A stretch of 64,000 bases of DNA, from positions 559,314 through 623,313 of the forward strand of contig CBDEWB010000018.1 in assembly GCA_965243765.1 (NCBI GenBank), read 5' to 3'. A program made the translations under genes and the position numbers. The DNA comes from Halarcobacter sp. GTDB lineage: Bacteria > Campylobacterota > Campylobacteria > Campylobacterales > Arcobacteraceae. This document shows positions 1 to 64,000 of the stretch, in pieces. A model generated the notes under the pieces. The model saw nothing but the letters and a program-made list of their open reading frames with translations, had not been told where the DNA came from and ran no database searches. How positions within the stretch are numbered: the stretch's first letter is position 1; each line of letters begins with the position of its first letter.

Positions 1-886
1 TCATGATGTATAAATCTTTTAAAGTTACTATTTTGTTCTGCAGCAAGAAATTAGCACATTCAATCATTGTCGCACTAGAACCAACTAAACATTTTTTTTC
101 TTTATTGTGCAACTTTCCATTTTCTTCCAAAACTACATTATTCCCCAACGTTGTGTAGTTCCCAGCTTTTAATCCAGATATGGGAGAAGCATCACTCACA
201 AAAATTAATTTTTCTATTTTTTTCATTTTTTTAACAAGTTCAATAAAAGACTTAGGTAAATGATGCCCATCTCCAACAAGCATTAAAGATAAGTTACTGT
301 CTAGAAGACCCGATAAAATTCCATTTTCATGTCTTGGTAAAAAATTAGGTATACCATTACCGAAATGAGTCAAAGCTTTTCCCTTATTGTTAGAAAATGC
401 AGTTATTTGCACTAAATTTGCTAAATGATGCCCTGCAGAAACAGTTATATTATGCTTATTAGCATAATCAATTAATTCTTTAGAGTTTTCTAATTCAGGA
501 GCCAAAGTAATAAGCTTTATATTATTATTGGAATATTTTATCAATTTTTTTAAAAATTTAATACTTGGTTTTCTTGTGTGCTTTTTATTATGAGCACCTA
601 CTGCTCCATCTTTTTCAGATATGAAGGGCCCCTCAAGATGAATACCAAGTATTCTATTTTTTAACTCTTTATGTTCCATACATTTAGAAATAATACGTAA
701 ATTCTTTTTATAAAGTGATTTACTACTCGTGATAAGTGTGGGTAAAAAAGCTAAGGTACCATTATTTAGAAGCTTTAAACTCGCCCAAATAAATTTTTCT
801 TCACTTAGCTCTTTACTTGAGAAATCAACACCTAAGTATCCATTAACTTGCAAATCAATAAAACCATTAAGTATTTTCTTTGACAT
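1..886 (-). CDS. nagA: N-acetylglucosamine-6-phosphate deacetylase (3' end runs off the window)
   Basis: Not in the ORF track; translated by hand from ATG at 886, open to base 1: GFIDLQVNG, FLPTLITS, GIHLEGPFIS..GAH, TLAPE, THFGNG, GDGHHLP, LVGSS motifs. Confidence 0.9.
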   Translation of the reverse strand, partial: MSKKILNGFIDLQVNGYLGVDFSSKELSEEKFIWASLKLLNNGTLAFLPTLITSSKSLYKKNLRIISKCMEHKELKNRILGIHLEGPFISEKDGAVGAHNKKHTRKPSIKFLKKLIKYSNNNIKLITLAPELENSKELIDYANKHNITVSAGHHLANLVQITAFSNNKGKALTHFGNGIPNFLPRHENGILSGLLDSNLSLMLVGDGHHLPKSFIELVKKMKKIEKLIFVSDASPISGLKAGNYTTLGNNVVLEENGKLHNKEKKCLVGSSATMIECANFLLQNKIVTLKDLYIM

Positions 887-898
887 GTTATTTCCTTT

Positions 899-1627
899 TT
901 ATAGCAAACTTGCAGAATTTTTATCTAAATATACAGAGCATGAATTATGATTTTGCAAAATAGAAGATGGGCACAAGTTTGTTACTTCTCCTTGAATCGA
1001 ATTTTTAACCGCAAGCGCTTTTCTTGTATCTGGAACACTAACAATTATGTGTTTACTTTGCATAATCTGTTTTATACTCATTGAAATTGCTTGAGTTGGA
1101 ACTTCATCAAAGCTTTTAAACCAACCTTCATTAAATTGTTGCATTCTACATTTAGAATCTAGAGTAACAACCAAATAAGATTTATTTGTTGAAAAATCAG
1201 CTGGAGGATCATTAAAAGCTAAATGGCCATTTTCTCCAATACCAACAAATGCAACATCTATAGGGGCCTCAAGTATTTGTTTTTCTAATTTATCACATTC
1301 ATCACTCGGGTCATTTTGAGTATTTATATAAGTAAAACTGTTAAGATCTTTAACTTTATCAACAAATCTTTCTTTTAAATATTTTCTGAAACTTGCTTTG
1401 TGTGATGCAGTTATCCCTATATATTCATCCAGATGAAAAACATTTACCTTTGACCATTCAATATCTTCCTTAAGTAAATATTCAATAGTTAAAAATTGGC
1501 TGCTACCTGTAGCCAAAATAATATTTGCAACTCCATTTCTTTTGATTGCTTCTTTAAGTAATAAAGATCCTTCTATTGCTGCAGTTTGCCCAAGTTCTTT
1601 ATTTGTTTTTAAAATTGTAGTTTTCAT
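899..1627 (-). CDS. nagB: Glucosamine-6-phosphate deaminase/isomerase family
   Basis: LATGSS, FHLDEYIG and GIGENGHLAFNDPP motifs; directly upstream of nagA. Confidence 0.85.
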   Translation of the reverse strand: MKTTILKTNKELGQTAAIEGSLLLKEAIKRNGVANIILATGSSQFLTIEYLLKEDIEWSKVNVFHLDEYIGITASHKASFRKYLKERFVDKVKDLNSFTYINTQNDPSDECDKLEKQILEAPIDVAFVGIGENGHLAFNDPPADFSTNKSYLVVTLDSKCRMQQFNEGWFKSFDEVPTQAISMSIKQIMQSKHIIVSVPDTRKALAVKNSIQGEVTNLCPSSILQNHNSCSVYLDKNSASLL

Positions 1628-2713
1628 TTATTTCCTTTATATTTTACAATGGTGGATGTTCTTAAACTCTCTTCAATTAGTTCACCTATTCTGGTTGATA
1701 CCAGAGCTTCTTCTCCTGATGGATATTTCCCTTTTAATGATAGTAAGGCGATCTTTTCATTTTTTATAGAAAATATTAGATCAATAAAATAAATCATAGA
1801 TTCATATATATAACCGCTAGATTTTGTACCTAATAAATAGTCTTCAACTTCTTGTTTCCCATGTGGATTAATCTCCTCTTTTCTAACTGCATCTGAATAG
1901 CTAGCTGATAAGCCTCTGTTTGTTGTGTCAACTTCACAAATACCCTCTTCTCCTATAATTCTAATTGATTGATTTACAATCGAAGTGAAACTATTAGGTA
2001 ATATCCAAGATGTATGAAAGGTGAAATTCATTCCATTCTCATAAGTAATATTTACTTGAATACTATCATAGGTATTTATTCCTAAAGCATTGAGTTTTCC
2101 TTTATTTCCAGTTGCATAAATTTTTTCAGGAAGACTGTTTGTAAGCCAATAAACCAAATCGTAAAAATGAGTGCCTAGAAACCACGATGGAGAAGAATCT
2201 TTTGCCCATTTTTTTAACCATTGGGACGGCACTGAAATTTTGTCTTCCATATAGGCATAACCATATTGTAGTTTTCCAAATTTATTATTCTTTATATCAT
2301 TTTTTAAGTGTAAATGAGAAGGATCAAATCGCTTGTGAAAATCAATGTATATCATTTTCTTATTTTTTCTTACATATATTAATGAGCTCTTCGGCATGGT
2401 TGCTATCCATTTCAAGCGGTTTCTATACCATGATATGCAATTTTTTCTTTGCAACATATTTAGTAACTTCATAATGTAAATGATCAGGAGTTACAATACT
2501 AATAGCATCTAAATCCTCTTTGTCAATCATTTTTTTATAATCAGAATATGTTTGGATAAAAAAGTATTTTTTATGCTTTTCTCTAATATTTTCATTTAAG
2601 TCGCATAAGACAATTTTTTCTATTAGTCCTTGATGATATGCTTTTATAAAACCTTTAAAGACTTCTGTTCCAAAGTTTCCTCCTCCTATAATTCCTATTG
2701 TTATTTTTTTCAC
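1624..2713 (-). pseudogene. Gfo/Idh/MocA oxidoreductase with a nonsense codon and a frameshift
   Basis: GIIGGGNFG Rossmann motif and IVTPDHLH; TAG at 2423-2425 replaces E of the EKP motif; one extra base in the T6 run at 2363-2368 shifts into the frame carrying DFHKRFDP and LGTHFYD. Confidence 0.85.
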
Positions 2714-2996
2714 TAATTGACCTTTTTATATTTAATTTAACAAATATATTTAGAAGTTTAGTCTCTTAGTCTTAATTTTAAATTAATTAGTATTCTATTG
2801 TTTAATTTGACAGTGTAAGTATTAATATTGCGTATAGACAATATCTTTGTATATATTACTGATTATATAGGATGTTGTTGTATATTAACTAGGAATTTTT
2901 ACCAAAGTAAATGTAAATTTATATACTTTAATATAGTATTCTAGTTAACTTAAAGTTTTTTGTTGCTACAATATAAAATATTTAAAAGGAGAAGAA

Positions 2997-3995
2997 ATGA
3001 AGAAAGTTAATTTAGTTAAATTAGGTTTAGTTGGTCTTGGATTGTTAATGGGGGTAAGTCAAGTTGATGCTCAAGCATCAAGTGTAAAAAACGAAAAACA
3101 AATATTATTACGTTTGGCGGAAAATCAACCTGAAACAAATCCTGTTACTGTTGCTATGAGAAAATTTTCTTCATTAGTTAAAGAAAAAACAAATGGAAGT
3201 GTTATTATTGAAGTGTATGCTAGCGCACAACTAGGAAGTGAATCAGAAAACATAGAACAAGTACAAGCAGGTATCTTAGATATGGCAAGAGTTAATTCTG
3301 TTACTCTGGCTCAATTGGTTTCCCCTTTTAAGGTTTTTACATTACCTTATATATTTGAAAACCAAGAACATAAATTTAAAGTTTTAAATGGAGAGATTGG
3401 AAAGAAGGTACTCGAGTCATTAGATAGATTTAATATGATAGGTTTTGATTATTTAGAGGCAGGTACACGTAACTTTTATACAGTGAAAAAACCAATTAAA
3501 TCAGTATCAGATTTAAAAGGACAAAAAATAAGAGTTCAAAAATCAGAAGTGGTTATAAAAATGGTTAAACTATTAGGTGGTATACCAACTCCTATGAATT
3601 ATGGAGAAGTATTTACTTCATTACAAACAGGTGTTATTGATGGGGCTGAAAATGATTTTGTAAGTTATTCAACGTCTGGACACTCAGAAGTAGCAAAGCA
3701 TTACACATTAGATGGACATTTAAGTCCTCCAGCATTAGTTATTATTAGTAAAAGAAGCTGGGCTAAATTGTCTAAGAAACAGAAAATTGCCGTTAGAGAA
3801 GCTTCAAAAGAAGCAACTGAATTTGAAATCAAAGCTATGAACGCAAAACAATTAGAGTTTCAAGAAAAAGTAGAAAAATCGGGTACTAAGATTTACTCTG
3901 TTAACGTGAGAGAATTTCAGGACAGGCTAGCACCTTTATATAATGATTACCCAGAATTTTCGGAAGTTATTAAAAGTATTCGTGCTTTACAATAG
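2997..3995 (+). CDS. dctP: TRAP transporter substrate-binding protein
   Basis: Signal peptide; QLGSE, DLKGQKIRV, PTPMNYGEVFTSLQTGVIDGAEN. Confidence 0.93.
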   Translation: MKKVNLVKLGLVGLGLLMGVSQVDAQASSVKNEKQILLRLAENQPETNPVTVAMRKFSSLVKEKTNGSVIIEVYASAQLGSESENIEQVQAGILDMARVNSVTLAQLVSPFKVFTLPYIFENQEHKFKVLNGEIGKKVLESLDRFNMIGFDYLEAGTRNFYTVKKPIKSVSDLKGQKIRVQKSEVVIKMVKLLGGIPTPMNYGEVFTSLQTGVIDGAENDFVSYSTSGHSEVAKHYTLDGHLSPPALVIISKRSWAKLSKKQKIAVREASKEATEFEIKAMNAKQLEFQEKVEKSGTKIYSVNVREFQDRLAPLYNDYPEFSEVIKSIRALQ

Positions 3996-4017
3996 CATTT
4001 AATTTAAGGGGTTTGAT

Positions 4018-4497
4018 ATGAAAAAATATTTTCAATTTCTTGATTACGTTTCAAGTTTAATGACAAAAATTTGTTCTGTAATCTTATTATTAATGTTAGT
4101 AATTACTTTTGCACAAGTAGTATTGAGGTATGTGTTTAATAGCCCCCTTATTTGGGCGTCAGAGGTGACTATCCTTATGCTTATATGGTTTGGATTTATA
4201 GTTATGTCACTTGCTGTATATGCTAATGAGCATATTTCCTTGGAGTTTCTCTATGATAAACTCCAAGAGAAAGTACAAAAAACGTTAGATTGCATTAAGT
4301 ATTTTCTTCTTGGTTGCTTTGCTCTTTTGATGATATATTATGGATTTCAATTAGTTGATTTAACTAAATATGCTACTTTACCTGCCTCAGGTTTGAGCAA
4401 AAGTTATCTTTACTTAATTTTAATTTTTTCAGGTGTAATAATACTTATTGCATCAATTAGTAATTTTATAAAATTATTTACACAACCTGGGAGTTAA
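4018..4497 (+). CDS. dctQ: TRAP transporter small permease
   Basis: About four hydrophobic segments; QVVLRYVFN..WASEV; lies between dctP and dctM. Confidence 0.9.
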   Translation: MKKYFQFLDYVSSLMTKICSVILLLMLVITFAQVVLRYVFNSPLIWASEVTILMLIWFGFIVMSLAVYANEHISLEFLYDKLQEKVQKTLDCIKYFLLGCFALLMIYYGFQLVDLTKYATLPASGLSKSYLYLILIFSGVIILIASISNFIKLFTQPGS

Positions 4498-4498
4498 T

Positions 4499-5791
4499 AT
4501 GATAGTTGAATACGATGGAATAGTCTTATTATTTTTATTATTGTTTGTATTTATGTTCGCAAGAATACCCATTGCATTTTCTTTGGGATTAAGTTCTATA
4601 ATTACAGCTTTTTATCTTGACATTCCCATAATGTTTTTATTCCAAAACATGGTTAATGGATTAGACAGTTTTACTTTTTTAGCTGTACCATTTTTTATAC
4701 TCGCAGCACAAATTATGACAGAAGGCGGAATCAGTGATAAGCTCATGAGTTTGGCGAATGTTTTCGTAGGTCGTATTAGAGGTGGAAAGGCAATGGTAAA
4801 TGTAGTTACTAGTATGTTTTTTGGAGGTGTATCTGGTTCTTCTGTGGCAGATGTATCTTCAATTGGTTCCTTTATGATTCCAGCTATGAAAAAAGATAAA
4901 TATGATGCTGACTTTAGTGTTGCTGTTACTGTTACTTCTTCTATTCAAGGAGTAATTATTCCTCCTAGCCAAAATATGATTTATTATGCTATTGCTGCAG
5001 GAGGGATATCAATTAGCCAGCTTTTTATTGCAGGAATAGTTCCTGGAATAATCTTAGGTGCTGGTTTAATGTTAGTTACTTATATTATAGCTGTAAAAAG
5101 AAACTATCCCGTAGGCGAAAAAATTACCTTAAAAAATTCTTTATATATTATAAAAGATGCAGTGTGGGGTTTATTCACGGTAGTTATTATTTTAGGTGGT
5201 ATTATATTTGGTATTTTTACTGCTACAGAATCAGCTGCTATTGCCTGTGTTTGGGCTATTCTTGTTACTGCTTTTATATACAAAAATATGACATGGGAAA
5301 AAATTACTTCAATTTTTAACTCCTCAACTAAAACACTTGCAATGATTATTGCTATTATTGCTACTTCCTCAATGTTTGGATTTATGCTTGCTTATCTAAA
5401 AATCCCACTGGCTTTGTCAACCTTATTTTTGAGTTTTTCTGATAATCCAATTATAATTATTTTATGTATAAATGTTTTGTTATTGGTATTAGGAATGTTT
5501 ATGGATATGGGAGTGTTAATACTTTTATTAACTCCAATTTTATTGCCCGTAGCTGTTGCTCTTGGCTTTGATCCTATACATTTTGGAATAATTATGATAT
5601 TAAATTTAGGTTTAGGTTTATGCACTCCTCCCGTTGGCACCTCTCTATTTATAGGGTGTGCAATAGGAGAAATTAGTATGGAGCAGTCATTAAAAGCATT
5701 TATCCCTTTTTATGCCACTATTCTCATTATTTTAGTACTAATTATAGCTTTTCCAGGTATATCATTATGGTTACCTAGTGTTATTGGTTAA
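4499..5791 (+). CDS. dctM: TRAP transporter large permease
   Basis: AVPFFILAA, FFGGVSGSSVAD, IIPPS, FTATESAA, GLCTPPVG. Confidence 0.93.
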   Translation: MIVEYDGIVLLFLLLFVFMFARIPIAFSLGLSSIITAFYLDIPIMFLFQNMVNGLDSFTFLAVPFFILAAQIMTEGGISDKLMSLANVFVGRIRGGKAMVNVVTSMFFGGVSGSSVADVSSIGSFMIPAMKKDKYDADFSVAVTVTSSIQGVIIPPSQNMIYYAIAAGGISISQLFIAGIVPGIILGAGLMLVTYIIAVKRNYPVGEKITLKNSLYIIKDAVWGLFTVVIILGGIIFGIFTATESAAIACVWAILVTAFIYKNMTWEKITSIFNSSTKTLAMIIAIIATSSMFGFMLAYLKIPLALSTLFLSFSDNPIIIILCINVLLLVLGMFMDMGVLILLLTPILLPVAVALGFDPIHFGIIMILNLGLGLCTPPVGTSLFIGCAIGEISMEQSLKAFIPFYATILIILVLIIAFPGISLWLPSVIG

Positions 5792-5823
5792 ACTGTTGCA
5801 AAATTTAGAACAATGGATTTAAT

Positions 5824-6522
5824 ATGGAACTAGAAGATAACAAAAATTATTTAGAGTATTTAAATACTGTAACGATTATAAAAAACAAGACTATACAAAA
5901 ACAAGTGTACAAAATATTACTAAATATGATACTTAAAGGTATTATGCATTCTAATCAATCTATTTCAGAAGTTAAAATTGCTAATGCACTTAATATAAGT
6001 AAAAGTCCCGTAAGGGAGTCATTAAAAATGCTGGAAAATAAACAGTTGGTTAAAATTGTACCGAATAGTAAGTCCTATATTATGCCAATTGATTTAAAAA
6101 AAATATATAATTCTGCAAAAATCAGAGAAGCTTTAGAACTTTTAATTGTAGAGGAAGCTATTAATAATATTAATGACGAAGATATCAAATCGCTAGAGCT
6201 AATTATAAAACAACAAGAATCAGCAATTAAAAATTCTAAACCCGAGGAATTCTTTTACTATGATGAAGTTTTTCATAATAAAATTATAGATATTTCGAAA
6301 ATACCGGAAGCATTGAATATTATTGAAGATCTTAAAATTCATATAAATAGAATTAGATTTGCTAACAACTACAATTGTAGTGGAAATCCAAGCATACTTG
6401 TTGATCATAAAAATATTTTAAATGCAATAAAAGCAAAAGATGTAGTGATAGCTAGACTTTTTACAAGTATACATTTGTCTAAGGTTCTCAACTTAATGTT
6501 AAATTCATCGAATAACAGCTAA
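5824..6522 (+). CDS. GntR family regulator (FCD/FadR-like C-terminus)
   Basis: N-terminal wHTH (IANALNISKSPVRESL); C-terminal DEVFH and DHKNIL. Confidence 0.88.
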   Translation: MELEDNKNYLEYLNTVTIIKNKTIQKQVYKILLNMILKGIMHSNQSISEVKIANALNISKSPVRESLKMLENKQLVKIVPNSKSYIMPIDLKKIYNSAKIREALELLIVEEAINNINDEDIKSLELIIKQQESAIKNSKPEEFFYYDEVFHNKIIDISKIPEALNIIEDLKIHINRIRFANNYNCSGNPSILVDHKNILNAIKAKDVVIARLFTSIHLSKVLNLMLNSSNNS

Positions 6523-6572
6523 ATCATATTAAATGAAAACACTTTATAATAATAGAAGTAAGGATGTAAATG

Positions 6573-7592
6573 ATGTTACTTAATAATAATACGTATAAAA
6601 ACATTTCATCTTAAAATTATGACCGAAATGATGTGGATACATCTATTGTACATATTGGACTTGGAGCTTTTTTAAAAGCCCATTTTGCGGTATACGTAGA
6701 TGATTATAATAAGATATCAAAAGATGTGCATTTAATTGAAGCAATAAGTCTAAGAAGCAATAATTCAAAAAAAATCATGAGTAAACAGGATAATTTATAT
6801 ACTGCTCATGAAGAGTCTGGAAAGTCTTCTTCTTATAGTTTAATTAAGTCAGTTAAAAAATCACTATTTTTAACTAAGAATAGAAAGTATATAAACGATC
6901 TAGCCCTTTCCGAAAATATCAAATTAATTACTTTAACTATAACGGAAAAAGGTTATTGTTATAGCCCCTCTTTAAATGGTCTTAATGTAAATAACCCAGA
7001 AATAATACATGACTTGAAAAACCTCAAAGAATGTAAAACAGCGATTGCATTGATTTTTAGTATCTTAAAAAATAGAAAAGAGGCAAATATTGGAGGTTTA
7101 ATTGTTCTTTCTTGTGATAATTTACCTTCAAATGGAAATATTTTAAGAAAAGTTATACTTAATTTTGCTTCCTTAATAAATAAAGAATTAGAAATATGGA
7201 TAAGTAAAAATTGTGCGTTCCCTTCTTCTATGGTAGATAGAATAGTCCCAAAAGTTACAGAAAAAACTTTATCAAAAATTCATGACAAATTAAAAATTCA
7301 AGATAACGCTGCCGTTTTATCAGAAGACTTTAAACAATTTATAATTGAAGATTGGTTTATAGATGGAAGTAAACTTAAACTAGATAAAGTTGGTGTTATT
7401 TTTGTGAAGAATATAAAACCTTATGAAAGTATGAAGCTTAGAATTCTAAATGGAACGCACTCCGCTTTATCTTATATTGGGCTATTATTGAACAAGGAAA
7501 CTATCTCTGAAGCCATAAATGATACTGAATTAGAAAAATTTATTTTAAATATGGTAACTAATCACTCTAGGAAACCTCAAAAAGAATTCTAA
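6573..7592 (+). pseudogene. Mannitol dehydrogenase family (fructuronate reductase-like); early nonsense codon and IS66 truncation
   Basis: ATG 6573 after AGGA reads MLLNNNTYKNISS*NYDRNDVDTSIVHIGLGAF (TAA at 6612-6614); TITEKGY, SCDNL, FPSSMVDRIVP and KLRILNGTH present; native sequence ends at 7553 where IS66 begins. Confidence 0.85.
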
Positions 7593-9085
7593 TATTTACC
7601 TCAATAAATAGTAATTTAAAGCCTATAAATAGGACTAATTAGCTATAATTCACTACATAAAAAGTAGGAATAAATTTTGAAGAAAATTCGCCTGAAATAT
7701 CAATTTTCAATAAAATCCAAAAAAGAACTTAAAGATTTATCCCATAAAGAGCTTCTTAAATATATAGAAAACCTTCAAGATAACCTCGTGCAAGAAAAAC
7801 CACCAAAGAATTCAAACAACTCCAGTATTTCACCATCAAGTGAGATAGCACCTCCTCAAAAAAGAAATAATAAAAATCAATCTCTTGAAGAGAAGAGTGG
7901 TAAAAGTGTTGGTGGACAATCAGGGAGAGAGGGAGTAACTCTTTTACAAAGTGATACTCCTGATGAGATTGTTGCATTGCCTTATAAACTATTAGAATGT
8001 AAAAAGTGCAGTAGTGATATATCTACTGTTGTATCTGCACTCAAAGAAAGACGACAAGTCTTAGATATTGAATTATCATCTATTACTCATAAAATAACAG
8101 AGTATCAAAGCTTCTCTAAAAAGTGTTTCTCTTGTGGTTATGAAAATCATGACAGTAGTGCATTTACAATATCACCAAATATCAGTTATGGGTCAACAGT
8201 TATAGCTATGGTTTCATACCTAAGTGTTTCTCAGTATATGTCAAATATGAGAATAGTAGAACTTATGAACAACCTATTCAATATAAAACTCTCAGAGGGA
8301 AGCATTACAGGCTTATTAGCAAAAGCCTCAGCACTCTCACAAAATACTATTAACAAAATCACAGCTCTACTGGAGAAAGCTCCTCTAGTAGGTATAGATG
8401 AGACTGGATGTAAGGTTAATGGCTCTAAACATTGGCATTGGACTTTTCACAATGAGAGCAATACTCTTATTGTTGCGGATAAGTCACGAGGAACTAAGGT
8501 CATCAACAATACTTTTACAAATGGTTTTAAAAATGCTTGTGTGGTTCATGATAATTATTCATCATATAGCTCACTTGAGTGTGTTAGTGAACAGTTATGT
8601 TTAGCACACAAGATGAGAGATTTAAACTATGCTATTGAGTGTGATGAGACTAAGCTAATGAAAGATATAAAGACATTACTCAAAGAAGCTATAAGAGATG
8701 ATAAAGTCAACTTAACTTCCATTGCTAGAGTAACTCTAAAAAGTCAATATGACAAATCACTTCAACATCTTTTAACTATGCCATACATTGAAAAAAGTGA
8801 AACGCATAAACAAATAAAATCACTTACAAAATCTAAAGATAAACTGTTTACTTTTTTACTTAATGAAAATATCCCAGCAGATAATAATGCTAGTGAGCGT
8901 GCCATTAGAAATATAAAAGTTAAGCAAAAAGTATCAGGACAATTCAAATCACTTGAGGGTGCACAAAATTATGCTAATTTACGATCAGTTATTGATACTT
9001 CTCGTAAGCGTGGCTTAAATGAGTTTGAATCATTGGTTTCTGTAATGAAGGGGAATTCTCTCTTTTAGATAGGGTGATTAGTTAC
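7554..9085 (+). mobile_element. IS66 family element, single-ORF (ISBst12-like) type, 1532 bp
   Basis: Terminal inverted repeats GTAACTAATCACTCTA (7554-7569) and TAGGGTGATTAGTTAC (9070-9085), 15/16 match; no target duplication in the flanks. Confidence 0.9.
7677..9068 (+). CDS. IS66 family transposase, intact frame
   Basis: PPKNSNNSSISPSS, C4 zinc finger, IDETG, VVHD, CLAH, DNNASERAIR. Confidence 0.92.
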   Translation: MKKIRLKYQFSIKSKKELKDLSHKELLKYIENLQDNLVQEKPPKNSNNSSISPSSEIAPPQKRNNKNQSLEEKSGKSVGGQSGREGVTLLQSDTPDEIVALPYKLLECKKCSSDISTVVSALKERRQVLDIELSSITHKITEYQSFSKKCFSCGYENHDSSAFTISPNISYGSTVIAMVSYLSVSQYMSNMRIVELMNNLFNIKLSEGSITGLLAKASALSQNTINKITALLEKAPLVGIDETGCKVNGSKHWHWTFHNESNTLIVADKSRGTKVINNTFTNGFKNACVVHDNYSSYSSLECVSEQLCLAHKMRDLNYAIECDETKLMKDIKTLLKEAIRDDKVNLTSIARVTLKSQYDKSLQHLLTMPYIEKSETHKQIKSLTKSKDKLFTFLLNENIPADNNASERAIRNIKVKQKVSGQFKSLEGAQNYANLRSVIDTSRKRGLNEFESLVSVMKGNSLF

Positions 9086-9298
9086 AATAAATAAATTTAG
9101 GTATTAATTTTCAATATTAGAAACTTATTGTAGTAATTTATTTTAAACTAAATATAATATTACAAGCTTGTCTGTGTCGTTTATTCGCACTTATTAAGAA
9201 AATAGTTTTATACTTATAATATATTTTTATTTTTAACAAATATTTAACTGAAATTGTAGGAAACTATTGTGTATAATTTATTAAAAAATGGAGAAAAG

Positions 9299-10945
9299 AT
9301 GAAAGCATCTGATTTATTTATAAAAGCTTTAGAGAATGAAGGTGTTGAATATATTTTTGGTATTCCAGGCGAAGAGAACTTAGATTTCTTAGAATCACTA
9401 AGACAGTCTGATATCAAACTTATTTTAACAAGACATGAACAAGGTGCTGGTTTTATGGCAGCAACGTATGGAAGATTAACTGGAAAAGTTGGTGTTTGTT
9501 TAGCAACACTTGGTCCTGGAGCTACAAATTTTGCAACAGCAGCAGCTTATGCACAACTTGGTGGAATGCCAATGATGATGATAACTGGTCAAAAACCAAT
9601 TAAAAAATCAAAACAAGGTAAATTTCAAATTATTGATATTGTTGGAATGATGAAACCAATGACAAAATATGCTAAACAAGTTGTAAATGGAAATAATATT
9701 CCATCAATGGTTAGAGAAGCATTTAAAATAGCAACAACTGAGAGACCTGGTGCTGTTCATATTGAATTACCTGAAGATATTGCACAAGAAGAAGTAGAAG
9801 ACAACATCTATCCTGTGCAAAACTTTAGATATCCAAATGCAGATAAAATAACAGTTTTAGATGCTGTTAAAATGATTGAAAAAGCAAAAAGACCTCTTTT
9901 ACTTATTGGAGCTGGAGCTAATCGACATAGAATTGGCGATGCATTGACAAACTTTGTAAACGAAACTGGTATTCCTTTCTTCTCAACACAAATGGGTAAA
10001 GGTGTAATTGATGAAAATCATAAACTTTGTTTAAGTACCGCTGCTTTATCTGCTGATGATTTTATTCATTGCGCGATTGAAAGAGCTGATTTGATTATAA
10101 ATGTAGGTCATGATGTAATTGAAAAACCACCATTTTTTATGGAAAATCACAAAGATGCAACAAAAGTATTACATGTAAACTTTTTTCCTTCAGAAGTAGA
10201 TGACACTTACTTCCCTCAGCTAGATATGATTGGGGATATTGCAGGAAATGTTGAAAAAATGACAAATGCAATTTCAAAACAAGAACATTGGGATTTTGAT
10301 TATTATATTAGACTAGCTGATGATATTAGAACTAAACTTTCTAAATATTTTGGAGATACAAGATTTCCAATTTTACCACAAAGAGTAGTTAGAACTATTA
10401 GACAAACTTTAAATGCAAAAGATATTGTAACACTTGATAATGGTGTTTATAAAATCTGGTTTGCAAGAAACTATAGATGTGCACAACCAAATACACTATT
10501 ATTAGATAATGCACTTGCAACTATGGGTGCTGGACTTCCTTCTGGAATGGCTGCTAAAATGGTAAGACCTGATTGTAGAGTTGTTTCTGTTTGTGGAGAT
10601 GGTGGTTTTATGATGAACTCACAAGAAATGGAAACTGCAGTAAGATTAAATCTTGATTTAACAATTGTTATTTTAAATGATAACTCTTATGGAATGATTA
10701 AGTGGAAACAAGCAGGTATGGGATTTGAGAACTATGGTTTAGATCTTGGAAATCCTGATTTTATTAAATATGCAGAAGCTTATGGAGCAAGTGGGCATAG
10801 ACCAACATCTTGTGAAGATTTTGAACAAATTTTAGACAAATGTGTAAATGGAAAAGGTGTTCACTTAATTGATTTAGCTGTTGATTACTCTTTAAATCAT
10901 TCAATTTTAAATGATTTACTAGCTAAAAAACAATGTATGATATAA
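9299..10945 (+). CDS. ThDP-dependent enzyme of the acetolactate-synthase-large-subunit family; possibly a 2-oxoacid decarboxylase
   Basis: GIPGEEN, RHEQGA, TLGPGATN, GDGGFMMN..E..ILND ThDP motif; start placed at ATG 9299 after GGAG; no ilvH small subunit nearby. Confidence 0.85.
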   Translation: MKASDLFIKALENEGVEYIFGIPGEENLDFLESLRQSDIKLILTRHEQGAGFMAATYGRLTGKVGVCLATLGPGATNFATAAAYAQLGGMPMMMITGQKPIKKSKQGKFQIIDIVGMMKPMTKYAKQVVNGNNIPSMVREAFKIATTERPGAVHIELPEDIAQEEVEDNIYPVQNFRYPNADKITVLDAVKMIEKAKRPLLLIGAGANRHRIGDALTNFVNETGIPFFSTQMGKGVIDENHKLCLSTAALSADDFIHCAIERADLIINVGHDVIEKPPFFMENHKDATKVLHVNFFPSEVDDTYFPQLDMIGDIAGNVEKMTNAISKQEHWDFDYYIRLADDIRTKLSKYFGDTRFPILPQRVVRTIRQTLNAKDIVTLDNGVYKIWFARNYRCAQPNTLLLDNALATMGAGLPSGMAAKMVRPDCRVVSVCGDGGFMMNSQEMETAVRLNLDLTIVILNDNSYGMIKWKQAGMGFENYGLDLGNPDFIKYAEAYGASGHRPTSCEDFEQILDKCVNGKGVHLIDLAVDYSLNHSILNDLLAKKQCMI

Positions 10946-10978
10946 TATAACAAATATATAAATAAAGAAGGGGGAAAA

Positions 10979-12370
10979 ATGAATACAATAGAAGTAAGAT
11001 CGCCATTTGATGATAAAGTAGTAGGAATAGTACCGTTTTCATCAGTAGAAGAAGTAGAAACTGCAATAAATTTAGCAAAAGCAACTTTTGATAATCATAA
11101 AAATGCACTTCCTAAATATAAGCGAATAGAAATTTTAGAAAATGTAGTAAAAATAATGGAAGGACAAATTGAAGAATTAACAATTCTTTGTGCTTCTGAG
11201 GGTGGAAAACCTTATATGGATTCTAAAGTAGAAATTATTAGAGCAATACATGGTGTGAAACTTGCTATTGAATCATTAAGTTCATTTAAAGGAACTGAAA
11301 TAGCTATGGGACATACTGTTTCAAGTGCAAATAGAATGGCTTATACTTTTAAAGAACCAATTGGTGTAGTTGCTGCTGTATCTGCATTTAATCATCCTTT
11401 TAATCTTGCAATTCATCAAGTAATCCCTGCAATCGCTGTTGGGTGTTCTGTTATTATTAAACCAGCAACACAAACTCCAATGTCAGCTGTTAAATTAATA
11501 GAAATATTAAAAGAAGCTGGACTTCCAAAGGGTTGGGCACAAGCTGTTGTTTGTGGAAGAGAAGCTGGTGAATTACTTGCAACATCTCCTAAAATTAACT
11601 TCTTAACTTTTATAGGTTCTGCAAAAGTTGGTTGGTACTTAAATTCTAAAGTAGCTAATGGAACTAGAGTTGCCTTAGAACATGGTGGAGTTGCTCCTGT
11701 GATTGTAGAAGCTGATGCAGATATTGATGATTTAATTCCTTCAATTGGAAAAGGTGGTTTTTACCATGCAGGTCAAGTTTGTGTATCAGTTCAAAGAGTA
11801 TATGTTCATGCATCAATTGTAGATATTGTAGCTTCTAAACTAAGTGATTATGCATCTCAATTAGTTGTTGGAGATCAATTAAATCCTAAAACTGAAGTTG
11901 GTCCATTAATTAATCATAATGAAGTAAATAGAGTTGAAGAATGGGTTAATGAAGCTATTACTAAAGGTGGGGAAATATTAACAGGTGGAAAAAGAATTTC
12001 TAATTCATTATATGAACCAACTGTTATTTTAAATCCAGCTGATGATGCTTTAGTATCTACTAAAGAAGTCTTTGGACCTGTTGTTTGTATTTATTCATAT
12101 TCTGATATTGAAGATGCTTTTGATAGAGCAAATTCTTTAGAAGTATCTTTTCAAGCTGCAATTTTCACTAAAAATATTGATACTGCTTTAAAAGCAGTAA
12201 AAAGATTAAATGGAACTGCTGTAATAGTAAATGATCATACTGCTTTTAGAGTAGATTGGATGCCATTTGGAGGAGCTAATGCTTCTGGACTTGGGATGGG
12301 TGGAATTCATCATTCTATGATTGAAATGAGTAAAGAAAAACTAATGATTATTAAATCAAGCTCTTTATAA
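10979..12370 (+). CDS. Aldehyde dehydrogenase, resembles the RL0313/ALDH21-like subgroup
   Basis: SAFNHPFNL, IKPA, FIGSAKVG, LEHGG, GQVCVS, EVFGPV, NDHTAFRVDWMPFGG. Confidence 0.9.
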   Translation: MNTIEVRSPFDDKVVGIVPFSSVEEVETAINLAKATFDNHKNALPKYKRIEILENVVKIMEGQIEELTILCASEGGKPYMDSKVEIIRAIHGVKLAIESLSSFKGTEIAMGHTVSSANRMAYTFKEPIGVVAAVSAFNHPFNLAIHQVIPAIAVGCSVIIKPATQTPMSAVKLIEILKEAGLPKGWAQAVVCGREAGELLATSPKINFLTFIGSAKVGWYLNSKVANGTRVALEHGGVAPVIVEADADIDDLIPSIGKGGFYHAGQVCVSVQRVYVHASIVDIVASKLSDYASQLVVGDQLNPKTEVGPLINHNEVNRVEEWVNEAITKGGEILTGGKRISNSLYEPTVILNPADDALVSTKEVFGPVVCIYSYSDIEDAFDRANSLEVSFQAAIFTKNIDTALKAVKRLNGTAVIVNDHTAFRVDWMPFGGANASGLGMGGIHHSMIEMSKEKLMIIKSSSL

Positions 12371-12387
12371 ATATAAATTTAAAAAAC

Positions 12388-12421
12388 AAAAAGGAAAGAG
12401 TTTATAACTTTTTCCTTTTTT
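12388..12421 (+). terminator. Intrinsic terminator after the ALDH gene
   Basis: AAAAAGGAAAGAGT-loop-ACTTTTTCCTTTTTT hairpin with T tail. Confidence 0.7.
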
Positions 12422-12612
12422 ATTGGAATCAAAATAAATAAAATAGGAGAGTGTAAACTCAAGTGTATAAACCCGCCAATTATCCTCTAACTACTTTATA
12501 TATTTTTCCATAATCTAGCTGAAAAATATGCATAGTTGAGGATAAATTTCAGACCAGTTTTTAACTTTCTAACTTTTCCATTTATTTTGAACTTCTTGGA
12601 TTGATAAATACA

Positions 12613-13575
12613 TTACCTGTTTAGTCCCAAAGACTTACTCAAAGGATTCAACTTAAAGTACTCTGGGTTTTTCCTGAATATTTGAGACATTGTATCATAA
12701 GGTGTTTTATACTTTAAAGCTTTGAGTTTTTTCTGATAATTATATAAAAGAAGAAAGCTCATCAAGTGTAACTTTAGAGCTTTTAAGGTCTCATAATGAA
12801 AAAGTTTCACAGTATGGTCTTTAAGAACTTTATTCATCACTTCTACCTGACCATTAGTCCAAGGATGTCTAAACTTAGTCAAACGGTGTTCTATTTTATA
12901 CTTTTGGCATACTATATCAAAAGGATGAATCTTATCTTTTGGTCTTAAATGTTCACTTAGAAGTGCATAAGTAAATTGAGCTCCATTATCTGTTAAAATA
13001 GTATGGATTTTAAAAGGTATATCTTGTATAAAGTTTTCTAAGAATGAACAAGCGATAGCCTGAGTCATTCTTTCATGAATTTCCACATAAGTATACTTAG
13101 TAGCACGATCTATAGCTACGAACATATAGGCTTTGCCTTCTTCACTATGAACTTCTGAAATATCTATATGGACATATCCTATATCATACTCTTTGAACTT
13201 CTTTTTTTCTGTTTTATCACGGGGTTCTTTGGGCAAACGGCTTAATCCATGACGTTGCAAGCATCTGTGTAAGTTTGACCTTGTCATTTTAGGTATCTCA
13301 TCCATCAGGGCTATAAAAACATCATCTAGTGCAAACTTGGTAACTCTTCTAAACTCACAAATTATTTGTTCTTCTTCTTGACTTAGTACTGTTGACCTTG
13401 CTATCGTCGGTCCACTTTTTTTATCAGTGATTCTATTGGCATTCTTCCATTTTGTTACTGTTTTTGGATTAAGGAACAATCTTGCAGCTAACTCTGTGAT
13501 TGTCTCTTGAGACTCTTGTATTTCTTTTCGAATTCTTGGCGTCGTCTTGGCATTAGAGTGTTGTATATTTCCCAT
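12613..13575 (-). CDS. IS481 family transposase, intact
   Basis: HSNAKTTPRIR N-terminus, VHIDI, ILTDNG, HPWTNGQVE (DDE/rve core). Confidence 0.92.
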   Translation of the reverse strand: MGNIQHSNAKTTPRIRKEIQESQETITELAARLFLNPKTVTKWKNANRITDKKSGPTIARSTVLSQEEEQIICEFRRVTKFALDDVFIALMDEIPKMTRSNLHRCLQRHGLSRLPKEPRDKTEKKKFKEYDIGYVHIDISEVHSEEGKAYMFVAIDRATKYTYVEIHERMTQAIACSFLENFIQDIPFKIHTILTDNGAQFTYALLSEHLRPKDKIHPFDIVCQKYKIEHRLTKFRHPWTNGQVEVMNKVLKDHTVKLFHYETLKALKLHLMSFLLLYNYQKKLKALKYKTPYDTMSQIFRKNPEYFKLNPLSKSLGLNR

Positions 13576-13631
13576 AAATCTACTCCTTTTATAAAATAAT
13601 AGCTGACTCCATGAGAATTAGGGACTAAACA
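12618..13631 (-). mobile_element. IS481 family element, 1014 bp, with a 6-bp target duplication
   Basis: TGTTTAGTCCC (12618) and GGGACTAAACA (to 13631) inverted ends; ATTACC at 12612-12617 and 13632-13637. Confidence 0.93.
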
Positions 13632-13717
13632 ATTACCTTAAAAGCTGAGTCTATTGTTAGAAATAAACCTTTCGATTTTGTCTTTTTTTAATTGTTGAAT
13701 TGTTGAATTTAGTGCTT

Positions 13718-13745
13718 TATAATATCCCAAGAAAACAAGACAACT
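13718..13745 (-). mobile_element. Isolated end of the IS3-type element also seen at 17243-17750
   Basis: TATAATATCCCAAGAAAACAAGACAACT is the reverse complement of 17723-17750 with one mismatch. Confidence 0.7.
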
Positions 13746-13819
13746 TTTTTTAAATTCGGTACTATTCAATAATCTCGTATAATAGAATATATCGATCAAA
13801 AAGGCTTAATAAAACTTTT

Positions 13820-14163
13820 GGATGCCTAAAAACTTAAGTTAGCTTAGGTACTATATGGGCTAAAAAGGATTTATTTACAAATGGCTATAAAAAAGTACTA
13901 AAACTTGTCCAAAGTGTCAATCTAAACTAACTAAAAAGAATGGCAAACGAAGAGGTATACAAAGATACAAATGTGCCAATTTCACCAGAAGATGATTGTA
14001 AAAAGATATATAACTCATCATACAACAAATAGTATTGATGGTGGTGTATTCTCTAATCTCAAAAAGTTAGCAAAAGTATATCCAGGAATATTAGAAAATA
14101 TGAAGATTAAAATTATAGATGAATTCTTTTATAACTATAATAATAAGTTATAAATTAGCCTCC
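13820..14163 (+). mobile_element. Internally deleted IS256/IS1249-type (Zn-binding variant) element
   Basis: KTCPKCQSKLTKKNGKRRGIQRYKC zinc ribbon joined to the C-terminal TTNSIDGGVFSNLK..KIIDEFF; ends GGATGCCTAA and TTAGCCTCC. Confidence 0.7.
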
Positions 14164-14331
14164 TATTTCTTTCATTAAGTCTTAATTTCTGCGAATAAAT
14201 TAAATATAAATTCTTTGAATATCTTAGATATTTTAAAGAATTTATATTTTCTCTCACTTTTTTAAAATGTTCTATGGTAGCTTTAGCATTTCCTTTTTCA
14301 TTAAGTATAATAGTGCAGTAATGTTCTACTT

Positions 14332-17145
14332 TTAATATCTTAATTCTCTTTCAAGATAGTATCCTGTGTATGAACCTGTTTTTTTATGATTTTTTGCTAA
14401 GTTTTCAGGCGTACCTTCTGCTATTATTTGTCCACCTTTATTTCCACCTTCAGGTCCCATATCAATAACCCAATCAGAGTTTTTTACAATATCTAAGTTA
14501 TGTTCAATTACAATTACTGAATTTCCAATTTCAACTAAATGATGAAGTACACGAGTAAGTCTATCAACATCTGCAAAATGAAGTCCAGTTGTAGGTTCAT
14601 CTAATATATATAAAGTTTTACCTGTATCTTTTTTACTTAATTCTTTGCTTAATTTTATTCTTTGGGCTTCTCCACCACTAAGTGTCACTGCATTTTGTCC
14701 TAAGGTAATATACCCAAGTCCTACATCGCTAAGTGTTTGTAGTTTTGCATTTATTTTTGGGATCTTTACAAAAAATTCTACAGCATCATCTACACTCATA
14801 TTTAGTATGTCAGAGATACTTTTTCCTTTATATAATATTTCTAAAGTTTGAGCATTATATCTTTGTCCTAAACAATCATCACATTTAACCATAATATCTG
14901 GTAAAAAGTGCATCTCTATTTTTATTTCACCTTCTCCTTGACATTTTTCACAACGCCCACCTTTTACATTAAAAGAGAAACGTCCTATTTTATATCCCCT
15001 GATTTCTGCTTCTTTTGTTTTTGAAAAAAGTAATCTTAACTCATCCATTAATCCTGTATATGTAGCAGGATTTGATCTAGGAGTTCTTCCTATTGGACTT
15101 TGATCAAGATAAATTACTTTATCAAGTTGCTCTAATCCTTTTATTGCAACATCATCTATTTTTTTTACTTTTTTTGCATGATTTAAAAGTTCTTTTGCAA
15201 CAGGAAGTAGGGTTTGTAAAATAAGAGACGATTTACCACTTCCACTAACTCCTGTAATTGCACATAAGTTTTTAAGAGGTATTTTTACATCAAGATTAAC
15301 TATATTATTAATATTTACATTTTTTATTTCAATAAAACTTTCTTGAGGTCTATTATGTACATACTCAATTTTTTTGTCCCTATTTAAATATTGAGCAGTT
15401 AATGTTTTTGCTTTATGCATCTGTTTTAAAGTTCCTGCAAAAACAATTTCTCCTCCATACTTACCAGCAAAAGGACCTATATCAACTATATAATCAGCAG
15501 CTTCAATAGTCTCTTTATCATGTTCCACCACAATAACAGAGTTACCTTTTTCTTGTAAGGCTTTTAATGTTTTGATTAGTTTATTTGTATCTCTTTCATG
15601 TAAACCAATTGATGGTTCATCTAAAACATACATAACGCCAGTAAGTCCAGAACCAATTTGTGAAGCAACTCTAATTCTTTGTGCTTCTCCTCCTGAAATA
15701 CTTCTTGCATCGCGACCAAGTGTAATATATCCAAGTCCTACATCATTTAGAAAAAATATTCTCTCTTTTATTTCTTTTAGTATTGGCGTTGCTATTAATT
15801 TATTTTGTTTACTAAGATAATCAAAATTTGTATCATCTTGAAAAAAATTATGAGACTCTTCAATGGGCAAGTTTATAAGTTCTGAAATAGTTTTTTGTGC
15901 TACATAAACACTCTGAGATGCTGGTTTCAATCTATTTCCTGTACAATCTGAACAAACCTTTTCAGTCATATATTCAGCCATCTCTTTTTCATCTTTGATC
16001 ATATCATAGGCTATTTTTATAACACCTGTCCACTTTCTTTTTAATCTATGTCTTTTCCAAGTAAATTTAGCATCTTCAACTCCACCATATAAAATAGCTT
16101 TTTGTTGATATTGTGGTAATTCTTTAAAAGCAAGTGTAATATCAATATCAGCAGCAGCAGCAAAAGCAATAAGCATTTTAAAATAATAACTTTTATTAAA
16201 ACCATAAATAACTCTAATTGCTCCTTGTTCAAGAGGAAGTTCTTCATTTATTATTTTTGTCATATCAAGAGCATATCTAATACCTAAGCCATCACAAGAA
16301 CTACAAGCACCTTTTGGTGAGTTAAATGAAAAAGATATTGGTTCTAGTGGTTCAAAAGATATTTTACAATTAAAACAAGCCATATGTTCACTATAATGAA
16401 GATGTTTTTCAATTCCAACTTCTTCATGGTTTAAAATTTCAATTTCAAGTTCTCCAAAACTCTCTTTTAGACCTTTTTCAACATCTTGAGCAATTCTTTC
16501 TTTATTCTCTTCTTTTGTAACAACTCTATCAATCACAACTTTGATTGTATGCATTTGTGTTTTAGCTAGTTTAATATCTTCATCAAGTCTAACCATAACA
16601 CCATCAATCATAGCTCGTACATAACCTTTTCCTCTTAAGCTTTCAAGTAAATCAGCAAAAGTACCTTTTTTTCTATTTATTAAAGGAGCTAAGATTACAA
16701 TTTTTGAGTTATCAGGTAATTTTAAAACTTGTGCTATAACATCAGAAGTACTCATTTGCGATATTGGTTCATTACACTTATAACAATGTTGATCTCCAAT
16801 TCTAGCATATAAAAGTCTAAAATAATCGTAAACCTCTGTAATAGTTCCAACAGTAGATCTTGGGTTTTTAGAAGTTGTTTTTTGATCAATTGCAATTGCT
16901 GGAGTTAAGCCCTCAATTCTTTCAACATCAGGCTTACCAACTTTATCTAAAAACTGTCTAGCATAAGAAGAAAGAGATTCTATATATCTTCTTTGACCTT
17001 CTGCATAAAGAGTATCGAAAGCTAGCGTAGACTTACCACTTCCACTAAGCCCTGTAAAGACTACAAGTTTATTTTTAGGAATTTCTAAATTAATATTTTT
17101 TAAGTTATTCTGTTTTGCATTAAATATTTTAATTGTATTTTTCAT
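14332..17145 (-). CDS. uvrA: Excinuclease ABC subunit A
   Basis: AKQNNLKN, GLSGSGKS, two LSGGEAQR signatures, zinc fingers; start placed at MKNTIKIF (17145). Confidence 0.97.
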   Translation of the reverse strand: MKNTIKIFNAKQNNLKNINLEIPKNKLVVFTGLSGSGKSTLAFDTLYAEGQRRYIESLSSYARQFLDKVGKPDVERIEGLTPAIAIDQKTTSKNPRSTVGTITEVYDYFRLLYARIGDQHCYKCNEPISQMSTSDVIAQVLKLPDNSKIVILAPLINRKKGTFADLLESLRGKGYVRAMIDGVMVRLDEDIKLAKTQMHTIKVVIDRVVTKEENKERIAQDVEKGLKESFGELEIEILNHEEVGIEKHLHYSEHMACFNCKISFEPLEPISFSFNSPKGACSSCDGLGIRYALDMTKIINEELPLEQGAIRVIYGFNKSYYFKMLIAFAAAADIDITLAFKELPQYQQKAILYGGVEDAKFTWKRHRLKRKWTGVIKIAYDMIKDEKEMAEYMTEKVCSDCTGNRLKPASQSVYVAQKTISELINLPIEESHNFFQDDTNFDYLSKQNKLIATPILKEIKERIFFLNDVGLGYITLGRDARSISGGEAQRIRVASQIGSGLTGVMYVLDEPSIGLHERDTNKLIKTLKALQEKGNSVIVVEHDKETIEAADYIVDIGPFAGKYGGEIVFAGTLKQMHKAKTLTAQYLNRDKKIEYVHNRPQESFIEIKNVNINNIVNLDVKIPLKNLCAITGVSGSGKSSLILQTLLPVAKELLNHAKKVKKIDDVAIKGLEQLDKVIYLDQSPIGRTPRSNPATYTGLMDELRLLFSKTKEAEIRGYKIGRFSFNVKGGRCEKCQGEGEIKIEMHFLPDIMVKCDDCLGQRYNAQTLEILYKGKSISDILNMSVDDAVEFFVKIPKINAKLQTLSDVGLGYITLGQNAVTLSGGEAQRIKLSKELSKKDTGKTLYILDEPTTGLHFADVDRLTRVLHHLVEIGNSVIVIEHNLDIVKNSDWVIDMGPEGGNKGGQIIAEGTPENLAKNHKKTGSYTGYYLERELRY

Positions 17146-17242
17146 TATCCTATCCATAGTAAAAATTAAAGCGCTTATTATAGCATAATATCGAATTTTT
17201 TTTATAATTATTAAACCACCAAATAAATATATCAAATTATGT

Positions 17243-17750
17243 TATAATACCCCAATAAAATAAGAACAAAAAATAAGATTCTTATTCCTAAAAAGATAAA
17301 ATAATAAAATATTTACTAGAACGAAAAAATAAGTACAAAAAGAAGAATATTTACAACAGAGTTTAAAACAAAAGTTGTTTTAGAAGTTTTAAAAGGTGAA
17401 AAAATCTTAAATGAGGGAGCATTAAAAGTATAGTTATAAACTACGAGGAATTGATATTATAAGAGCAAACTAAGTTTGCCCAACAAAATATAACATATAT
17501 TAAAATAAATGGTGGTATGGTTTATTTAGCAGCAATTATAAATTGGTATTCTAAAGCCGTATTGTCTTGGAAGATATCTAATACAGATCAAGGTAAGTCA
17601 ATACACAAGCTATAATCATAAAAGATTTCATCAAACTTTAAATTACAAAAAACCAATGATGAAAATTATAATAAATTATGGCATAAGGTAACAGGTGCAA
17701 AAGAGAATTATAATTTATAAATAGTTGTCTTGTTTTCTTGGGGTATTATA
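17243..17750 (+). mobile_element. Internally deleted IS3 family remnant, 508 bp
   Basis: Inverted ends TATAATACCCCAA / TTGGGGTATTATA; OrfA piece STKRRIFTTEFKTKVVLEVLKGEK with the start as ATA; OrfB piece N*VCPTNITYI..YLAAIINWYSK..WKISNTDQG. Confidence 0.8.
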
Positions 17751-17780
17751 GTTCCCTTAATGTACTAATTTAGATATAAT

Positions 17781-18221
17781 ATGCAAAAAAATAGGGTGTT
17801 TATGATTGATTTAGATAATCAAACAGATTCGAAAATTGATATTTCATATTTAGAATATATTTTAAATGGTTTAACGTCAAAAGATATAGAGTTAATACTA
17901 GTACATAACAAAGAAATAAAAGAGCTAAACTTAAAACATAGAAAGATAGATAAAGCTACTGATGTTCTTAGTTTTCCGTTAGAGTTTGATATGCCAAATA
18001 TGTCTTTAGGTGCTATTGTTATTTCTGTTGATTTTGTATCAGAAAAAGCAAAAGAATATCAACATACTTTTGAAGATGAACTGAAACTTCTTTTTATTCA
18101 TGGTCTTTTACACCTTTTGAAATTTGATCATGAAATTGACAATGGTGAGCATAGAAATAAAGAAGAAGAGTTAATAAAGAAACATAATTTACCAAATAGT
18201 TTAATTGTAAGGAATTCATAA
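17781..18221 (+). CDS. ybeY: rRNA maturation endoribonuclease
   Basis: ATDVLSFP, HGLLHLLKFDH (H3 motif). Confidence 0.93.
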   Translation: MQKNRVFMIDLDNQTDSKIDISYLEYILNGLTSKDIELILVHNKEIKELNLKHRKIDKATDVLSFPLEFDMPNMSLGAIVISVDFVSEKAKEYQHTFEDELKLLFIHGLLHLLKFDHEIDNGEHRNKEEELIKKHNLPNSLIVRNS

Positions 18222-18224
18222 AAT

Positions 18225-19142
18225 ATGGATGTATTAATATTTATTATATCAATAGGAGCACTGATTTTTGGTGCTGATTTTATTATTAAAGAGAGTGAAA
18301 AAATCGCACTGCATTACAAAATCTCACCTTTTATTATTGGAGCTACTTTAGTAGCCCTTGGAACTTCACTACCTGAAATGGCTGTTTCTATCGCTGCTTC
18401 GTTAAAAGGTGATGGAGATATTGTCGTTGCAAATGTAATTGGTAGCACGATTTTTAATATCTCACTAGTATTAGCTTTTGTTTTTATAATTGCAAAAAAT
18501 ATTGCACCTAAAAGAGATATATTTGCAAAAGATTCAGCATGGATACTTTTTCCTATTTTAGTTTTTATTCTTATGTCATTAGATGGTGTCTTAAGCACAA
18601 CGGATGGAATACTATTTTTAATTCTTATGGGCGCATATTTACTATTTTTAATCAAATCTGACAATATTGAAAAATCAGAAGCAGAAAATACAAATGAAAA
18701 GTTTGCATGGGCTAAAAGTTCTTTATTTTTTATTATTGGTTTTATTCTTACTGTTGGCGGGGCTGATTTTGCAATAAATAGTGCAGAACATATTGCGATT
18801 GATTTTGGAATAAGTGAATGGGTAATTGGACTATTTTTAGTAGCATTTGGAACTAGTTTACCAGAACTTACAATTTCTATAAAAGCTGCTTTAAATAACA
18901 ATGTAGATTTAGCTATTGGAAATATTATTGGATCAAATGTTGCAAACTTTACTATGGTTTTAGGAGTTAGTTCAATAGTAAATAACTTAAGTGTTAATTT
19001 AAGTGAATACTTTTTTGATATAGGTGCAGCAGTCATACTTTCAGTAATGTTAGTATTTATTAGTGCAAATAAAATTTATAATAAAAGTTCAGGGATTGTC
19101 TTATTGGCTATATTAGCTTTAGTTGTTCAAAATAGTCTATAA
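18225..19142 (+). CDS. Calcium/sodium antiporter (CaCA/YrbG family)
   Basis: Two alpha repeats, GTSLPE with GSTIFN and GSNVAN. Confidence 0.9.
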   Translation: MDVLIFIISIGALIFGADFIIKESEKIALHYKISPFIIGATLVALGTSLPEMAVSIAASLKGDGDIVVANVIGSTIFNISLVLAFVFIIAKNIAPKRDIFAKDSAWILFPILVFILMSLDGVLSTTDGILFLILMGAYLLFLIKSDNIEKSEAENTNEKFAWAKSSLFFIIGFILTVGGADFAINSAEHIAIDFGISEWVIGLFLVAFGTSLPELTISIKAALNNNVDLAIGNIIGSNVANFTMVLGVSSIVNNLSVNLSEYFFDIGAAVILSVMLVFISANKIYNKSSGIVLLAILALVVQNSL

Positions 19143-19147
19143 AAAAA

Positions 19148-19552
19148 TTATTTTAAACAAGAAGTACAAATACCTCTAAATGCTAAAACAGTATTTTCAA
19201 CTTTAAAACTTGTTTTAGTTGATAACAATTCTTGTAAACTTAATGTATCAATCATAATATCTTCAATTTTTCCACACTTTGAACAAACTAAATGTGAATG
19301 TTCTACTTTTGCTAATTCATAAACTGATTTAGATGCAGGAATTTTAACCTCACTTAAAAAAATCTTTTCTACCATCGCGTTTATATTTTTATATATAGTA
19401 GCTAAAGAAATAGATGGAAACTTTTTTAATAAATTTTTATAAAGATCATCAATATTCATATGTCCATAATTATATAATTCTTCAACAATAGCAACTCTTT
19501 GAGGTGTAACTTTTAAGTTATATTCCTTTAATAATATTGAACTATTAATCAT
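19148..19552 (-). CDS. Fur family regulator, probably PerR
   Basis: KVTPQR, SISLATIYKN, HSHLVCSKCG, CTSC; divergent from a rubrerythrin gene. Confidence 0.85.
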   Translation of the reverse strand: MINSSILLKEYNLKVTPQRVAIVEELYNYGHMNIDDLYKNLLKKFPSISLATIYKNINAMVEKIFLSEVKIPASKSVYELAKVEHSHLVCSKCGKIEDIMIDTLSLQELLSTKTSFKVENTVLAFRGICTSCLK

Positions 19553-19758
19553 ATTTTTCCTTTCATAAATAAAATACTACTAAAATAATAGTTAATTTCA
19601 ATCTTATAATTCTATTTATACAAATATATATAAAAACTTTATTTACTAATTAAAATTAGTAGAGGAAAATTATTTTCCTTTAAGTTAGCATCAGATAAAA
19701 TTAAAAAGAATAAAAATTATTACCTAATCAATTTTAATATCATAATAAAGGAATAAAA

Positions 19759-20412
19759 ATGCAACAGTATCAATCTTATAAATGTAACAAATGTGGAAAC
19801 GTTGTAGAAATACAAAATGTTGGTGGAGGGGAACTACACTGTTGTGGAGAAGCCATGGAAATGATTACAAAAAACTTAACAGCTGTAAACCTTATGAAAG
19901 CTTTTGCAGGAGAATCAATGGCAAGAAATAAATATGAGTACTTCGCAAAAATAGCCCAAAAAGAAGGCTTTAGAGATATTGCAGAACACTTTCAAAGAGC
20001 AGCTAATAATGAAAAAATGCATGCAAAACTTGAATTAAAAGCCTGTAATGAGCTTCTAGGAGAAGATGCATTAGGAAATACAGTTGAGAACCTAAAAGAA
20101 GCAATTGAGGGTGAATCGTATGAAAATGAGACTATGTATCCTGATTTTGCAGCTATTGCAAAAGAAGAAGGTCATAATAAAATTTCAAAAATGCTTGAAT
20201 TAATTGGGAAGATTGAGGTTGAACATGAAAATATGTATAGAGAACTTCTACGACGTCTTGAAGCTGGTGAAGAACACTTAAGTGAAAACGATGAAGAAGA
20301 GTGGATTTGTGAAGTTTGTGGATATATTCATAGAGGTAAAAAAGCACCAAAAGTTTGTCCTGTTTGTAAACATCCACAAGAGTACCAATCAAGATTAAAC
20401 GCTAAAAAATAG
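19759..20412 (+). CDS. Desulfoferrodoxin-N/rubrerythrin/rubredoxin fusion (Rrc-like)
   Basis: YKCNKCG..HCCG, AFAGESMARNKY, two ExxH motifs, CEVCG..CPVC. Confidence 0.9.
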   Translation: MQQYQSYKCNKCGNVVEIQNVGGGELHCCGEAMEMITKNLTAVNLMKAFAGESMARNKYEYFAKIAQKEGFRDIAEHFQRAANNEKMHAKLELKACNELLGEDALGNTVENLKEAIEGESYENETMYPDFAAIAKEEGHNKISKMLELIGKIEVEHENMYRELLRRLEAGEEHLSENDEEEWICEVCGYIHRGKKAPKVCPVCKHPQEYQSRLNAKK

Positions 20413-20420
20413 TATTTAAA

Positions 20421-20444
20421 TAAGAGTAGAAAACCTTACTCTTA
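20421..20444 (+). terminator. Probable intrinsic terminator
   Basis: TAAGAGTA / TACTCTTA stem followed by a T run. Confidence 0.5.
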
Positions 20445-20515
20445 ATTTTTACTTTAGGCATAAAAAACATATCTTAGATAAAATACTTTATTATTTTAAT
20501 TATACAAGGATATGA

Positions 20516-22099
20516 ATGAAAAAACTTTTACTTTTTTTTATACTTTCACTTACACTAAATGCCCAAAATTTTACGGTAGCTTCTTATAATGTTGAAAACT
20601 TATTTGACTTAATAAAAAACAGAAGCGATTATCAAGAGTACAAACCAAACACAAAATCAAAATGGAATCAAAGAAATTTTAATATAAAAATAAACAATGT
20701 CCTTAAAGTTTTAAAAGATTTAGATGCAGATATCATCGCTTTGCAAGAGATTGAAAACAGACAAATGCTGCAGCTTTTATTAAAAAAATTACCAAAATAT
20801 AAATATAGTTCATTTTCAAAATATAGAAACTCTAGCGTTGGTATCGGTTTTTTAAGTAAAATAAAAATCAAATCAAGCAAAGATATTTCAGTAAAATTTA
20901 TAAACAAACTTTTTAGACCTATTTTAGAAACTACTTTTATCTTGAATAATATTGAGTTCAAAGTATTTAATAATCACTGGCCTTCAAAAAGAGTAGCTGA
21001 GAGTTATCGTGTAAAGTATGCTAAAAAACTATATGATAGATTAAAAAAACTACCTGCTGATTATGATTATATATTAGTAGGTGATTTTAATTCAAATTAT
21101 GATGAATTTAAAACTCTTTATAGAGATAAAAAATTAAATAATACCTTAGGAATTACAGGAATAAATCAAGTTTTAAATACAAGTATCAAAAAAAGATATG
21201 TAACTTATGATGATGTTTTAAAAAACAAAAAAAGAGTTCATTTTAATACTTGGTTAGATTTACCATATGAAAAAAGATTTTCAAATAAATATAGAGGAAA
21301 TCATAATACTCCTGATAATATTATTCTAGCCCCTGCTCTTTTTGACACAAAAAAAGTTTCATATATACCTAAAAGTTTTAAAGTGTTTAAACCAAACTAT
21401 TTATATAAAAACAAAAAAATACTTAGATGGAAGATGAAACAAAGAGTTCATCAAGGTGGTGGTTTTTCTGATCACTTGCCAATAGTTGCAAGTTTTTCTA
21501 CAAAAGCTGAAAAAAGAAATATATTAAAAAAAATAGAGATACAAGAGAAAGCACAAAAGAAAACTTTAAATAAAATTTCTATGCTTTACAATAAAATAAA
21601 ACTTGTAAATGAGTTATATCTAAAAAATGTAATTGTGATTTATAAAAACAAAAACAGTGCGATAATAAAACAAAAAAATAATCGAGCTATCTATCTATAC
21701 AACAATGCCCAAGATTTATCACTTGGTTTTTCATATGATTTAAGAGTTTCACAAATCAAAGATTATAATGGTTTAAAAGAGCTTGAAGAGTTCAATATTG
21801 AAAAATATAATGGAAAATATAAATACTATAAAGATTTATATCTTTATGCTCATAAAACTGATATCTTTGATAAAAAATATCAAAATGAAATAATAAAAAA
21901 CCTAAAAGGTACTTATAAAAAAGGAAAATTATATTTTAAATATAAAGGTATTTATAAAAAAATAAAGATCTTTGCAAAAAACAAAAAATATTTACCAAAA
22001 GAAAATAGTAAAATTACAATTATTCGAGGTCATTTAGGATATTATAGAAATAAAGTACAAATACTAATACATAAAAAAAGCGATATAAATGTTAATTAA
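20516..22099 (+). CDS. Secreted endonuclease/exonuclease/phosphatase family protein
   Basis: Signal peptide, SYNVENLFD, ALQEIEN, NNHWPS, GDFNSN, SDHLP; about 200-aa basic C-terminal extension. Confidence 0.85.
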   Translation: MKKLLLFFILSLTLNAQNFTVASYNVENLFDLIKNRSDYQEYKPNTKSKWNQRNFNIKINNVLKVLKDLDADIIALQEIENRQMLQLLLKKLPKYKYSSFSKYRNSSVGIGFLSKIKIKSSKDISVKFINKLFRPILETTFILNNIEFKVFNNHWPSKRVAESYRVKYAKKLYDRLKKLPADYDYILVGDFNSNYDEFKTLYRDKKLNNTLGITGINQVLNTSIKKRYVTYDDVLKNKKRVHFNTWLDLPYEKRFSNKYRGNHNTPDNIILAPALFDTKKVSYIPKSFKVFKPNYLYKNKKILRWKMKQRVHQGGGFSDHLPIVASFSTKAEKRNILKKIEIQEKAQKKTLNKISMLYNKIKLVNELYLKNVIVIYKNKNSAIIKQKNNRAIYLYNNAQDLSLGFSYDLRVSQIKDYNGLKELEEFNIEKYNGKYKYYKDLYLYAHKTDIFDKKYQNEIIKNLKGTYKKGKLYFKYKGIYKKIKIFAKNKKYLPKENSKITIIRGHLGYYRNKVQILIHKKSDINVN

Positions 22100-23390
22100 A
22101 TCAATATTCACAAATAGTAGCGGTATCTTATTTTCAAGAGTTTTAGGCTTTATTAGAGATTTATTAACAGCTTCAATTTTAGGAGCAAATATCTACTCTG
22201 ATATTTTCTTCGTAGCTTTTAAACTACCAAATTTATTCAGAAGAATTTTTGCAGAAGGTGCATTTACTCAAGTTTTTATTCCTGCTTATGCAAAAACAAA
22301 ACATAAAATCAGATTTTCAAGTGCTATTTTTTTACAATTTACTGCTTTTATCATGTTCTTAGCTTTTTTAGTAACTTTATTTTCAAAAATAGTCACACAC
22401 TTAATAGCTATTGGGTTTGATAAAAAAATAGTTGATTTAGCAGCTCCTTTAGTTGCTATAAATTTTTACTATCTTCCTTTGATATTTATTGTTACTTTTA
22501 TGGCTGCCTTACTTCAATATAAACATCACTTTGCAACAACTGCTTTTTCAACAGCTTTATTAAACTTAAGTTTAATTACTGCTTTACTAATATCAAAAGA
22601 TTTAGGTAAATATGAAATAACTTATTATCTAAGTTATGGGGTTTTAATAGGTGGTGTTTTACAAGTGATAGTTCATCTAATAGCAATGAAAAGGAAGAAT
22701 CTACTAAAAATATTTACTTTTAGAAAAATTAGTATTAAAGAAAATAAATTTTATAAAAACTTTGCCAGTGCTACAGTTGGTGGCTCAACTATGCATATCT
22801 CTGCATTTTTAGACACATGGCTAGCTTCATTTTTAGTAAGTGGTAGTATTTCGTATCTTTATTATGCAAATAGAGTTTTTCAACTTCCTTTAGCACTTTT
22901 TGCAATCGCAACCTCAACTGCACTTTTTCCAATGATTGCTCGTGCTATTAAAAATAAAGATGAAGATAAAGCTTTGCAGCTAATGAGAAAATCTGCAATA
23001 ATTTTGTTTGCACTATTAGGAATAGCTACTTTAATAGGTATTGTATTTAACGAATTCATTATACAGCTTCTTTTGCAAAGAGGTGAATTTACTCTAAATG
23101 ATAGTAATAACACCGCTTTGATTTTAACTATGTATTTAATAGGACTTATTCCTTTTGGAATAGCAAAGATATTTTCACTTTGGTTGTATGCTCATGAAAA
23201 ACAGTTCATAGCTGCTAAAATTTCTATCAAAGCTTTGGCTTGGAATATAGTTTTTTCATTAATATTTATACTTCCATATGAAGCTGCTGGATTAGCTTTT
23301 GCTTCAACACTTAGTGGTTTTATTCTATTTTACCTAACAATCAAAGAATTTGGTTTTCTTAAATTTAAAGAACTTTTAATAAAACAATAA
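22089..23390 (+). CDS. murJ: Lipid II flippase
   Basis: SRVLGFIRD, AFKLPNLFRRIFAEGAF, YANRVFQLPLALF. Confidence 0.93.
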   Translation: MLIKSIFTNSSGILFSRVLGFIRDLLTASILGANIYSDIFFVAFKLPNLFRRIFAEGAFTQVFIPAYAKTKHKIRFSSAIFLQFTAFIMFLAFLVTLFSKIVTHLIAIGFDKKIVDLAAPLVAINFYYLPLIFIVTFMAALLQYKHHFATTAFSTALLNLSLITALLISKDLGKYEITYYLSYGVLIGGVLQVIVHLIAMKRKNLLKIFTFRKISIKENKFYKNFASATVGGSTMHISAFLDTWLASFLVSGSISYLYYANRVFQLPLALFAIATSTALFPMIARAIKNKDEDKALQLMRKSAIILFALLGIATLIGIVFNEFIIQLLLQRGEFTLNDSNNTALILTMYLIGLIPFGIAKIFSLWLYAHEKQFIAAKISIKALAWNIVFSLIFILPYEAAGLAFASTLSGFILFYLTIKEFGFLKFKELLIKQ

Positions 23391-23495
23391 TGAAGGATAA
23401 TATATTCTCTTTCATTAATGCTTTAAATTGAAATTATCTATAAATTAATCATATCTTAGATAATATATTGTCTGTTAAATATAATTAGGATAAAA

Positions 23496-25205
23496 ATGAG
23501 AGAATTTTATAAACAATATTTACCATATTTTAAAAACTATAAATTAAAGTTTTTATTTGCATTGATTGGAATGATCTTAGTTGCAAGTGGAACAGCTGGA
23601 ACAGCTTATATAATCGAACCTCTTTTAGACCAAGTTTTTATTAATAAAGATAAAGAGATGTTATATCTTGTTCCTCTTTTCGTAATAGCTTTATACTGCG
23701 CAAAAGGTTTTGGTGGTTATATCCAAACTTACTATATCTCATTTATTGGACAAGATATAGTAAGAATCATACGTGATAAATTATTAAACCATATACTAAA
23801 ACTAGATATAGATTTTTTTCAAAAAAAACACTCAGGTGAATTAATTTCAAGAATAACAAATGATATAAATAGAATACAAAATGCTGTATCAAATCAAGTA
23901 GCAGGCATGATAAGAGAATCTTTAACAATAGTTGGTTTAGTATCAATTGCCATTTATCAAAGTATTGAACTAGCTTTTTATGGTTTAATTATTTTACCAA
24001 TTGCTATTATTCCTTTAAGTAAATTAGCTAAAAAAATGAAAAAATTATCTTTTAAATCGCAAGAAAGTATTTCAGATATTACAAGTCATTTAAGTGAAAC
24101 CTTTAATAATATAGAATTAATAAAAGCAAACTCAACAGAAAACCTTGAACTAAATGATTTTTCAAAACATAATAAAAATTTCTTTAGTATTAATATTAAA
24201 GGTGTGAAAATAAATGCTTTAGTTTCACCAATTATGGAAATAATAGGGTCACTTGGTTTTGCTGTGGTTATTGTTGTAGGTGGAGCGCAAGTAATTGATG
24301 GAGTGATAACAACAGGTTCTTTTTTGTCTTTTACAACAGCTTTATTTAGTTTATATACTCCTGTCAAAAGATTATCATCTTTGTACAATAAGATGCAAGA
24401 TGCACTAGCAGCAAATGAAAGAATTAATCAGTTATTTGATGAAAAATTTTTTATAATCTCAGGAGAAAATAACTTTCCAGAAGATATTTCTACTGTTGAA
24501 TTCAATGATGTACAATTAAAATATAACAATATTACTGCACTAAATAACATCACGTTAAAAGTATCAAAAGGTGAAAAATTTGCACTTGTTGGAGATAGTG
24601 GTGGCGGTAAATCTTCACTTATAAATTTAATTATTCGATTTTATGATACAAATAAAGGAACTATTTTAATAAATAATATAAATATAAAAAATATAAATAT
24701 AAAAGATTTAAGAGATAATATTTCAATAGTTACACAAAGAGTTTATATTTTTAATGATACCGTTGCACAAAACATAGCTTATGGACAAAAATTAGATGAA
24801 CAAAAAGTAATTCATGTTTTAAAACAAGCACATGCTTACGAGTTCGTACTAAAAATGCCAAAGGGAATTAATACTATATTAGATGAAGCAGGTACAAACC
24901 TAAGTGGAGGAGAGAGACAAAGAATAGCAATAGCAAGAGCTTTATACAAAAAACCTAAAATTCTTATCTTAGATGAAGCTACATCAGCCCTTGATAATGA
25001 AAGTGAATCAATAATTTCTACTGTTATAGATGAAGTTAGCAAAAATAGAATTACTTTTGTAATTGCACATAGATTAAGTACTATTAAGAATGCAGATAAA
25101 ATAGCTGTCTTTAAACAAGGACAAATAGTTTGTATTGATAATGAAAAAAATCTTTTACAAAATTGCGAAGAATACAAACGACTATATAATCTTGCAAATA
25201 TTTAA
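23496..25205 (+). CDS. msbA: Lipid A flippase-type ABC transporter
   Basis: Six-TM domain, GDSGGGKS, LSGGERQR, ILDEATSALD; between murJ and pyrD. Confidence 0.85.
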   Translation: MREFYKQYLPYFKNYKLKFLFALIGMILVASGTAGTAYIIEPLLDQVFINKDKEMLYLVPLFVIALYCAKGFGGYIQTYYISFIGQDIVRIIRDKLLNHILKLDIDFFQKKHSGELISRITNDINRIQNAVSNQVAGMIRESLTIVGLVSIAIYQSIELAFYGLIILPIAIIPLSKLAKKMKKLSFKSQESISDITSHLSETFNNIELIKANSTENLELNDFSKHNKNFFSINIKGVKINALVSPIMEIIGSLGFAVVIVVGGAQVIDGVITTGSFLSFTTALFSLYTPVKRLSSLYNKMQDALAANERINQLFDEKFFIISGENNFPEDISTVEFNDVQLKYNNITALNNITLKVSKGEKFALVGDSGGGKSSLINLIIRFYDTNKGTILINNINIKNINIKDLRDNISIVTQRVYIFNDTVAQNIAYGQKLDEQKVIHVLKQAHAYEFVLKMPKGINTILDEAGTNLSGGERQRIAIARALYKKPKILILDEATSALDNESESIISTVIDEVSKNRITFVIAHRLSTIKNADKIAVFKQGQIVCIDNEKNLLQNCEEYKRLYNLANI

Positions 25206-25239
25206 ATAAACCTTTTCTTAGTAGTTTTTAGATAGAATA

Positions 25240-26322
25240 TTGAAATTTTTAAAAAGGAAAAGTTTGTTGAACTATCAAACATTTAAAAAAGTACTATTTT
25301 TATTTCAACCTGAAACTGCTCATAATTTATCTGAGTGTGCTTTAAAGTTATTACCAAAATGTAGATTTATAAATAATTATTTGATAAATAAAAACTTTAT
25401 TGTAAATGCAAAACTTTCTCAAGAGCTGCATGGAATTAATTTTATAAACCCTGTTGGACTTGCCGCTGGTTTTGATAAAAATGCAGTAATGATAAAAGCT
25501 ATGCCTGCACTTGGATTTGGTTTTACAGAAATTGGAACAATGACTCCAAGACCACAAGATGGAAATGCCAAACCTAGAATGTTTAGATATCCTGAATATA
25601 AATCGATTCAAAATGCAATGGGTTTCAATAATCAAGGTTCAACAAAAGTTGTTACAAACTTAAAAAAAGTTTTTCCTTTTTCAATTCCAATTGGCGCAAA
25701 TATTGGGAAAAATAAAACAACGTCTAAAGAGTTTGCAATCAATGATTACAAAACTTTAATAAGAAAATTTAAAGATATTAGTGATTATTTAGTAATAAAT
25801 ATTTCAAGTCCAAATACTCCAAACTTAAGAGATTTACAAAATGAAAAGTTTATTAAAAAATTATTCACAATGGCAAAAAAATTAACAAACAAACCAATTT
25901 TTCTGAAAATTACTCCTGATATAGAAGTTAATATATTAATAGATTTATGTAATACTGCCATAAAAGCTGGTGCTGCTGGAATAATTGCTACAAATACTAC
26001 AATTGATTATTCATTAGTTCCAAATTGTCAAAATATTGGAGGATTAAGTGGTGCTTGTTTAACGTTAAAATCATATGATTTATTTAAAGAGTTAGCAAAA
26101 GAGTTATTTGGAAAAACAACTCTTATTTCTGTTGGTGGAATTTCTACAGGAGAAGAAGCATATAAAAGATTTAAAGCTGGAGCTTCTTTAGTACAAGTAT
26201 ATTCTGGAATGATTTTTGAAGGACCTTCAATGGTACGAAAAATAAATGAAGAAATTTTAGAGTTAATGCAAAAAGATGGTTATAATAATATATCTGAAGT
26301 TATTGGTTCAGATTTAAAGTAA
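25240..26322 (+). CDS. pyrD: Quinone-dependent dihydroorotate dehydrogenase (true start may be slightly downstream)
   Basis: GLAAGFDKNA, NAMGFNN, INISSPNTP, GGLSG. Confidence 0.95.
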   Translation: MKFLKRKSLLNYQTFKKVLFLFQPETAHNLSECALKLLPKCRFINNYLINKNFIVNAKLSQELHGINFINPVGLAAGFDKNAVMIKAMPALGFGFTEIGTMTPRPQDGNAKPRMFRYPEYKSIQNAMGFNNQGSTKVVTNLKKVFPFSIPIGANIGKNKTTSKEFAINDYKTLIRKFKDISDYLVINISSPNTPNLRDLQNEKFIKKLFTMAKKLTNKPIFLKITPDIEVNILIDLCNTAIKAGAAGIIATNTTIDYSLVPNCQNIGGLSGACLTLKSYDLFKELAKELFGKTTLISVGGISTGEEAYKRFKAGASLVQVYSGMIFEGPSMVRKINEEILELMQKDGYNNISEVIGSDLK

Positions 26323-26343
26323 TTAACAAAATAAAGGACATTT

Positions 26344-27663
26344 TTGAAACAAATATTATTATCTTTCTTGTTCTTTCTATTTTTTTTAGGAGATTTAATG
26401 AGTCAAAGTTTACCAAAATATTACACTGAAACCTTAGAGAATGGTTTAAAAATAGTTGTAATACCAATGGATAATGGGTCAAATGTAGTATCTACAAATA
26501 TTTTTTATAATGTTGGTAGTAGAAATGAAACAATGGGAAAATCAGGTATTGCTCATATGTTAGAGCATCTAAATTTTAAATCTACAAAAAATTTAAAAGC
26601 TGGGGAATTTGATGAAATTGTAAAAGGCTTTGGGGGAGTTAATAATGCTTCTACATCTTTTGATTACACAAAATATTATATAAAGTCTAGTTCAAAAAAT
26701 ATGGGTGAAGCTTTAAAACTTTTTTCTGAATTAATGCAAAACTTAACTTTAAAAGATGAAGAATTTCAACCAGAAAGAGATGTAGTTACAGAAGAGAGAC
26801 GTTGGAGAACTGATAATAACCCAATGGGATACTTACAATATAGACTATTTAACAATACTTATATTTACCATCCATATCACTGGACACCTATTGGTTTTAT
26901 AAGTGATATTAAAAACTGGAGTATTGAAGATATTAAAGATTTTCACGCAACATATTATCAACCAAAAAATGCAATTGTTGTAGTTGCGGGTGATATTACA
27001 AAAGAAGAAGCTTTTAATAAAACAAAAAAATATTTTGAAAAAATTCAAAACGTTAAAGAGCTTCCTTCCAAAGTTCATACAATTGAACCAATACAAGATG
27101 GTGAGAAAAACATTGTAATATACAAAGATACACAAGTTGAAATGCTTGCAATATCTTTTCATATTCCAAATTATGAACATGAAGATCAAGTTGCATTATC
27201 TGCACTTAGCGAGCTTTTGAGTTCTGGAAAAAGTTCATATTTACAAAAGGTATTAGTTGATAAAAAAAGAATGGTTAATTCAGTTTATGCTTATAATTTA
27301 GAATTAACAGACCCAGGTTTATTTATATTTGTTGCTGTTTGTAATGAAGGAATAAAAGCCAAAGATGTAAAAAAAGAGATTAATAAAATCATTCAAGATA
27401 TAAAAGATGGTAAAATTACAAAAGAAGAACTTAGTAAAATAAAAATAAATGCAAAAGCAGATTTTATTTTTTCATTAGAAAGCTCTGATTCTGTAGCTTC
27501 ACTATACGGAAATTATTTTATAAGAAACAATATTAAACCTCTTTTTGAATATGAAGAAAAAATTAAAAAATTAAAAAAGAAAGATATTGTAACTGTTGCA
27601 AAAAAATATCTTACATTAAAAAATTCGACAACACTAATATTAAAACAAGAAAAAAAGAGATAG
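26344..27663 (+). CDS. M16 family zinc peptidase
   Basis: [12 protein letters not shown] (HxxEH), NASTSFDYT; signal-like N-terminus. Confidence 0.92.
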
Positions 27664-27673
27664 GAGGAGATTT

Positions 27674-28561
27674 ATGAATATTATTACTGGTGCGATGACT
27701 GCACTTATTACTCCATTTAAAAATGGTAAAATAGATGCAAATACTTATGAGTATTTAATAAAAAGACAAATAGTACAAGGTATTGATGCTGTGGTACCTG
27801 TAGGAACTACAGGGGAAAGTGGTACTTTATCTCATTCTGAACATAAAGAGTGTATTGAAATTGCTGTTGCTGTTTGTAAAGGTACTAACGTAAAAGTAAT
27901 TGCAGGTGCTGGTTCAAATGCTACACATGAAGCTTGTGATATTGCTAAACATGCACAAAATGTAGGAGCCCATGGACTTTTATCTGTTGCACCTTATTAT
28001 AATAAACCATCTCAAGAAGGACTTTATCAACACTATAAAGCAATTGCACAAGCTGTTGAAATTCCATTTATGATTTATAATGTACCAGGAAGAACTGGTG
28101 TTGATATTGAAGCAAATACTGCGATTAGACTATTTGATGATATAAAAAATATATACGCAATCAAAGAAGCAACTGGCTCATTAGAGAGAGCAATTGAGAT
28201 ATCTTCTCAAAGACCTGATTTTTGTCTAATTTCAGGAGATGATATAATTGATTTTCCTATGCTAGCAAATGGTGCAAAAGGAATTATTTCAGTAACTGCA
28301 AATTTACTTCCAAATTCTAAAAGTAAATTAGTACATAGTGTAGAAAAAGGTGATTATGATATAGCAAGAGCTATAAATAATGATTTATATCAATTAAATA
28401 GATCTCTATTTGTTGAATCAAACCCTATTCCGATTAAAGCAGCAATGTATATAGCTGGTTTATTAGAAACATTAGAATATAGACTTCCATTAACAGCACC
28501 AAGTGCACAAACAATGAAATTATTAGAAAAAACTTTAAAAAATTATGAGGTAATAAAATAA
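27674..28561 (+). CDS. dapA: 4-hydroxy-tetrahydrodipicolinate synthase
   Basis: [32 protein letters not shown]. Confidence 0.96.
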
Positions 28562-29340
28562 TGAATGAAAAGATGAAGGATAAAACTTTAGTAATTTCTG
28601 GTGGCACTAAAGGAATTGGAAAAGCAAACGTATATAAATTTGCAAGTAATGGAGTAAATGTTGCATTTACTTACAATTCAAATCAAGATATTGCAGAAGA
28701 AATTTGTAATGATATAGAATCAAAATTTGCTGTAAAATGTAAATGTTATCCTTTTGATATCTTAAAACCAGAAACGTATAAAGAATTATTTTTAGAAATA
28801 GATAAAGATTTTGATAGAATTGACTTCTTTATTTCAAATGCAATGATTTACGGTCGTGCAGTAATTGGTGGATATGGAAGATTTATGAAACTTAAACCAA
28901 GAGGTTTAAATAATATTTATACAGCAACAGTAAATGCTTTTGTATGTGGAGCTCAACAAGCTGCAAAAAGAATGCAAAAAACTGGTGGTGGTTCGATAGT
29001 TTCTCTAAGTAGTACTGGAAATTTGGTATATATTCCTCACTACGCAGGTCATGGTACAAATAAAGCAGCAGTTGAAGCTATGGTTAGATATGCAGCAACT
29101 GAGCTAGGTGAGTTTAATATTAGAGTAAATGCAGTTTCAGGTGGTCCTATTGATACTGATGCATTAAAAGCGTTTACAAACTATGAAGAAGTTAAACAAA
29201 AAACAATTGATTTATCAGCATTAAAAAGAATTGGACAACCAAATGATTTAGCTAGTGCATGTTACTTTTTATGTACAGAAGAAGCATCATGGATTACTGC
29301 TCAAACTATGTTAATTGATGGTGGAACAACTTTTAGATAA
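28561..29340 (+). CDS. SDR oxidoreductase, enoyl-ACP reductase (FabL-like)
   Basis: SGGTKGIG, Y-X6-K (YAGHGTNK), NAVSGGPIDTDAL. Confidence 0.8.
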   Translation: MNEKMKDKTLVISGGTKGIGKANVYKFASNGVNVAFTYNSNQDIAEEICNDIESKFAVKCKCYPFDILKPETYKELFLEIDKDFDRIDFFISNAMIYGRAVIGGYGRFMKLKPRGLNNIYTATVNAFVCGAQQAAKRMQKTGGGSIVSLSSTGNLVYIPHYAGHGTNKAAVEAMVRYAATELGEFNIRVNAVSGGPIDTDALKAFTNYEEVKQKTIDLSALKRIGQPNDLASACYFLCTEEASWITAQTMLIDGGTTFR

Positions 29341-29882
29341 TGAATAAAAATCTAAACCTTCCAAATTCTTTAGCACTATTTCGTATTGCTTTAGCACCTT
29401 TATTATTATGGTTTTTAATTGATAGGGATTCTGCTTTTTTTTCTTCTTGGCATCCTAGTTGGCTTGATTATTTTGCAGGTTTAGTTTTTGTAATTGCATC
29501 CGTTACTGATTTTTTTGATGGTTATGTTGCTAGAAAATGGAATCAAATGACAAAAATAGGTGCAATTTTAGATCCACTTGCAGATAAAATGCTTATGCTT
29601 GCAGGGTTTCTTGGACTTATGGTAATTGATAGAGCTTCAATTTGGGCTATTTTTTTAATCCTTTCACGAGAATTTTTTATAACTGGACTTAGAGTTATGG
29701 CTATGAGTGAAGGAAAAGATGTATCATCATCAATGGCTGGAAAAACTAAAACAGTACTTCAAATGATTGCTATTGGTTTTTTAATTATGAATTGGCCCTT
29801 TGCTACTGCTCTTTTATGGTCTGCAGTTGCACTAACTGTATACTCAGGATATGAGTATACAAGAGATTATTTTACAAATTAA
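29340..29882 (+). CDS. pgsA: CDP-diacylglycerol--glycerol-3-phosphate 3-phosphatidyltransferase
   Basis: TDFFDGYVAR..GAILDPLADK. Confidence 0.93.
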   Translation: MNKNLNLPNSLALFRIALAPLLLWFLIDRDSAFFSSWHPSWLDYFAGLVFVIASVTDFFDGYVARKWNQMTKIGAILDPLADKMLMLAGFLGLMVIDRASIWAIFLILSREFFITGLRVMAMSEGKDVSSSMAGKTKTVLQMIAIGFLIMNWPFATALLWSAVALTVYSGYEYTRDYFTN

Positions 29883-29903
29883 TATAAATTTTCGGAGTTT
29901 TTT

Positions 29904-30956
29904 GTGGGTACTATAACTTTTTTACTTGTTTTATCATTTTTAGTATTTTTTCATGAGTTAGGACATTTTTTAACTGCTCGTTATTTTGGTGTAACTGTTC
30001 ACGTATTTTCAATTGGTTTTGGAAAACAAGTTTATTCAAAAATGTGGAGAGGTACAAGATGGCAACTTGCTCTTATTCCTCTTGGTGGATATGTAAAAAT
30101 GAAAGGTCAAGATGATAGTAAACCATCACTTCAAGAAGATGGTGATGATTCTTATAATAATAAACGACCTTGGCAAAGAATTATTATACTCTTAGCAGGT
30201 CCTTTAGCAAACTTTGTACTTGCTGCTATTTTATATTTTATAATAGCTTTAAATGGGGCAAACTCTTTCAGTCCTACAATTGGTAGTGTGCAAGTTGATT
30301 CACCTGCTTTTAAAGGTGATATAAAAAAAGGTGATATTATTGTAAAAATTAATAACACTGAAATAAAAACTTGGAATGAAATTGGAAATATCATTAGAAA
30401 TAGTGATGGAGCTTTAAAGTTTTTTCTTAATCGTGATGGTAACATTATTGTAAAAACTATAAACCCTCATATTTCAGATGCACAAAATATATTTAAAGAA
30501 GATATTAAAAAAAGAATGATTGGTATCTCTCCTGCTCCAAAGATTGTAACTATTTATCATGACCCAATAAGTGCTTTAGTGTTTGCTTATGATAAAACAA
30601 TTGAATCATCAAAAATGATTTTTCAAGGTGTTCAAAAACTTATTCAAGGAATTATTCCAAGTAGTGAAATTGGTGGAGTTATTACTATTGGTAAAGTTAT
30701 ATCTGATGCAAGTGAATCTTCTATAATAGCCCTACTTGCAATTACGGCTTTAATATCGGTAAACCTTGGTGTCTTAAATTTACTTCCAATTCCAGCACTT
30801 GATGGTGGACATATTATGTTTAATTTATATGAAATAATTGTCAGAAGAAAACCAAGTGACAAAGTATTTATGTTCATGACTATTTTAGGTTGGCTGATTC
30901 TAGGTTCTTTAATGTTACTTGGAATTTATAACGATATTACAAGATTATTTAAATAA
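29904..30956 (+). CDS. rseP: RIP metalloprotease with PDZ domain
   Basis: HELGH, AGPLAN, NLLPIPALDGGH. Confidence 0.94.
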   Translation: MGTITFLLVLSFLVFFHELGHFLTARYFGVTVHVFSIGFGKQVYSKMWRGTRWQLALIPLGGYVKMKGQDDSKPSLQEDGDDSYNNKRPWQRIIILLAGPLANFVLAAILYFIIALNGANSFSPTIGSVQVDSPAFKGDIKKGDIIVKINNTEIKTWNEIGNIIRNSDGALKFFLNRDGNIIVKTINPHISDAQNIFKEDIKKRMIGISPAPKIVTIYHDPISALVFAYDKTIESSKMIFQGVQKLIQGIIPSSEIGGVITIGKVISDASESSIIALLAITALISVNLGVLNLLPIPALDGGHIMFNLYEIIVRRKPSDKVFMFMTILGWLILGSLMLLGIYNDITRLFK

Positions 30957-30966
30957 AAGAGTTAAA

Positions 30967-31647
30967 ATGAAAAAAGAAATTGCAATAAAAAATTTAGACG
31001 CTATTATTACAAAAGTTGAAAGTGCAAGATTAAAAGTATCAGAACATCATATTGTAAAAATTATTGCTATTTCTAAATATTCAGAAGTTAAAGATATTGA
31101 AACATTCTATAATATTGGACAAAGAGCTTTTGGCGAAAATAAAATACAAGATTTAAAAGCTAAAAGTGAAGAACTTAAAGAATTACCACTTGAATGGCAT
31201 TTTGTGGGTAGACTACAAAAAAATAAAATTAATAACCTGATTGATTTAAAACCTACTTTAATGCACTCACTTGACTCACTTGCTTTAGCAATAGAACTAA
31301 ATAAAAAACTTGTAGCAAAAGATAAAAAAATGTCTTGTTTATTACAAGTTAATGCTGCGAATGAAGATAGCAAAGCAGGAGTAACCAAAGAAGAAGCAGT
31401 GAATATTTATAAAGAAATATTATCTTCATGTCCTAATATTAAATTAAAAGGGATTATGAGCATTGGAGCACATAATAGTGAACGAAAGATAGTTCAAGAT
31501 TCATTTAAAATAACTAAAAAAATATATGATGAAGTTCTTCCTTTAGGAGCTAAATATTGCTCAATGGGAATGAGCTCAGATTTTGAATTAGCAATTGCTT
31601 GTGGTTCAAATATGATTAGAGTGGGTTCAATTTTATTTAAAGCCTAA
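30967..31647 (+). CDS. yggS: PLP homeostasis protein
   Basis: IAISKY, FGENKIQD, WHFVGRLQKNK, SMGMSSD, IRVGS; start at ATG 30967. Confidence 0.92.
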   Translation: MKKEIAIKNLDAIITKVESARLKVSEHHIVKIIAISKYSEVKDIETFYNIGQRAFGENKIQDLKAKSEELKELPLEWHFVGRLQKNKINNLIDLKPTLMHSLDSLALAIELNKKLVAKDKKMSCLLQVNAANEDSKAGVTKEEAVNIYKEILSSCPNIKLKGIMSIGAHNSERKIVQDSFKITKKIYDEVLPLGAKYCSMGMSSDFELAIACGSNMIRVGSILFKA

Positions 31648-31663
31648 AAAATATTAAAATAAA

Positions 31664-31687
31664 GGAACATCTAAAAACTACTTCCAA
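31664..31687 (+). mobile_element. Isolated IS5-like end
   Basis: GGAACATCTAAAAACTACTTCCAA resembles GGCACCTCTAAAAACTACCCCCAA at 34993. Confidence 0.45.
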
Positions 31688-31696
31688 AATAGCTTC

Positions 31697-31925
31697 TAAA
31701 TACTCATGAAAAATTATTTTGTGTAATTTATCTAGTCTTCTTGATGATGAAAATTACTAGCTACAATCTATACATTTATATCTTTGTATACCTCTTCGTT
31801 TGCCATTCTTTTTAGTTAGTTTAGATTGACACTTTGGACAAGTTTTAGTACTTTTTTACAATTCATTGTAAATAATCCTTCTTTTACTTATATAGTATCT
31901 GGCTTTACTTGAGTTTTTAGCCTCC
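31697..31925 (-). mobile_element. IS1249-type 5' remnant, inverted relative to the 13820 copy
   Basis: About 85 bp nearly identical to the reverse complement of about 13890-13974; end GGAGGCTAAAAACTCAAGT; reads YKCIDCS**FSSSRRLDKLHKIIFHEY. Confidence 0.75.
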
Positions 31926-32016
31926 CATTTCTTTTATTAAGTCATTTTTTACTAAATTTTAATCACTTTTTTTGTATAATGGCGCGATATACTATATAGT
32001 AAATCTAGGAGACACG

Positions 32017-34838
<2,822 letters not shown>

Positions 34839-34842
34839 AAAA

Positions 34843-34980
34843 GTGGAGTAAAGCATCATCTTTTTTCTTTACTCTGCGTTGAAAAAGAAACTTAAATGCT
34901 CACGTATTTGATATTCGCATCATCAAGCATAAATATAAATAGGCTTCTATTACCTCTTTGATGATAAATATTTACTCCAC
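34843..34980. repeat. Short element with terminal inverted repeats (MITE or palindromic-repeat-like)
   Basis: GTGGAGTAAA (34843-34852) and TTTACTCCAC (34971-34980), with inner ATCATC/GATGAT. Confidence 0.5.
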
Positions 34981-34992
34981 CAATCATTATAA

Positions 34993-35349
34993 GGCACCTC
35001 TAAAAACTACCCCCAATCAACTAAAAAAGTACAATTTAGATAAAATCTAAAGATATATCAACAAACAAGGTTAAAGAAATGGCAGGATTATTTGATATAA
35101 AATATCATGAGAGAAAAATAAAAGAGTATCAAGCACCATTGAGCAAATTAGACAAAGTTATAAACTAAGAATTATTTAAAGAGCCAATTGAAAAAGCCTT
35201 ATATGTAGAACCAAAAGAAGGGAAGTATGATAAATGCTTCATTTGTAGATGCACCAAGACAAAGAAACTTTAAAGATGATAATGCAGATATTAAAAATTG
35301 AATTAAAGAATGATTTAAGCTACTTTATAAATGGTTTTTAGAGGTTTCC
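34993..35349 (+). mobile_element. Internally deleted IS5 family remnant, 357 bp
   Basis: Ends GGCACCTCTAAAAAC / GTTTTTAGAGGTTTCC with TAA on both flanks; fragments MAGLFD..PLSKLDKVIN*ELF and INASFVDAPRQRN. Confidence 0.78.
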
Positions 35350-35465
35350 TAAAGTATTAGAAGAATATCCCAATAGATTAAATGATATATTTTTCTATTT
35401 ATAAACTATTAACTTTAATTCACTAAAATATATTTTAAACTACAAACAATTAATATAGGAAAAAT

Positions 35466-35870
35466 ATGTTTTTAATGAAACTACAGGCAAAAGAAAAATT
35501 TGCTTTTTTACAACTTGCACACTATTTAGCGAGAATTGATAATGAATATCAAAAAAAGGAAGAAGAGATTATTTTAGAATACTGTTCTGAAATGGGTATT
35601 GAAAATGATGAGTCTTTTGAAAATGATACTTTTTCTCTTGATGATACATTGAAAGATTTTAAATCAAAAAAGAGCAAAAAAATTGTTCTTTTTGAGCTAA
35701 TGATTTTAATTTATGCTGATGATAAATTTGATTTAAAAGAGAGAACTTTAATATCAAAAATTAATGATATTTTTAATTTTGAGAAAAAAGATTTAGAGCT
35801 TTATTCTGAGTGGGGAAAGGCTATAGCCGCACTTTATCAGCAAGGAAAAATATTTATTAGTAAAAAATAA
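35466..35870 (+). CDS. TerB-like protein
   Basis: HYLARID..EEEII, LILIYADDKFDLKE duplicated helical pattern. Confidence 0.6.
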   Translation: MFLMKLQAKEKFAFLQLAHYLARIDNEYQKKEEEIILEYCSEMGIENDESFENDTFSLDDTLKDFKSKKSKKIVLFELMILIYADDKFDLKERTLISKINDIFNFEKKDLELYSEWGKAIAALYQQGKIFISKK

Positions 35871-35927
35871 TTATTTAATTTAAAACTTTAAATAATATCA
35901 CTAATAAATTTAGCTAAAATTTATGTT

Positions 35928-36131
35928 ATGGAAATTATGAATAAGTTAAATATAAAAATAAGTAAATTAATTCACGAATATGAATTAATAAAAAAAGAGA
36001 ATCAGAACTTACACCAAGACTTAGATGATTTAAAAAATAATAATGACGAATTAGAAAGAAATAATCAAGATATGCTTTTAAAAATAGATAGTACACTCAC
36101 TTTTTTAGAGATAAAAAATATTGGAAAGTAA
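35928..36131 (+). CDS. Small coiled-coil protein (ZapB-like by inference)
   Basis: 67 aa with continuous heptad pattern. Confidence 0.55.
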   Translation: MEIMNKLNIKISKLIHEYELIKKENQNLHQDLDDLKNNNDELERNNQDMLLKIDSTLTFLEIKNIGK

Positions 36132-36330
36132 ATTAACTTTCCATATTAACAATATGGCATATACTATTAAAGTAGATGAAGTATTAAAAAATGAGATACA
36201 AAAATATATAGATACAAACAAAAATATTGACACAAAAGAGTTATTAGCTGCGTATATTAGAATTGCACAAGAACTAACTAGATTTAAACAAGATTTAGAG
36301 ATTATCACAGATAAAATACCTAGGTTATAA
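36121..36330 (+). CDS. Small protein (ZapA-like by inference)
   Basis: KLTFHINNMAYTIKV beta hairpin followed by helices; overlaps the previous gene. Confidence 0.5.
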   Translation: MESKLTFHINNMAYTIKVDEVLKNEIQKYIDTNKNIDTKELLAAYIRIAQELTRFKQDLEIITDKIPRL

Positions 36331-36337
36331 GTATAAA

Positions 36338-36769
36338 ATGAAGAGAGCTTTTTCTTTATTTGAATTAATCATTGTTTTAGTAATTATCTCTATTTTAGCT
36401 ACTTTTATAGTATCAAAAGCAAAAAGTTTAATTAATGCTTCTATTAAAGTAAAAGTAAAATCAGATATTGCTTTAATTAGAAGTTCTATTTTAAGAGAAA
36501 ATACTAAAAATATACTTTTGCAAAAAGATATGAGTTTTATTTTGGATAGTGCAAGTGAAAATAAAAAGGGTAGTTATTTATTTAAAAATATTCTGAACTT
36601 TCCTTTAGTTTCAACTACTTCTAGTATTAAAGAGTATGGACAGTGGATTAAACAATCTCCAATTAAATATTTAGTATATTTAAGCAATGATGTATTTTTA
36701 AATTTTGAGTTTAAAAATCAATCTTTTGATTGTAAAAGTGAATTAAAATTGTGTAAAGAGTATGAATGA
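36338..36769 (+). CDS. Prepilin-type N-methylation domain protein (pseudopilin)
   Basis: KRAFSLFELIIVLVII type III signal. Confidence 0.85.
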   Translation: MKRAFSLFELIIVLVIISILATFIVSKAKSLINASIKVKVKSDIALIRSSILRENTKNILLQKDMSFILDSASENKKGSYLFKNILNFPLVSTTSSIKEYGQWIKQSPIKYLVYLSNDVFLNFEFKNQSFDCKSELKLCKEYE

Positions 36770-38613
36770 ATTATTATGAAGTGTCTTTATTAAAATCACC
36801 TTTAAATCCTTTAACTTATCAAAGTGAAGAGGAAATAAATATAGGTTCAAAGATTCTTGTACCTTTAGCAAGAAGAAAAAACTCATTAGATGCAGTAGTT
36901 ATTAAAAAAGTAGATAAACCTAAGTTCAAGTGTGTAAATATTGAAGAAGTTACTAGTTTTTATTATGATGATAAGATGCTAAAAATCGCAAGTTTTATTT
37001 CTCAATATTATGTCTGTGCTTTAGGCGAAGCCTTAGGTGTTTATACTCCTTTTGATAAAGATAAAACTTTAGAAAAAAATAGCATAACTTTTGACTCAGA
37101 AATAATATTATCAAAAGAACAAGAAAAAGCTTTTCATTTTCTAGAAAATAAAAAACAAGCCCTTTTGTTTGCAAATACAGGAAGTGGAAAAACAGAAATC
37201 TATATAAAAACAATTGAAAAGATTTTAAACAAAGGTTCAGATGCACTTTTATTGATGCCTGAAATCTCACTTACTCCTCAAATGCAAAAAAGGTTAGAAA
37301 AAGTTTTTGGAAAAGCAGTAGCTGTTTGGCACTCAAAAGTAAGTAAAAAGAAAAAACAAGAGATTTTAGATGGTATTTATAAAGGTGAGATAAAATTAGT
37401 AGCAGGAGCAAGATCAGCTCTATTTTTACCTTTTTCAAACTTGGAGTTAATAGTAGTAGATGAAGAGCATGATGAATCTTATAAGAGTGATAGTAAGCCA
37501 AGATATCATGCAAAAGATTTAGCAATTTATATAAGTAAGAAGTTTGATATTCGTCTTATCTTAGGAAGTGCGACGGCTTCCATTTCTTCTTTTGATAAAT
37601 TGCCTTATTTTAGATTAAAAGAGACATTTTTTGATACAAAGAAAAGAATATTTTTTGATGATTCTTCACAAGATCTATCTACTAAAATTATAAATAAAAT
37701 ATCTCAAACCCTAGATAATGAACATCAAGTAATCGTTTTTTTACCAACAAGAGCAAATTTTAAATATCAGATTTGTAGCTCTTGTGGTAAGTCTGTTCAT
37801 TGTCCTTTTTGTTCTGTTTCAATGAGTTTACATAAAAATGATAGAGCTTTAAAATGCCACTATTGTGGTTATTCACAACAAATACCAGAAGTTTGTCCAA
37901 CTTGCGAAAATGGAATTATTCATAACCTACGAGTAGGAACTGCTGAAATAGAGACTCAACTAAATGAGCTTTTTCCAAATAAAACTATAAAAAGATTTGA
38001 TAGGGATGAGATAAAAACAGATACAAAACTAAAAGCTGTTTTAAATGATTTTAATAAGAATAAAATAGATATCTTAGTTGGTACTCAAATGCTTTCAAAA
38101 GGGCATGATTATCATAATGTAAAACTTGCAGTTATTTTAGGAATAGATTCTATTTTAAATATGAATTCATACAAAGCCAGAGAGAGAGCCTTATCTCTTT
38201 TAATTCAAATATCAGGACGAAGTGGACGAAAAGGTGAGGGTGAAGTAGTAGTTCAAACAAAAAATGAAGAGTTTTTTAAATACTACTTACAAGAGTGTGA
38301 TTATCAAGAGTTTTTAAAAGAAGAGTTAGTTTTTAGAGTTGGTTTATATCCTCCATACCTAAAAATAGCAAAAGTAGTTTTTTCTCATACAAATGGCTTA
38401 AAAGTAAAAGATGAACTAGATAAATATGTATATATCTTAAAACAAATGAAAAATATCCAAATAGTAGGCTCAGGACAATGCGCTATTTTTAAAATAGCAA
38501 ATAAGTTTAGATATGAAATTATTCTTCGTTCAAGTAATATAAAAGCACTACTAGTCTCACTTCATAGTATCAATTCTGACATGGCAAGTATTGATATGGA
38601 TACTGTTTATTAG
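36766..38613 (+). CDS. priA: Primosomal protein N'
   Basis: NTGSGKTE, MPEISLT, GARSA, DEEH, two C4 zinc motifs, GTQMLSKGHD. Confidence 0.96.
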   Translation: MNYYEVSLLKSPLNPLTYQSEEEINIGSKILVPLARRKNSLDAVVIKKVDKPKFKCVNIEEVTSFYYDDKMLKIASFISQYYVCALGEALGVYTPFDKDKTLEKNSITFDSEIILSKEQEKAFHFLENKKQALLFANTGSGKTEIYIKTIEKILNKGSDALLLMPEISLTPQMQKRLEKVFGKAVAVWHSKVSKKKKQEILDGIYKGEIKLVAGARSALFLPFSNLELIVVDEEHDESYKSDSKPRYHAKDLAIYISKKFDIRLILGSATASISSFDKLPYFRLKETFFDTKKRIFFDDSSQDLSTKIINKISQTLDNEHQVIVFLPTRANFKYQICSSCGKSVHCPFCSVSMSLHKNDRALKCHYCGYSQQIPEVCPTCENGIIHNLRVGTAEIETQLNELFPNKTIKRFDRDEIKTDTKLKAVLNDFNKNKIDILVGTQMLSKGHDYHNVKLAVILGIDSILNMNSYKARERALSLLIQISGRSGRKGEGEVVVQTKNEEFFKYYLQECDYQEFLKEELVFRVGLYPPYLKIAKVVFSHTNGLKVKDELDKYVYILKQMKNIQIVGSGQCAIFKIANKFRYEIILRSSNIKALLVSLHSINSDMASIDMDTVY

Positions 38614-38778
38614 AGAGTATGGAACTTAGTTATTTCATCGTTTTATTGATATAATCAAACAACTTGAAGTTATTGATGTTGAAATTTTAAATGCTATGTT
38701 TGATAGTCATGTAAATAAAGTAGGTAGATTACAAATTTATAATGGAAACCAAGAAGAATAGTATTCTCTAAAACACAT

Positions 38779-39017
38779 ATTAAGATTCATTCATTATACT
38801 TTTAATACTTATTTAGCAAATTTAGAGATGATAAAGAGAGGAAAGAATAGAGCAAATTCAATTAGAATTAGGAATAAATATAGATTTGAGATGATAATTT
38901 ATGATAAATATTTTTTAAAAATTGAAAAAATAAGATTTTATAGATCTTTTTAGTTGTGCTGTGGTCTCATTAAGATTCATTCATTATACTTTTAATACTT
39001 ATTTAGCAAATTTAGAG
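38779..39017 (+). repeat. Perfect 49-bp direct repeat with a 141-bp spacer
   Basis: ATTAAGATTCATTCATTATACTTTTAATACTTATTTAGCAAATTTAGAG at 38779-38827 and 38969-39017. Confidence 0.92.
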
Positions 39018-39023
39018 TATAAT
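39018..39023 (+). promoter_or_regulatory. Probable -10 box of the dapD promoter
   Basis: TATAAT 24 bp before the ATG, with AAGGA RBS. Confidence 0.55.
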
Positions 39024-39046
39024 CTCAAAAAAAATAAGGAATTTTA

Positions 39047-40234
39047 ATGGCTTTTACAAAAGAAGATTTTAAAAAACAAGTTGAAGATATAAAAGGACAA
39101 TCTTGGTATAAAAATCCAATTGGATTTGGTATTGCTAGAGTTGATAGAGGACAATTAGACTCTTCTAAAATATTACAAGCAACTTTTCCAGTAATTAACT
39201 GGGAAGAAAACTATGGTAGTGCAGCGATTTTCTTAAATTCATTAAAAGAAGCTGGTGAAGAAGTTGATACTTCAAAATCAGAGTTAGTATGTACAGTTAG
39301 TGATAAATTTTTAACTTCTTGTATTGAATCTTTTAGACCATATATTTCTGAAGCAAAAAGTTCTTTGCATAAAAATGTTCAAGTTATTTCTCAATTATCT
39401 TCATTACCAATTGATACTGGTTTTATTGCTGATGATTATAAAGTAGTATTTATTTTTGAAGATACAAATCCTGAATCTACAGAATCTGTGTATTTAAAAC
39501 TTTATGCTTTATCAACTGGAAAAGCACAGTTAAGAAGCTTAAACTTAAATGGTGCATTTGGTAAATTACATAATTGTGCATGGATTGGAAATGAGCCTGT
39601 TGAGTTAGATTGGTTAAGAGAAAATGAAATTTCATTAAAATTAACTGGTAAATATCCAGAAGTTACTATGGTAGATAAATTTCCAAGATTTTTATCTCAT
39701 GTAATTCCTGCTGATAATACAAGAATTTTAGAAACTTCAAAAGTAAGATTTGGAGCTCAATTAGCAGCAGGTACAACTGTAATGCCAGGTGCTTCATATA
39801 TCAACTTTAACGCAGGCACTTTAGGTACTGTTATGGTTGAGGGAAGAATTTCTTCTTCTGCTGTTGTTGGTGCTGGTTCTGATGTTGGTGGTGGAGCTTC
39901 TATCTTAGGTGTTCTTTCAGGTACTGATGGTGTTCCTGTTTCTATTGGTGTAAATACATTACTTGGTGCTAACTCTTGTACAGGTACTACTATTGGTGAT
40001 GGTTGTATCTTAGATGCAGGTGTTACTATTTTACCAGGAACAAAAATTGCAGTATCAGAAAAAGCTATTACAGCATTAAGCGAAATTAACCCAAGTAAAG
40101 AGATTAAAGCTTCTATGAAAGGTTTAGATTTCTTAGGTGTTAATGGAGTACACTTTAGAGTAAACTCAAGTACAGGTCAAACTATTGCTATGAGATCAAC
40201 TAGAGAGATTAAATTAAACGCAGACTTACACTAA
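39047..40234 (+). CDS. dapD: Tetrahydrodipicolinate N-succinyltransferase
   Basis: VDKFPR, VRFGAQLAAGTTVMPG.SYINFNAGT, VEGRISS hexapeptide region. Confidence 0.93.
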   Translation: MAFTKEDFKKQVEDIKGQSWYKNPIGFGIARVDRGQLDSSKILQATFPVINWEENYGSAAIFLNSLKEAGEEVDTSKSELVCTVSDKFLTSCIESFRPYISEAKSSLHKNVQVISQLSSLPIDTGFIADDYKVVFIFEDTNPESTESVYLKLYALSTGKAQLRSLNLNGAFGKLHNCAWIGNEPVELDWLRENEISLKLTGKYPEVTMVDKFPRFLSHVIPADNTRILETSKVRFGAQLAAGTTVMPGASYINFNAGTLGTVMVEGRISSSAVVGAGSDVGGGASILGVLSGTDGVPVSIGVNTLLGANSCTGTTIGDGCILDAGVTILPGTKIAVSEKAITALSEINPSKEIKASMKGLDFLGVNGVHFRVNSSTGQTIAMRSTREIKLNADLH

Positions 40235-40287
40235 AAGTATAAGCGTATAAATATAAAAATCTTAAAAGTTTACTTAATTAAAAAAAT

Positions 40288-40520
40288 GGGTGCTTAAAAC
40301 ACCTCTCAAACTATTGTATATTGGGAGCAAACAAAGGTTTATTTACAAATGGCTGTAAAAAAGCTTTAAAATAGGAAGTCAATTCCTTGGATAATGAAAC
40401 AAAGGGATGAATATATTATTGATGTTAAAGTACATAATCATAGAGCAGTAAACCTAGTGTGTGATGCAATATTTTATGTATGGAAAAGAGAAAGATTACT
40501 TTGCTTTTATAGGGCATTTT
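40288..40520 (+). mobile_element. Third IS1249-type remnant
   Basis: Leader TTTATTTACAAATGGCT.TAAAAAAG shared with 13870-13894; reads KSIPWIMKQRDEY..HNHRAVNLVCDAIFY (first DDE Asp region); right boundary approximate. Confidence 0.6.
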
Positions 40521-40713
40521 GATACTGTTCATTCTCCTAAATAGTGATTTTAATGCGTATGTAGACAATAATCAACTCTAAATAATTCATAAAACAAATA
40601 TAAAACAAAGGTTTATCTTAAATTAAAAAGTTTATATAATTAACTATATCTTTTTTAAAACTTTTATACTATAATTTTAGTACAAAAATTAAATTACAAT
40701 AAAAGGAAACTAC

Positions 40714-41310
40714 ATGTTAGTAACAAAAAAAGCTCCAGATTTCACAGCAACAGCTGTACTTGCAAATGGTCAAATCGATGAAGATTTTAATTTATATGAT
40801 AATATCGGGGAAAATGGTGTGGTATTATTTTTCTACCCACTAGATTTTACTTTTGTTTGTCCTTCAGAACTTATTGCATTCTCCAAAAGAATAGAAGAGT
40901 TTGATTCAAGAGGTGTAACAGTTATTGGTGTTTCTGTTGATTCTCAATTCTCACATTTTGCTTGGAGGGAAACTGATGTCAATAATGGTGGAATTGGTAA
41001 AATTAAATATCCATTAGTTGCTGATTTATCTAAATCAATTGCAAAAGATTATGACGTTTTATTTGGAGATGCAGTTGCACTTAGAGGTTCATTTCTAATT
41101 GACAAAGATGGAACAGTTAGACATTCTGTTATTAATGATTTACCACTAGGTAGAAACATTGATGAAATGATTAGAATGGTTGATACTATGTTATTTACGA
41201 ATGAACATGGTGAAGTTTGTCCTGCTGGATGGGTTAAAGGTGATGAAGGTATGAAAGCTTCAACTGAAGGTGTTGCAGAATACTTAGGTAAACATGAAGG
41301 TGATTTATAA
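40714..41310 (+). CDS. ahpC: 2-Cys peroxiredoxin
   Basis: FYPLDFTFVCPSE, GEVCPAGW. Confidence 0.96.
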   Translation: MLVTKKAPDFTATAVLANGQIDEDFNLYDNIGENGVVLFFYPLDFTFVCPSELIAFSKRIEEFDSRGVTVIGVSVDSQFSHFAWRETDVNNGGIGKIKYPLVADLSKSIAKDYDVLFGDAVALRGSFLIDKDGTVRHSVINDLPLGRNIDEMIRMVDTMLFTNEHGEVCPAGWVKGDEGMKASTEGVAEYLGKHEGDL

Positions 41311-41332
41311 TCACTTTTTTTAACTCAAATAC

Positions 41333-41361
41333 AAAAGGTATCACGAAATTGGTACCTTTTT
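41333..41361 (+). terminator. Probable intrinsic terminator after ahpC
   Basis: AAAAGGTATC / GGTACCTTTT stem. Confidence 0.6.
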
Positions 41362-41481
41362 ATACTTATGCTTATTTTATTTGACAAATTTAAAAATAAA
41401 GACTAAACTTACATAACTTTAAAAAAACTACAAAAAAACTACATAACTTACTATGTAAATCAAACAAAGGCAAACTTACGC

Positions 41482-42822
41482 ATGGAAGAGTCAAAAACTC
41501 AGAATAAAACAAAAACTACGAAAAAACAGTATAACACAAAAAAAACTAGGACACATATTCCAGTAGATGGTTATAAAATCGAACAATTAAGAGAATTACC
41601 CCTAGAAGAGCTATTAAAAATTTCGAAAGAGCTAGAGGTAGAAAATCCTCAAGAACTTAAAAGACAAGATTTAATGTTTAATATTCTTAAGTACCAAATT
41701 GATAAAGGTGGATTTATTTTATTTACTGGAATCTTAGAAATTAAAGATGGTGGTTTTGGTTTTTTAAGAGCAATTGATGGAAACTTCTCTGATACTTCAA
41801 ACGATTCGTATGTATCTGCAACACAAATTAGAAAATTTGCACTTAGAACTGGAGATATTGTAACAGGTCAAGTTAGACCTCCAAACAAAGATAATGAAAA
41901 GTATAATGCATTATTAAAAATTGAAGCAATAAATTACTTGCCAATTCATGAATCAAAGAATAGACCACTATTTGATAATTTAACACCTCTATATGCGACG
42001 GATAAGTTTAAATTTGAATATGACCCAACACGTATGACTGGTAGAATGCTAGATCTTTTTGCTCCTATGGGAAAAGGTCAAAGAGGATTAATAGTAGCCC
42101 CTCCTAAAACTGGTAAAACTGAGTTATTAAAAGAGTTAGCACATGGAATGACAAAAAATCATCCAGAAGCTTATTTAATGGTTTTATTAATAGATGAAAG
42201 ACCTGAAGAAGTAACAGATATGCAAAGAAGCGTTAAAGGCGAAGTTTATTCTTCTACTTTTGATTTACCCGCTCATAATCATGTAAGAGTTGCTGAAATT
42301 GTAATTGAAAAAGCAAAAAGATTAGTAGAGATGAAAAAAGATGTTGTTATTTTACTTGATTCTATTACTAGATTAGCACGTGCTTATAATACTGTAACTC
42401 CAAGTTCTGGAAAAGTGTTATCTGGTGGTGTTGATGCTAATGCTTTACACAAACCAAAAAGATTTTTTGGGGCTGCTAGAAATATAGAAGAGGGTGGTTC
42501 GTTAACTATTATTTCAACTGCTTTAATTGAAACTGGTTCTAAAATGGATGAAGTTATTTTTGAAGAGTTTAAAGGAACTGGAAATTCAGAAGTTGTATTA
42601 AGTAGAAATGCAGCAAATAAAAGAGTTTATCCTACAATTGATATTATCAAATCAGGTACTAGAAAAGAAGAATTGCTTCTTACTCCTGATATTTTGCAAA
42701 AAACTTGGATACTCAGAAATGCAGTTGCATCGATGGATGAAGTTGAAGCACTTAGATTTTTGTATTCTAAAATGAAAAAAACTAAAGATAATGAAGAATT
42801 TTTTAAATCTATGAACGAATAA
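41482..42822 (+). CDS. rho: Transcription termination factor Rho
   Basis: [41 protein letters not shown]. Confidence 0.98.
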
Positions 42823-43068
42823 ATTTTTTATTCTTAATTAAGATTTCGTATTAATTAATGGTTGGGAAAACAAAACTACTAAAAGTAAAGAGTATTTAAT
42901 ATTTTTACTCTTTTATATAAATTATGTAGATGAATATGTAAAAACATAGGAAGTTTCCTTTTTGATTTATATTTCATATTATAATTAAAAAATAGTATAA
43001 AAATACTTCTTCACTATAATCCAAAATATTAAAATACAGTATGTGCAAATATTTAAAGGTTATACTAA

Positions 43069-43920
43069 ATGGCAGATAAATTTCAAGTTCAAAAAAAATC
43101 AAAACTTTTAGCTTTTTTAATTGACAACTTGCAGGGTTGGGCTAGAAATAAAATAAAACAAAGATTACAAGCAGGGCATATTTTTGTAAATGAAATTTCA
43201 GTTACTAAACATGACCATAACTTACAAGAGGGTGATTTAGTTCAAGTAGGAACTAGTTTGAAAGTTTTAAATAAAAGTACAGCAAAACTTGAAATCATAT
43301 ATTCTGATAAGGATTTAATAGCTATTAATAAACCAGCAGGGCTTTTATCTGTTTCAACAACAAGTGAAACAAAGTTTCATGCTTTGGCTATTTTAAGAAC
43401 TCAACTTTCACGAGGGAAAAACCAAATCAAATTATGGCCAGTACATAGATTAGATAGAGATACATCTGGAATACTATTATTTGCAAGATCTAAAAAGATT
43501 CGAGAAGAAGTGATGGAAACTTGGGATAAAGCAGAAAAAATATATTTAGCAATCGTTGAAAAATACCCAAAAGAATCTAGTGGTACAATAAATGAACCTT
43601 TAAGACTAGATGAAAAACAATATTTTATGCATGTAGGAAAACATAAAGATGCAAAAGAGGCAATTACTCATTATGAAACACAAAAATGTACAGAAAAAAC
43701 AGCTTTATTAATAGTTAATATAGAAACAGGAAGACAACATCAAATTAGAGCTCATATGGCGTGGTTAGGTCATAGTATTATTGGTGATGAAAGATATGGT
43801 AAAAAAGGCAATAGATTAGGTTTACACTCTTTTAAATTAACTGTAATTCATCCAAAAACTAAAAAAAGTATTACTTTTAAAACAGAAGCTCCAAGTGATT
43901 TTTATGCCTTATTAAAATAA
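43069..43920 (+). CDS. RluA family pseudouridine synthase with S4-like N-terminus
   Basis: INKPAGLL, HRLDRDTSG, TGRQHQIR. Confidence 0.92.
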   Translation: MADKFQVQKKSKLLAFLIDNLQGWARNKIKQRLQAGHIFVNEISVTKHDHNLQEGDLVQVGTSLKVLNKSTAKLEIIYSDKDLIAINKPAGLLSVSTTSETKFHALAILRTQLSRGKNQIKLWPVHRLDRDTSGILLFARSKKIREEVMETWDKAEKIYLAIVEKYPKESSGTINEPLRLDEKQYFMHVGKHKDAKEAITHYETQKCTEKTALLIVNIETGRQHQIRAHMAWLGHSIIGDERYGKKGNRLGLHSFKLTVIHPKTKKSITFKTEAPSDFYALLK

Positions 43921-44015
43921 GCATATTTGTATTGATTGATTTTGCTTTAAATTTGCTAATAAGCTTATATATATTCTTATGATAAAATATCTTTTTTATA
44001 CACAAAGAGGTAAAT

Positions 44016-44346
44016 TTGAGAGTTGGTGTTTTTGATTCAGGTTTAGGTGATTTAACAGTTGTAAAAGCTATCACTCAAACTTTTATGGTGCACAAATATT
44101 TTATATCGCAGATACAAAATTTGCACCTTATGGGGATAAATCACATAAGCAAATTATTTAATAAAAGAACATGATATTGATACTATTGTTTTAGGTTGTA
44201 CCCATTATCCATTTATAAGTGAAACTATAAAAAATATTATAGGAACTGATATAAATTTAGTTGAAACAGGTTTTGCAATTGCCAAGAGATTAAAGAGTTT
44301 AAGTCTTGAAAAAGAGTATATAAATATGGTGGAAAAATTACAGTAA
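44016..44346 (+). pseudogene. murI: Glutamate racemase, destroyed
   Basis: RBS AAGAGG and TTG start; MRVGVFDSGLGDLTV, then frameshift near 44085 to YIADTKFAPYGDK, then a deletion junction near 44157 to DTIVLGCTHYPF; the ACNTA region is absent. Confidence 0.92.
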
Positions 44347-44355
44347 GGAATATAA

Positions 44356-46227
44356 ATGAGTAGTACCCAAGAATTAGAAACTAAGGTTTTAGCATTAAAA
44401 TATAGACCAAAAAAATTTGAAGATTTAGTTGGACAAAGTATTATTTCCCAAACATTAAGCCTTGCTCTTGATTCAAATAGATTATCTCATGCCTATTTAT
44501 TTTCTGGTTTAAGAGGTAGTGGAAAGACTTCAACTGCAAGAATTATGGCAAAAGCACTTTTATGTACTAATGGTCCTACTTCAAAACCTTGTGATGTATG
44601 TGAAAATTGTCAAAGTGCAAATACAAATAGACATTTAGATATTATAGAAATGGATGCTGCTAGTAATCGTGGTATTGATGATATTAAAGATTTGATTGAA
44701 CATACAAAATATAAACCAAGTAGTGCACGATTTAAAATATTTATAATCGATGAAGTTCATATGCTTACAACACAAGCTTTTAATGCTCTTTTAAAAACAC
44801 TTGAAGAGCCTCCTGGTTTTGTAAAGTTTATACTTGCAACTACAGATGCACTAAAATTACCAGCTACTATTTTAAGTAGAACACAACATTTCAGATTTAA
44901 TAAAATTTCTGTACCTGATGTAGTTCATCATCTTTCTCATATTTTAAATGAAGAGAATATAGAATTTGAAACTTCTGCTTTAGAGATATTAGCACGGAGT
45001 GGACAAGGAAGTTTAAGAGATACTTTAACTTTACTTGATCAAGCAATTATTTTTTCAAAGGGTAAAGTTACAACAACTGCTGTAGTAGATATGTTAGGGC
45101 TTATTGAGCCTGCACTTATGGATAAGTTATTTGATGTGATATTAAAAAAACAGGATATTATCGATCTTGTAAAAGAGCTTGAAAACTACGAGATATCTGA
45201 AGTTTGTAATGAAATGACAATTTATTTAAAAGATAAGATGCTTAGTAAAGATGCAAAGTTTGACTTACTTTTATTTGATAGATTTTTTAGAATTTTAAGT
45301 GATGCAAAACATCTTTTAGCTTTGAACTCTGATGGTGGTTTTGTACTTATTTTAACTTTATCAAAAATGATAGAAGCTACAAATTTAAAAACTATTGAAC
45401 AAATTATAAATCAAGTAGAACAAATTGAAGTAAAAGCAGTAATGAAAAAGGCTGTTTCTCTTGAGAAAGTAATAAATCATGCTTATGATGATAAAATAGT
45501 TCCTTTAACTAAAGAACAGAATCAAAATGAAAAACTGATGAATGAAGCTGTTAAAAAAGAGATACCACTTGAACAAGAAAATACTATTTCAACAGATATA
45601 ATTGATGCAGTTGGGATTGATATTCCTATTTCTGTAAATAATTTAGAAAAAAATGATTTTTCTAACCCTTTTGATGAGCCAAATAATATCGAAGTTATAA
45701 AAGAAGAAGAAGTAAATCCAAATAAAAAACTTTATAAAATTCTTACTACAAAAGTTTATGAAAGGGATTATGACTTAGGTGAACTTTTTGAAAAGAATTT
45801 TATATATAAAAGTTTTGAAAATAAAAAGTTAGAGATAGTTTCACATGCCAAAGATGATGATCGGGAATTTTTGTTTAAACATTTTGGAGTTATTAAGATG
45901 TTTATCTATGATGTTTTTGGATCTGATATAGATTTTGATTTTATTAAAGCAGAGACTCCTTTAAAGTCTCAAAAAAAAAACTATGAAATAAATAGAAAAA
46001 TAGAACAAAATAGAAACATTCATAATGAAGATAATTCAGAAAATGTTGGTTCGATGTTAGAAGATATAGAGATGGGTTTAGGTTGTGTGGCAAATATGGG
46101 AAAAACTTTGAATCCTACTCCTGTAGAACAAGAGCTTCAAATTGAAGATATTTTAAATTCAAATATGTTAAATAAAGCAAAAGAACTTTTTGATCTTAGA
46201 AAGATAAAAGTTAAGACTAAAACGTAA
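44356..46227 (+). CDS. dnaX: DNA polymerase III subunit tau/gamma
   Basis: KYRP, GLRGSGKT, C4 zinc motif, MDAASNRG, IDEVHML, ILSRT. Confidence 0.97.
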   Translation: MSSTQELETKVLALKYRPKKFEDLVGQSIISQTLSLALDSNRLSHAYLFSGLRGSGKTSTARIMAKALLCTNGPTSKPCDVCENCQSANTNRHLDIIEMDAASNRGIDDIKDLIEHTKYKPSSARFKIFIIDEVHMLTTQAFNALLKTLEEPPGFVKFILATTDALKLPATILSRTQHFRFNKISVPDVVHHLSHILNEENIEFETSALEILARSGQGSLRDTLTLLDQAIIFSKGKVTTTAVVDMLGLIEPALMDKLFDVILKKQDIIDLVKELENYEISEVCNEMTIYLKDKMLSKDAKFDLLLFDRFFRILSDAKHLLALNSDGGFVLILTLSKMIEATNLKTIEQIINQVEQIEVKAVMKKAVSLEKVINHAYDDKIVPLTKEQNQNEKLMNEAVKKEIPLEQENTISTDIIDAVGIDIPISVNNLEKNDFSNPFDEPNNIEVIKEEEVNPNKKLYKILTTKVYERDYDLGELFEKNFIYKSFENKKLEIVSHAKDDDREFLFKHFGVIKMFIYDVFGSDIDFDFIKAETPLKSQKKNYEINRKIEQNRNIHNEDNSENVGSMLEDIEMGLGCVANMGKTLNPTPVEQELQIEDILNSNMLNKAKELFDLRKIKVKTKT

Positions 46228-46279
46228 AGATTAAGTTTTACTAGAATATAATATTACACAAAAATTATAAGGAGATTTA

Positions 46280-47119
46280 ATGTTATCAATGACAAAAGTA
46301 TTTGTATTAGGCGCATTATTAGTTAGTACTTCAATATTTGCAAATAATATTGATGATAAAGTTATAGGCTTTGAGAAAAAAATATTTTCACAAAATAAAA
46401 ATATAAAAATAAAAAATGTATCAATTAACATGAAAAAACAGATGCCTCAAAAAGGTTGGTATGGATATATTATTGACTTAAATATAACAATTGCAGGAAA
46501 TGACATTAAAGCAAAAGATATAGTTTTTGCAAATGAAAATTTTATTACTCCTGAGCTTTTTGATATTAATAGTTCAAAGTCATTAAAAGATTTACTTACT
46601 CCAAAATTAACTAAAAAGTATTATACTGAAAGTAAACTGATTGCAGGAAATCATAATGCAAAAAATAAAATAGTAATATTCTCTGATCCTTTATGCCCAT
46701 TTTGTATAAATTATGTGCCAGATATTATAGAGTTTGTAAATAAAAACTCAAATAATATTTCTTTATACTATTATCACTATCCAATACTAAAAGCACATCC
46801 AGCATCTTCTGTTTTGATAAAACTTATGAATGTAGCTAAAGAAAAAAACATAAAAGATATTGAATTAAAAGTTTATAATGTAAACTGGGATAAATATTTT
46901 TCTTCAAAAGAGAAAAGTTCAAAAAAAATATTAGAATCTTTTAATAAAAAGTTTAATACTTCTATAAAATTAAAAGATATTAATAATAAAAAAATCAATG
47001 ATGAAATACAAAAAGATATACAAATGGCTGAAGATGTGATGGTACATAGTACACCAACTATTTTTATAAATGGTGAAATAGATAAAACAAAACTAAAATA
47101 TGAAACTTTAGGGAAATAA
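46280..47119 (+). CDS. Exported DsbA/thioredoxin-fold protein
   Basis: Signal peptide, FSDPLCPFC, STPTIFING. Confidence 0.85.
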   Translation: MLSMTKVFVLGALLVSTSIFANNIDDKVIGFEKKIFSQNKNIKIKNVSINMKKQMPQKGWYGYIIDLNITIAGNDIKAKDIVFANENFITPELFDINSSKSLKDLLTPKLTKKYYTESKLIAGNHNAKNKIVIFSDPLCPFCINYVPDIIEFVNKNSNNISLYYYHYPILKAHPASSVLIKLMNVAKEKNIKDIELKVYNVNWDKYFSSKEKSSKKILESFNKKFNTSIKLKDINNKKINDEIQKDIQMAEDVMVHSTPTIFINGEIDKTKLKYETLGK

Positions 47120-47122
47120 AAG

Positions 47123-48061
47123 ATGGATAAATTAATAATTGCAACAAGAAGAAGCCAATTAGCATTATGGCAAAGTGAGTATATAAAAACTGAATTAAAA
47201 AAGTTTTATCCTGATATGGAAGTTGAGCTAAAGAAATTTATAACAAAAGGTGATAAAATTTTAGATGTTCCTCTAGCAAAAATTGGTGGAAAAGGGCTTT
47301 TTACAAAAGAACTTGAAGTTGCTATGTTAGAAGGAGAAGCTCATTTAGCAGTACATAGTTTAAAAGATGTACCTACACAATTTGAAGATGGTTTACAATT
47401 AGCTGCTGTTACTAAAAGATGTGATCCAAGAGATGCATTTTTAAGCAATAATTATTCTTCTTTAGATGATTTACCACAAGGTGCAGTAGTTGGAACTACG
47501 TCTTTAAGAAGAAGAATGACCTTAAAACTTTTAAGACCTGATATTACTTTAAAAGATTTAAGAGGAAATATTAATACTAGAATTGCTAAGCTAAATGCAG
47601 GTGAATATGATGCTATTATTTTAGCAGCAACAGGTATAAAAAAACTTGGTATTGAAGATGAAGTTAAATATTTTGTACCAATTAATACAGATATTATGAT
47701 TCCATCAATGGGGCAAGCTACTTTAGGAATTGAAACTACAACAAATCCTGAAATTGTAAAGATAGTATCTGTTTTAAATGATAAAGATGCTCATATTGAA
47801 TCTACAATTGAAAGATCTTTTGTAGATACACTGCAAGGTGGTTGTCAAGTTCCAATTGGTGTAAAAGCTACAATAATTGACAAGAATTCTATTAGAGTTC
47901 AAGCAATCGTAGGACTTCCAGATGGTAGTGAATGTATAGAAGAAGATATTACAGCTAGTATAGAAGAGTTTGAAACGCTAGGTCAAAGTTTGGCTCAAAC
48001 TTTTATAGATCAAGGTGCTAAAGAGTTGCTTGAGCGTGCTGAAAAACTAGCTTTTAAATAA
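47123..48061 (+). CDS. hemC: Hydroxymethylbilane synthase
   Basis: ATRRSQLALWQ, GGKGLF, VHSLKDVP, GTTSLRR, RGNINTR, GGCQVP. Confidence 0.97.
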   Translation: MDKLIIATRRSQLALWQSEYIKTELKKFYPDMEVELKKFITKGDKILDVPLAKIGGKGLFTKELEVAMLEGEAHLAVHSLKDVPTQFEDGLQLAAVTKRCDPRDAFLSNNYSSLDDLPQGAVVGTTSLRRRMTLKLLRPDITLKDLRGNINTRIAKLNAGEYDAIILAATGIKKLGIEDEVKYFVPINTDIMIPSMGQATLGIETTTNPEIVKIVSVLNDKDAHIESTIERSFVDTLQGGCQVPIGVKATIIDKNSIRVQAIVGLPDGSECIEEDITASIEEFETLGQSLAQTFIDQGAKELLERAEKLAFK

Positions 48062-48086
48062 AGTTTAAACTCAAAAAAGGATTTAC

Positions 48087-48653
48087 ATGATGGAAAAAGT
48101 ACAGTTTATTACTAAAATTAATGTTAATGATTGTTTATTTTGTTTAGTTGATGTTCAAGAAAGACTTTATCCTTTTATGGAAAATAAAGAAGAGATTGAA
48201 AAAAATCTTCTTATTTTGATTAAAGGTTTACAACTTCACGAAGTGCCTTTTATTGTAAATGAGCAGTATAAAAAAGGTCTTGGGGAGACCTTATTATCAT
48301 TAAGAAAGTTAGTTGATAATTACCCTCATTTTGAAAAAACTACATTTTCTTGTTGTGGAAATGAAGAAACTTTAGAAGCTATAAAAAACTCTTCTAAGAA
48401 AATAGTGATTGTTGCAGGAATTGAAACTCATGTTTGTGTTATGCAGACTTGTTTAGATCTTCTTGAATCTGGTTTTCAACCTGTTATTGTAACTGATTGT
48501 GTAAGTTCACGAAAAGCAACAGATAAAGATATGGCAATTCAAAGATTAATTCAAGCAGGTGTAATTCCTACAACTTATGAATCTCTTCTTTTTGAATTAA
48601 CTTCAAGTTCAAAACATCCACAATTTAAAGATATTTCATCTTTAGTTAAATAG
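48087..48653 (+). CDS. Isochorismatase-family hydrolase
   Basis: VDVQERL, EQYKKGLG, KTTFSCC, GIETHVCV. Confidence 0.9.
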   Translation: MMEKVQFITKINVNDCLFCLVDVQERLYPFMENKEEIEKNLLILIKGLQLHEVPFIVNEQYKKGLGETLLSLRKLVDNYPHFEKTTFSCCGNEETLEAIKNSSKKIVIVAGIETHVCVMQTCLDLLESGFQPVIVTDCVSSRKATDKDMAIQRLIQAGVIPTTYESLLFELTSSSKHPQFKDISSLVK

Positions 48654-48668
48654 TTTTAAATAAAGATT

Positions 48669-48705
48669 AAAAAAAGGAAAAGAGTTTAACTCTTTTCCTT
48701 TTTTT
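48669..48705. terminator. Bidirectional intrinsic terminator between convergent genes
   Basis: AAAAAAAGGAAAAGAG-TTTAA-CTCTTTTCCTTTTTTT perfect stem. Confidence 0.88.
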
Positions 48706-48730
48706 ATGTATTTGTATTTTAAAGTAAGTC

Positions 48731-49906
48731 TTATTCCATAGTACCAGCAGGAACATGAACAGTTCCATCCATTATAATTCTAGCAGATCTGCTCATACTT
48801 ACTTTTTCAACTAGAAGCTTTCCATTTTGTTTTGAAATTACAGCTCCCACTTTAATAGCTCCAGAAGGATGTCCAAAAATGACTGTATCTTTATCTGCCC
48901 CACCTGCGGCTATATTTACTAAAGTTCCAGGAATACAAGCAGCAACTCCAATAGCAACAGAAGCTGTTCCCATCATTGCATGGTGTAATTGTTGCATAGA
49001 TAAAGCACGTACGTGTAAATCCATTTTTGAAGCTTTAACTGCTTTTCCACTTGAAGTTATAAAATCAGCTGCTTTTGATACAAAAGCAATTTTTGGAGTA
49101 TGTTGTTTTTCTTCTGCTTCTTTAGGATCTTTTATAAGACCCATTTTAAGTGCACCTGCAATTCTAATAGTTTCAAATCTTTTTAAAGCTTCAGTGTCAG
49201 AATTGATATCACCTTGAAGTTCTCTTCCTGTATATCCAATTTCATCTGCATTTAAGAAGATAATAGGAATTCCAGCTGTAATCATAGTAGCTTTAAATGT
49301 TCCAATTCCAGGAACTTCTAAGTCATCAACTAAATTTCCTGTTGGGAATAATTCTTCACTTGGATTAACAGGAGCAATGAATTCTAGTTTTATTTCTTGG
49401 GCAGGAAAAGCAAGCCCATCGATTTCATAATCACCCATTTCTTTAACCATTCCATTTTCCATAGTAACATAACAAAGAATAGTTTTTTTGATATTTGCTT
49501 GCCATATTCTTACACAACAAACACCATTTTGGGGAACATTATCTACCATTCCTTCATGTATAGCAAAAGGACCAACAGCAGAGCTTAGGTTTCCACAATT
49601 TCCACTCATATCAACAAAATTTTTATCAATTGCAACTTGGCAAAAATAATAATCTACATCATGACCAACAACTTCTGACTTTCCTACTAAGATAGCTTTT
49701 GAAGTACTAGAAGATGCGCCTCCCATACCATCCATTTGTTTTTTATAAACATCTGGTGAACCTACAATTCGTTGAATAAGTTTATCTCTTTTTTTTGTAT
49801 CTTCTTGTGCTTCTTTTGGTAAATCTGCAATATTAAAAAAAATACCTTTAGAAGTTCCACCTCTCATATATGTTGCTTTTACTTTAAATTGTGGTTCATA
49901 ACTCAT
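48731..49906 (-). CDS. prpF: 2-methylaconitate cis-trans isomerase
   Basis: YMRGGTSKG, SGNCGNL, HHAMMGT, GHPSG, SRSAR. Confidence 0.95.
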   Translation of the reverse strand: MSYEPQFKVKATYMRGGTSKGIFFNIADLPKEAQEDTKKRDKLIQRIVGSPDVYKKQMDGMGGASSSTSKAILVGKSEVVGHDVDYYFCQVAIDKNFVDMSGNCGNLSSAVGPFAIHEGMVDNVPQNGVCCVRIWQANIKKTILCYVTMENGMVKEMGDYEIDGLAFPAQEIKLEFIAPVNPSEELFPTGNLVDDLEVPGIGTFKATMITAGIPIIFLNADEIGYTGRELQGDINSDTEALKRFETIRIAGALKMGLIKDPKEAEEKQHTPKIAFVSKAADFITSSGKAVKASKMDLHVRALSMQQLHHAMMGTASVAIGVAACIPGTLVNIAAGGADKDTVIFGHPSGAIKVGAVISKQNGKLLVEKVSMSRSARIIMDGTVHVPAGTME

Positions 49907-49964
49907 TAAATATCCTTTAAAAAAATGTATACAAAAATCTTTTTAATTTCTTTATATAGTTTTA

Positions 49965-52571
49965 TTATTTACTAGCTACGAAATCTTTAGCAAATTTTTG
50001 TAAGATTCCACCAGCATTATATACTTCAACTTCAGCAGAAGTATCTAATCTACAAGTAACAGGAATATTTATAACTTCCCCATTAGCTCTTGTCATGATA
50101 ACGTTTAAATCACCTCTTGCTTTAATTTCACCAGAAACTTCATAAGATTCAAATCCATCAATATTATAAGTATGTCTAGTATCTCCATTTTTAAATTGTA
50201 ATGGTAAAACTCCAATTCCAACAAGATTTGTTCTATGAATTCTCTCAATTGATTCAGCAATTAAAACTTCAACACCAGCAAGTCTAATACCTTTAGCCGC
50301 CCAATCCCTAGAAGACCCTTGCCCATAGTTAGTTCCAGCTATTATGATTAATGGTTGTTTTCTTTCCATATATGTTTCAATTGCTTCCCACATTCTACTC
50401 TTTTTACCTTCTGGCATAATAGTAGTTAAAGACCCTTGCTTAGTATCTCCATTTTCATCTTTAACCATTTCATTATATAGTTTTGGATTAGCCAGAGTTG
50501 CTCTTTGAGCAGTATAATGATCCCCTCTATGTGTTGCATAAGAGTTTAAGTCATTTATAGGTAAACCCATTTTAAGACAATATTGTCCTGCAGCACTTTC
50601 AGGTAAAATCGCATTTGATGGTGATAAATGATCAGTAGTGATATTATCAGGAAATACACCTAAAGGTAACATGTTTTTTAAAGCTGGTTTACCCATAAAT
50701 TTATCTTCCCAATAAGGTGGTTTATTTATATATGTACTTTGTCTGTTCCATTTATAAAATGGTGATATTTCTATATCACCTAATACTCTTTTTGCAAACA
50801 TTGGATCATAAATCTTTGCAAACATTTCAGGTCTAACAGAAGCTTTTTCAACTGCATTAATTTCTTCATCACTTGGCCATAAATCTTTTAATATAATTAG
50901 ATTTCCATTTTTATCATTTCCTAAAGAATCCTTTTCAATGTCAAATCTAATAGAACCAGCCAAGGCATAAGCTACAACCAATGGAGGTGATGCTAAAAAT
51001 GCTTCTTTTACATATGGATGAATTCTTCCATCAAAATTTCTATTTCCTGATAAAACAGCAGTTGAATAAATATCTTTATCAATTACTTCTTTTTGAATAA
51101 CAGGATCTAAAGCACCGCTCATACCGTTACAAGTAGTACAAGCAAAACCTACTATTCCAAATCCTAATTTTTCTAATTCAGGAAGAAGTTTAGAGTCTTT
51201 TAAATACTCTTCAACTATTTTAGAACCAGGTGCAAGTGATGTTTTAACCCATGGTTTTCTTTTCAATCCTAATTCATTTGCTTTTTTTGCAACTAAACCA
51301 GCAGCAATAACATTTCTAGGATTTGAAGTATTTGTACATGAAGTAATTGCAGCAATTAAAATTGCACCATCTGGCATATCAGTTTCACCAATTTCAACAC
51401 TAGAATCAGCAATTCCTTCAGCTTTCAGACTTGAAATAGGTACAAGTTTATGAGGTTTAGAAGGACCTGCTAATGATCTTGTAACACTTGATAAATCAAA
51501 TGTTAATTCTCTTGCATATGTAGCTTCGCTTAAAGAACTTGCCCATAAACCATTTGCTTTTGCATAAGCTTCAACTAGTTTAACTTGTTTTGATTCTCTT
51601 CTTGTTAAAGTTAAATAATCTAAAGTTTGTTCATCAATTCCAAACATAGCTGCACTTGCTCCATATTCAGGAGTCATATTAGAAATAGTAGCACGATCTC
51701 CTAAGTTCAAGTACTCTAAACCTTGACCATAGAATTCTAAGTAAGCAGAAATAACATTTTGATCTCGCAAATATGATGTTAAAGTAAGTGCAATATCAGT
51801 TGCAGTAATTCCAGCAGCTCTTTTTCCTACTACATTTATACCTATAATTTCAGGAGTTCTCATATAAGATGGATTTCCAAGCATTACATTTTCAGCCTCT
51901 AATCCACCAACACCAATAGCTAAAACACCAAGTGCATCAACATGAGGGGTATGTGAATCTGTTCCAACTAGTGTATCAGGAGATGCAATTCCATCAACAT
52001 TATGAATAACAGGAGACATTTTTTCTAAGTTGATTTGATGCATAATACCATTTCCTGGAGGAATAACATCTACATTATCAAAAGCTTCTTTTGCCCAGTT
52101 AATAAAGTGGAATCTATCTGCATTTCTTCTATCTTCAATATCTCTATTTTTTTGGAAAGCATCTTTTTCAAATCCACCACACTCAACAGCTAAAGAGTGA
52201 TCAACTATAAGTTGTATAGGAACAACAGGATTAACTTTTTTAGGATCTCCACTAGCATCAGCAATTGCTTCTCTTAAGCCTGCTAAATCTACTAAAGCAG
52301 TAAGTCCTAAAATATCATGTGTAACAACTCTACTTGGGTACCAAGGAAAATCTTGATCAGTTCTTTTTTCAATTAATTGAATAAGTGAATCTTTTAAATC
52401 TTCACTTGGACATTTTCGCAAAAGGTTTTCAGCTAGTACTCTTGAAGTATAGTTAAGTTTAGAAAAACTTCCTTCTTTAATATCTTCAACAGCTGCTTTT
52501 ACATCATAAAAGCTTGTATCAAAACCTTCTAATTTTTTAAGATATTTATCATTTGTCATATTTATATCCAT
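49965..52571 (-). CDS. acnD: Fe/S-dependent 2-methylisocitrate dehydratase
   Basis: VLAENLLR, TDSHT, ITSCTN, CTTCNGMSG, TTDHLSP, QGSSRDWAAK; adjacent to prpF. Confidence 0.95.
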   Translation of the reverse strand: MDINMTNDKYLKKLEGFDTSFYDVKAAVEDIKEGSFSKLNYTSRVLAENLLRKCPSEDLKDSLIQLIEKRTDQDFPWYPSRVVTHDILGLTALVDLAGLREAIADASGDPKKVNPVVPIQLIVDHSLAVECGGFEKDAFQKNRDIEDRRNADRFHFINWAKEAFDNVDVIPPGNGIMHQINLEKMSPVIHNVDGIASPDTLVGTDSHTPHVDALGVLAIGVGGLEAENVMLGNPSYMRTPEIIGINVVGKRAAGITATDIALTLTSYLRDQNVISAYLEFYGQGLEYLNLGDRATISNMTPEYGASAAMFGIDEQTLDYLTLTRRESKQVKLVEAYAKANGLWASSLSEATYARELTFDLSSVTRSLAGPSKPHKLVPISSLKAEGIADSSVEIGETDMPDGAILIAAITSCTNTSNPRNVIAAGLVAKKANELGLKRKPWVKTSLAPGSKIVEEYLKDSKLLPELEKLGFGIVGFACTTCNGMSGALDPVIQKEVIDKDIYSTAVLSGNRNFDGRIHPYVKEAFLASPPLVVAYALAGSIRFDIEKDSLGNDKNGNLIILKDLWPSDEEINAVEKASVRPEMFAKIYDPMFAKRVLGDIEISPFYKWNRQSTYINKPPYWEDKFMGKPALKNMLPLGVFPDNITTDHLSPSNAILPESAAGQYCLKMGLPINDLNSYATHRGDHYTAQRATLANPKLYNEMVKDENGDTKQGSLTTIMPEGKKSRMWEAIETYMERKQPLIIIAGTNYGQGSSRDWAAKGIRLAGVEVLIAESIERIHRTNLVGIGVLPLQFKNGDTRHTYNIDGFESYEVSGEIKARGDLNVIMTRANGEVINIPVTCRLDTSAEVEVYNAGGILQKFAKDFVASK

Positions 52572-52585
52572 TTAGTTTAAATTAA

Positions 52586-52610
52586 TAAAGATGAGCTTTG
52601 CTCATCTTTA
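52586..52610. other. Perfect 11-bp hairpin between prpC and acnD
   Basis: TAAAGATGAGC-TTT-GCTCATCTTTA. Confidence 0.7.
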
Positions 52611-52656
52611 TAGTGTTTGCCAAAGAGGCACTAGAATATTATAAAGTATTTAAGTT

Positions 52657-53805
52657 TTATCTGTCTTCTAGTGGAATAAATTTTAATCCTTCAGGTCCTG
52701 TGTAAGTCGCAGATGGTCTAATGATTTTACCATCTTCTCTTTGCTCAATTACATGTGCACCCCATCCAGTAACTCTTGCTATAATAAAAATTGGAGTAAA
52801 CATATCTGTTGGAATTTTCATTTGATTATATGAAATTGCAGAGAACCAGTCAAGATTTGGGAACATTTTCTTTTGTTCCCACATAATTGTTTCAATTCTT
52901 TCAGCCACATCATACATTAGCATATCATTATTTTCTTCTGCTAAATTTTTAGCAACTTTTTTAATAACTACATTTCTTGGATCACTTGTAGTATAAACAG
53001 GATGTCCAAAACCAATAATAATTTCTTTTTTTGCCATTCTTGCCTTGATGTCAGCCTCTGCTTCATCTGCTGTTGAATATCTTTCTTGAATTCTGAATGC
53101 AACTTCATTGGCTCCACCATGTTTTGAACCTCTTAAAGCTCCAATTGAACCAGTGATACATGAGAACATATCTGAATTTGTTCCAGCAATTACTCTTGAA
53201 GTAAAAGTTGAAGCGTTAAACTCATGTTCTGCATAAAGGATTAAAGATACATGCATGGCTTTTACCCAAGATTCTTTTGGTTTTTCACCATGTAATAAGT
53301 GTAAGAAATGTCCACCAACTGTATCATCATCAGTTACTATATCAATTCTTTTATTATTATACGCAAAGTGGTACCAGTATAAAAGTATAGAAGAAAATGA
53401 TCCCATTAATCTATTAATAATATCTTGTGCAGCAGCTTTTGGATGAGCCTCATCTTCAGATTCAATAGTACCAAGTACTGAACAACCTGTTCTCATAACA
53501 TCCATTGGATGAGAAGTTTTTGGTAGTTGCTCTAATGCAACTTTTACACCATTTGGAATATCTCTAAAAGATCTAAGTTTTTCTTTATATGCTTTTAACT
53601 CTTCAATATTTGGTAATTTTTCATGAACAATTAAATATGCAATCTCTTCAAATTCAGCTTTGTCAGCAAATTCTAAGATGTCATATCCTCTATAATGTAA
53701 ATCATTTCCAGTTTTTCCAACTGTACAAATTGCAGTATTCCCAGCAGATGTGCCTGAAAGTGCAACAGATTTTTTTGGTTTAAATCCTGTAGTTGTAGTA
53801 CTCAT
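52657..53805 (-). CDS. prpC: 2-methylcitrate synthase
   Basis: [37 protein letters not shown]. Confidence 0.94.
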
Positions 53806-53839
53806 AGTTCTTCCTTGGTATTTATTTTCTTAATTTGAA

Positions 53840-54718
53840 TTATTTAGCTTTACCTTTTGAAAATAGTGTATCCATCTTATTTTCATATTCATGGTAACCT
53901 AACATATCGTATAATTCCATTCTAGTTTGCATAATATCTAACGTACCTTCTTGTGTACCTTTCTCTCTTAAGTCTTGATATACAGTTAAAGCGGCTTTGT
54001 TCATTGCTCTAAAGGCTGATAATGGATATAAAACCATTGAAATTCCAACTAAACCTAATTCTTCAGTAGTAAACATTGGAGTTGAACCAAACTCAGTAAT
54101 ATTTGCTAGTACTGGAACTTTGATTACATTTGTGAACTCTTTGTACTCTTTAAGTGTATGAATTGCTTCTGCAAAAATCATATCAGCTCCTGCTTCAACA
54201 TAAGCTAATGCTCTGTCAATTGCAGCTTGTTGACCTTCACTAGCATGAGCATCAGTTCTAGCCATAATAACAAAATCAGGATCTGTTTTTGCATCAACAG
54301 CAGCAATAATTCTATCACACATTTCTTGAGTTGAAACTAACTTTTTATTAGGTCTGTGTCCACATCTTTTTGCAGCAACTTGATCTTCAAGATGAATTCC
54401 AGCAGCTCCAGCTTTAGTCATTTCTCTTACAGTTCTTGCAATATTAAATGCATGTCCCCAACCAGTATCAGCATCAACTAATAATGGAACATCAGTAATA
54501 GAAGTAATTCTTCTAATATCAATACAAACATCTTCTAACATAGTCATACCTAAATCAGGTAAACCGTAAGATGAATTTGCAACACCTGCGCCTGAAAGGT
54601 ATAAGGCTTTATAACCTACTTTTGTAGCTTGTAATGCTGAATATGCATTTACTGCACCAACAATTTGTAAAGGAGCCTCTTCATTTAATGCGTCTCTAAA
54701 TATTTTTCCTGCGCTCAT
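53840..54718 (-). CDS. prpB: Methylisocitrate lyase
   Basis: [25 protein letters not shown]. Confidence 0.96.
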
Positions 54719-54826
54719 ATATATCCTTCATGTTTTTATTTAGGTAAATTATACAAGAGTTTAATATAAATTGATTGTATAGTTTTTGTTTTAGAAATTA
54801 CAATTTTTTTACAAAAAAATGATTTT

Positions 54827-54867
54827 GTACAATATTTGGTCTTATGTCTTAAAATGGTACAATATTT
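54827..54867 (+). promoter_or_regulatory. Candidate operator or tandem promoter: GTACAATATTT repeated at 30-bp spacing
   Basis: GTACAATATTT at 54827-54837 and 54857-54867 in the prpB/regulator divergent region. Confidence 0.5.
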
Positions 54868-54892
54868 CAAATGTTTTGCTAGGGTTATAATT

Positions 54893-55870
54893 ATGACACA
54901 TAAGAATGGAATAGAAAAATTTATAGAGATTTTTAAACGATCAAATTTAAGCATATCAAAGTTTGCATCTTTAATACAAAAAGATAGAAGAACTGTTACT
55001 TCATGGATTGATAATATAGCAGATATTGAACCAAATGAGAGTGTTAAAGATAAAATCTGTAATATCTTTCGATATCCTGATTTTATTTGGGAAGATGGTT
55101 GTAGCGGGGAAGAGTTTATCAAATCAATTACTCAAATTCCACAAAAAGAAGTAAGAATTATTGATGAAGACTATTATGATAGATTAAAATATATTATGGA
55201 GATAGAGAAAAATAGAAGGTTTGTAATTCAAGCTCAATTTCCAGGACCAATGTATAGAGATACTGCTGTAAAAAAAGTTTATAGATCAAAAACTTCTACT
55301 GAAATTGAAGAGTTAAAACAAGAAAGAATTCAACAAATGTTGAAATATGATTATGATACAACTGAATGGTACTCAATAAAATCTGTATTATCTTTCTGTT
55401 TTGCCACTATTGGTAACTTTTACACAAGAGATGAAAAAATAAAAATATTAGAATTAATGTATGCAATATTTCACAATAATTATAATAAGAAATTATTTTT
55501 CTTTGATTCTTTTTCAAGAAAAATCTATGGAATGGAAACAACATATATTTCAATAAATGTAAAACAAAAAGTTCTATTTTTTAAATCACCAATTGAGTCA
55601 GTTTTTATAGAAATAAGAAATAAAAATTTAGTTGAAAGAATGCATAAATATTACTCTTCACCAGTAGAAGCTCCTTCTCATGTAAATTTTTTAGAATCAG
55701 TTAAAATTATAAAAATATTACAAGATGCTGTAAGATACAACAATAGTATATTGCAAGCTTATGAGATTATTAATAGAACTACAGACTATGGAGAGCTTTT
55801 TTATAATAATCTTAGTATTGATTTACAAAAAGAGCTTACTCATCCAAAAACTGGACAAAAGAGGAACTAA
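54893..55870 (+). CDS. Uncharacterised protein with XRE-like HTH; candidate prp regulator
   Basis: SISKFASLIQKDRRTVTSWID helix-turn-helix pattern; about 250-aa unassigned C-terminal domain; start placed at ATG 54893. Confidence 0.65.
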   Translation: MTHKNGIEKFIEIFKRSNLSISKFASLIQKDRRTVTSWIDNIADIEPNESVKDKICNIFRYPDFIWEDGCSGEEFIKSITQIPQKEVRIIDEDYYDRLKYIMEIEKNRRFVIQAQFPGPMYRDTAVKKVYRSKTSTEIEELKQERIQQMLKYDYDTTEWYSIKSVLSFCFATIGNFYTRDEKIKILELMYAIFHNNYNKKLFFFDSFSRKIYGMETTYISINVKQKVLFFKSPIESVFIEIRNKNLVERMHKYYSSPVEAPSHVNFLESVKIIKILQDAVRYNNSILQAYEIINRTTDYGELFYNNLSIDLQKELTHPKTGQKRN

Positions 55871-55884
55871 ATAAAAGGTATCAT

Positions 55885-56829
55885 ATGAAAATTGTAATTT
55901 TAGATAGAGCAACTTTAGGTTTTGATATAAATGTTGATGTCTTTAATAGTTTAGCAAATGTAACCTCTTATGATGTAACTTTTGCTCATCAAACAAAAGA
56001 TAGAATAAAAGATGCAGATATTGTAATCACAAATAAAGTATTAGTTAAAAAAGATGAACTTCAAGATTCATCTGTAAAACTTATTTGTATTAGTGCAACT
56101 GGTATGAATAATGTAGATTTAGAATTTGCAAAAGAAAATAATATTGAAGTAAAAAATGTAGCAGGGTATTCTACTTCTTCAGTAGTACAACTATCTTTTG
56201 CAATGATTTTCCATTTTGTAGAAAAATTAAACTATTATAAAAAATATGTAGATGATGGGAAATGGCAAAAATCAGTAATTTTTACTCATATAGATAAACC
56301 TTTTTATGAATTAGATGGAAAAAGACTTGGAATTATTGGACTTGGAAGTATTGGCTCAAACTTAGCAAAAAAAGCAAAAGCTTTTGCTTGTGAAGTAGTA
56401 TATTATTCAACTTCAGGAAAAAACTCAAATAGCGAATATACAAGAGTGAAACTTGACGAATTACTTAAAACTAGTGATATCATAAGTATTCATTGTCCCC
56501 TAAATGAGAGTACTAAAAATTTATTAAATTATAAAAATATGAAAAATATCAAAAAAGGTGCTATTTTACTAAACCTTGGACGTGGTGGAATTATAAATGA
56601 AGATGCTTTAGCAAAAATCATAGATTCACAAGAGATATACTGTGGTATAGATGTAGTATCAAAAGAACCAATAGCAAAATCAAATCCTTTATTAAATATT
56701 AAAAATAAAGAGCAGTTAGTTTTAACTCCTCATATAGGTTGGGCAAGTATTGAAGCTAGAATTAGACTTATAAAAATGGTAGCTGAAAATATTGAGAATT
56801 TTATACAAGAATACAAAAATCTGACTTAA
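55885..56829 (+). CDS. D-2-hydroxyacid dehydrogenase
   Basis: ATGMNNVD, GIIGLGSIG, SIHCPLN, NLGRGG, DVVSKEP, TPHIGWAS. Confidence 0.92.
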   Translation: MKIVILDRATLGFDINVDVFNSLANVTSYDVTFAHQTKDRIKDADIVITNKVLVKKDELQDSSVKLICISATGMNNVDLEFAKENNIEVKNVAGYSTSSVVQLSFAMIFHFVEKLNYYKKYVDDGKWQKSVIFTHIDKPFYELDGKRLGIIGLGSIGSNLAKKAKAFACEVVYYSTSGKNSNSEYTRVKLDELLKTSDIISIHCPLNESTKNLLNYKNMKNIKKGAILLNLGRGGIINEDALAKIIDSQEIYCGIDVVSKEPIAKSNPLLNIKNKEQLVLTPHIGWASIEARIRLIKMVAENIENFIQEYKNLT

Positions 56830-56925
56830 TAAAAAAATTAGCACTGCAATAAACAACTTAAAACTACCAAGTCTCTCTAAAACAGCACACTACTACATAA
56901 ATACTACCATATAATTAAATATAAT

Positions 56926-56970
56926 TTATTTAAAGTTATTTAAAGTTATTTAAAGTTATTTAAAGTTATT
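56926..56970. repeat. Tandem repeat (TTATTTAAAG) x4.5
   Basis: Perfect 10-bp units ending 33 bp before the ATG of the giant ORF. Confidence 0.92.
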
Positions 56971-57003
56971 ATGTAGCTATTAAAATAATGCTAGGAAATA
57001 ACT

Positions 57004-60000
57004 ATGAATTACAAAAAAATATTTACAGGATTATTATTTGCAATAATAACCATAATAAGCACAGGGTGTGGTGAACATAGCTTCTTTGATAAAGCTGATG
57101 ACACTGCTTCATCATCTATTATTATGCTACATGGAAATATTGCAAAAGGACCTATATATAAAGCAGAAGTAAAAGCATTTAGACTGGATACTAATAAATT
57201 ATTAAATACCGTGCTAACAGATATTAAAGGAGATTACTCTTTAGATATTGGTACATACACAGGAGCTATTAAAGTTACTGCAAAAGGTGGTAGTTATATT
57301 GATGAAATTTCAGGCATAAAACAAGACGCAAAAGATTTAAACTTAGAAGCTATTTCTGTGATATCTGATGATAAAAAAGTTAAAACAGTAAATGTTACGC
57401 CTGTGACTGATATAGCTGCACAAGAGTTAGAAGATATGTACGAAGATATCACTAAACTTGCAAATAAAAAAAGTATAATTGAAGATGTAAATAAAAATAT
57501 AGCAAGAATTTTAACAGGAAGTAGTTTTAATCCTACAAAAGTTAAACCTAAAATCTTAGGTAAAGACAAAATTGAACTAGATGATGGAGATGCAGGGAAA
57601 TATGGTACTTTTCTAGCTGTATTTGCTAAATTGTCAGATAGTAAAGTATCAAATGTAAAAGCAAAAATTGAAAATTTTTATAATGATATTAAAGATAATG
57701 GTGTATTAAGTGAAGACTCTAATACGAAGATAAAAGGTGCTCTTGAAGATAACACTATCAAAAAAGGTATCAACACTGAAGTAATAACTTTTATTAAAAA
57801 TCAACAAAAGACATATGACATAACTCCAATAATAACTGGAACTCTAATCAAAACCAATCAAAAAAGAGAAGGAAAAACAGAATTTACTCTAAGCGTTAAA
57901 GATATTGACACCAAAGTACTTGTTCACTTTAAAAATAAAAAATCATTTGCCACTTTTGAGGCAAAAGATGAAAATGGTAAAGATATTGTTTATATAAACA
58001 ACGACTCAACAGTCACAGTGATAATTACAAATAGTAAAGATTTTAATGAAACAAGAAGTGTTACACTTTCAGTTGGTAAAGAAACGGTTACATTAAGCAG
58101 TACAAGCAATAAAGAAACTACCTCTAATCTTAGTGAGAGTGAATCAAAACCGTTTAACTTGATAAGTAAAATAAGCTATAACTTAAATTTCAATAAGCAC
58201 TTTAGTGACCCAGATGATAATGATAAATTCAAAACTAAACCATATGAGACTAACGAATGGCAGACTACCTTGACATTTACTACTAAAAGTCCACTACCTA
58301 AGGGAATCATATTGGATACAAACGGTCTTTTAAATGGTGCTTCAGAAGAACCAAAACCAAAAACATTTCCAATTACGATAACAGCAACAGATATCTATAA
58401 GAATACAATAACTAGAACTGTCAGCTTAAATGTTTCAGTTAAACCACAAGTAGCAAGTATTGAATTAAAATCTCCTAACTCTACAAGACTAAAAGAAAAT
58501 CAAACAGTACAAGCAACACTAAAATTTAATCAAGATATAAATATTACAACAGCTGGGACTATGGAAATTACATTTGCCAATAATGCAGGTACTACAGGTA
58601 GTTTTGATATACCACAGGGGAATATTTCACAAGATACAGGTATAGAGATTACAATAACAGCAGGTAGTGGAAGTATTTCTGAAGTAATTGCTTCTAAGAT
58701 TACTTTAGTTGATACAGAAATTACAAATTTTTTAACTATTGCAGGGCAAGAGGTTAAAAATTTAGCAATAGATAACGCTGCACCTCTTTGGACGAGTGTG
58801 AGTAATATATATGTAAGTGAAGATACAGGTACAGATACTGTTATTTATACATCAAAGGTAAACGATGATGATAAGGACGTAACTTATAGTATCTCTGATG
58901 ATAATTTTACTATTACAACAAAAGGTAAGTTAAGCTTAAAAAAAGCTTTAGATTATGAAACAACAAAAAAGTATACTTTAGAGATTACTGTAAAAGATAG
59001 CCTTTTAAATAGTTCTGCTAAAACAGTAACTATAAACGTAACAAATGTATTAGATACGCCACCTCTTTTAGCTACTCCAAAAACAACAGAAAATATAGCA
59101 GAAGATATAAAAAAAGGTACATCTATAGCTACAATTTCAAGTGCTTTAAATGCTTTAGAAGATCAAAAAATAATTGATAGTTTTACGATAACAAGTGGTG
59201 ATGATAATAATAATTTTACTGTTAATAACAAAGGGGTAGTAAAAATAGCAGAAAAGAGTCATATTGATTTCTCTGTAAATACTACTCATACGTACATTTT
59301 AAAAATAAGTGCTTCAAATAAGGCAGGAGCTAGTAAGAAAGTAACGTTAAATATTCCAGTTACAAATGTTAATGAAATTACAGCTAAAGATGACAAAAAA
59401 ACTATGAAAAATACCGAGAACTCTATAATTATAGATGTTCTTGCTAATGATGATAAAGGGATAGATAACAAAGATTTAACTATTAAAAGTGTAACAGTAC
59501 CCAATATTGGTACAGCTGAAATTATAGATGACAATAAGATAAAATATACAAACACTTCTACAGACACAGGAACTATTTCTTTTACTTATACCATGACTAA
59601 TGGGGAAGATGACAACACCGCAAATGTAAATATCTCTATAATTGATGCAACTTTAGTACCAGATGCTCCTACTGTAAATACTATTGCAGATGATGATATT
59701 ATAAATTCCCTTGAGAGTAAAAGTGCTGTAAATATTACAGGAACTGCTACACCTGATATAAAAGTAACCGTTACTTATAATGATATTTCAAAAACAGTTA
59801 AAAATGTAGGTTCAGATGGAAAATGGAGTGTAAAATATGAGGTAACAGAACTTCCTAGCAATGGAACATCATCAGAGGTAGTAGCATATACTACTACTGT
59901 TTTTGGTACGGAGAGTCTTAAGAGCAAAAAAACTCTTAAAATAGATACGACTAAACCAACAGTTACAATTACTAATGATAAGAGTGTGGATACATTAAAC

Positions 60001-63000
60001 AAAACTGATAATACCGTAACTTTTACATTTTCTTTTAGCGAAGAAATAAAGAGTTTTACTGCGAATGATATTACTGTACAAAATGGAGAAAAATCTACTT
60101 TTAAATCAGTAATTACTGATAAAAAGTGGACTTTAGCTGTAATAGCAAATGATAATAGCACAAAAGCTATTACTGTAAGTATTAATCTAGATATAGAAGA
60201 TAAAGCAGGAAATAAGCTTAGTAGTGAAGGAAATAAACTTGATGATGAAAAGAAACTAGTTTCTAAAAGTATTAAAGTTGATACAAGAGAGGTAACTCTT
60301 GAGGTAACTTTTCCTATTATGGAAGATGGTATTATCTCTAAAGCTGAAGAGGAAAGAGTTATTATAAGTGGTACTACTAACGGTAGGAAAGTAGAAGTGA
60401 CAATTGCTACACTTGACAAAGTAGATGCCAATGTAAATGATGATGGAAAATGGGCTACTAAAGGAATTAATATAAGTTCATTGCCTGAAGGTGCACTTAC
60501 TTTAGTGATTAAAGCTTCTAAAAATGGTAATATAAAAACTCTAACTTATAATGATAAAATATTAAAAGATACACTTAGTCCTACAATATCTGAGCTTATT
60601 ATTCCTACAACCTCTTTACTTAATGAAAATGAATTTAAGATTAGTTTTAAATTTGATACATTTGTAACACCTATGAAACTTCCAATGAAAGATAATTTTA
60701 TATTAAAAAATGTAGATTTGATATCAAATGTTTATAACCCGACAAGTAAAATTTATACTGTTACCTTTAAACCCAAAGATGATGACGAAGGTACTTTAAA
60801 AATCATTTTAAACAAAAATGCTGTAGAAAGTATTGCAGGAAATGGAAATAAGGAAAAAGATTTATATACACGTAGTTTTAATTCTAAGTATCCAACAATT
60901 ACTATAACCTCACATAAAGAAGGTCAATTTATTGATGAAAGTGAAGCTTTAGACATAACTCTTAAAGGTAAAACAAAAAATGCAATAAAACCAAGTAAAG
61001 TTACTATCACAAATGTAACAACAAATAAGATTATAGGGACTACAACAGTTGATGAAAATAATAAATGGAGTCAACATATTACAGGATTAATCCAAGAGAT
61101 ACAAAAGTTGTATACAGGTACCAAGCCATTAGTAAGCTATAAAACTAAAGACAATTATGCTACGATTAGTAGTAATTCTCAGGGGTTTAATGATTTGAGA
61201 AATTTATTTGATGGAAATAAGCAATATGGCAAGAGTTATTCTACAGATTTTGGCAGATACAAAAATGGTGCAACATTTACTATAACTTTTACAAACCCAC
61301 AATTTATAAAATTCATTGATATTTGGGGTGGAGCTAGAAATTATGCCCTCAATGCAAGATGGGATTTTTACGATACAGATAAAAATATAGTAAAAACTAT
61401 ACAAAAAGATAAGTATGATGAAGATAGGTATTATAAAGTATTCCCTCACGTACTTACCCCTATTAAAAAGATAATAGTTACAAAAACAGGAGATGATTGG
61501 TTTTCTTTTAGTGAAATGAAAATCAATGCCATTAATTTAAGTTTTAAAGCTTCTGTTGAAAGTACCACAGGTAACAAAGCTTCAACAAGTATTAATTTTA
61601 ACATTACAAAGCATCCAGATATCACATCTATAAAGTTAGATAAGTCTTTAATACTTAATGGCAAAACAATGCAAATAACTGTGAACTTTGATACAAAAAT
61701 TAAGACTAGTACATTTACAAAAGATGATTTCATAGTTACAAATGGGGAAATAAATAGTATAAACTTTACTACAGTGGATAATAAAACAGTAGCAACTGCC
61801 ATATTTATTCCAACTCCCGAAATAGATGCATCAGTTAATACCATAAAGATTGGAAAAGATTGGAAAAATTTTGCGGGTATTAATGCATCAGAAAAATATG
61901 AAAGTGAAAATTATAAAATTTATACAAAGCTTACAGTAGTAAACCAAGTGAGTTTTGCTTTACATTCTACCCCATATCATATAGGAGAGAGTGTAAAAAT
62001 AAGAGTTGCTTTTAATAAAAAAGTAACTGTTGCAGGAACTCCTTCTTTAAATATCGGGCTGAACGGGAGTAGTACAACGAAACAAGCAAGCTATCTAAGT
62101 GGAAGTGGTACAAAAATATTGCTTTTTGCATATAGTATAAAAAGTGGCGACAGTGCAACTGCTATCTCAGTTGATGCTGATATAAACGTAAGTAATACTA
62201 ATACGATAAAAGATATAGAATCAACAGCAAACGTTAATCCTGCTTTTACTGCAATAGATCCTGATGATAGACATATAGTAAATACAGATAAAGATGGGAT
62301 TGTTTCTATTATTGTTACATCAAATCCATCTAAGACTTCATATGTAAAAGATGATAAGATTAACTTCAAAGTGACATTTAGTAACGATGTAACAGTAACA
62401 AATACTCCAACTTTAAGTTTAGTTGTAGGTGATAAAACAGTTAAAGCTATATATAAAAATGGAAGCGGTACTAATATAAATTTCACATATACAGTTGAAG
62501 ATAATTCTTTTGATGCAGATGGTATATCTATATCAAAAAATGCTATGCTTTTAGCTGAAGGTACGATCAAAAGTTCTAATGATAGCGTTCTTTTATATAA
62601 TGCTCAAATATCAAATATAAAAGGACAAACTGTAAACTCATTGACTCCTTATATAAAAGATATAACTCTAAGTGCAACAAAATCAGGTTTAAATGAAACA
62701 GCAATTGTAGGAGATACTCTAAAAGCAAGCTTTACTTTTAACTCAAATGTTACCTTAGAAGGAACAGGTATTTCTCTAAAAGCAAAAATTGGGTCAGAAG
62801 ATATAAGTATGGCGTTTTTCTCACAAGAGGCTAATAAGTTAATATTTACTTATACTATTGTAGAAAATGATAGCTCAATTAGTGGGTTTAACCTCATAAA
62901 AAATTCTTTAATTTTAAAAAGTGGTACAACTTTAAAAAGTAGCATAAATGATAAAGATGTAGCCTTAAATCACTTTGCTACAAGTAATAATACAAAAATT

Positions 63001-63723
63001 GATGGTATTAAACCAACTCTTGTAATTACTGCTCCTAAGAAAGTAAATAAAGATTTCACAATAACACTAAGCAGTTCAAAAGAGTTAAGCAGTATAGATA
63101 AGAGTAAGATTAGCGTTTCTGCTCTTTTTGATGTAAGTGAATTCAAGCTTGCAGCGGATAAAAAATCTGCAACTTTAAAAATGACTTTAAAAGCAGATAC
63201 TAAAAGTAATGAAAAAAATCAAGATATAAAAGTAACTTTTCAAGCAGCAGCATTTACAGATACAAGCGGGTTAAAAAGTAAAAAGCAAGAAAAAACTATC
63301 AAATTTGATAATAATACTACACTTAGCATTACAAATCCAATAGAAGATAAGATTTATACTTTAAAAGAGATGCAAAATATGAATATATCAGGTACGACAG
63401 ATGCTGAAGCTGGACAAACAGTAAAAGTAAATGATATTTTTGATGTAGAGGTACAAGCTGATGGAACTTGGAGTAAAAAGGTTAATTTACTTACAAGTAT
63501 TAATACTGCACTTAAGAGTCCTGTCACAAAAGCTTATATAAATGCAAGTGTAAAAGATAAATTAGGTAATAAAGCTAGTGTAACCAAAACTGTAAATATG
63601 GATATCACGGTTCCTACAGTCACAATTACACTAGACAGCACGACAATTCTAGTAGATAAAAAGCTAAAAGCTACTATAAACTTCAATGAGGCAGTACAAG
63701 ATTTTGATATAGATGATATATAA
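57004..63723 (+). CDS. Giant Ig/cadherin-repeat surface lipoprotein (adhesin), 2239 aa, probably prematurely stopped
   Basis: Signal peptide ending ISTG-C22; FSDPD..LPKGI domain, cadherin LDYE, DVLANDD, TIADDDIIN, F(S/N)E..F..DDI and three GSGT-type repeats; the stop falls mid-repeat. Confidence 0.85.
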   Translation: MNYKKIFTGLLFAIITIISTGCGEHSFFDKADDTASSSIIMLHGNIAKGPIYKAEVKAFRLDTNKLLNTVLTDIKGDYSLDIGTYTGAIKVTAKGGSYIDEISGIKQDAKDLNLEAISVISDDKKVKTVNVTPVTDIAAQELEDMYEDITKLANKKSIIEDVNKNIARILTGSSFNPTKVKPKILGKDKIELDDGDAGKYGTFLAVFAKLSDSKVSNVKAKIENFYNDIKDNGVLSEDSNTKIKGALEDNTIKKGINTEVITFIKNQQKTYDITPIITGTLIKTNQKREGKTEFTLSVKDIDTKVLVHFKNKKSFATFEAKDENGKDIVYINNDSTVTVIITNSKDFNETRSVTLSVGKETVTLSSTSNKETTSNLSESESKPFNLISKISYNLNFNKHFSDPDDNDKFKTKPYETNEWQTTLTFTTKSPLPKGIILDTNGLLNGASEEPKPKTFPITITATDIYKNTITRTVSLNVSVKPQVASIELKSPNSTRLKENQTVQATLKFNQDINITTAGTMEITFANNAGTTGSFDIPQGNISQDTGIEITITAGSGSISEVIASKITLVDTEITNFLTIAGQEVKNLAIDNAAPLWTSVSNIYVSEDTGTDTVIYTSKVNDDDKDVTYSISDDNFTITTKGKLSLKKALDYETTKKYTLEITVKDSLLNSSAKTVTINVTNVLDTPPLLATPKTTENIAEDIKKGTSIATISSALNALEDQKIIDSFTITSGDDNNNFTVNNKGVVKIAEKSHIDFSVNTTHTYILKISASNKAGASKKVTLNIPVTNVNEITAKDDKKTMKNTENSIIIDVLANDDKGIDNKDLTIKSVTVPNIGTAEIIDDNKIKYTNTSTDTGTISFTYTMTNGEDDNTANVNISIIDATLVPDAPTVNTIADDDIINSLESKSAVNITGTATPDIKVTVTYNDISKTVKNVGSDGKWSVKYEVTELPSNGTSSEVVAYTTTVFGTESLKSKKTLKIDTTKPTVTITNDKSVDTLNKTDNTVTFTFSFSEEIKSFTANDITVQNGEKSTFKSVITDKKWTLAVIANDNSTKAITVSINLDIEDKAGNKLSSEGNKLDDEKKLVSKSIKVDTREVTLEVTFPIMEDGIISKAEEERVIISGTTNGRKVEVTIATLDKVDANVNDDGKWATKGINISSLPEGALTLVIKASKNGNIKTLTYNDKILKDTLSPTISELIIPTTSLLNENEFKISFKFDTFVTPMKLPMKDNFILKNVDLISNVYNPTSKIYTVTFKPKDDDEGTLKIILNKNAVESIAGNGNKEKDLYTRSFNSKYPTITITSHKEGQFIDESEALDITLKGKTKNAIKPSKVTITNVTTNKIIGTTTVDENNKWSQHITGLIQEIQKLYTGTKPLVSYKTKDNYATISSNSQGFNDLRNLFDGNKQYGKSYSTDFGRYKNGATFTITFTNPQFIKFIDIWGGARNYALNARWDFYDTDKNIVKTIQKDKYDEDRYYKVFPHVLTPIKKIIVTKTGDDWFSFSEMKINAINLSFKASVESTTGNKASTSINFNITKHPDITSIKLDKSLILNGKTMQITVNFDTKIKTSTFTKDDFIVTNGEINSINFTTVDNKTVATAIFIPTPEIDASVNTIKIGKDWKNFAGINASEKYESENYKIYTKLTVVNQVSFALHSTPYHIGESVKIRVAFNKKVTVAGTPSLNIGLNGSSTTKQASYLSGSGTKILLFAYSIKSGDSATAISVDADINVSNTNTIKDIESTANVNPAFTAIDPDDRHIVNTDKDGIVSIIVTSNPSKTSYVKDDKINFKVTFSNDVTVTNTPTLSLVVGDKTVKAIYKNGSGTNINFTYTVEDNSFDADGISISKNAMLLAEGTIKSSNDSVLLYNAQISNIKGQTVNSLTPYIKDITLSATKSGLNETAIVGDTLKASFTFNSNVTLEGTGISLKAKIGSEDISMAFFSQEANKLIFTYTIVENDSSISGFNLIKNSLILKSGTTLKSSINDKDVALNHFATSNNTKIDGIKPTLVITAPKKVNKDFTITLSSSKELSSIDKSKISVSALFDVSEFKLAADKKSATLKMTLKADTKSNEKNQDIKVTFQAAAFTDTSGLKSKKQEKTIKFDNNTTLSITNPIEDKIYTLKEMQNMNISGTTDAEAGQTVKVNDIFDVEVQADGTWSKKVNLLTSINTALKSPVTKAYINASVKDKLGNKASVTKTVNMDITVPTVTITLDSTTILVDKKLKATINFNEAVQDFDIDDI

Positions 63724-64000
63724 GTGCAAATGTACAAGATGATGTAGGTAATAAAAGTGTAAATCAAACTGTAAATATGGATATCACAGTTCCTACAGTA
63801 AGCATTGAACTAAATACTGAAAAAATTCTCATATAAGTGATACAGAAAAAAGTGTAATATTTACTCCAAATTCTGAGATTAAAGTAGATGATGTAAAAAT
63901 AATTGTCGGACAAAATTTTACAGACCTTTTTAATAATCATCCTTCAAGTGATACAAGCAGTGCCTCTTTTAGTATAGATACCCTAATAGGTAAAATTAAT
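63721..64000 (+). pseudogene. Out-of-frame continuation fragments of the adhesin
   Basis: SANVQDDVGNKSVNQTVNMDITVPTVSIEL matches the repeat at about 63540-63630; a further frame from 63833 (ISDTEKSVIFTPNSEI..) is open to the window end. Confidence 0.8.

Follow-up and report, generated by a model that had tools for sequence, protein, structure and literature searches.

A candidate two-gene operon for conversion of 2-oxoglutarate to succinate in Halarcobacter and its relationship to the cyanobacterial 2-oxoglutarate decarboxylase bypass

What is the function of a gene annotated as the large subunit of acetolactate synthase when it lies directly upstream of an aldehyde dehydrogenase (ALDH) gene and apart from any other ilv gene? 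We addressed this question for a locus in a 64,000-nucleotide stretch of the genome of a Halarcobacter species belonging to the family Arcobacteraceae (hereafter, the window). A preliminary description of this DNA had proposed that the two genes constitute a shunt composed of a 2-oxoglutarate decarboxylase and a succinic semialdehyde (SSA) dehydrogenase, and comparative evidence on family assignment, conserved residues, synteny, gene fusions and gene content supports this proposal. Judging from sequence comparison, we consider it likely that the pair forms a bicistronic operon whose products turn 2-oxoglutarate into succinate and need neither CoA nor ferredoxin.

Both genes are encoded on the forward strand. 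The upstream gene (positions 9299 to 10945) encodes a ThDP-dependent enzyme of 548 amino acids, a predicted 2-oxoglutarate decarboxylase; its start is most likely the ATG at 9299, and a ribosome-binding site, GGAG (9290–9293), is located 5 nt before this codon. After a spacer of 33 nt, the second gene (10979–12370) begins with the ATG at 10979, which is likewise preceded at a distance of 5 nt by a ribosome-binding site (GGGGG, 10970–10974), and encodes an ALDH21-like aldehyde dehydrogenase of 463 amino acids, a predicted SSA dehydrogenase. A hairpin resembling an intrinsic terminator (12388–12420, forward strand; 15-bp stem, –14.5 kcal/mol, z = –3.8), followed by a T-run that ends at 12424, lies downstream of the pair, and none of 200 shuffled sequences folded as well; a consensus terminator scan missed this hairpin because its stem is A+T-rich. 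A candidate –10 box for the operon promoter (TATAAT, 9272–9277, forward strand) matched at 10 of 12 positions in a consensus scan, but it constitutes weak evidence because such sites were no more numerous in the region than in shuffled sequences. The locus is accordingly a compact two-gene unit with its own terminator, as had been noticed initially, and the motifs quoted at that time (GIPGEEN, LEHGG, GQVCVSVQR and NDHTAFRVDWMPF) were all found in the translations.

The pair is flanked on the left by an IS66-family element (7522–9117, forward strand; NF033517, 241 bits), which has 48-nt imperfect inverted repeats at its ends and contains a transposase gene at 7677–9068, and on the right by an IS481-family transposase gene (12613–13575, reverse strand; NF033577, 232.9 bits with a cut-off of 224). 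The IS66-family element truncates a gene of the mannitol dehydrogenase family (6633–7592), of whose C-terminal domain only profile positions 1–51 out of 190 are left. We rejected the possibility that the locus is a composite transposon, because the flanking insertion sequences belong to different families and the pairs of relatives lie in unrelated contexts free of insertion sequences.

The Pfam domains TPP_enzyme_N, M and C were all present in the ThDP-dependent enzyme, which scored 872.7 bits on the NCBIfam model NF006187 (PRK08322), compared with a cut-off of 509. The next best models were those of AlsS (NF006378, 447.2 bits with a cut-off of 510; TIGR02418, 402.8 bits with a cut-off of 551), and the IlvB model TIGR00118 gave 393.8 bits (cut-off 538). 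A cyanobacterial orthologue of the 2-oxoglutarate decarboxylase KGD, 43% identical to the window enzyme, scored 876.2 bits on NF006187. To fetch KGD orthologues, we used peptides derived from the mutagenesis primers of Microcystis KGD (MaKGD; PMC10418658); among the 150 best cluster representatives these peptides matched distant look-alikes only, and KGD genes were afterwards pulled from metagenome contigs by a degenerate DNA pattern. Among the controls for NF006187, Bacillus subtilis and Methanosarcina acetivorans exceeded the cut-off and Synechococcus elongatus did not. The match in B. subtilis is probably AlsS scoring across models, because KGD itself obtained 514 bits on the AlsS model. 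The NF006187 cut-off alone thus fails to separate the families, and we therefore used the score gap.

We then considered the residues of the active site. E47, D434, D461 and M409 of the window enzyme align with E50, D435, D462 and M410 of MaKGD, which represent the catalytic Glu, the motif that binds the diphosphate of ThDP and the Met responsible for maintaining the V conformation. K385 and K470 correspond to K386 and K471 of MaKGD; at these two positions AlsS has Ala and Gln (Q487), and IlvB has Gln and Trp. The contacts of MaKGD with 2-oxoglutarate (Q254, K386 and K471) were proposed by docking rather than observed in a crystal structure (PMC10418658), and the first of these residues is replaced by S251 in the window enzyme. 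The nearest characterised family outside NF006187 is AlsS/BudB (PDB 4RJJ, about 300 bits; 1OZF), which shares the three-domain ThDP fold. However, the window enzyme has K385, K470 and E26 in place of the Ala, Q487 and Lys of AlsS, its gene is accompanied by an ALDH gene instead of alsD, and it misses the cut-offs of both AlsS models. It likewise differs from biosynthetic IlvB, in that it misses the TIGR00118 cut-off, has no ilvH nearby and carries K470 in place of the acceptor-site Trp.

In the phylogenetic tree, the Arcobacter-type subclade that includes the window enzyme was separate from the cyanobacterial KGD clade (SH-aLRT 99–100). AlsS fell in a polytomy relative to the NF006187 family when the tree was unconstrained; when KGD and the window subclade were constrained to be held together, the log-likelihood was 8.5 higher (p-AU 0.64), so that one clade uniting both to the exclusion of AlsS was not rejected. 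The initial suggestion that the enzyme is akin to cyanobacterial OgdA thus holds with respect to the shared NCBIfam model, sequence identity and GxPGEEN N-terminus, but the enzyme belongs to a sister subclade outside the cyanobacterial clade.

The partner enzyme matched PF00171 at 418.6 bits, and no NCBIfam model reached its cut-off on this protein. Its best matches in PDB include moss ALDH21 (288 bits), with which it shares the ALDH fold: the catalytic residues C268 and E234 align with C302 and E267 of ALDH21, and R88, Y262 and R424 align with R121, Y296 and R457, all three being kept. The ALDH21 of the moss Physcomitrium patens (PpALDH21) has been assayed as an NADP+-dependent SSA dehydrogenase in which this Arg/Tyr/Arg triad binds the carboxylate of SSA (PDB 5MZ5/5MZ8). 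The triad was invariant among all 20 type-A partners and present in 16–17 of the 17 type-B partners; the 33 fusion proteins examined had it too, except for one with a gap at the R424 column. The window ALDH is 35% identical to PpALDH21, whereas partners of the true bacterial ALDH21 type, for example in Burkholderia, share 53% identity with ALDH21 and 36% with the window ALDH. These identities place the window ALDH in a sister group of ALDH21 rather than among its orthologues; it presumably corresponds to the CDD group 'ALDH_RL0313'. The earlier assignment of an ALDH21-like partner is therefore to be narrowed: the carboxylate-binding triad is retained, but the protein is not ALDH21 proper. It probably functions like ALDH21, although a triad of this kind could probably accommodate other omega-carboxy aldehydes as well.

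We further analyzed whether the two genes are associated in other genomes. The pair was found in syntenic arrangement in 21 of the 23 sampled Arcobacteraceae, and the ALDH gene lay 16–78 nt downstream of the ThDP gene in all 17 distinct loci checked in Arcobacteraceae and related genomes. Conservation of the pair across Arcobacteraceae was 72–89%, which, together with the strict synteny, argues for steady selection. In family f2 (118 genomes) the pair was not found, and in family f3 it was confined to 2 genomes out of 158. For named genomes carrying a ThDP gene of the same subclade, an ALDH gene was adjacent in 47 of 77 loci, and no other neighbour was recurrent; neither alsD/budA nor ilvH was found beside the ThDP gene at the window locus, and the ALDH gene was the sole conserved neighbour there and at the loci of relatives. 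Four types of ALDH partner were observed at loci spread over many phyla: ALDH21-like, true ALDH21-type, cyanobacterial SsaD-like and GabD, the last of these in Pseudomonas (1004 bits on NF008415). Fusions of the ThDP enzyme with an ALDH were found in more than 40 prokaryotic clusters, and eukaryotic ThDP–ALDH21 fusions in liverworts, a fern and algae; in the latter, the ThDP half is 51–60% identical to the window enzyme and the ALDH half is 55–63% identical to moss ALDH21. With regard to genomic context, sucCD lies immediately downstream of the pair in one genus of Arcobacteraceae, and at other loci the ThDP gene adjoins a gene with a glutamate synthase domain or a glutamate dehydrogenase gene; further TCA cycle neighbours are Mqo and, at about 6 kb, sdh/frd. 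We found no conserved transporter or regulator at the loci of this module, which suits a central metabolite.

A similar two-gene module, comprising the ThDP-dependent decarboxylase OgdA/KGD and the ALDH SsaD, is known as a bypass in cyanobacteria (A2770/A2771 of Synechococcus PCC 7002, Sll1981 of Synechocystis and MaKGD of Microcystis; PMC5160925, PMC10418658). The window pair is a probable variant of this bypass: the two ThDP enzymes score 873 and 876 on NF006187 and share the GxPGEEN N-terminus, the catalytic Glu47 and the GDGG...ND ThDP-binding motif, as well as the two lysines with proposed contacts to 2-oxoglutarate. However, the window pair differs in several respects. Its gene order is ThDP–ALDH, whereas the order was ALDH–ThDP in 48 of the fetched loci that contained the KGD signature peptide; its ALDH21-like partner is not an orthologue of the cyanobacterial one, with which it shares about 25% identity; its ThDP enzyme falls in a subclade of its own with strong support; and its host has 2-oxoglutarate:acceptor oxidoreductase (OOR), which, to our knowledge, cyanobacteria have not been described as using for the 2-oxoglutarate step.

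In the proposed route, the ThDP enzyme would convert 2-oxoglutarate to SSA and CO2, with K385 and K470, which occupy positions where acetolactate synthases have uncharged residues, probably holding the distal carboxylate. The ALDH would then oxidise SSA to succinate with NAD(P)+, its R88, Y262 and R424 gripping the carboxylate. In a host that contains OOR and lacks SucCD, the pair would thereby allow the oxidative TCA cycle to proceed beyond 2-oxoglutarate as far as succinate, yielding NAD(P)H.

The gene content of the host was examined in this light. A check for oor and sucCD had been suggested in the preliminary description; OorD, OorA and OorB all exceeded their cut-offs in a profile search of this genome, and SucC and SucD were found neither by profile search nor by tblastn. 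IlvB (1033 bits on NF006319) and IlvH are encoded together on another contig (C20), and no ilv gene lies near the locus, as initially remarked. A scan for the SENG motif located ScoA and ScoB, the two components of a 3-oxoacid CoA-transferase, which were then confirmed with NCBIfam (203 bits with a cut-off of 128.5, and 280 bits with a cut-off of 243.6, respectively); their genes, at a distance of about 10 kb from oor, belong to an ato-like cluster that also encodes a thiolase and a probable short-chain fatty-acid transporter. A GABA shunt was considered as a source of SSA and, judging by the aminotransferases, rejected: the class-III aminotransferases were BioA, ArgD, HemL and a broken Dat, with no GabT above the cut-off. 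None of the sampled Arcobacteraceae genomes lacked both the pair and SucCD, and those without SucCD all carried the pair. The pair is nevertheless not simply a replacement of SucCD, because 10 of the genomes carry both.

Alternative interpretations of the two enzymes were weighed against these observations. The ThDP enzyme could be a pyruvate-using acetolactate synthase or a pyruvate decarboxylase, in which case the ALDH would act on acetaldehyde or on some unrelated aldehyde. Acetolactate synthase is the function named in all source annotations and in the deposition of its closest solved structure (PDB 13bb, 'acetolactate synthase'), and the second rank of the AlsS models (447 and 403 bits) and the placement of AlsS in the unconstrained tree are compatible with it. 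Nevertheless, we regard it as very improbable: the scores fall below the cut-offs for AlsS and IlvB, the characteristic Gln and Trp of these enzymes are both replaced by Lys, and a complete ilvBH pair is present elsewhere in the genome while alsD and ilvH are not adjacent. Acetolactate synthase also frees no aldehyde, which would leave the frequent adjacency of an ALDH gene and the repeated fusions unexplained, and MaKGD, a member of the same NCBIfam model, produced no aldehyde from pyruvate (PMC10418658). Somewhat less improbable, but still unlikely, is that the substrate is another omega-carboxy 2-oxoacid, such as 2-oxoadipate, which would yield glutarate semialdehyde for oxidation by the ALDH. 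Both the lysine pair and the Arg/Tyr/Arg triad speak for a distal carboxylate but do not indicate a chain length, and the GabD family, from which the Pseudomonas partner comes, also includes the glutarate-semialdehyde dehydrogenase DavD. Against this alternative, the neighbouring genes belong to the TCA cycle and glutamate metabolism and not to lysine catabolism, the partners include ALDHs of the cyanobacterial SsaD type and ALDH21, which have been assayed on SSA, and the module lacks a conserved transporter or regulator.

A considerably stronger alternative accepts the proposed chemistry and concerns its weight in metabolism. The TCA cycle variant proposed for Helicobacter pylori, which belongs to the same phylum, combines OOR with a succinyl-CoA:acetoacetate CoA-transferase and lacks SucCD. 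The window genome resembles it in the absence of SucCD and the presence of OorDAB and ScoAB; the H. pylori route, however, proceeds via succinyl-CoA and ferredoxin, both of which the pair would avoid. OorDAB and ScoAB might therefore carry the main flux, in which case the pair would be an auxiliary or condition-specific shunt, used for example when OOR is inactivated by O2 or when CoA or acetoacetate is in short supply. This is a real possibility, to which we assign somewhat less than an even chance. The genomes that hold both the pair and SucCD are consistent with it, as is the listing of H. pylori among the relatives without SucCD (PMC5495459). On the other hand, the ato-like cluster containing ScoAB fits the use of acetoacetate as well as it fits a role in the TCA cycle, and the steady selection indicated by the conservation of the pair argues against a minor role.

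From the comparative data it seems that the annotation 'acetolactate synthase large subunit' has been given to thousands of genes that probably encode 2-oxoglutarate decarboxylases; such genes are present in Pseudomonas, Burkholderia, Marinobacter, Methanosarcinales, Nitrospirota, Planctomycetota and others. On that view, the bypass of cyanobacteria would represent a single instance of a widespread module in which the ALDH has been exchanged several times. More tentatively, and as a joint reading that we consider possible rather than probable, the Arcobacter-type subclade would be a second and far more widespread lineage of 2-oxoglutarate decarboxylases, which reached Arcobacteraceae by horizontal transfer, the donor being a relative of marine Gammaproteobacteria or Bacteroidota, and which serves as the main oxidative link between 2-oxoglutarate and succinate where SucCD is absent; the plant and algal ThDP–ALDH21 fusion would then be a single polypeptide that converts 2-oxoglutarate to succinate. 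If this is the case, the fusions would explain the source of the substrate for the cytosolic SSA dehydrogenase of plants.

For Arcobacter and its relatives, the genome papers on A. butzleri (2007) and A. thereius (2017) both described a TCA cycle without succinyl-CoA synthetase and left this feature unexplained. The operon described here is a concrete candidate for filling this missing step without CoA or ferredoxin, and may bear on respiration at oxygen levels that Campylobacter relatives shun.

The ThDP enzyme and ALDH genes have the same orientation. The former (positions 9269/9299–10945; 548 aa) most likely starts at the ATG at 9299, with GGAG five bases ahead, and the latter (positions 10979–12370; 463 aa) follows after a 33-nt spacer, with GGGGG five bases ahead of its ATG. 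Eighteen bases past the ALDH stop, we found a 15-bp A+T-rich hairpin with a T-tract (–14.5 kcal/mol, z = –3.8, 0 shuffles matching), in agreement with the preliminary description of a two-gene unit with its own terminator. The motifs quoted there (GIPGEEN, LEHGG, GQVCVSVQR and NDHTAFRVDWMPF) were all found in the window, in which, as it stated, no ilv gene lies near the pair.

Insertion sequences flank the pair: an IS66-family element with 48-nt inverted repeats (positions 7522–9117) on the left and an IS481-family transposase on the right. The IS66-family element truncates a mannitol-dehydrogenase-family gene after about 310 codons, and the 3΄ part of this gene was not found downstream. The truncated gene, a gene trio of TRAP-transporter size (332, 159 and 430 aa) and a GntR/FCD regulator resemble a sugar-acid locus (positions 2997–9117). 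A third insertion sequence may have left a remnant between the IS481 transposase and uvrA, where several short ORFs are frame-shifted and carry Cys-rich motifs (CPKCQS...RYKC; positions 13838–14153). The window also contains a 2239-aa ORF (positions 57004–63723).

All three ThDP-enzyme domains were detected in the first product, which scored 872.7 bits (cut-off 509) on NF006187/PRK08322, a model named 'acetolactate synthase large subunit' by NCBI, and fell below the cut-offs of the AlsS (447; cut-off 510) and biosynthetic IlvB (394; cut-off 538) models. We translated the mutagenesis primers for MaKGD, the Microcystis 2-oxoglutarate decarboxylase (PMC10418658 supplement), into four peptides, and fetched metagenome loci with a degenerate pattern for the KGD peptide NDGGYGLIEW. 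The four peptides had exact matches in one ORF and matches within one or two substitutions in many more. A KGD orthologue (L054) scored 876 bits on NF006187 and shared 43% identity with the window enzyme over 536 residues; thus, the cyanobacterial 2-oxoglutarate decarboxylase belongs to a family listed by NCBI as acetolactate synthase. In quick tree searches, the window enzyme belonged to a subclade distinct from cyanobacterial KGD (SH-aLRT 99–100). The proposed kinship with cyanobacterial OgdA is therefore shown at the level of the broad family, not as orthology in the narrow sense. AlsS sat in a polytomy in the unconstrained tree (quick search); a tree constrained to unite the whole NF006187-type set was the better one by 8.5 log-likelihood units, and the AU test did not reject it (p-AU 0.64).

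Residues E50, M410, D435 and D462 of MaKGD correspond to E47, M409, D434 and D461 of the window enzyme. Among the contacts of 2-oxoglutarate placed in MaKGD by docking, K386 and K471 are kept as K385 and K470, and Q254 is replaced by S251. Aligned with position 470 are Gln487 in Bacillus subtilis AlsS and the Trp in the IlvB of the source genome; at position 385, these two enzymes have Ala and Gln, respectively. AlsS Gln487 and the AHAS Trp line the substrate/acceptor pocket, and two lysines at these positions fit a dicarboxylate substrate. The nearest solved structure, PDB 13bb (511 bits), was deposited as an acetolactate synthase and lies on a long branch within the Arcobacter-type subclade; it carries Met at position 385, where the rest of the family has a conserved Lys.

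The ALDH belongs to PF00171 and exceeds no NCBIfam cut-off; in the PDB, it was matched best by Burkholderia ALDHs, moss ALDH21 (PpALDH21, 5MZ5) and Methanocaldococcus lactaldehyde dehydrogenase. According to a 2026 preprint (10.64898/2026.01.13.699213), Arg121, Arg457 and Tyr296 of PpALDH21 bind the carboxylate of succinic semialdehyde (SSA). HMMER alignment to 5MZ5 and MAFFT placed R88, R424 and Y262 of the window ALDH at these positions, and catalytic C268 and E234 were also aligned. The ALDH21-like character previously assigned to this partner is thus borne out for the triad, but identity to PpALDH21 is 35%, which makes the window ALDH a sister group and not ALDH21 itself.

The 80 named-genome loci that we compared from the window enzyme's ThDP subclade span Pseudomonas, Burkholderia, Marinobacter, Idiomarina, Alteromonas, Methylophagaceae, Bacteroidota, Planctomycetota, Verrucomicrobiota, Nitrospirota, Methanosarcinales, Woesearchaeota and others. 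The sole recurrent neighbour of the ThDP gene was an ALDH, present on the same strand within 600 nt in 47 of 77 loci (38/58 where at least 1.5 kb was available on both sides). The partner was of four types: type A, resembling the window ALDH (22 loci); type B, with 53% identity to moss ALDH21 and the same triad (16 adjacent loci and 2 at 0.9–1.5 kb downstream); type C, a bona fide GabD (1004 bits on NF008415; cut-off 828) that lies 19 nt downstream in Pseudomonas chaetocerotis; and type D, resembling cyanobacterial SsaD, with 'NADP-dependent SSADH' PRK09406 as best model (7 adjacent loci), which lies upstream of the ThDP gene in Methanosarcinales, Woesearchaeota and Nitrospirota. A metagenome locus of the cyanobacterial-type clade (L134) has a type-A ALDH downstream. 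This repeated exchange among SSADH-type enzymes argues for succinic semialdehyde as the intermediate common to both enzymes. Other neighbours point to 2-oxoglutarate as the substrate: a glutamate-synthase-domain gene directly upstream (4 loci), glutamate dehydrogenase within 3 kb (3 loci), Mqo nearby in Marinobacter, and sucC-sucD immediately downstream of the pair in one Arcobacteraceae genus. Four loci of Marinobacter and a relative (L161, L167, L192 and L198) have no adjacent ALDH and a conserved ~674-aa protein directly upstream, for which no Pfam match was found.

The two proteins also occur as fusions. In one protein of 1016 aa, a type-A ALDH is fused to a ThDP part that shares 60% identity with the window enzyme, and a search limited by length to fusion-sized proteins gave over 40 prokaryotic clusters in which all four domains are present. 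It also gave eukaryotic fusions of about 1100 aa (P0343–P0369) from liverworts (Riccia, Calypogeia), a fern (Ceratopteris), streptophyte and green algae, a thraustochytrid and a red alga; their ThDP halves are 51–60% identical to the window enzyme and their ALDH halves, at 55–63% identity to PpALDH21, are true ALDH21. Y384, K385 and K470 are kept in 33/33 fusions checked, as is the ALDH triad, with one protein gapped at the R424 column. These fusions physically tie the ThDP subclade to an ALDH family assayed as SSADH. No mention of ALDH21 together with acetolactate synthase was found in the literature searched.

Halarcobacter, Arcobacter, Aliarcobacter butzleri and Poseidonibacter are rich in close homologues (83–93% identity). 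In a 400-genome sample of the phylum, 21 of the 23 genomes from the family of the source genome had NF006187 members; the only others to have them were 2 of the 24 genomes of one genus. The ALDH lies 16–78 nt downstream in 17/17 distinct loci examined, with variable outer flanks. In the tree, the Arcobacteraceae sequences fall within a clade of 14 rows (support 98) that also includes Methylophagaceae, Bacteroidota and a lucinid symbiont, which, given their near-absence from the rest of the sampled phylum, suggests horizontal acquisition. One database protein, P0036 (88% identity to the window enzyme), carries the label of a eukaryotic transcriptome (TRINITY contig) but is most likely Arcobacteraceae contamination of its data set.

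The source assembly (98.8% complete) encodes IlvB and IlvH, IolD, PFOR and OorD/A/B. The suggested check for oor and sucCD thus found the former present and the latter absent: no Ligase_CoA domain was detected, and tblastn with SucC or SucD of a related genome gave no match. A missing succinyl-CoA synthetase is on record in published A. butzleri and A. thereius genome analyses. Among 24 genomes of the family, 12 had the pair without SucCD, 10 had both, 2 had SucCD only and none had neither; because related genomes do not count as independent samples, these numbers describe a pattern rather than a statistical test. In one Arcobacteraceae genus (locus L027; G273:C1:2366000-2382000, 5898–11334; also genomes G324, G352 and G375), the order is ThDP-ALDH-sucC-sucD on one strand, which would place two alternative routes from 2-oxoglutarate to succinate side by side. 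An important caveat is that the source genome may reach succinate by another route, through OOR and CoA transfer, which has been proposed for H. pylori, because ScoA/ScoB 3-oxoacid CoA-transferase and a thiolase are encoded ~10 kb from oor. They belong to an ato/sco-like cluster (G000:C19:908698-912628) in which both CoA-transferase subunits (A and B) and the thiolase are accompanied by a probable transporter of short-chain fatty acids. Elsewhere in this genome, a diaminobutyrate-transaminase-like gene with internal TGA and TAA stops in its 3΄ part (G000:C19:786743-787971) and an ALDH split across three frames (G000:C20:980461-981715) are probably pseudogenes.

From the comparative evidence, we infer that the substrate of the pair would be 2-oxoglutarate. 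Judging from the chemistry of both enzyme families, K385 and K470 would hold its distal carboxylate while the ThDP ylide attacks C2; loss of CO2 and protonation would free succinic semialdehyde. R88, Y262 and R424 of the ALDH would then grip the SSA carboxylate, a thiohemiacetal would form on C268, and after hydride transfer to NAD(P)+, water activated by E234 would free succinate. Cyanobacteria have an established OgdA/SsaD bypass (PMC5160925, PMC10418658). The predicted chemistry of the Arcobacteraceae pair is the same, whereas its decarboxylase subclade is distinct and its dehydrogenase is non-orthologous. Consistent with the earlier statement that no description of such a route in Campylobacterota was known, no paper linking Arcobacter or Aliarcobacter with oxoglutarate or ketoglutarate decarboxylase was found among the top-ranked literature results, and those pairing Arcobacter with succinic semialdehyde were unrelated. 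The host group is also new, and the predicted bypass would address the succinyl-CoA synthetase gap documented there.

What the first reader, a model, noticed from the sequence alone, without database searches (positions are those of the whole stretch)
54893..55870. Candidate new type of methylcitrate-cycle regulator
The gene is divergent from prpB-prpC-acnD-prpF, where regulators usually sit. Known prp regulators are sigma54-type PrpR, GntR-type and ScfR/PccR-type proteins; this one shows no GAFTGA or GntR signature. It has an XRE-like HTH and a C-terminal domain (ERIQQML..TEWYSIKSVL..EKIKILELM) that loosely recalls DUF5753-type domains. Inferred: it senses a propionate-derived metabolite.
Basis: inference. 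Interest (0 to 1): 0.62.

Follow-up and report, generated by a model that had tools for sequence, protein, structure and literature searches.

The report
New-family regulator of the methylcitrate operon
A 325-residue DNA-binding protein with a previously undescribed sensor domain sits head-to-head with the propionate-detoxifying methylcitrate genes in nearly every Arcobacter and Sulfurospirillum genome that has them, so it is very probably their dedicated, so far unstudied regulator.

Summary
The ORF at 54893-55870 (+) is real. It lies 174 bp head-to-head with prpB-prpC-acnD-prpF. It matches no Pfam, NCBIfam or PDB sequence.

Linkage:
- In 184 Arcobacteraceae genomes, 127 hold both the gene and prpB.
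- In 125 of those 127 the two genes share a contig and are always divergent; 116 gaps are 168-193 bp.
- Homologues of 50-59% identity in Sulfurospirillum are divergent from prpE-prpB-prpC.
- The gene stays at the head of the operon whether prpB, prpE or prpD comes first.
- No regulator-bearing genome was found to lack prp where the contig allowed a test.

Anatomy:
- The N-terminus is an XRE-type HTH. This shows only at family-profile level.
- The C-terminal domain of about 240 residues gives a confident model (pLDDT 86.5). It has only weak phospholipase-D-like fold matches and no HKD motif.

Sites:
- The shared control region carries conserved TTGTAYAA boxes, about 23-fold enriched.
- Two regulator-less prp operons lack these boxes.
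- The best composite site elsewhere in this genome lies upstream of acnB, and that site is conserved in related contigs.

Verdict: a new family of prp regulator is well supported by comparative genomics. The ligand and the sign of regulation remain untested. The scan noted the same idea on another genome (e1-5271533).

The parts
54893..55870 (+). Regulator gene, 325 aa plus stop; single copy in the genome
   Evidence: ORF and translation. One match in the own genome. 78-96% identical across Arcobacteraceae.
54893..55132 (+). N-terminal XRE-type helix-turn-helix region, residues about 1-80. HTH core is SISKFASLIQKDRRTVTSWIDN; DRRT..SW is invariant in the clade.
   Evidence: Five short helices in the model, with low pLDDT. 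Family-profile hits to XRE domains. Invariant columns.
55142..55867 (+). C-terminal putative sensor domain, residues 84-325, alpha/beta. No Pfam family, no HKD motif. Family-wide conserved E105, R109, F116, P117, R145, E158, Y160, F168.
   Evidence: AF2 pLDDT 86.5, pTM 0.85. Only weak PLD-superfamily fold matches. Conserved columns. No H.K....D.
54719..54892 (.). Shared 174-bp divergent control region between prpB and the regulator
   Evidence: Length nearly fixed: 168-193 bp in 116 of 125 genomes. Block-wise conservation across about 15 genera.
54748..54756 (-). Box A. Reads TTGTATAAT on the minus strand; a likely -10 of the prp promoter, 29 nt upstream of the prpB ATG.
   Evidence: Sequence. 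Conserved in alignment. Promoter role is inferred.
54775..54789 (+). Box B. TTGTATAG followed 11 bp later by TTGT. It lies in the -35 zone of the inferred prp promoter.
   Evidence: C18:614088 = window 54775. 11-bp spacing peak.
54797..54804 (+). Middle box ATTACAAT
   Evidence: Conserved as aATACAAtt in most genera.
54825..54843 (+). Box C. Perfect palindrome TTGTACAA, then TTGG(T)TCTT 11 bp on. It is the most conserved block (ATGTACAATATTTGTTCTTATG).
54855..54863 (+). Box D. TGGTACAAT, an extended -10-like element 30 nt upstream of the regulator ATG.
   Evidence: Promoter role is inferred.
48731..54718 (-). Presumed target operon prpB-prpC-acnD-prpF (AcnD/PrpF-type methylcitrate cycle)
   Evidence: NCBIfam equivalog hits: PrpB 516 bits, PrpC 678, AcnD 1500, PrpF 601.

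Best explanation
The gene encodes a one-component transcription factor dedicated to the methylcitrate (prp) genes of Arcobacteraceae and Sulfurospirillaceae.

Proposed mechanism:
- An N-terminal XRE-type helix-turn-helix binds repeated TTGTAYAA boxes in the 174-bp region it shares with prpB. The boxes are phased at about 10-11 bp multiples.
- Two boxes coincide with the likely -10 hexamers of the two divergent promoters. Others sit in the -35 zones.
- A C-terminal domain of about 240 residues, from an undescribed family, is the sensor. It probably binds a propionate-derived metabolite: propionyl-CoA, 2-methylcitrate or 2-methylisocitrate.
- My preferred reading (about 45%) is a repressor that also represses itself and is released by the metabolite. 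An activator or dual regulator is nearly as likely.
- The regulon probably also includes acnB, which supplies the hydration step missing from the AcnD/PrpF route, and/or the fatty-acid-CoA ligase gene divergent from acnB.

Shown: gene, neighbours, linkage, domain limits, conserved boxes.
Inferred: DNA binding to those boxes, the ligand, and the sign of regulation.
For: Linkage:
- 127 of 184 Arcobacteraceae genomes hold both genes. In 125 they share a contig, always divergent, and 116 gaps are 168-193 bp.
- Genera without prpB lack the regulator too: g24 0/11, g25 0/5, g31 0/3, g38 0/5.
- The two 'regulator-only' genomes are contig-end artefacts. G131 shows prpE next to the gene (L061).
- 76 of 80 named loci, including Sulfurospirillum at 50-59% identity, have a prp gene head-to-head. 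The other 4 are cut by contig ends.
- The gene stays at the operon head with prpB, prpE or prpD first.

HTH. The recognition helix DRRT..SW is invariant.

Boxes:
- Conserved across genera.
- GTACAA/TTGTAC occurs at 17.3 per kb in 76 intergenic regions against 0.76 per kb in the rest of the same loci.
- Helical phasing.
- Absent upstream of the two regulator-less prp operons examined.
- The best composite site in the genome is upstream of acnB. Comparable box clusters (>=3 GTACAA/TTGTAC half-sites) occur in 15 of 17 related acnB loci and 0 of 15 more distant ones.
Against:
- The protein itself passes no HTH model, and the HTH part of the model has low confidence.
- The genomes are related, so the counts overstate independent support.
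- The boxes resemble -10 hexamers (TACAAT/TATAAT), so part of their conservation may be promoter sequence.
- Nothing shows that this protein, rather than another factor, binds them.
- One genus (3 genomes) runs a prp operon without the gene.
- Repression of acnB, the main TCA aconitase, would be odd. This weakens the repressor reading.
- A. butzleri, which has the operon, reportedly does not grow on propionate (PMC2147049), so the inducing signal is unclear.
Confidence: 0.72

Rival explanations
1. Same protein, same sites, opposite sign. It is a metabolite-dependent class-II-type activator of prp, of its own gene and of acnB, in the way lambda CI at OR2 activates PRM.
For: A TTGTAYA box sits about 20-25 nt upstream of the -10-like hexamer, in the -35 zone, at all three inferred promoters. 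Campylobacterota promoters generally lack a -35 consensus (own knowledge). Most characterised prp regulators are activators: sigma54 PrpR and Mtb PrpR (PMC3420887). Boosting acnB when the cycle runs makes physiological sense.
Against: The promoters carry good -10 elements (TATAAT; TGGTACAAT) that should fire unaided in these bacteria. Boxes A and D overlap those -10 hexamers. The regulator-less genus keeps a working-looking operon with a plain TGTTATAAT promoter and no boxes. That outcome is the easy result of losing a repressor.
Confidence: 0.3
2. It is a regulator of something else, and the prp adjacency is inherited synteny. The TTGTAYAA boxes belong to promoters or to another, more global factor.
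For: All evidence is comparative and the genomes are kin. The boxes look like -10 hexamers. In this window a D-2-hydroxyacid dehydrogenase gene follows 14 bp downstream with no terminator.
Against: Adjacency survives replacement of the first operon gene (prpB, prpE, prpD) and of prpC by a 43-46% identical type. It also survives the split between two families. Gene and operon are lost together in several genera. The dehydrogenase is adjacent in only about a dozen of 76 loci. Composite sites are rare in the genome, so a global factor is unlikely.
Confidence: 0.1
3. It is not a transcription factor but an accessory or enzymatic protein of the pathway, with a PLD-like domain.
For: The only fold matches of the C-domain are phospholipase-D-superfamily enzymes. 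The protein itself passes no HTH model.
Against: Neither it nor 25 relatives has an HxK(x)4D motif. Fold matches are weak (TM at most 0.38). The family clearly carries an XRE HTH. The gene is divergent rather than inside the operon. The pathway is enzymatically complete with AcnB.
Confidence: 0.04

Closest known systems
ScfR family (PccR, MccR, RamB; PrpR of Mycobacterium tuberculosis and Corynebacterium glutamicum)
   Same: XRE-type HTH at the N-terminus. Local control of propionyl-CoA assimilation genes. Autoregulation is reported for Mtb PrpR (PMC3420887, PMC12565409).
   Different: ScfR proteins are about 470 aa, with a COG2856/Peptidase_M78-like middle domain and DUF2083 (own knowledge). 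None of these is detected here. The protein is 325 aa, and no Mtb PrpR structure appears among the listed (top 50) fold matches.
Sigma54-dependent PrpR of Salmonella/E. coli
   Same: Divergent from the prp operon; pathway-specific.
   Different: No AAA+ sigma54-activator domain, no GAFTGA, no PrpR_N.
GntR-type prp regulators (PmiR of Pseudomonas aeruginosa, PMC9728974; GntR genes beside acnD-prpF operons of Vibrio/Shewanella, own knowledge)
   Same: Small one-component regulator beside prp genes. PmiR senses 2-methylisocitrate.
   Different: No GntR winged helix and no FCD domain.
TrmB family sugar regulators
   Same: Architecture of a DNA-binding domain plus an effector domain placed in the PLD clan (own knowledge). 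TrmBL2 was the best PDB match of the full-length model (E 1.5e-3).
   Different: TrmB has a winged helix, not an XRE HTH. There is no sequence match to PF01978 or PF11495. The match was not recovered with the better domain-only model.
Lambda CI / phage-type XRE repressors
   Same: XRE HTH plus a C-terminal domain. Several phased operators lie in a divergent control region, overlapping promoter elements. Likely autoregulation.
   Different: No peptidase S24 or CI C-terminal domain. Chromosomal metabolic context, with no phage genes nearby.
HTH_31 + DUF5753 regulators of actinomycetes (Scr1-like)
   Same: Similar length and an XRE HTH at the N-terminus.
   Different: The C-terminal domains are unrelated by profile comparison (probability 0.1%). 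The actinomycete genes are paired with DUF397 genes; this one is not.

Membership tests
XRE (Cro/C1) HTH superfamily | Five-helix HTH domain recognised by HTH_3/HTH_31-type models | tested here: met
   Met at family level only. The protein alone gives no hit at E<=1. It is homologous over residues 29-317 to a wider family (hhalign 99.95%). In that family 8 of 26 members hit HTH_3 (best 1.2e-5). The family profile hits solved XRE domains (E 1e-4) and the HTH_31 of DUF5753 proteins (82%).
ScfR / PccR / Mtb-type PrpR | COG2856 (Peptidase_M78/DUF955-like) middle domain and DUF2083 C-terminal domain, about 470 aa | tested here: not met
   No Pfam match at E<=1. 325 aa. No such structure among the listed (top 50) fold matches.
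Sigma54-dependent PrpR | Sigma54_activat AAA+ domain with GAFTGA, plus PrpR_N sensor | tested here: not met
   No Pfam or NCBIfam match. GAFTGA absent.
GntR-type prp regulators (PmiR) | GntR winged HTH plus FCD effector domain | tested here: not met
   No Pfam match at E<=1.
DUF5753 (PF19054) | Match to the PF19054 model or profile similarity to its members | tested here: not met
   No match in the genome at E<=10. 0 of 26 family members match. hhalign C-domain against 8 verified DUF5753 proteins gives probability 0.1%.
TrmB family | TrmB winged helix (PF01978) plus Regulator_TrmB effector domain (PF11495) | tested here: not met
   No sequence match. The TrmBL2 fold match (E 1.5e-3) appears only with the low-confidence full-length model and is absent from the listed (top 50) matches of the domain-only search.
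Phospholipase D superfamily | PLD fold | tested here: inconclusive
   PssA, PLD, PLD3/4 and a poxvirus F13-like lipase recur as best matches. Probabilities are 0.82-0.99, but E>=1.4e-2 and TM<=0.38.
Phospholipase D superfamily | Catalytic HxK(x)4D motif | tested here: not met
   Absent from this protein and from all 26 family members. The nearest string is N198-K-K200-LFFF-D205.

The most novel reading that the evidence does not exclude
The C-terminal 240 residues define a new small-molecule sensor domain. It is possibly a catalytically dead PLD-like fold, and here it reads a methylcitrate-cycle intermediate. The same HTH-plus-sensor family is thinly scattered elsewhere: only 61 representatives among 1.84 billion. 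Those members lie in other contexts, so they would be unrecognised one-component regulators with other ligands. The Arcobacter/Sulfurospirillum branch would control a small regulon of prp, acnB and a fatty-acid-CoA ligase through TTGTACAA repeats.
Probability: 0.45. Interest if true: 0.65.

Novelty: new variant of a known kind. Interest (0 to 1): 0.55.

Why it matters
Propionyl-CoA is toxic, and the methylcitrate cycle is how many bacteria dispose of it. Its control is known for enterics, pseudomonads, actinomycetes and alpha-proteobacteria, but nothing is known for Campylobacterota. This work gives:
- a specific candidate regulator;
- a predicted operator;
- a predicted small regulon, including the acnB step that the AcnD/PrpF route needs;
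- a sensor domain with no described relatives, whose ligand and structure would be new.

The system is compact, at one gene and 174 bp, so it can be tested directly. It could also serve as a propionate or methylcitrate-responsive switch.

Tried and rejected
- Pfam, NCBIfam and PDB sequence searches with the protein alone gave nothing. The clade profile against PDB also gave nothing.
- DUF5753 relationship: rejected after fetching real DUF5753 proteins with a bait sequence, verifying them by Pfam and running hhalign.
- TrmB-like effector domain: suggested but not reproduced by the better model. Kept only as a loose analogy.
- BFVD fold search: nothing useful beyond one PLD-like poxvirus protein.
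- The sigma70 consensus scan is uninformative in 27% GC DNA (13 found against 10.6 expected).
- The search for related loci with P0122 alone found nothing.
- A word-index search with the distant-family profile returned only 4 proteins.
- Distant relatives (23-30% identity) are not next to prp genes. They say nothing about this clade's target.
- Other genomic clusters of TGTACA words lie in coding sequence or unrelated places.
- Literature searches found no description of this protein.

Full report
**The object.** Window 54893-55870 (+) is an open frame of 325 codons plus stop. A longer TTG-initiated frame from 54836 exists. Homologues from about 15 genera all begin at the Met of 54893 (M-T/S-Y/F-K...), with a purine-rich stretch 8 nt upstream. 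On the other strand, 174 bp away, begins prpB (53840-54718). It is followed by prpC (52657-53805), acnD (49965-52571) and prpF (48731-49906). All four score above NCBIfam equivalog cut-offs. This is the AcnD/PrpF form of the methylcitrate cycle. The protein itself matches nothing in Pfam or NCBIfam at E<=1 and nothing in PDB by sequence. The genome is 27% GC, belongs to the Arcobacteraceae and is closest to Halarcobacter records.

**Distribution.**
- In the 5.8-billion-cluster collection, 251 proteins match. The best 120 are 78-96% identical, 320-341 aa long, and named 'hypothetical protein' or 'XRE family transcriptional regulator'.
- An exhaustive HMMER scan of 1.84 billion representatives finds only 61 hits at E<=1e-3.
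- Three of those are full-length proteins of 45-55% identity. About 22 are full-length proteins of 23-30% identity.
- hhalign ties that distant group to the prp-linked clade over residues 29-317 (99.95%, E 2.7e-38).
- The family is therefore small, and the prp-linked branch is one tight clade within it.
- Two distant members whose contigs could be read lie next to unrelated genes: LacI/amylase/MFS, and an AAA-ATPase-like gene.

**Linkage to prp genes in Arcobacteraceae.**
- Of 184 genomes, 129 have the gene and 131 have prpB. Both occur in 127.
- In 125 of the 127 the two genes lie on one contig, always divergent. 116 gaps are 168-193 bp.
- The two 'regulator-only' genomes are assembly artefacts. 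In G131 the contig ends after a head-to-head prpE (L061). In G077 the gene lies 483 nt from a contig end.
- One 'prpB-only' genome (G132) has prpB at a contig start.
- Genera without prpB also lack the gene: g24 0/11, g25 0/5, g31 0/3, g38 0/5. In g29 both occur in 6 of 28 genomes, 5 of them the same; the odd ones (G131, G132) are the contig-end cases above.
- The only real exception is one genus of 1.3-1.5 Mb genomes (G101, G102, G104). It has prpE-prpB-prpC-acnD-prpF and no regulator; in G101 a methyltransferase gene lies upstream.

**Linkage beyond frozen synteny.**
- In G015 of the same genus, the first operon gene is prpD.
- In G128, G145 and G025 the first gene is prpE.
- A scan of named genomes returned 80 loci. 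In Sulfurospirillum and allied MAGs the protein is 50-59% identical to the window's. There it is divergent from prpE-prpB-prpC, some with prpD.
- Within Arcobacteraceae prpC comes in two types, 82-91% and 43-46% identical, while the regulator stays in place.
- Altogether 76 of 80 loci show a prp gene head-to-head within 700 bp. The other four are cut within about 500 nt upstream.
- The genomes are kin, so these counts are not independent events. The repeated change of operon content around a fixed partner is the stronger argument.

**Anatomy.**
- The full-length AlphaFold model has pLDDT 72.8 and pTM 0.69. It shows five short helices in residues 6-66 at low confidence, then an alpha/beta domain.
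- The string S20-ISKFASLIQKDRRTVTSWIDN fits the XRE helix-turn-helix pattern. D31-R-R-T34, S37 and W38 are invariant from Arcobacter to Sulfurospirillum.
- Model-based support exists only at family level. 8 of 26 members hit HTH_3, 5 hit HTH_19 and 4 hit HTH_31. The family profile hits solved XRE domains at about 1e-4 and the HTH_31 of actinomycete proteins (82%).
- A model of residues 84-325 alone was built from 32 sequences read from fetched loci. It is confident: pLDDT 86.5, pTM 0.85.
- That model has seven strands and about ten helices. It has no PDB match at E<=1e-3.
- Its best matches are phosphatidylserine synthase and phospholipase D (E 1.4e-2 to 2.2e-2, probability 0.95-0.99, TM 0.33-0.38).
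- PLD3/4 and TrmBL2 appeared with the full-length model. A poxvirus F13-like lipase appeared in BFVD.
- The recurrence points to a PLD-like sandwich, but the scores are too weak to call membership. No HxK(x)4D motif exists in any of 26 members.
- Family-wide conserved residues are E105, R109, F116, P117, R145, E158, Y160, F168, F170 and F193.

**DUF5753.** A bait sequence retrieved actinomycete plasmid genes. Eight of them were verified as HTH_31+DUF5753, with E from 1e-41 to 1e-53. hhalign then aligned only the HTH. The C-terminal domains are unrelated (probability 0.1%).

**Control region.**
- Alignment of the intergenic DNA from about 15 genera shows conserved blocks separated by free sequence.
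- In the window the blocks are: ATTATACAA (54748-56; TTGTATAAT on the prpB strand, 29 nt before the ATG), TTGTATAG (54775-82), ATTACAAT (54797-804), TTGTACAA (54825-32) and TGGTACAAT (54855-63).
- The common core is TTGTAYAA. TTGTACAA is a perfect palindrome.
- In Sulfurospirillum the same boxes stand in front of prpE, more sharply. An example is TTTTGTACAATTTGTTTTTTTTGTACAAAAATTGTACAAT.
- They also occur in the prpD-first and the Arcobacteraceae prpE-first versions.
- Half-sites GTACAA/TTGTAC occur at 17.3 per kb in 76 intergenic regions and 0.76 per kb in the rest of the same loci.
- Distances between TTGT words peak at 9-11, 20, 29 and 40 bp. This suggests one face of the helix, though relatedness inflates the peaks.
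- The two regulator-less operons examined have no such box and a plain TGTTATAAT promoter.

**A probable second target.**
- A genome-wide search for two boxes 10-11 bp apart gives four hits.
- The clearest is TTGTACAATATTTGTACAA at C17:123538. It lies between acnB (NF006690, 1233 bits) and a divergent fatty-acid-CoA ligase gene followed by a thiolase.
- A further TTGTACA lies about 20 nt upstream of a TGGTATAAT in front of acnB.
- In metagenome contigs, 15 of 17 acnB loci with 76% identity or more carry at least three half-sites in the 330 nt upstream, typically TGTACAA-N3-TTGTACA plus the proximal box. None of 15 loci at 75% or less does.
- AcnB performs the hydration of 2-methyl-cis-aconitate that follows AcnD and PrpF. 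This is established knowledge (Grimek and Escalante-Semerena 2004, cited in PMC2147049).
- Other TGTACA clusters in the genome are in coding DNA or unrelated places.

**Mechanism.**
- Shown: a conserved HTH-bearing protein, its fixed position, conserved phased boxes, and their co-occurrence with the gene.
- Inferred: the protein binds the boxes as an oligomer, and the C-domain binds a propionate-derived metabolite.
- For a metabolite-released, self-repressing repressor (about 45%): boxes cover both -10-like hexamers, the -10 elements are good, XRE proteins are mostly repressors, and a streamlined genus could lose the gene without further change.
- For an activator (about 30%): a box sits in the -35 zone of all three promoters, as for lambda CI at PRM. 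Repressing the main TCA aconitase would also be odd.
- A dual role is possible.

**Comparison and novelty.** It works like the known local prp regulators but belongs to none of their families (see membership table). No paper in the library mentions it. The A. butzleri genome paper describes the operon only. It is best filed as a new variant of a known kind: an XRE-type one-component regulator with an undescribed sensor domain and a new regulatory solution for the methylcitrate cycle.

**Limits.** There are no experiments and no transcript data. The genome search closed and the look-up of sequencing runs closed. AlphaFold DB was not available for fold comparison.

Noticed in passing
window 53840-54718 (prpB) versus 54893-55870: The window's PrpB is 89-94% identical to PrpB of several other genera but 80-84% identical to all but one (G021, 91%) of its own genus. 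The regulator is closest to its own genus (85-91%). PrpC also occurs in two types in the family (82-91% against 43-46%). This suggests the operon has been exchanged by recombination while the regulator stayed.
   Followed up: partly
own genome C17:123299-123639 (outside the window): The acnB / fatty-acid-CoA ligase divergent region carries TTGTACAATATTTGTACAA and a further TTGTACA next to the acnB -10. The arrangement is conserved in related metagenome contigs. It is a probable second target of the regulator.
   Followed up: partly
window 55885-56829: A D-2-hydroxyacid dehydrogenase gene (NF006263, 447 bits) starts 14 bp after the regulator's stop, with no terminator-like site, so it may be co-transcribed. 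It is directly adjacent in only about a dozen of 76 related loci and lies 0.6-4 kb further away in others.
   Followed up: partly
L038 and L039 (G101, G104): A genus of 1.3-1.5 Mb Arcobacteraceae genomes has prpE-prpB-prpC-acnD-prpF followed by a Zn-dependent dehydrogenase gene. It lacks the regulator and the boxes; in G101 a methyltransferase gene lies upstream.
   Followed up: partly
L045, L048, L050, L044 (Sulfurospirillum loci): The last TTGTACAAT box ends only 5-10 nt before the regulator's ATG. The regulator mRNA may therefore be leaderless there, as for lambda cI from PRM.
   Followed up: no
L036 (G183) and L054: The otherwise length-fixed intergenic region carries insertions of about 220 bp. 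In L054 the insert shows long inverted stretches. Possibly small mobile or RNA elements.
   Followed up: no
G152:C72:4477-4608: Only a 43-residue remnant of the regulator lies 18 bp from an intact prpB. This may be a decayed copy, or an artefact of an 80% complete genome.
   Followed up: no
own genome C20:424790-425000: A repeated unit TTTGTTCCAATTATATGTACA lies upstream of a small ORF beginning MSIPSFRKLELDLEVNKTTLHNWKKNRPKLYKF. This looks like another HTH gene with its own repeats.
   Followed up: no
L123-L130 (actinomycete plasmids): All eight HTH_31+DUF5753 genes fetched as controls are directly followed by a small gene, annotated DUF397 in seven of the eight (unnamed ORF3 in pA387). This is a fixed pair.
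   Followed up: no
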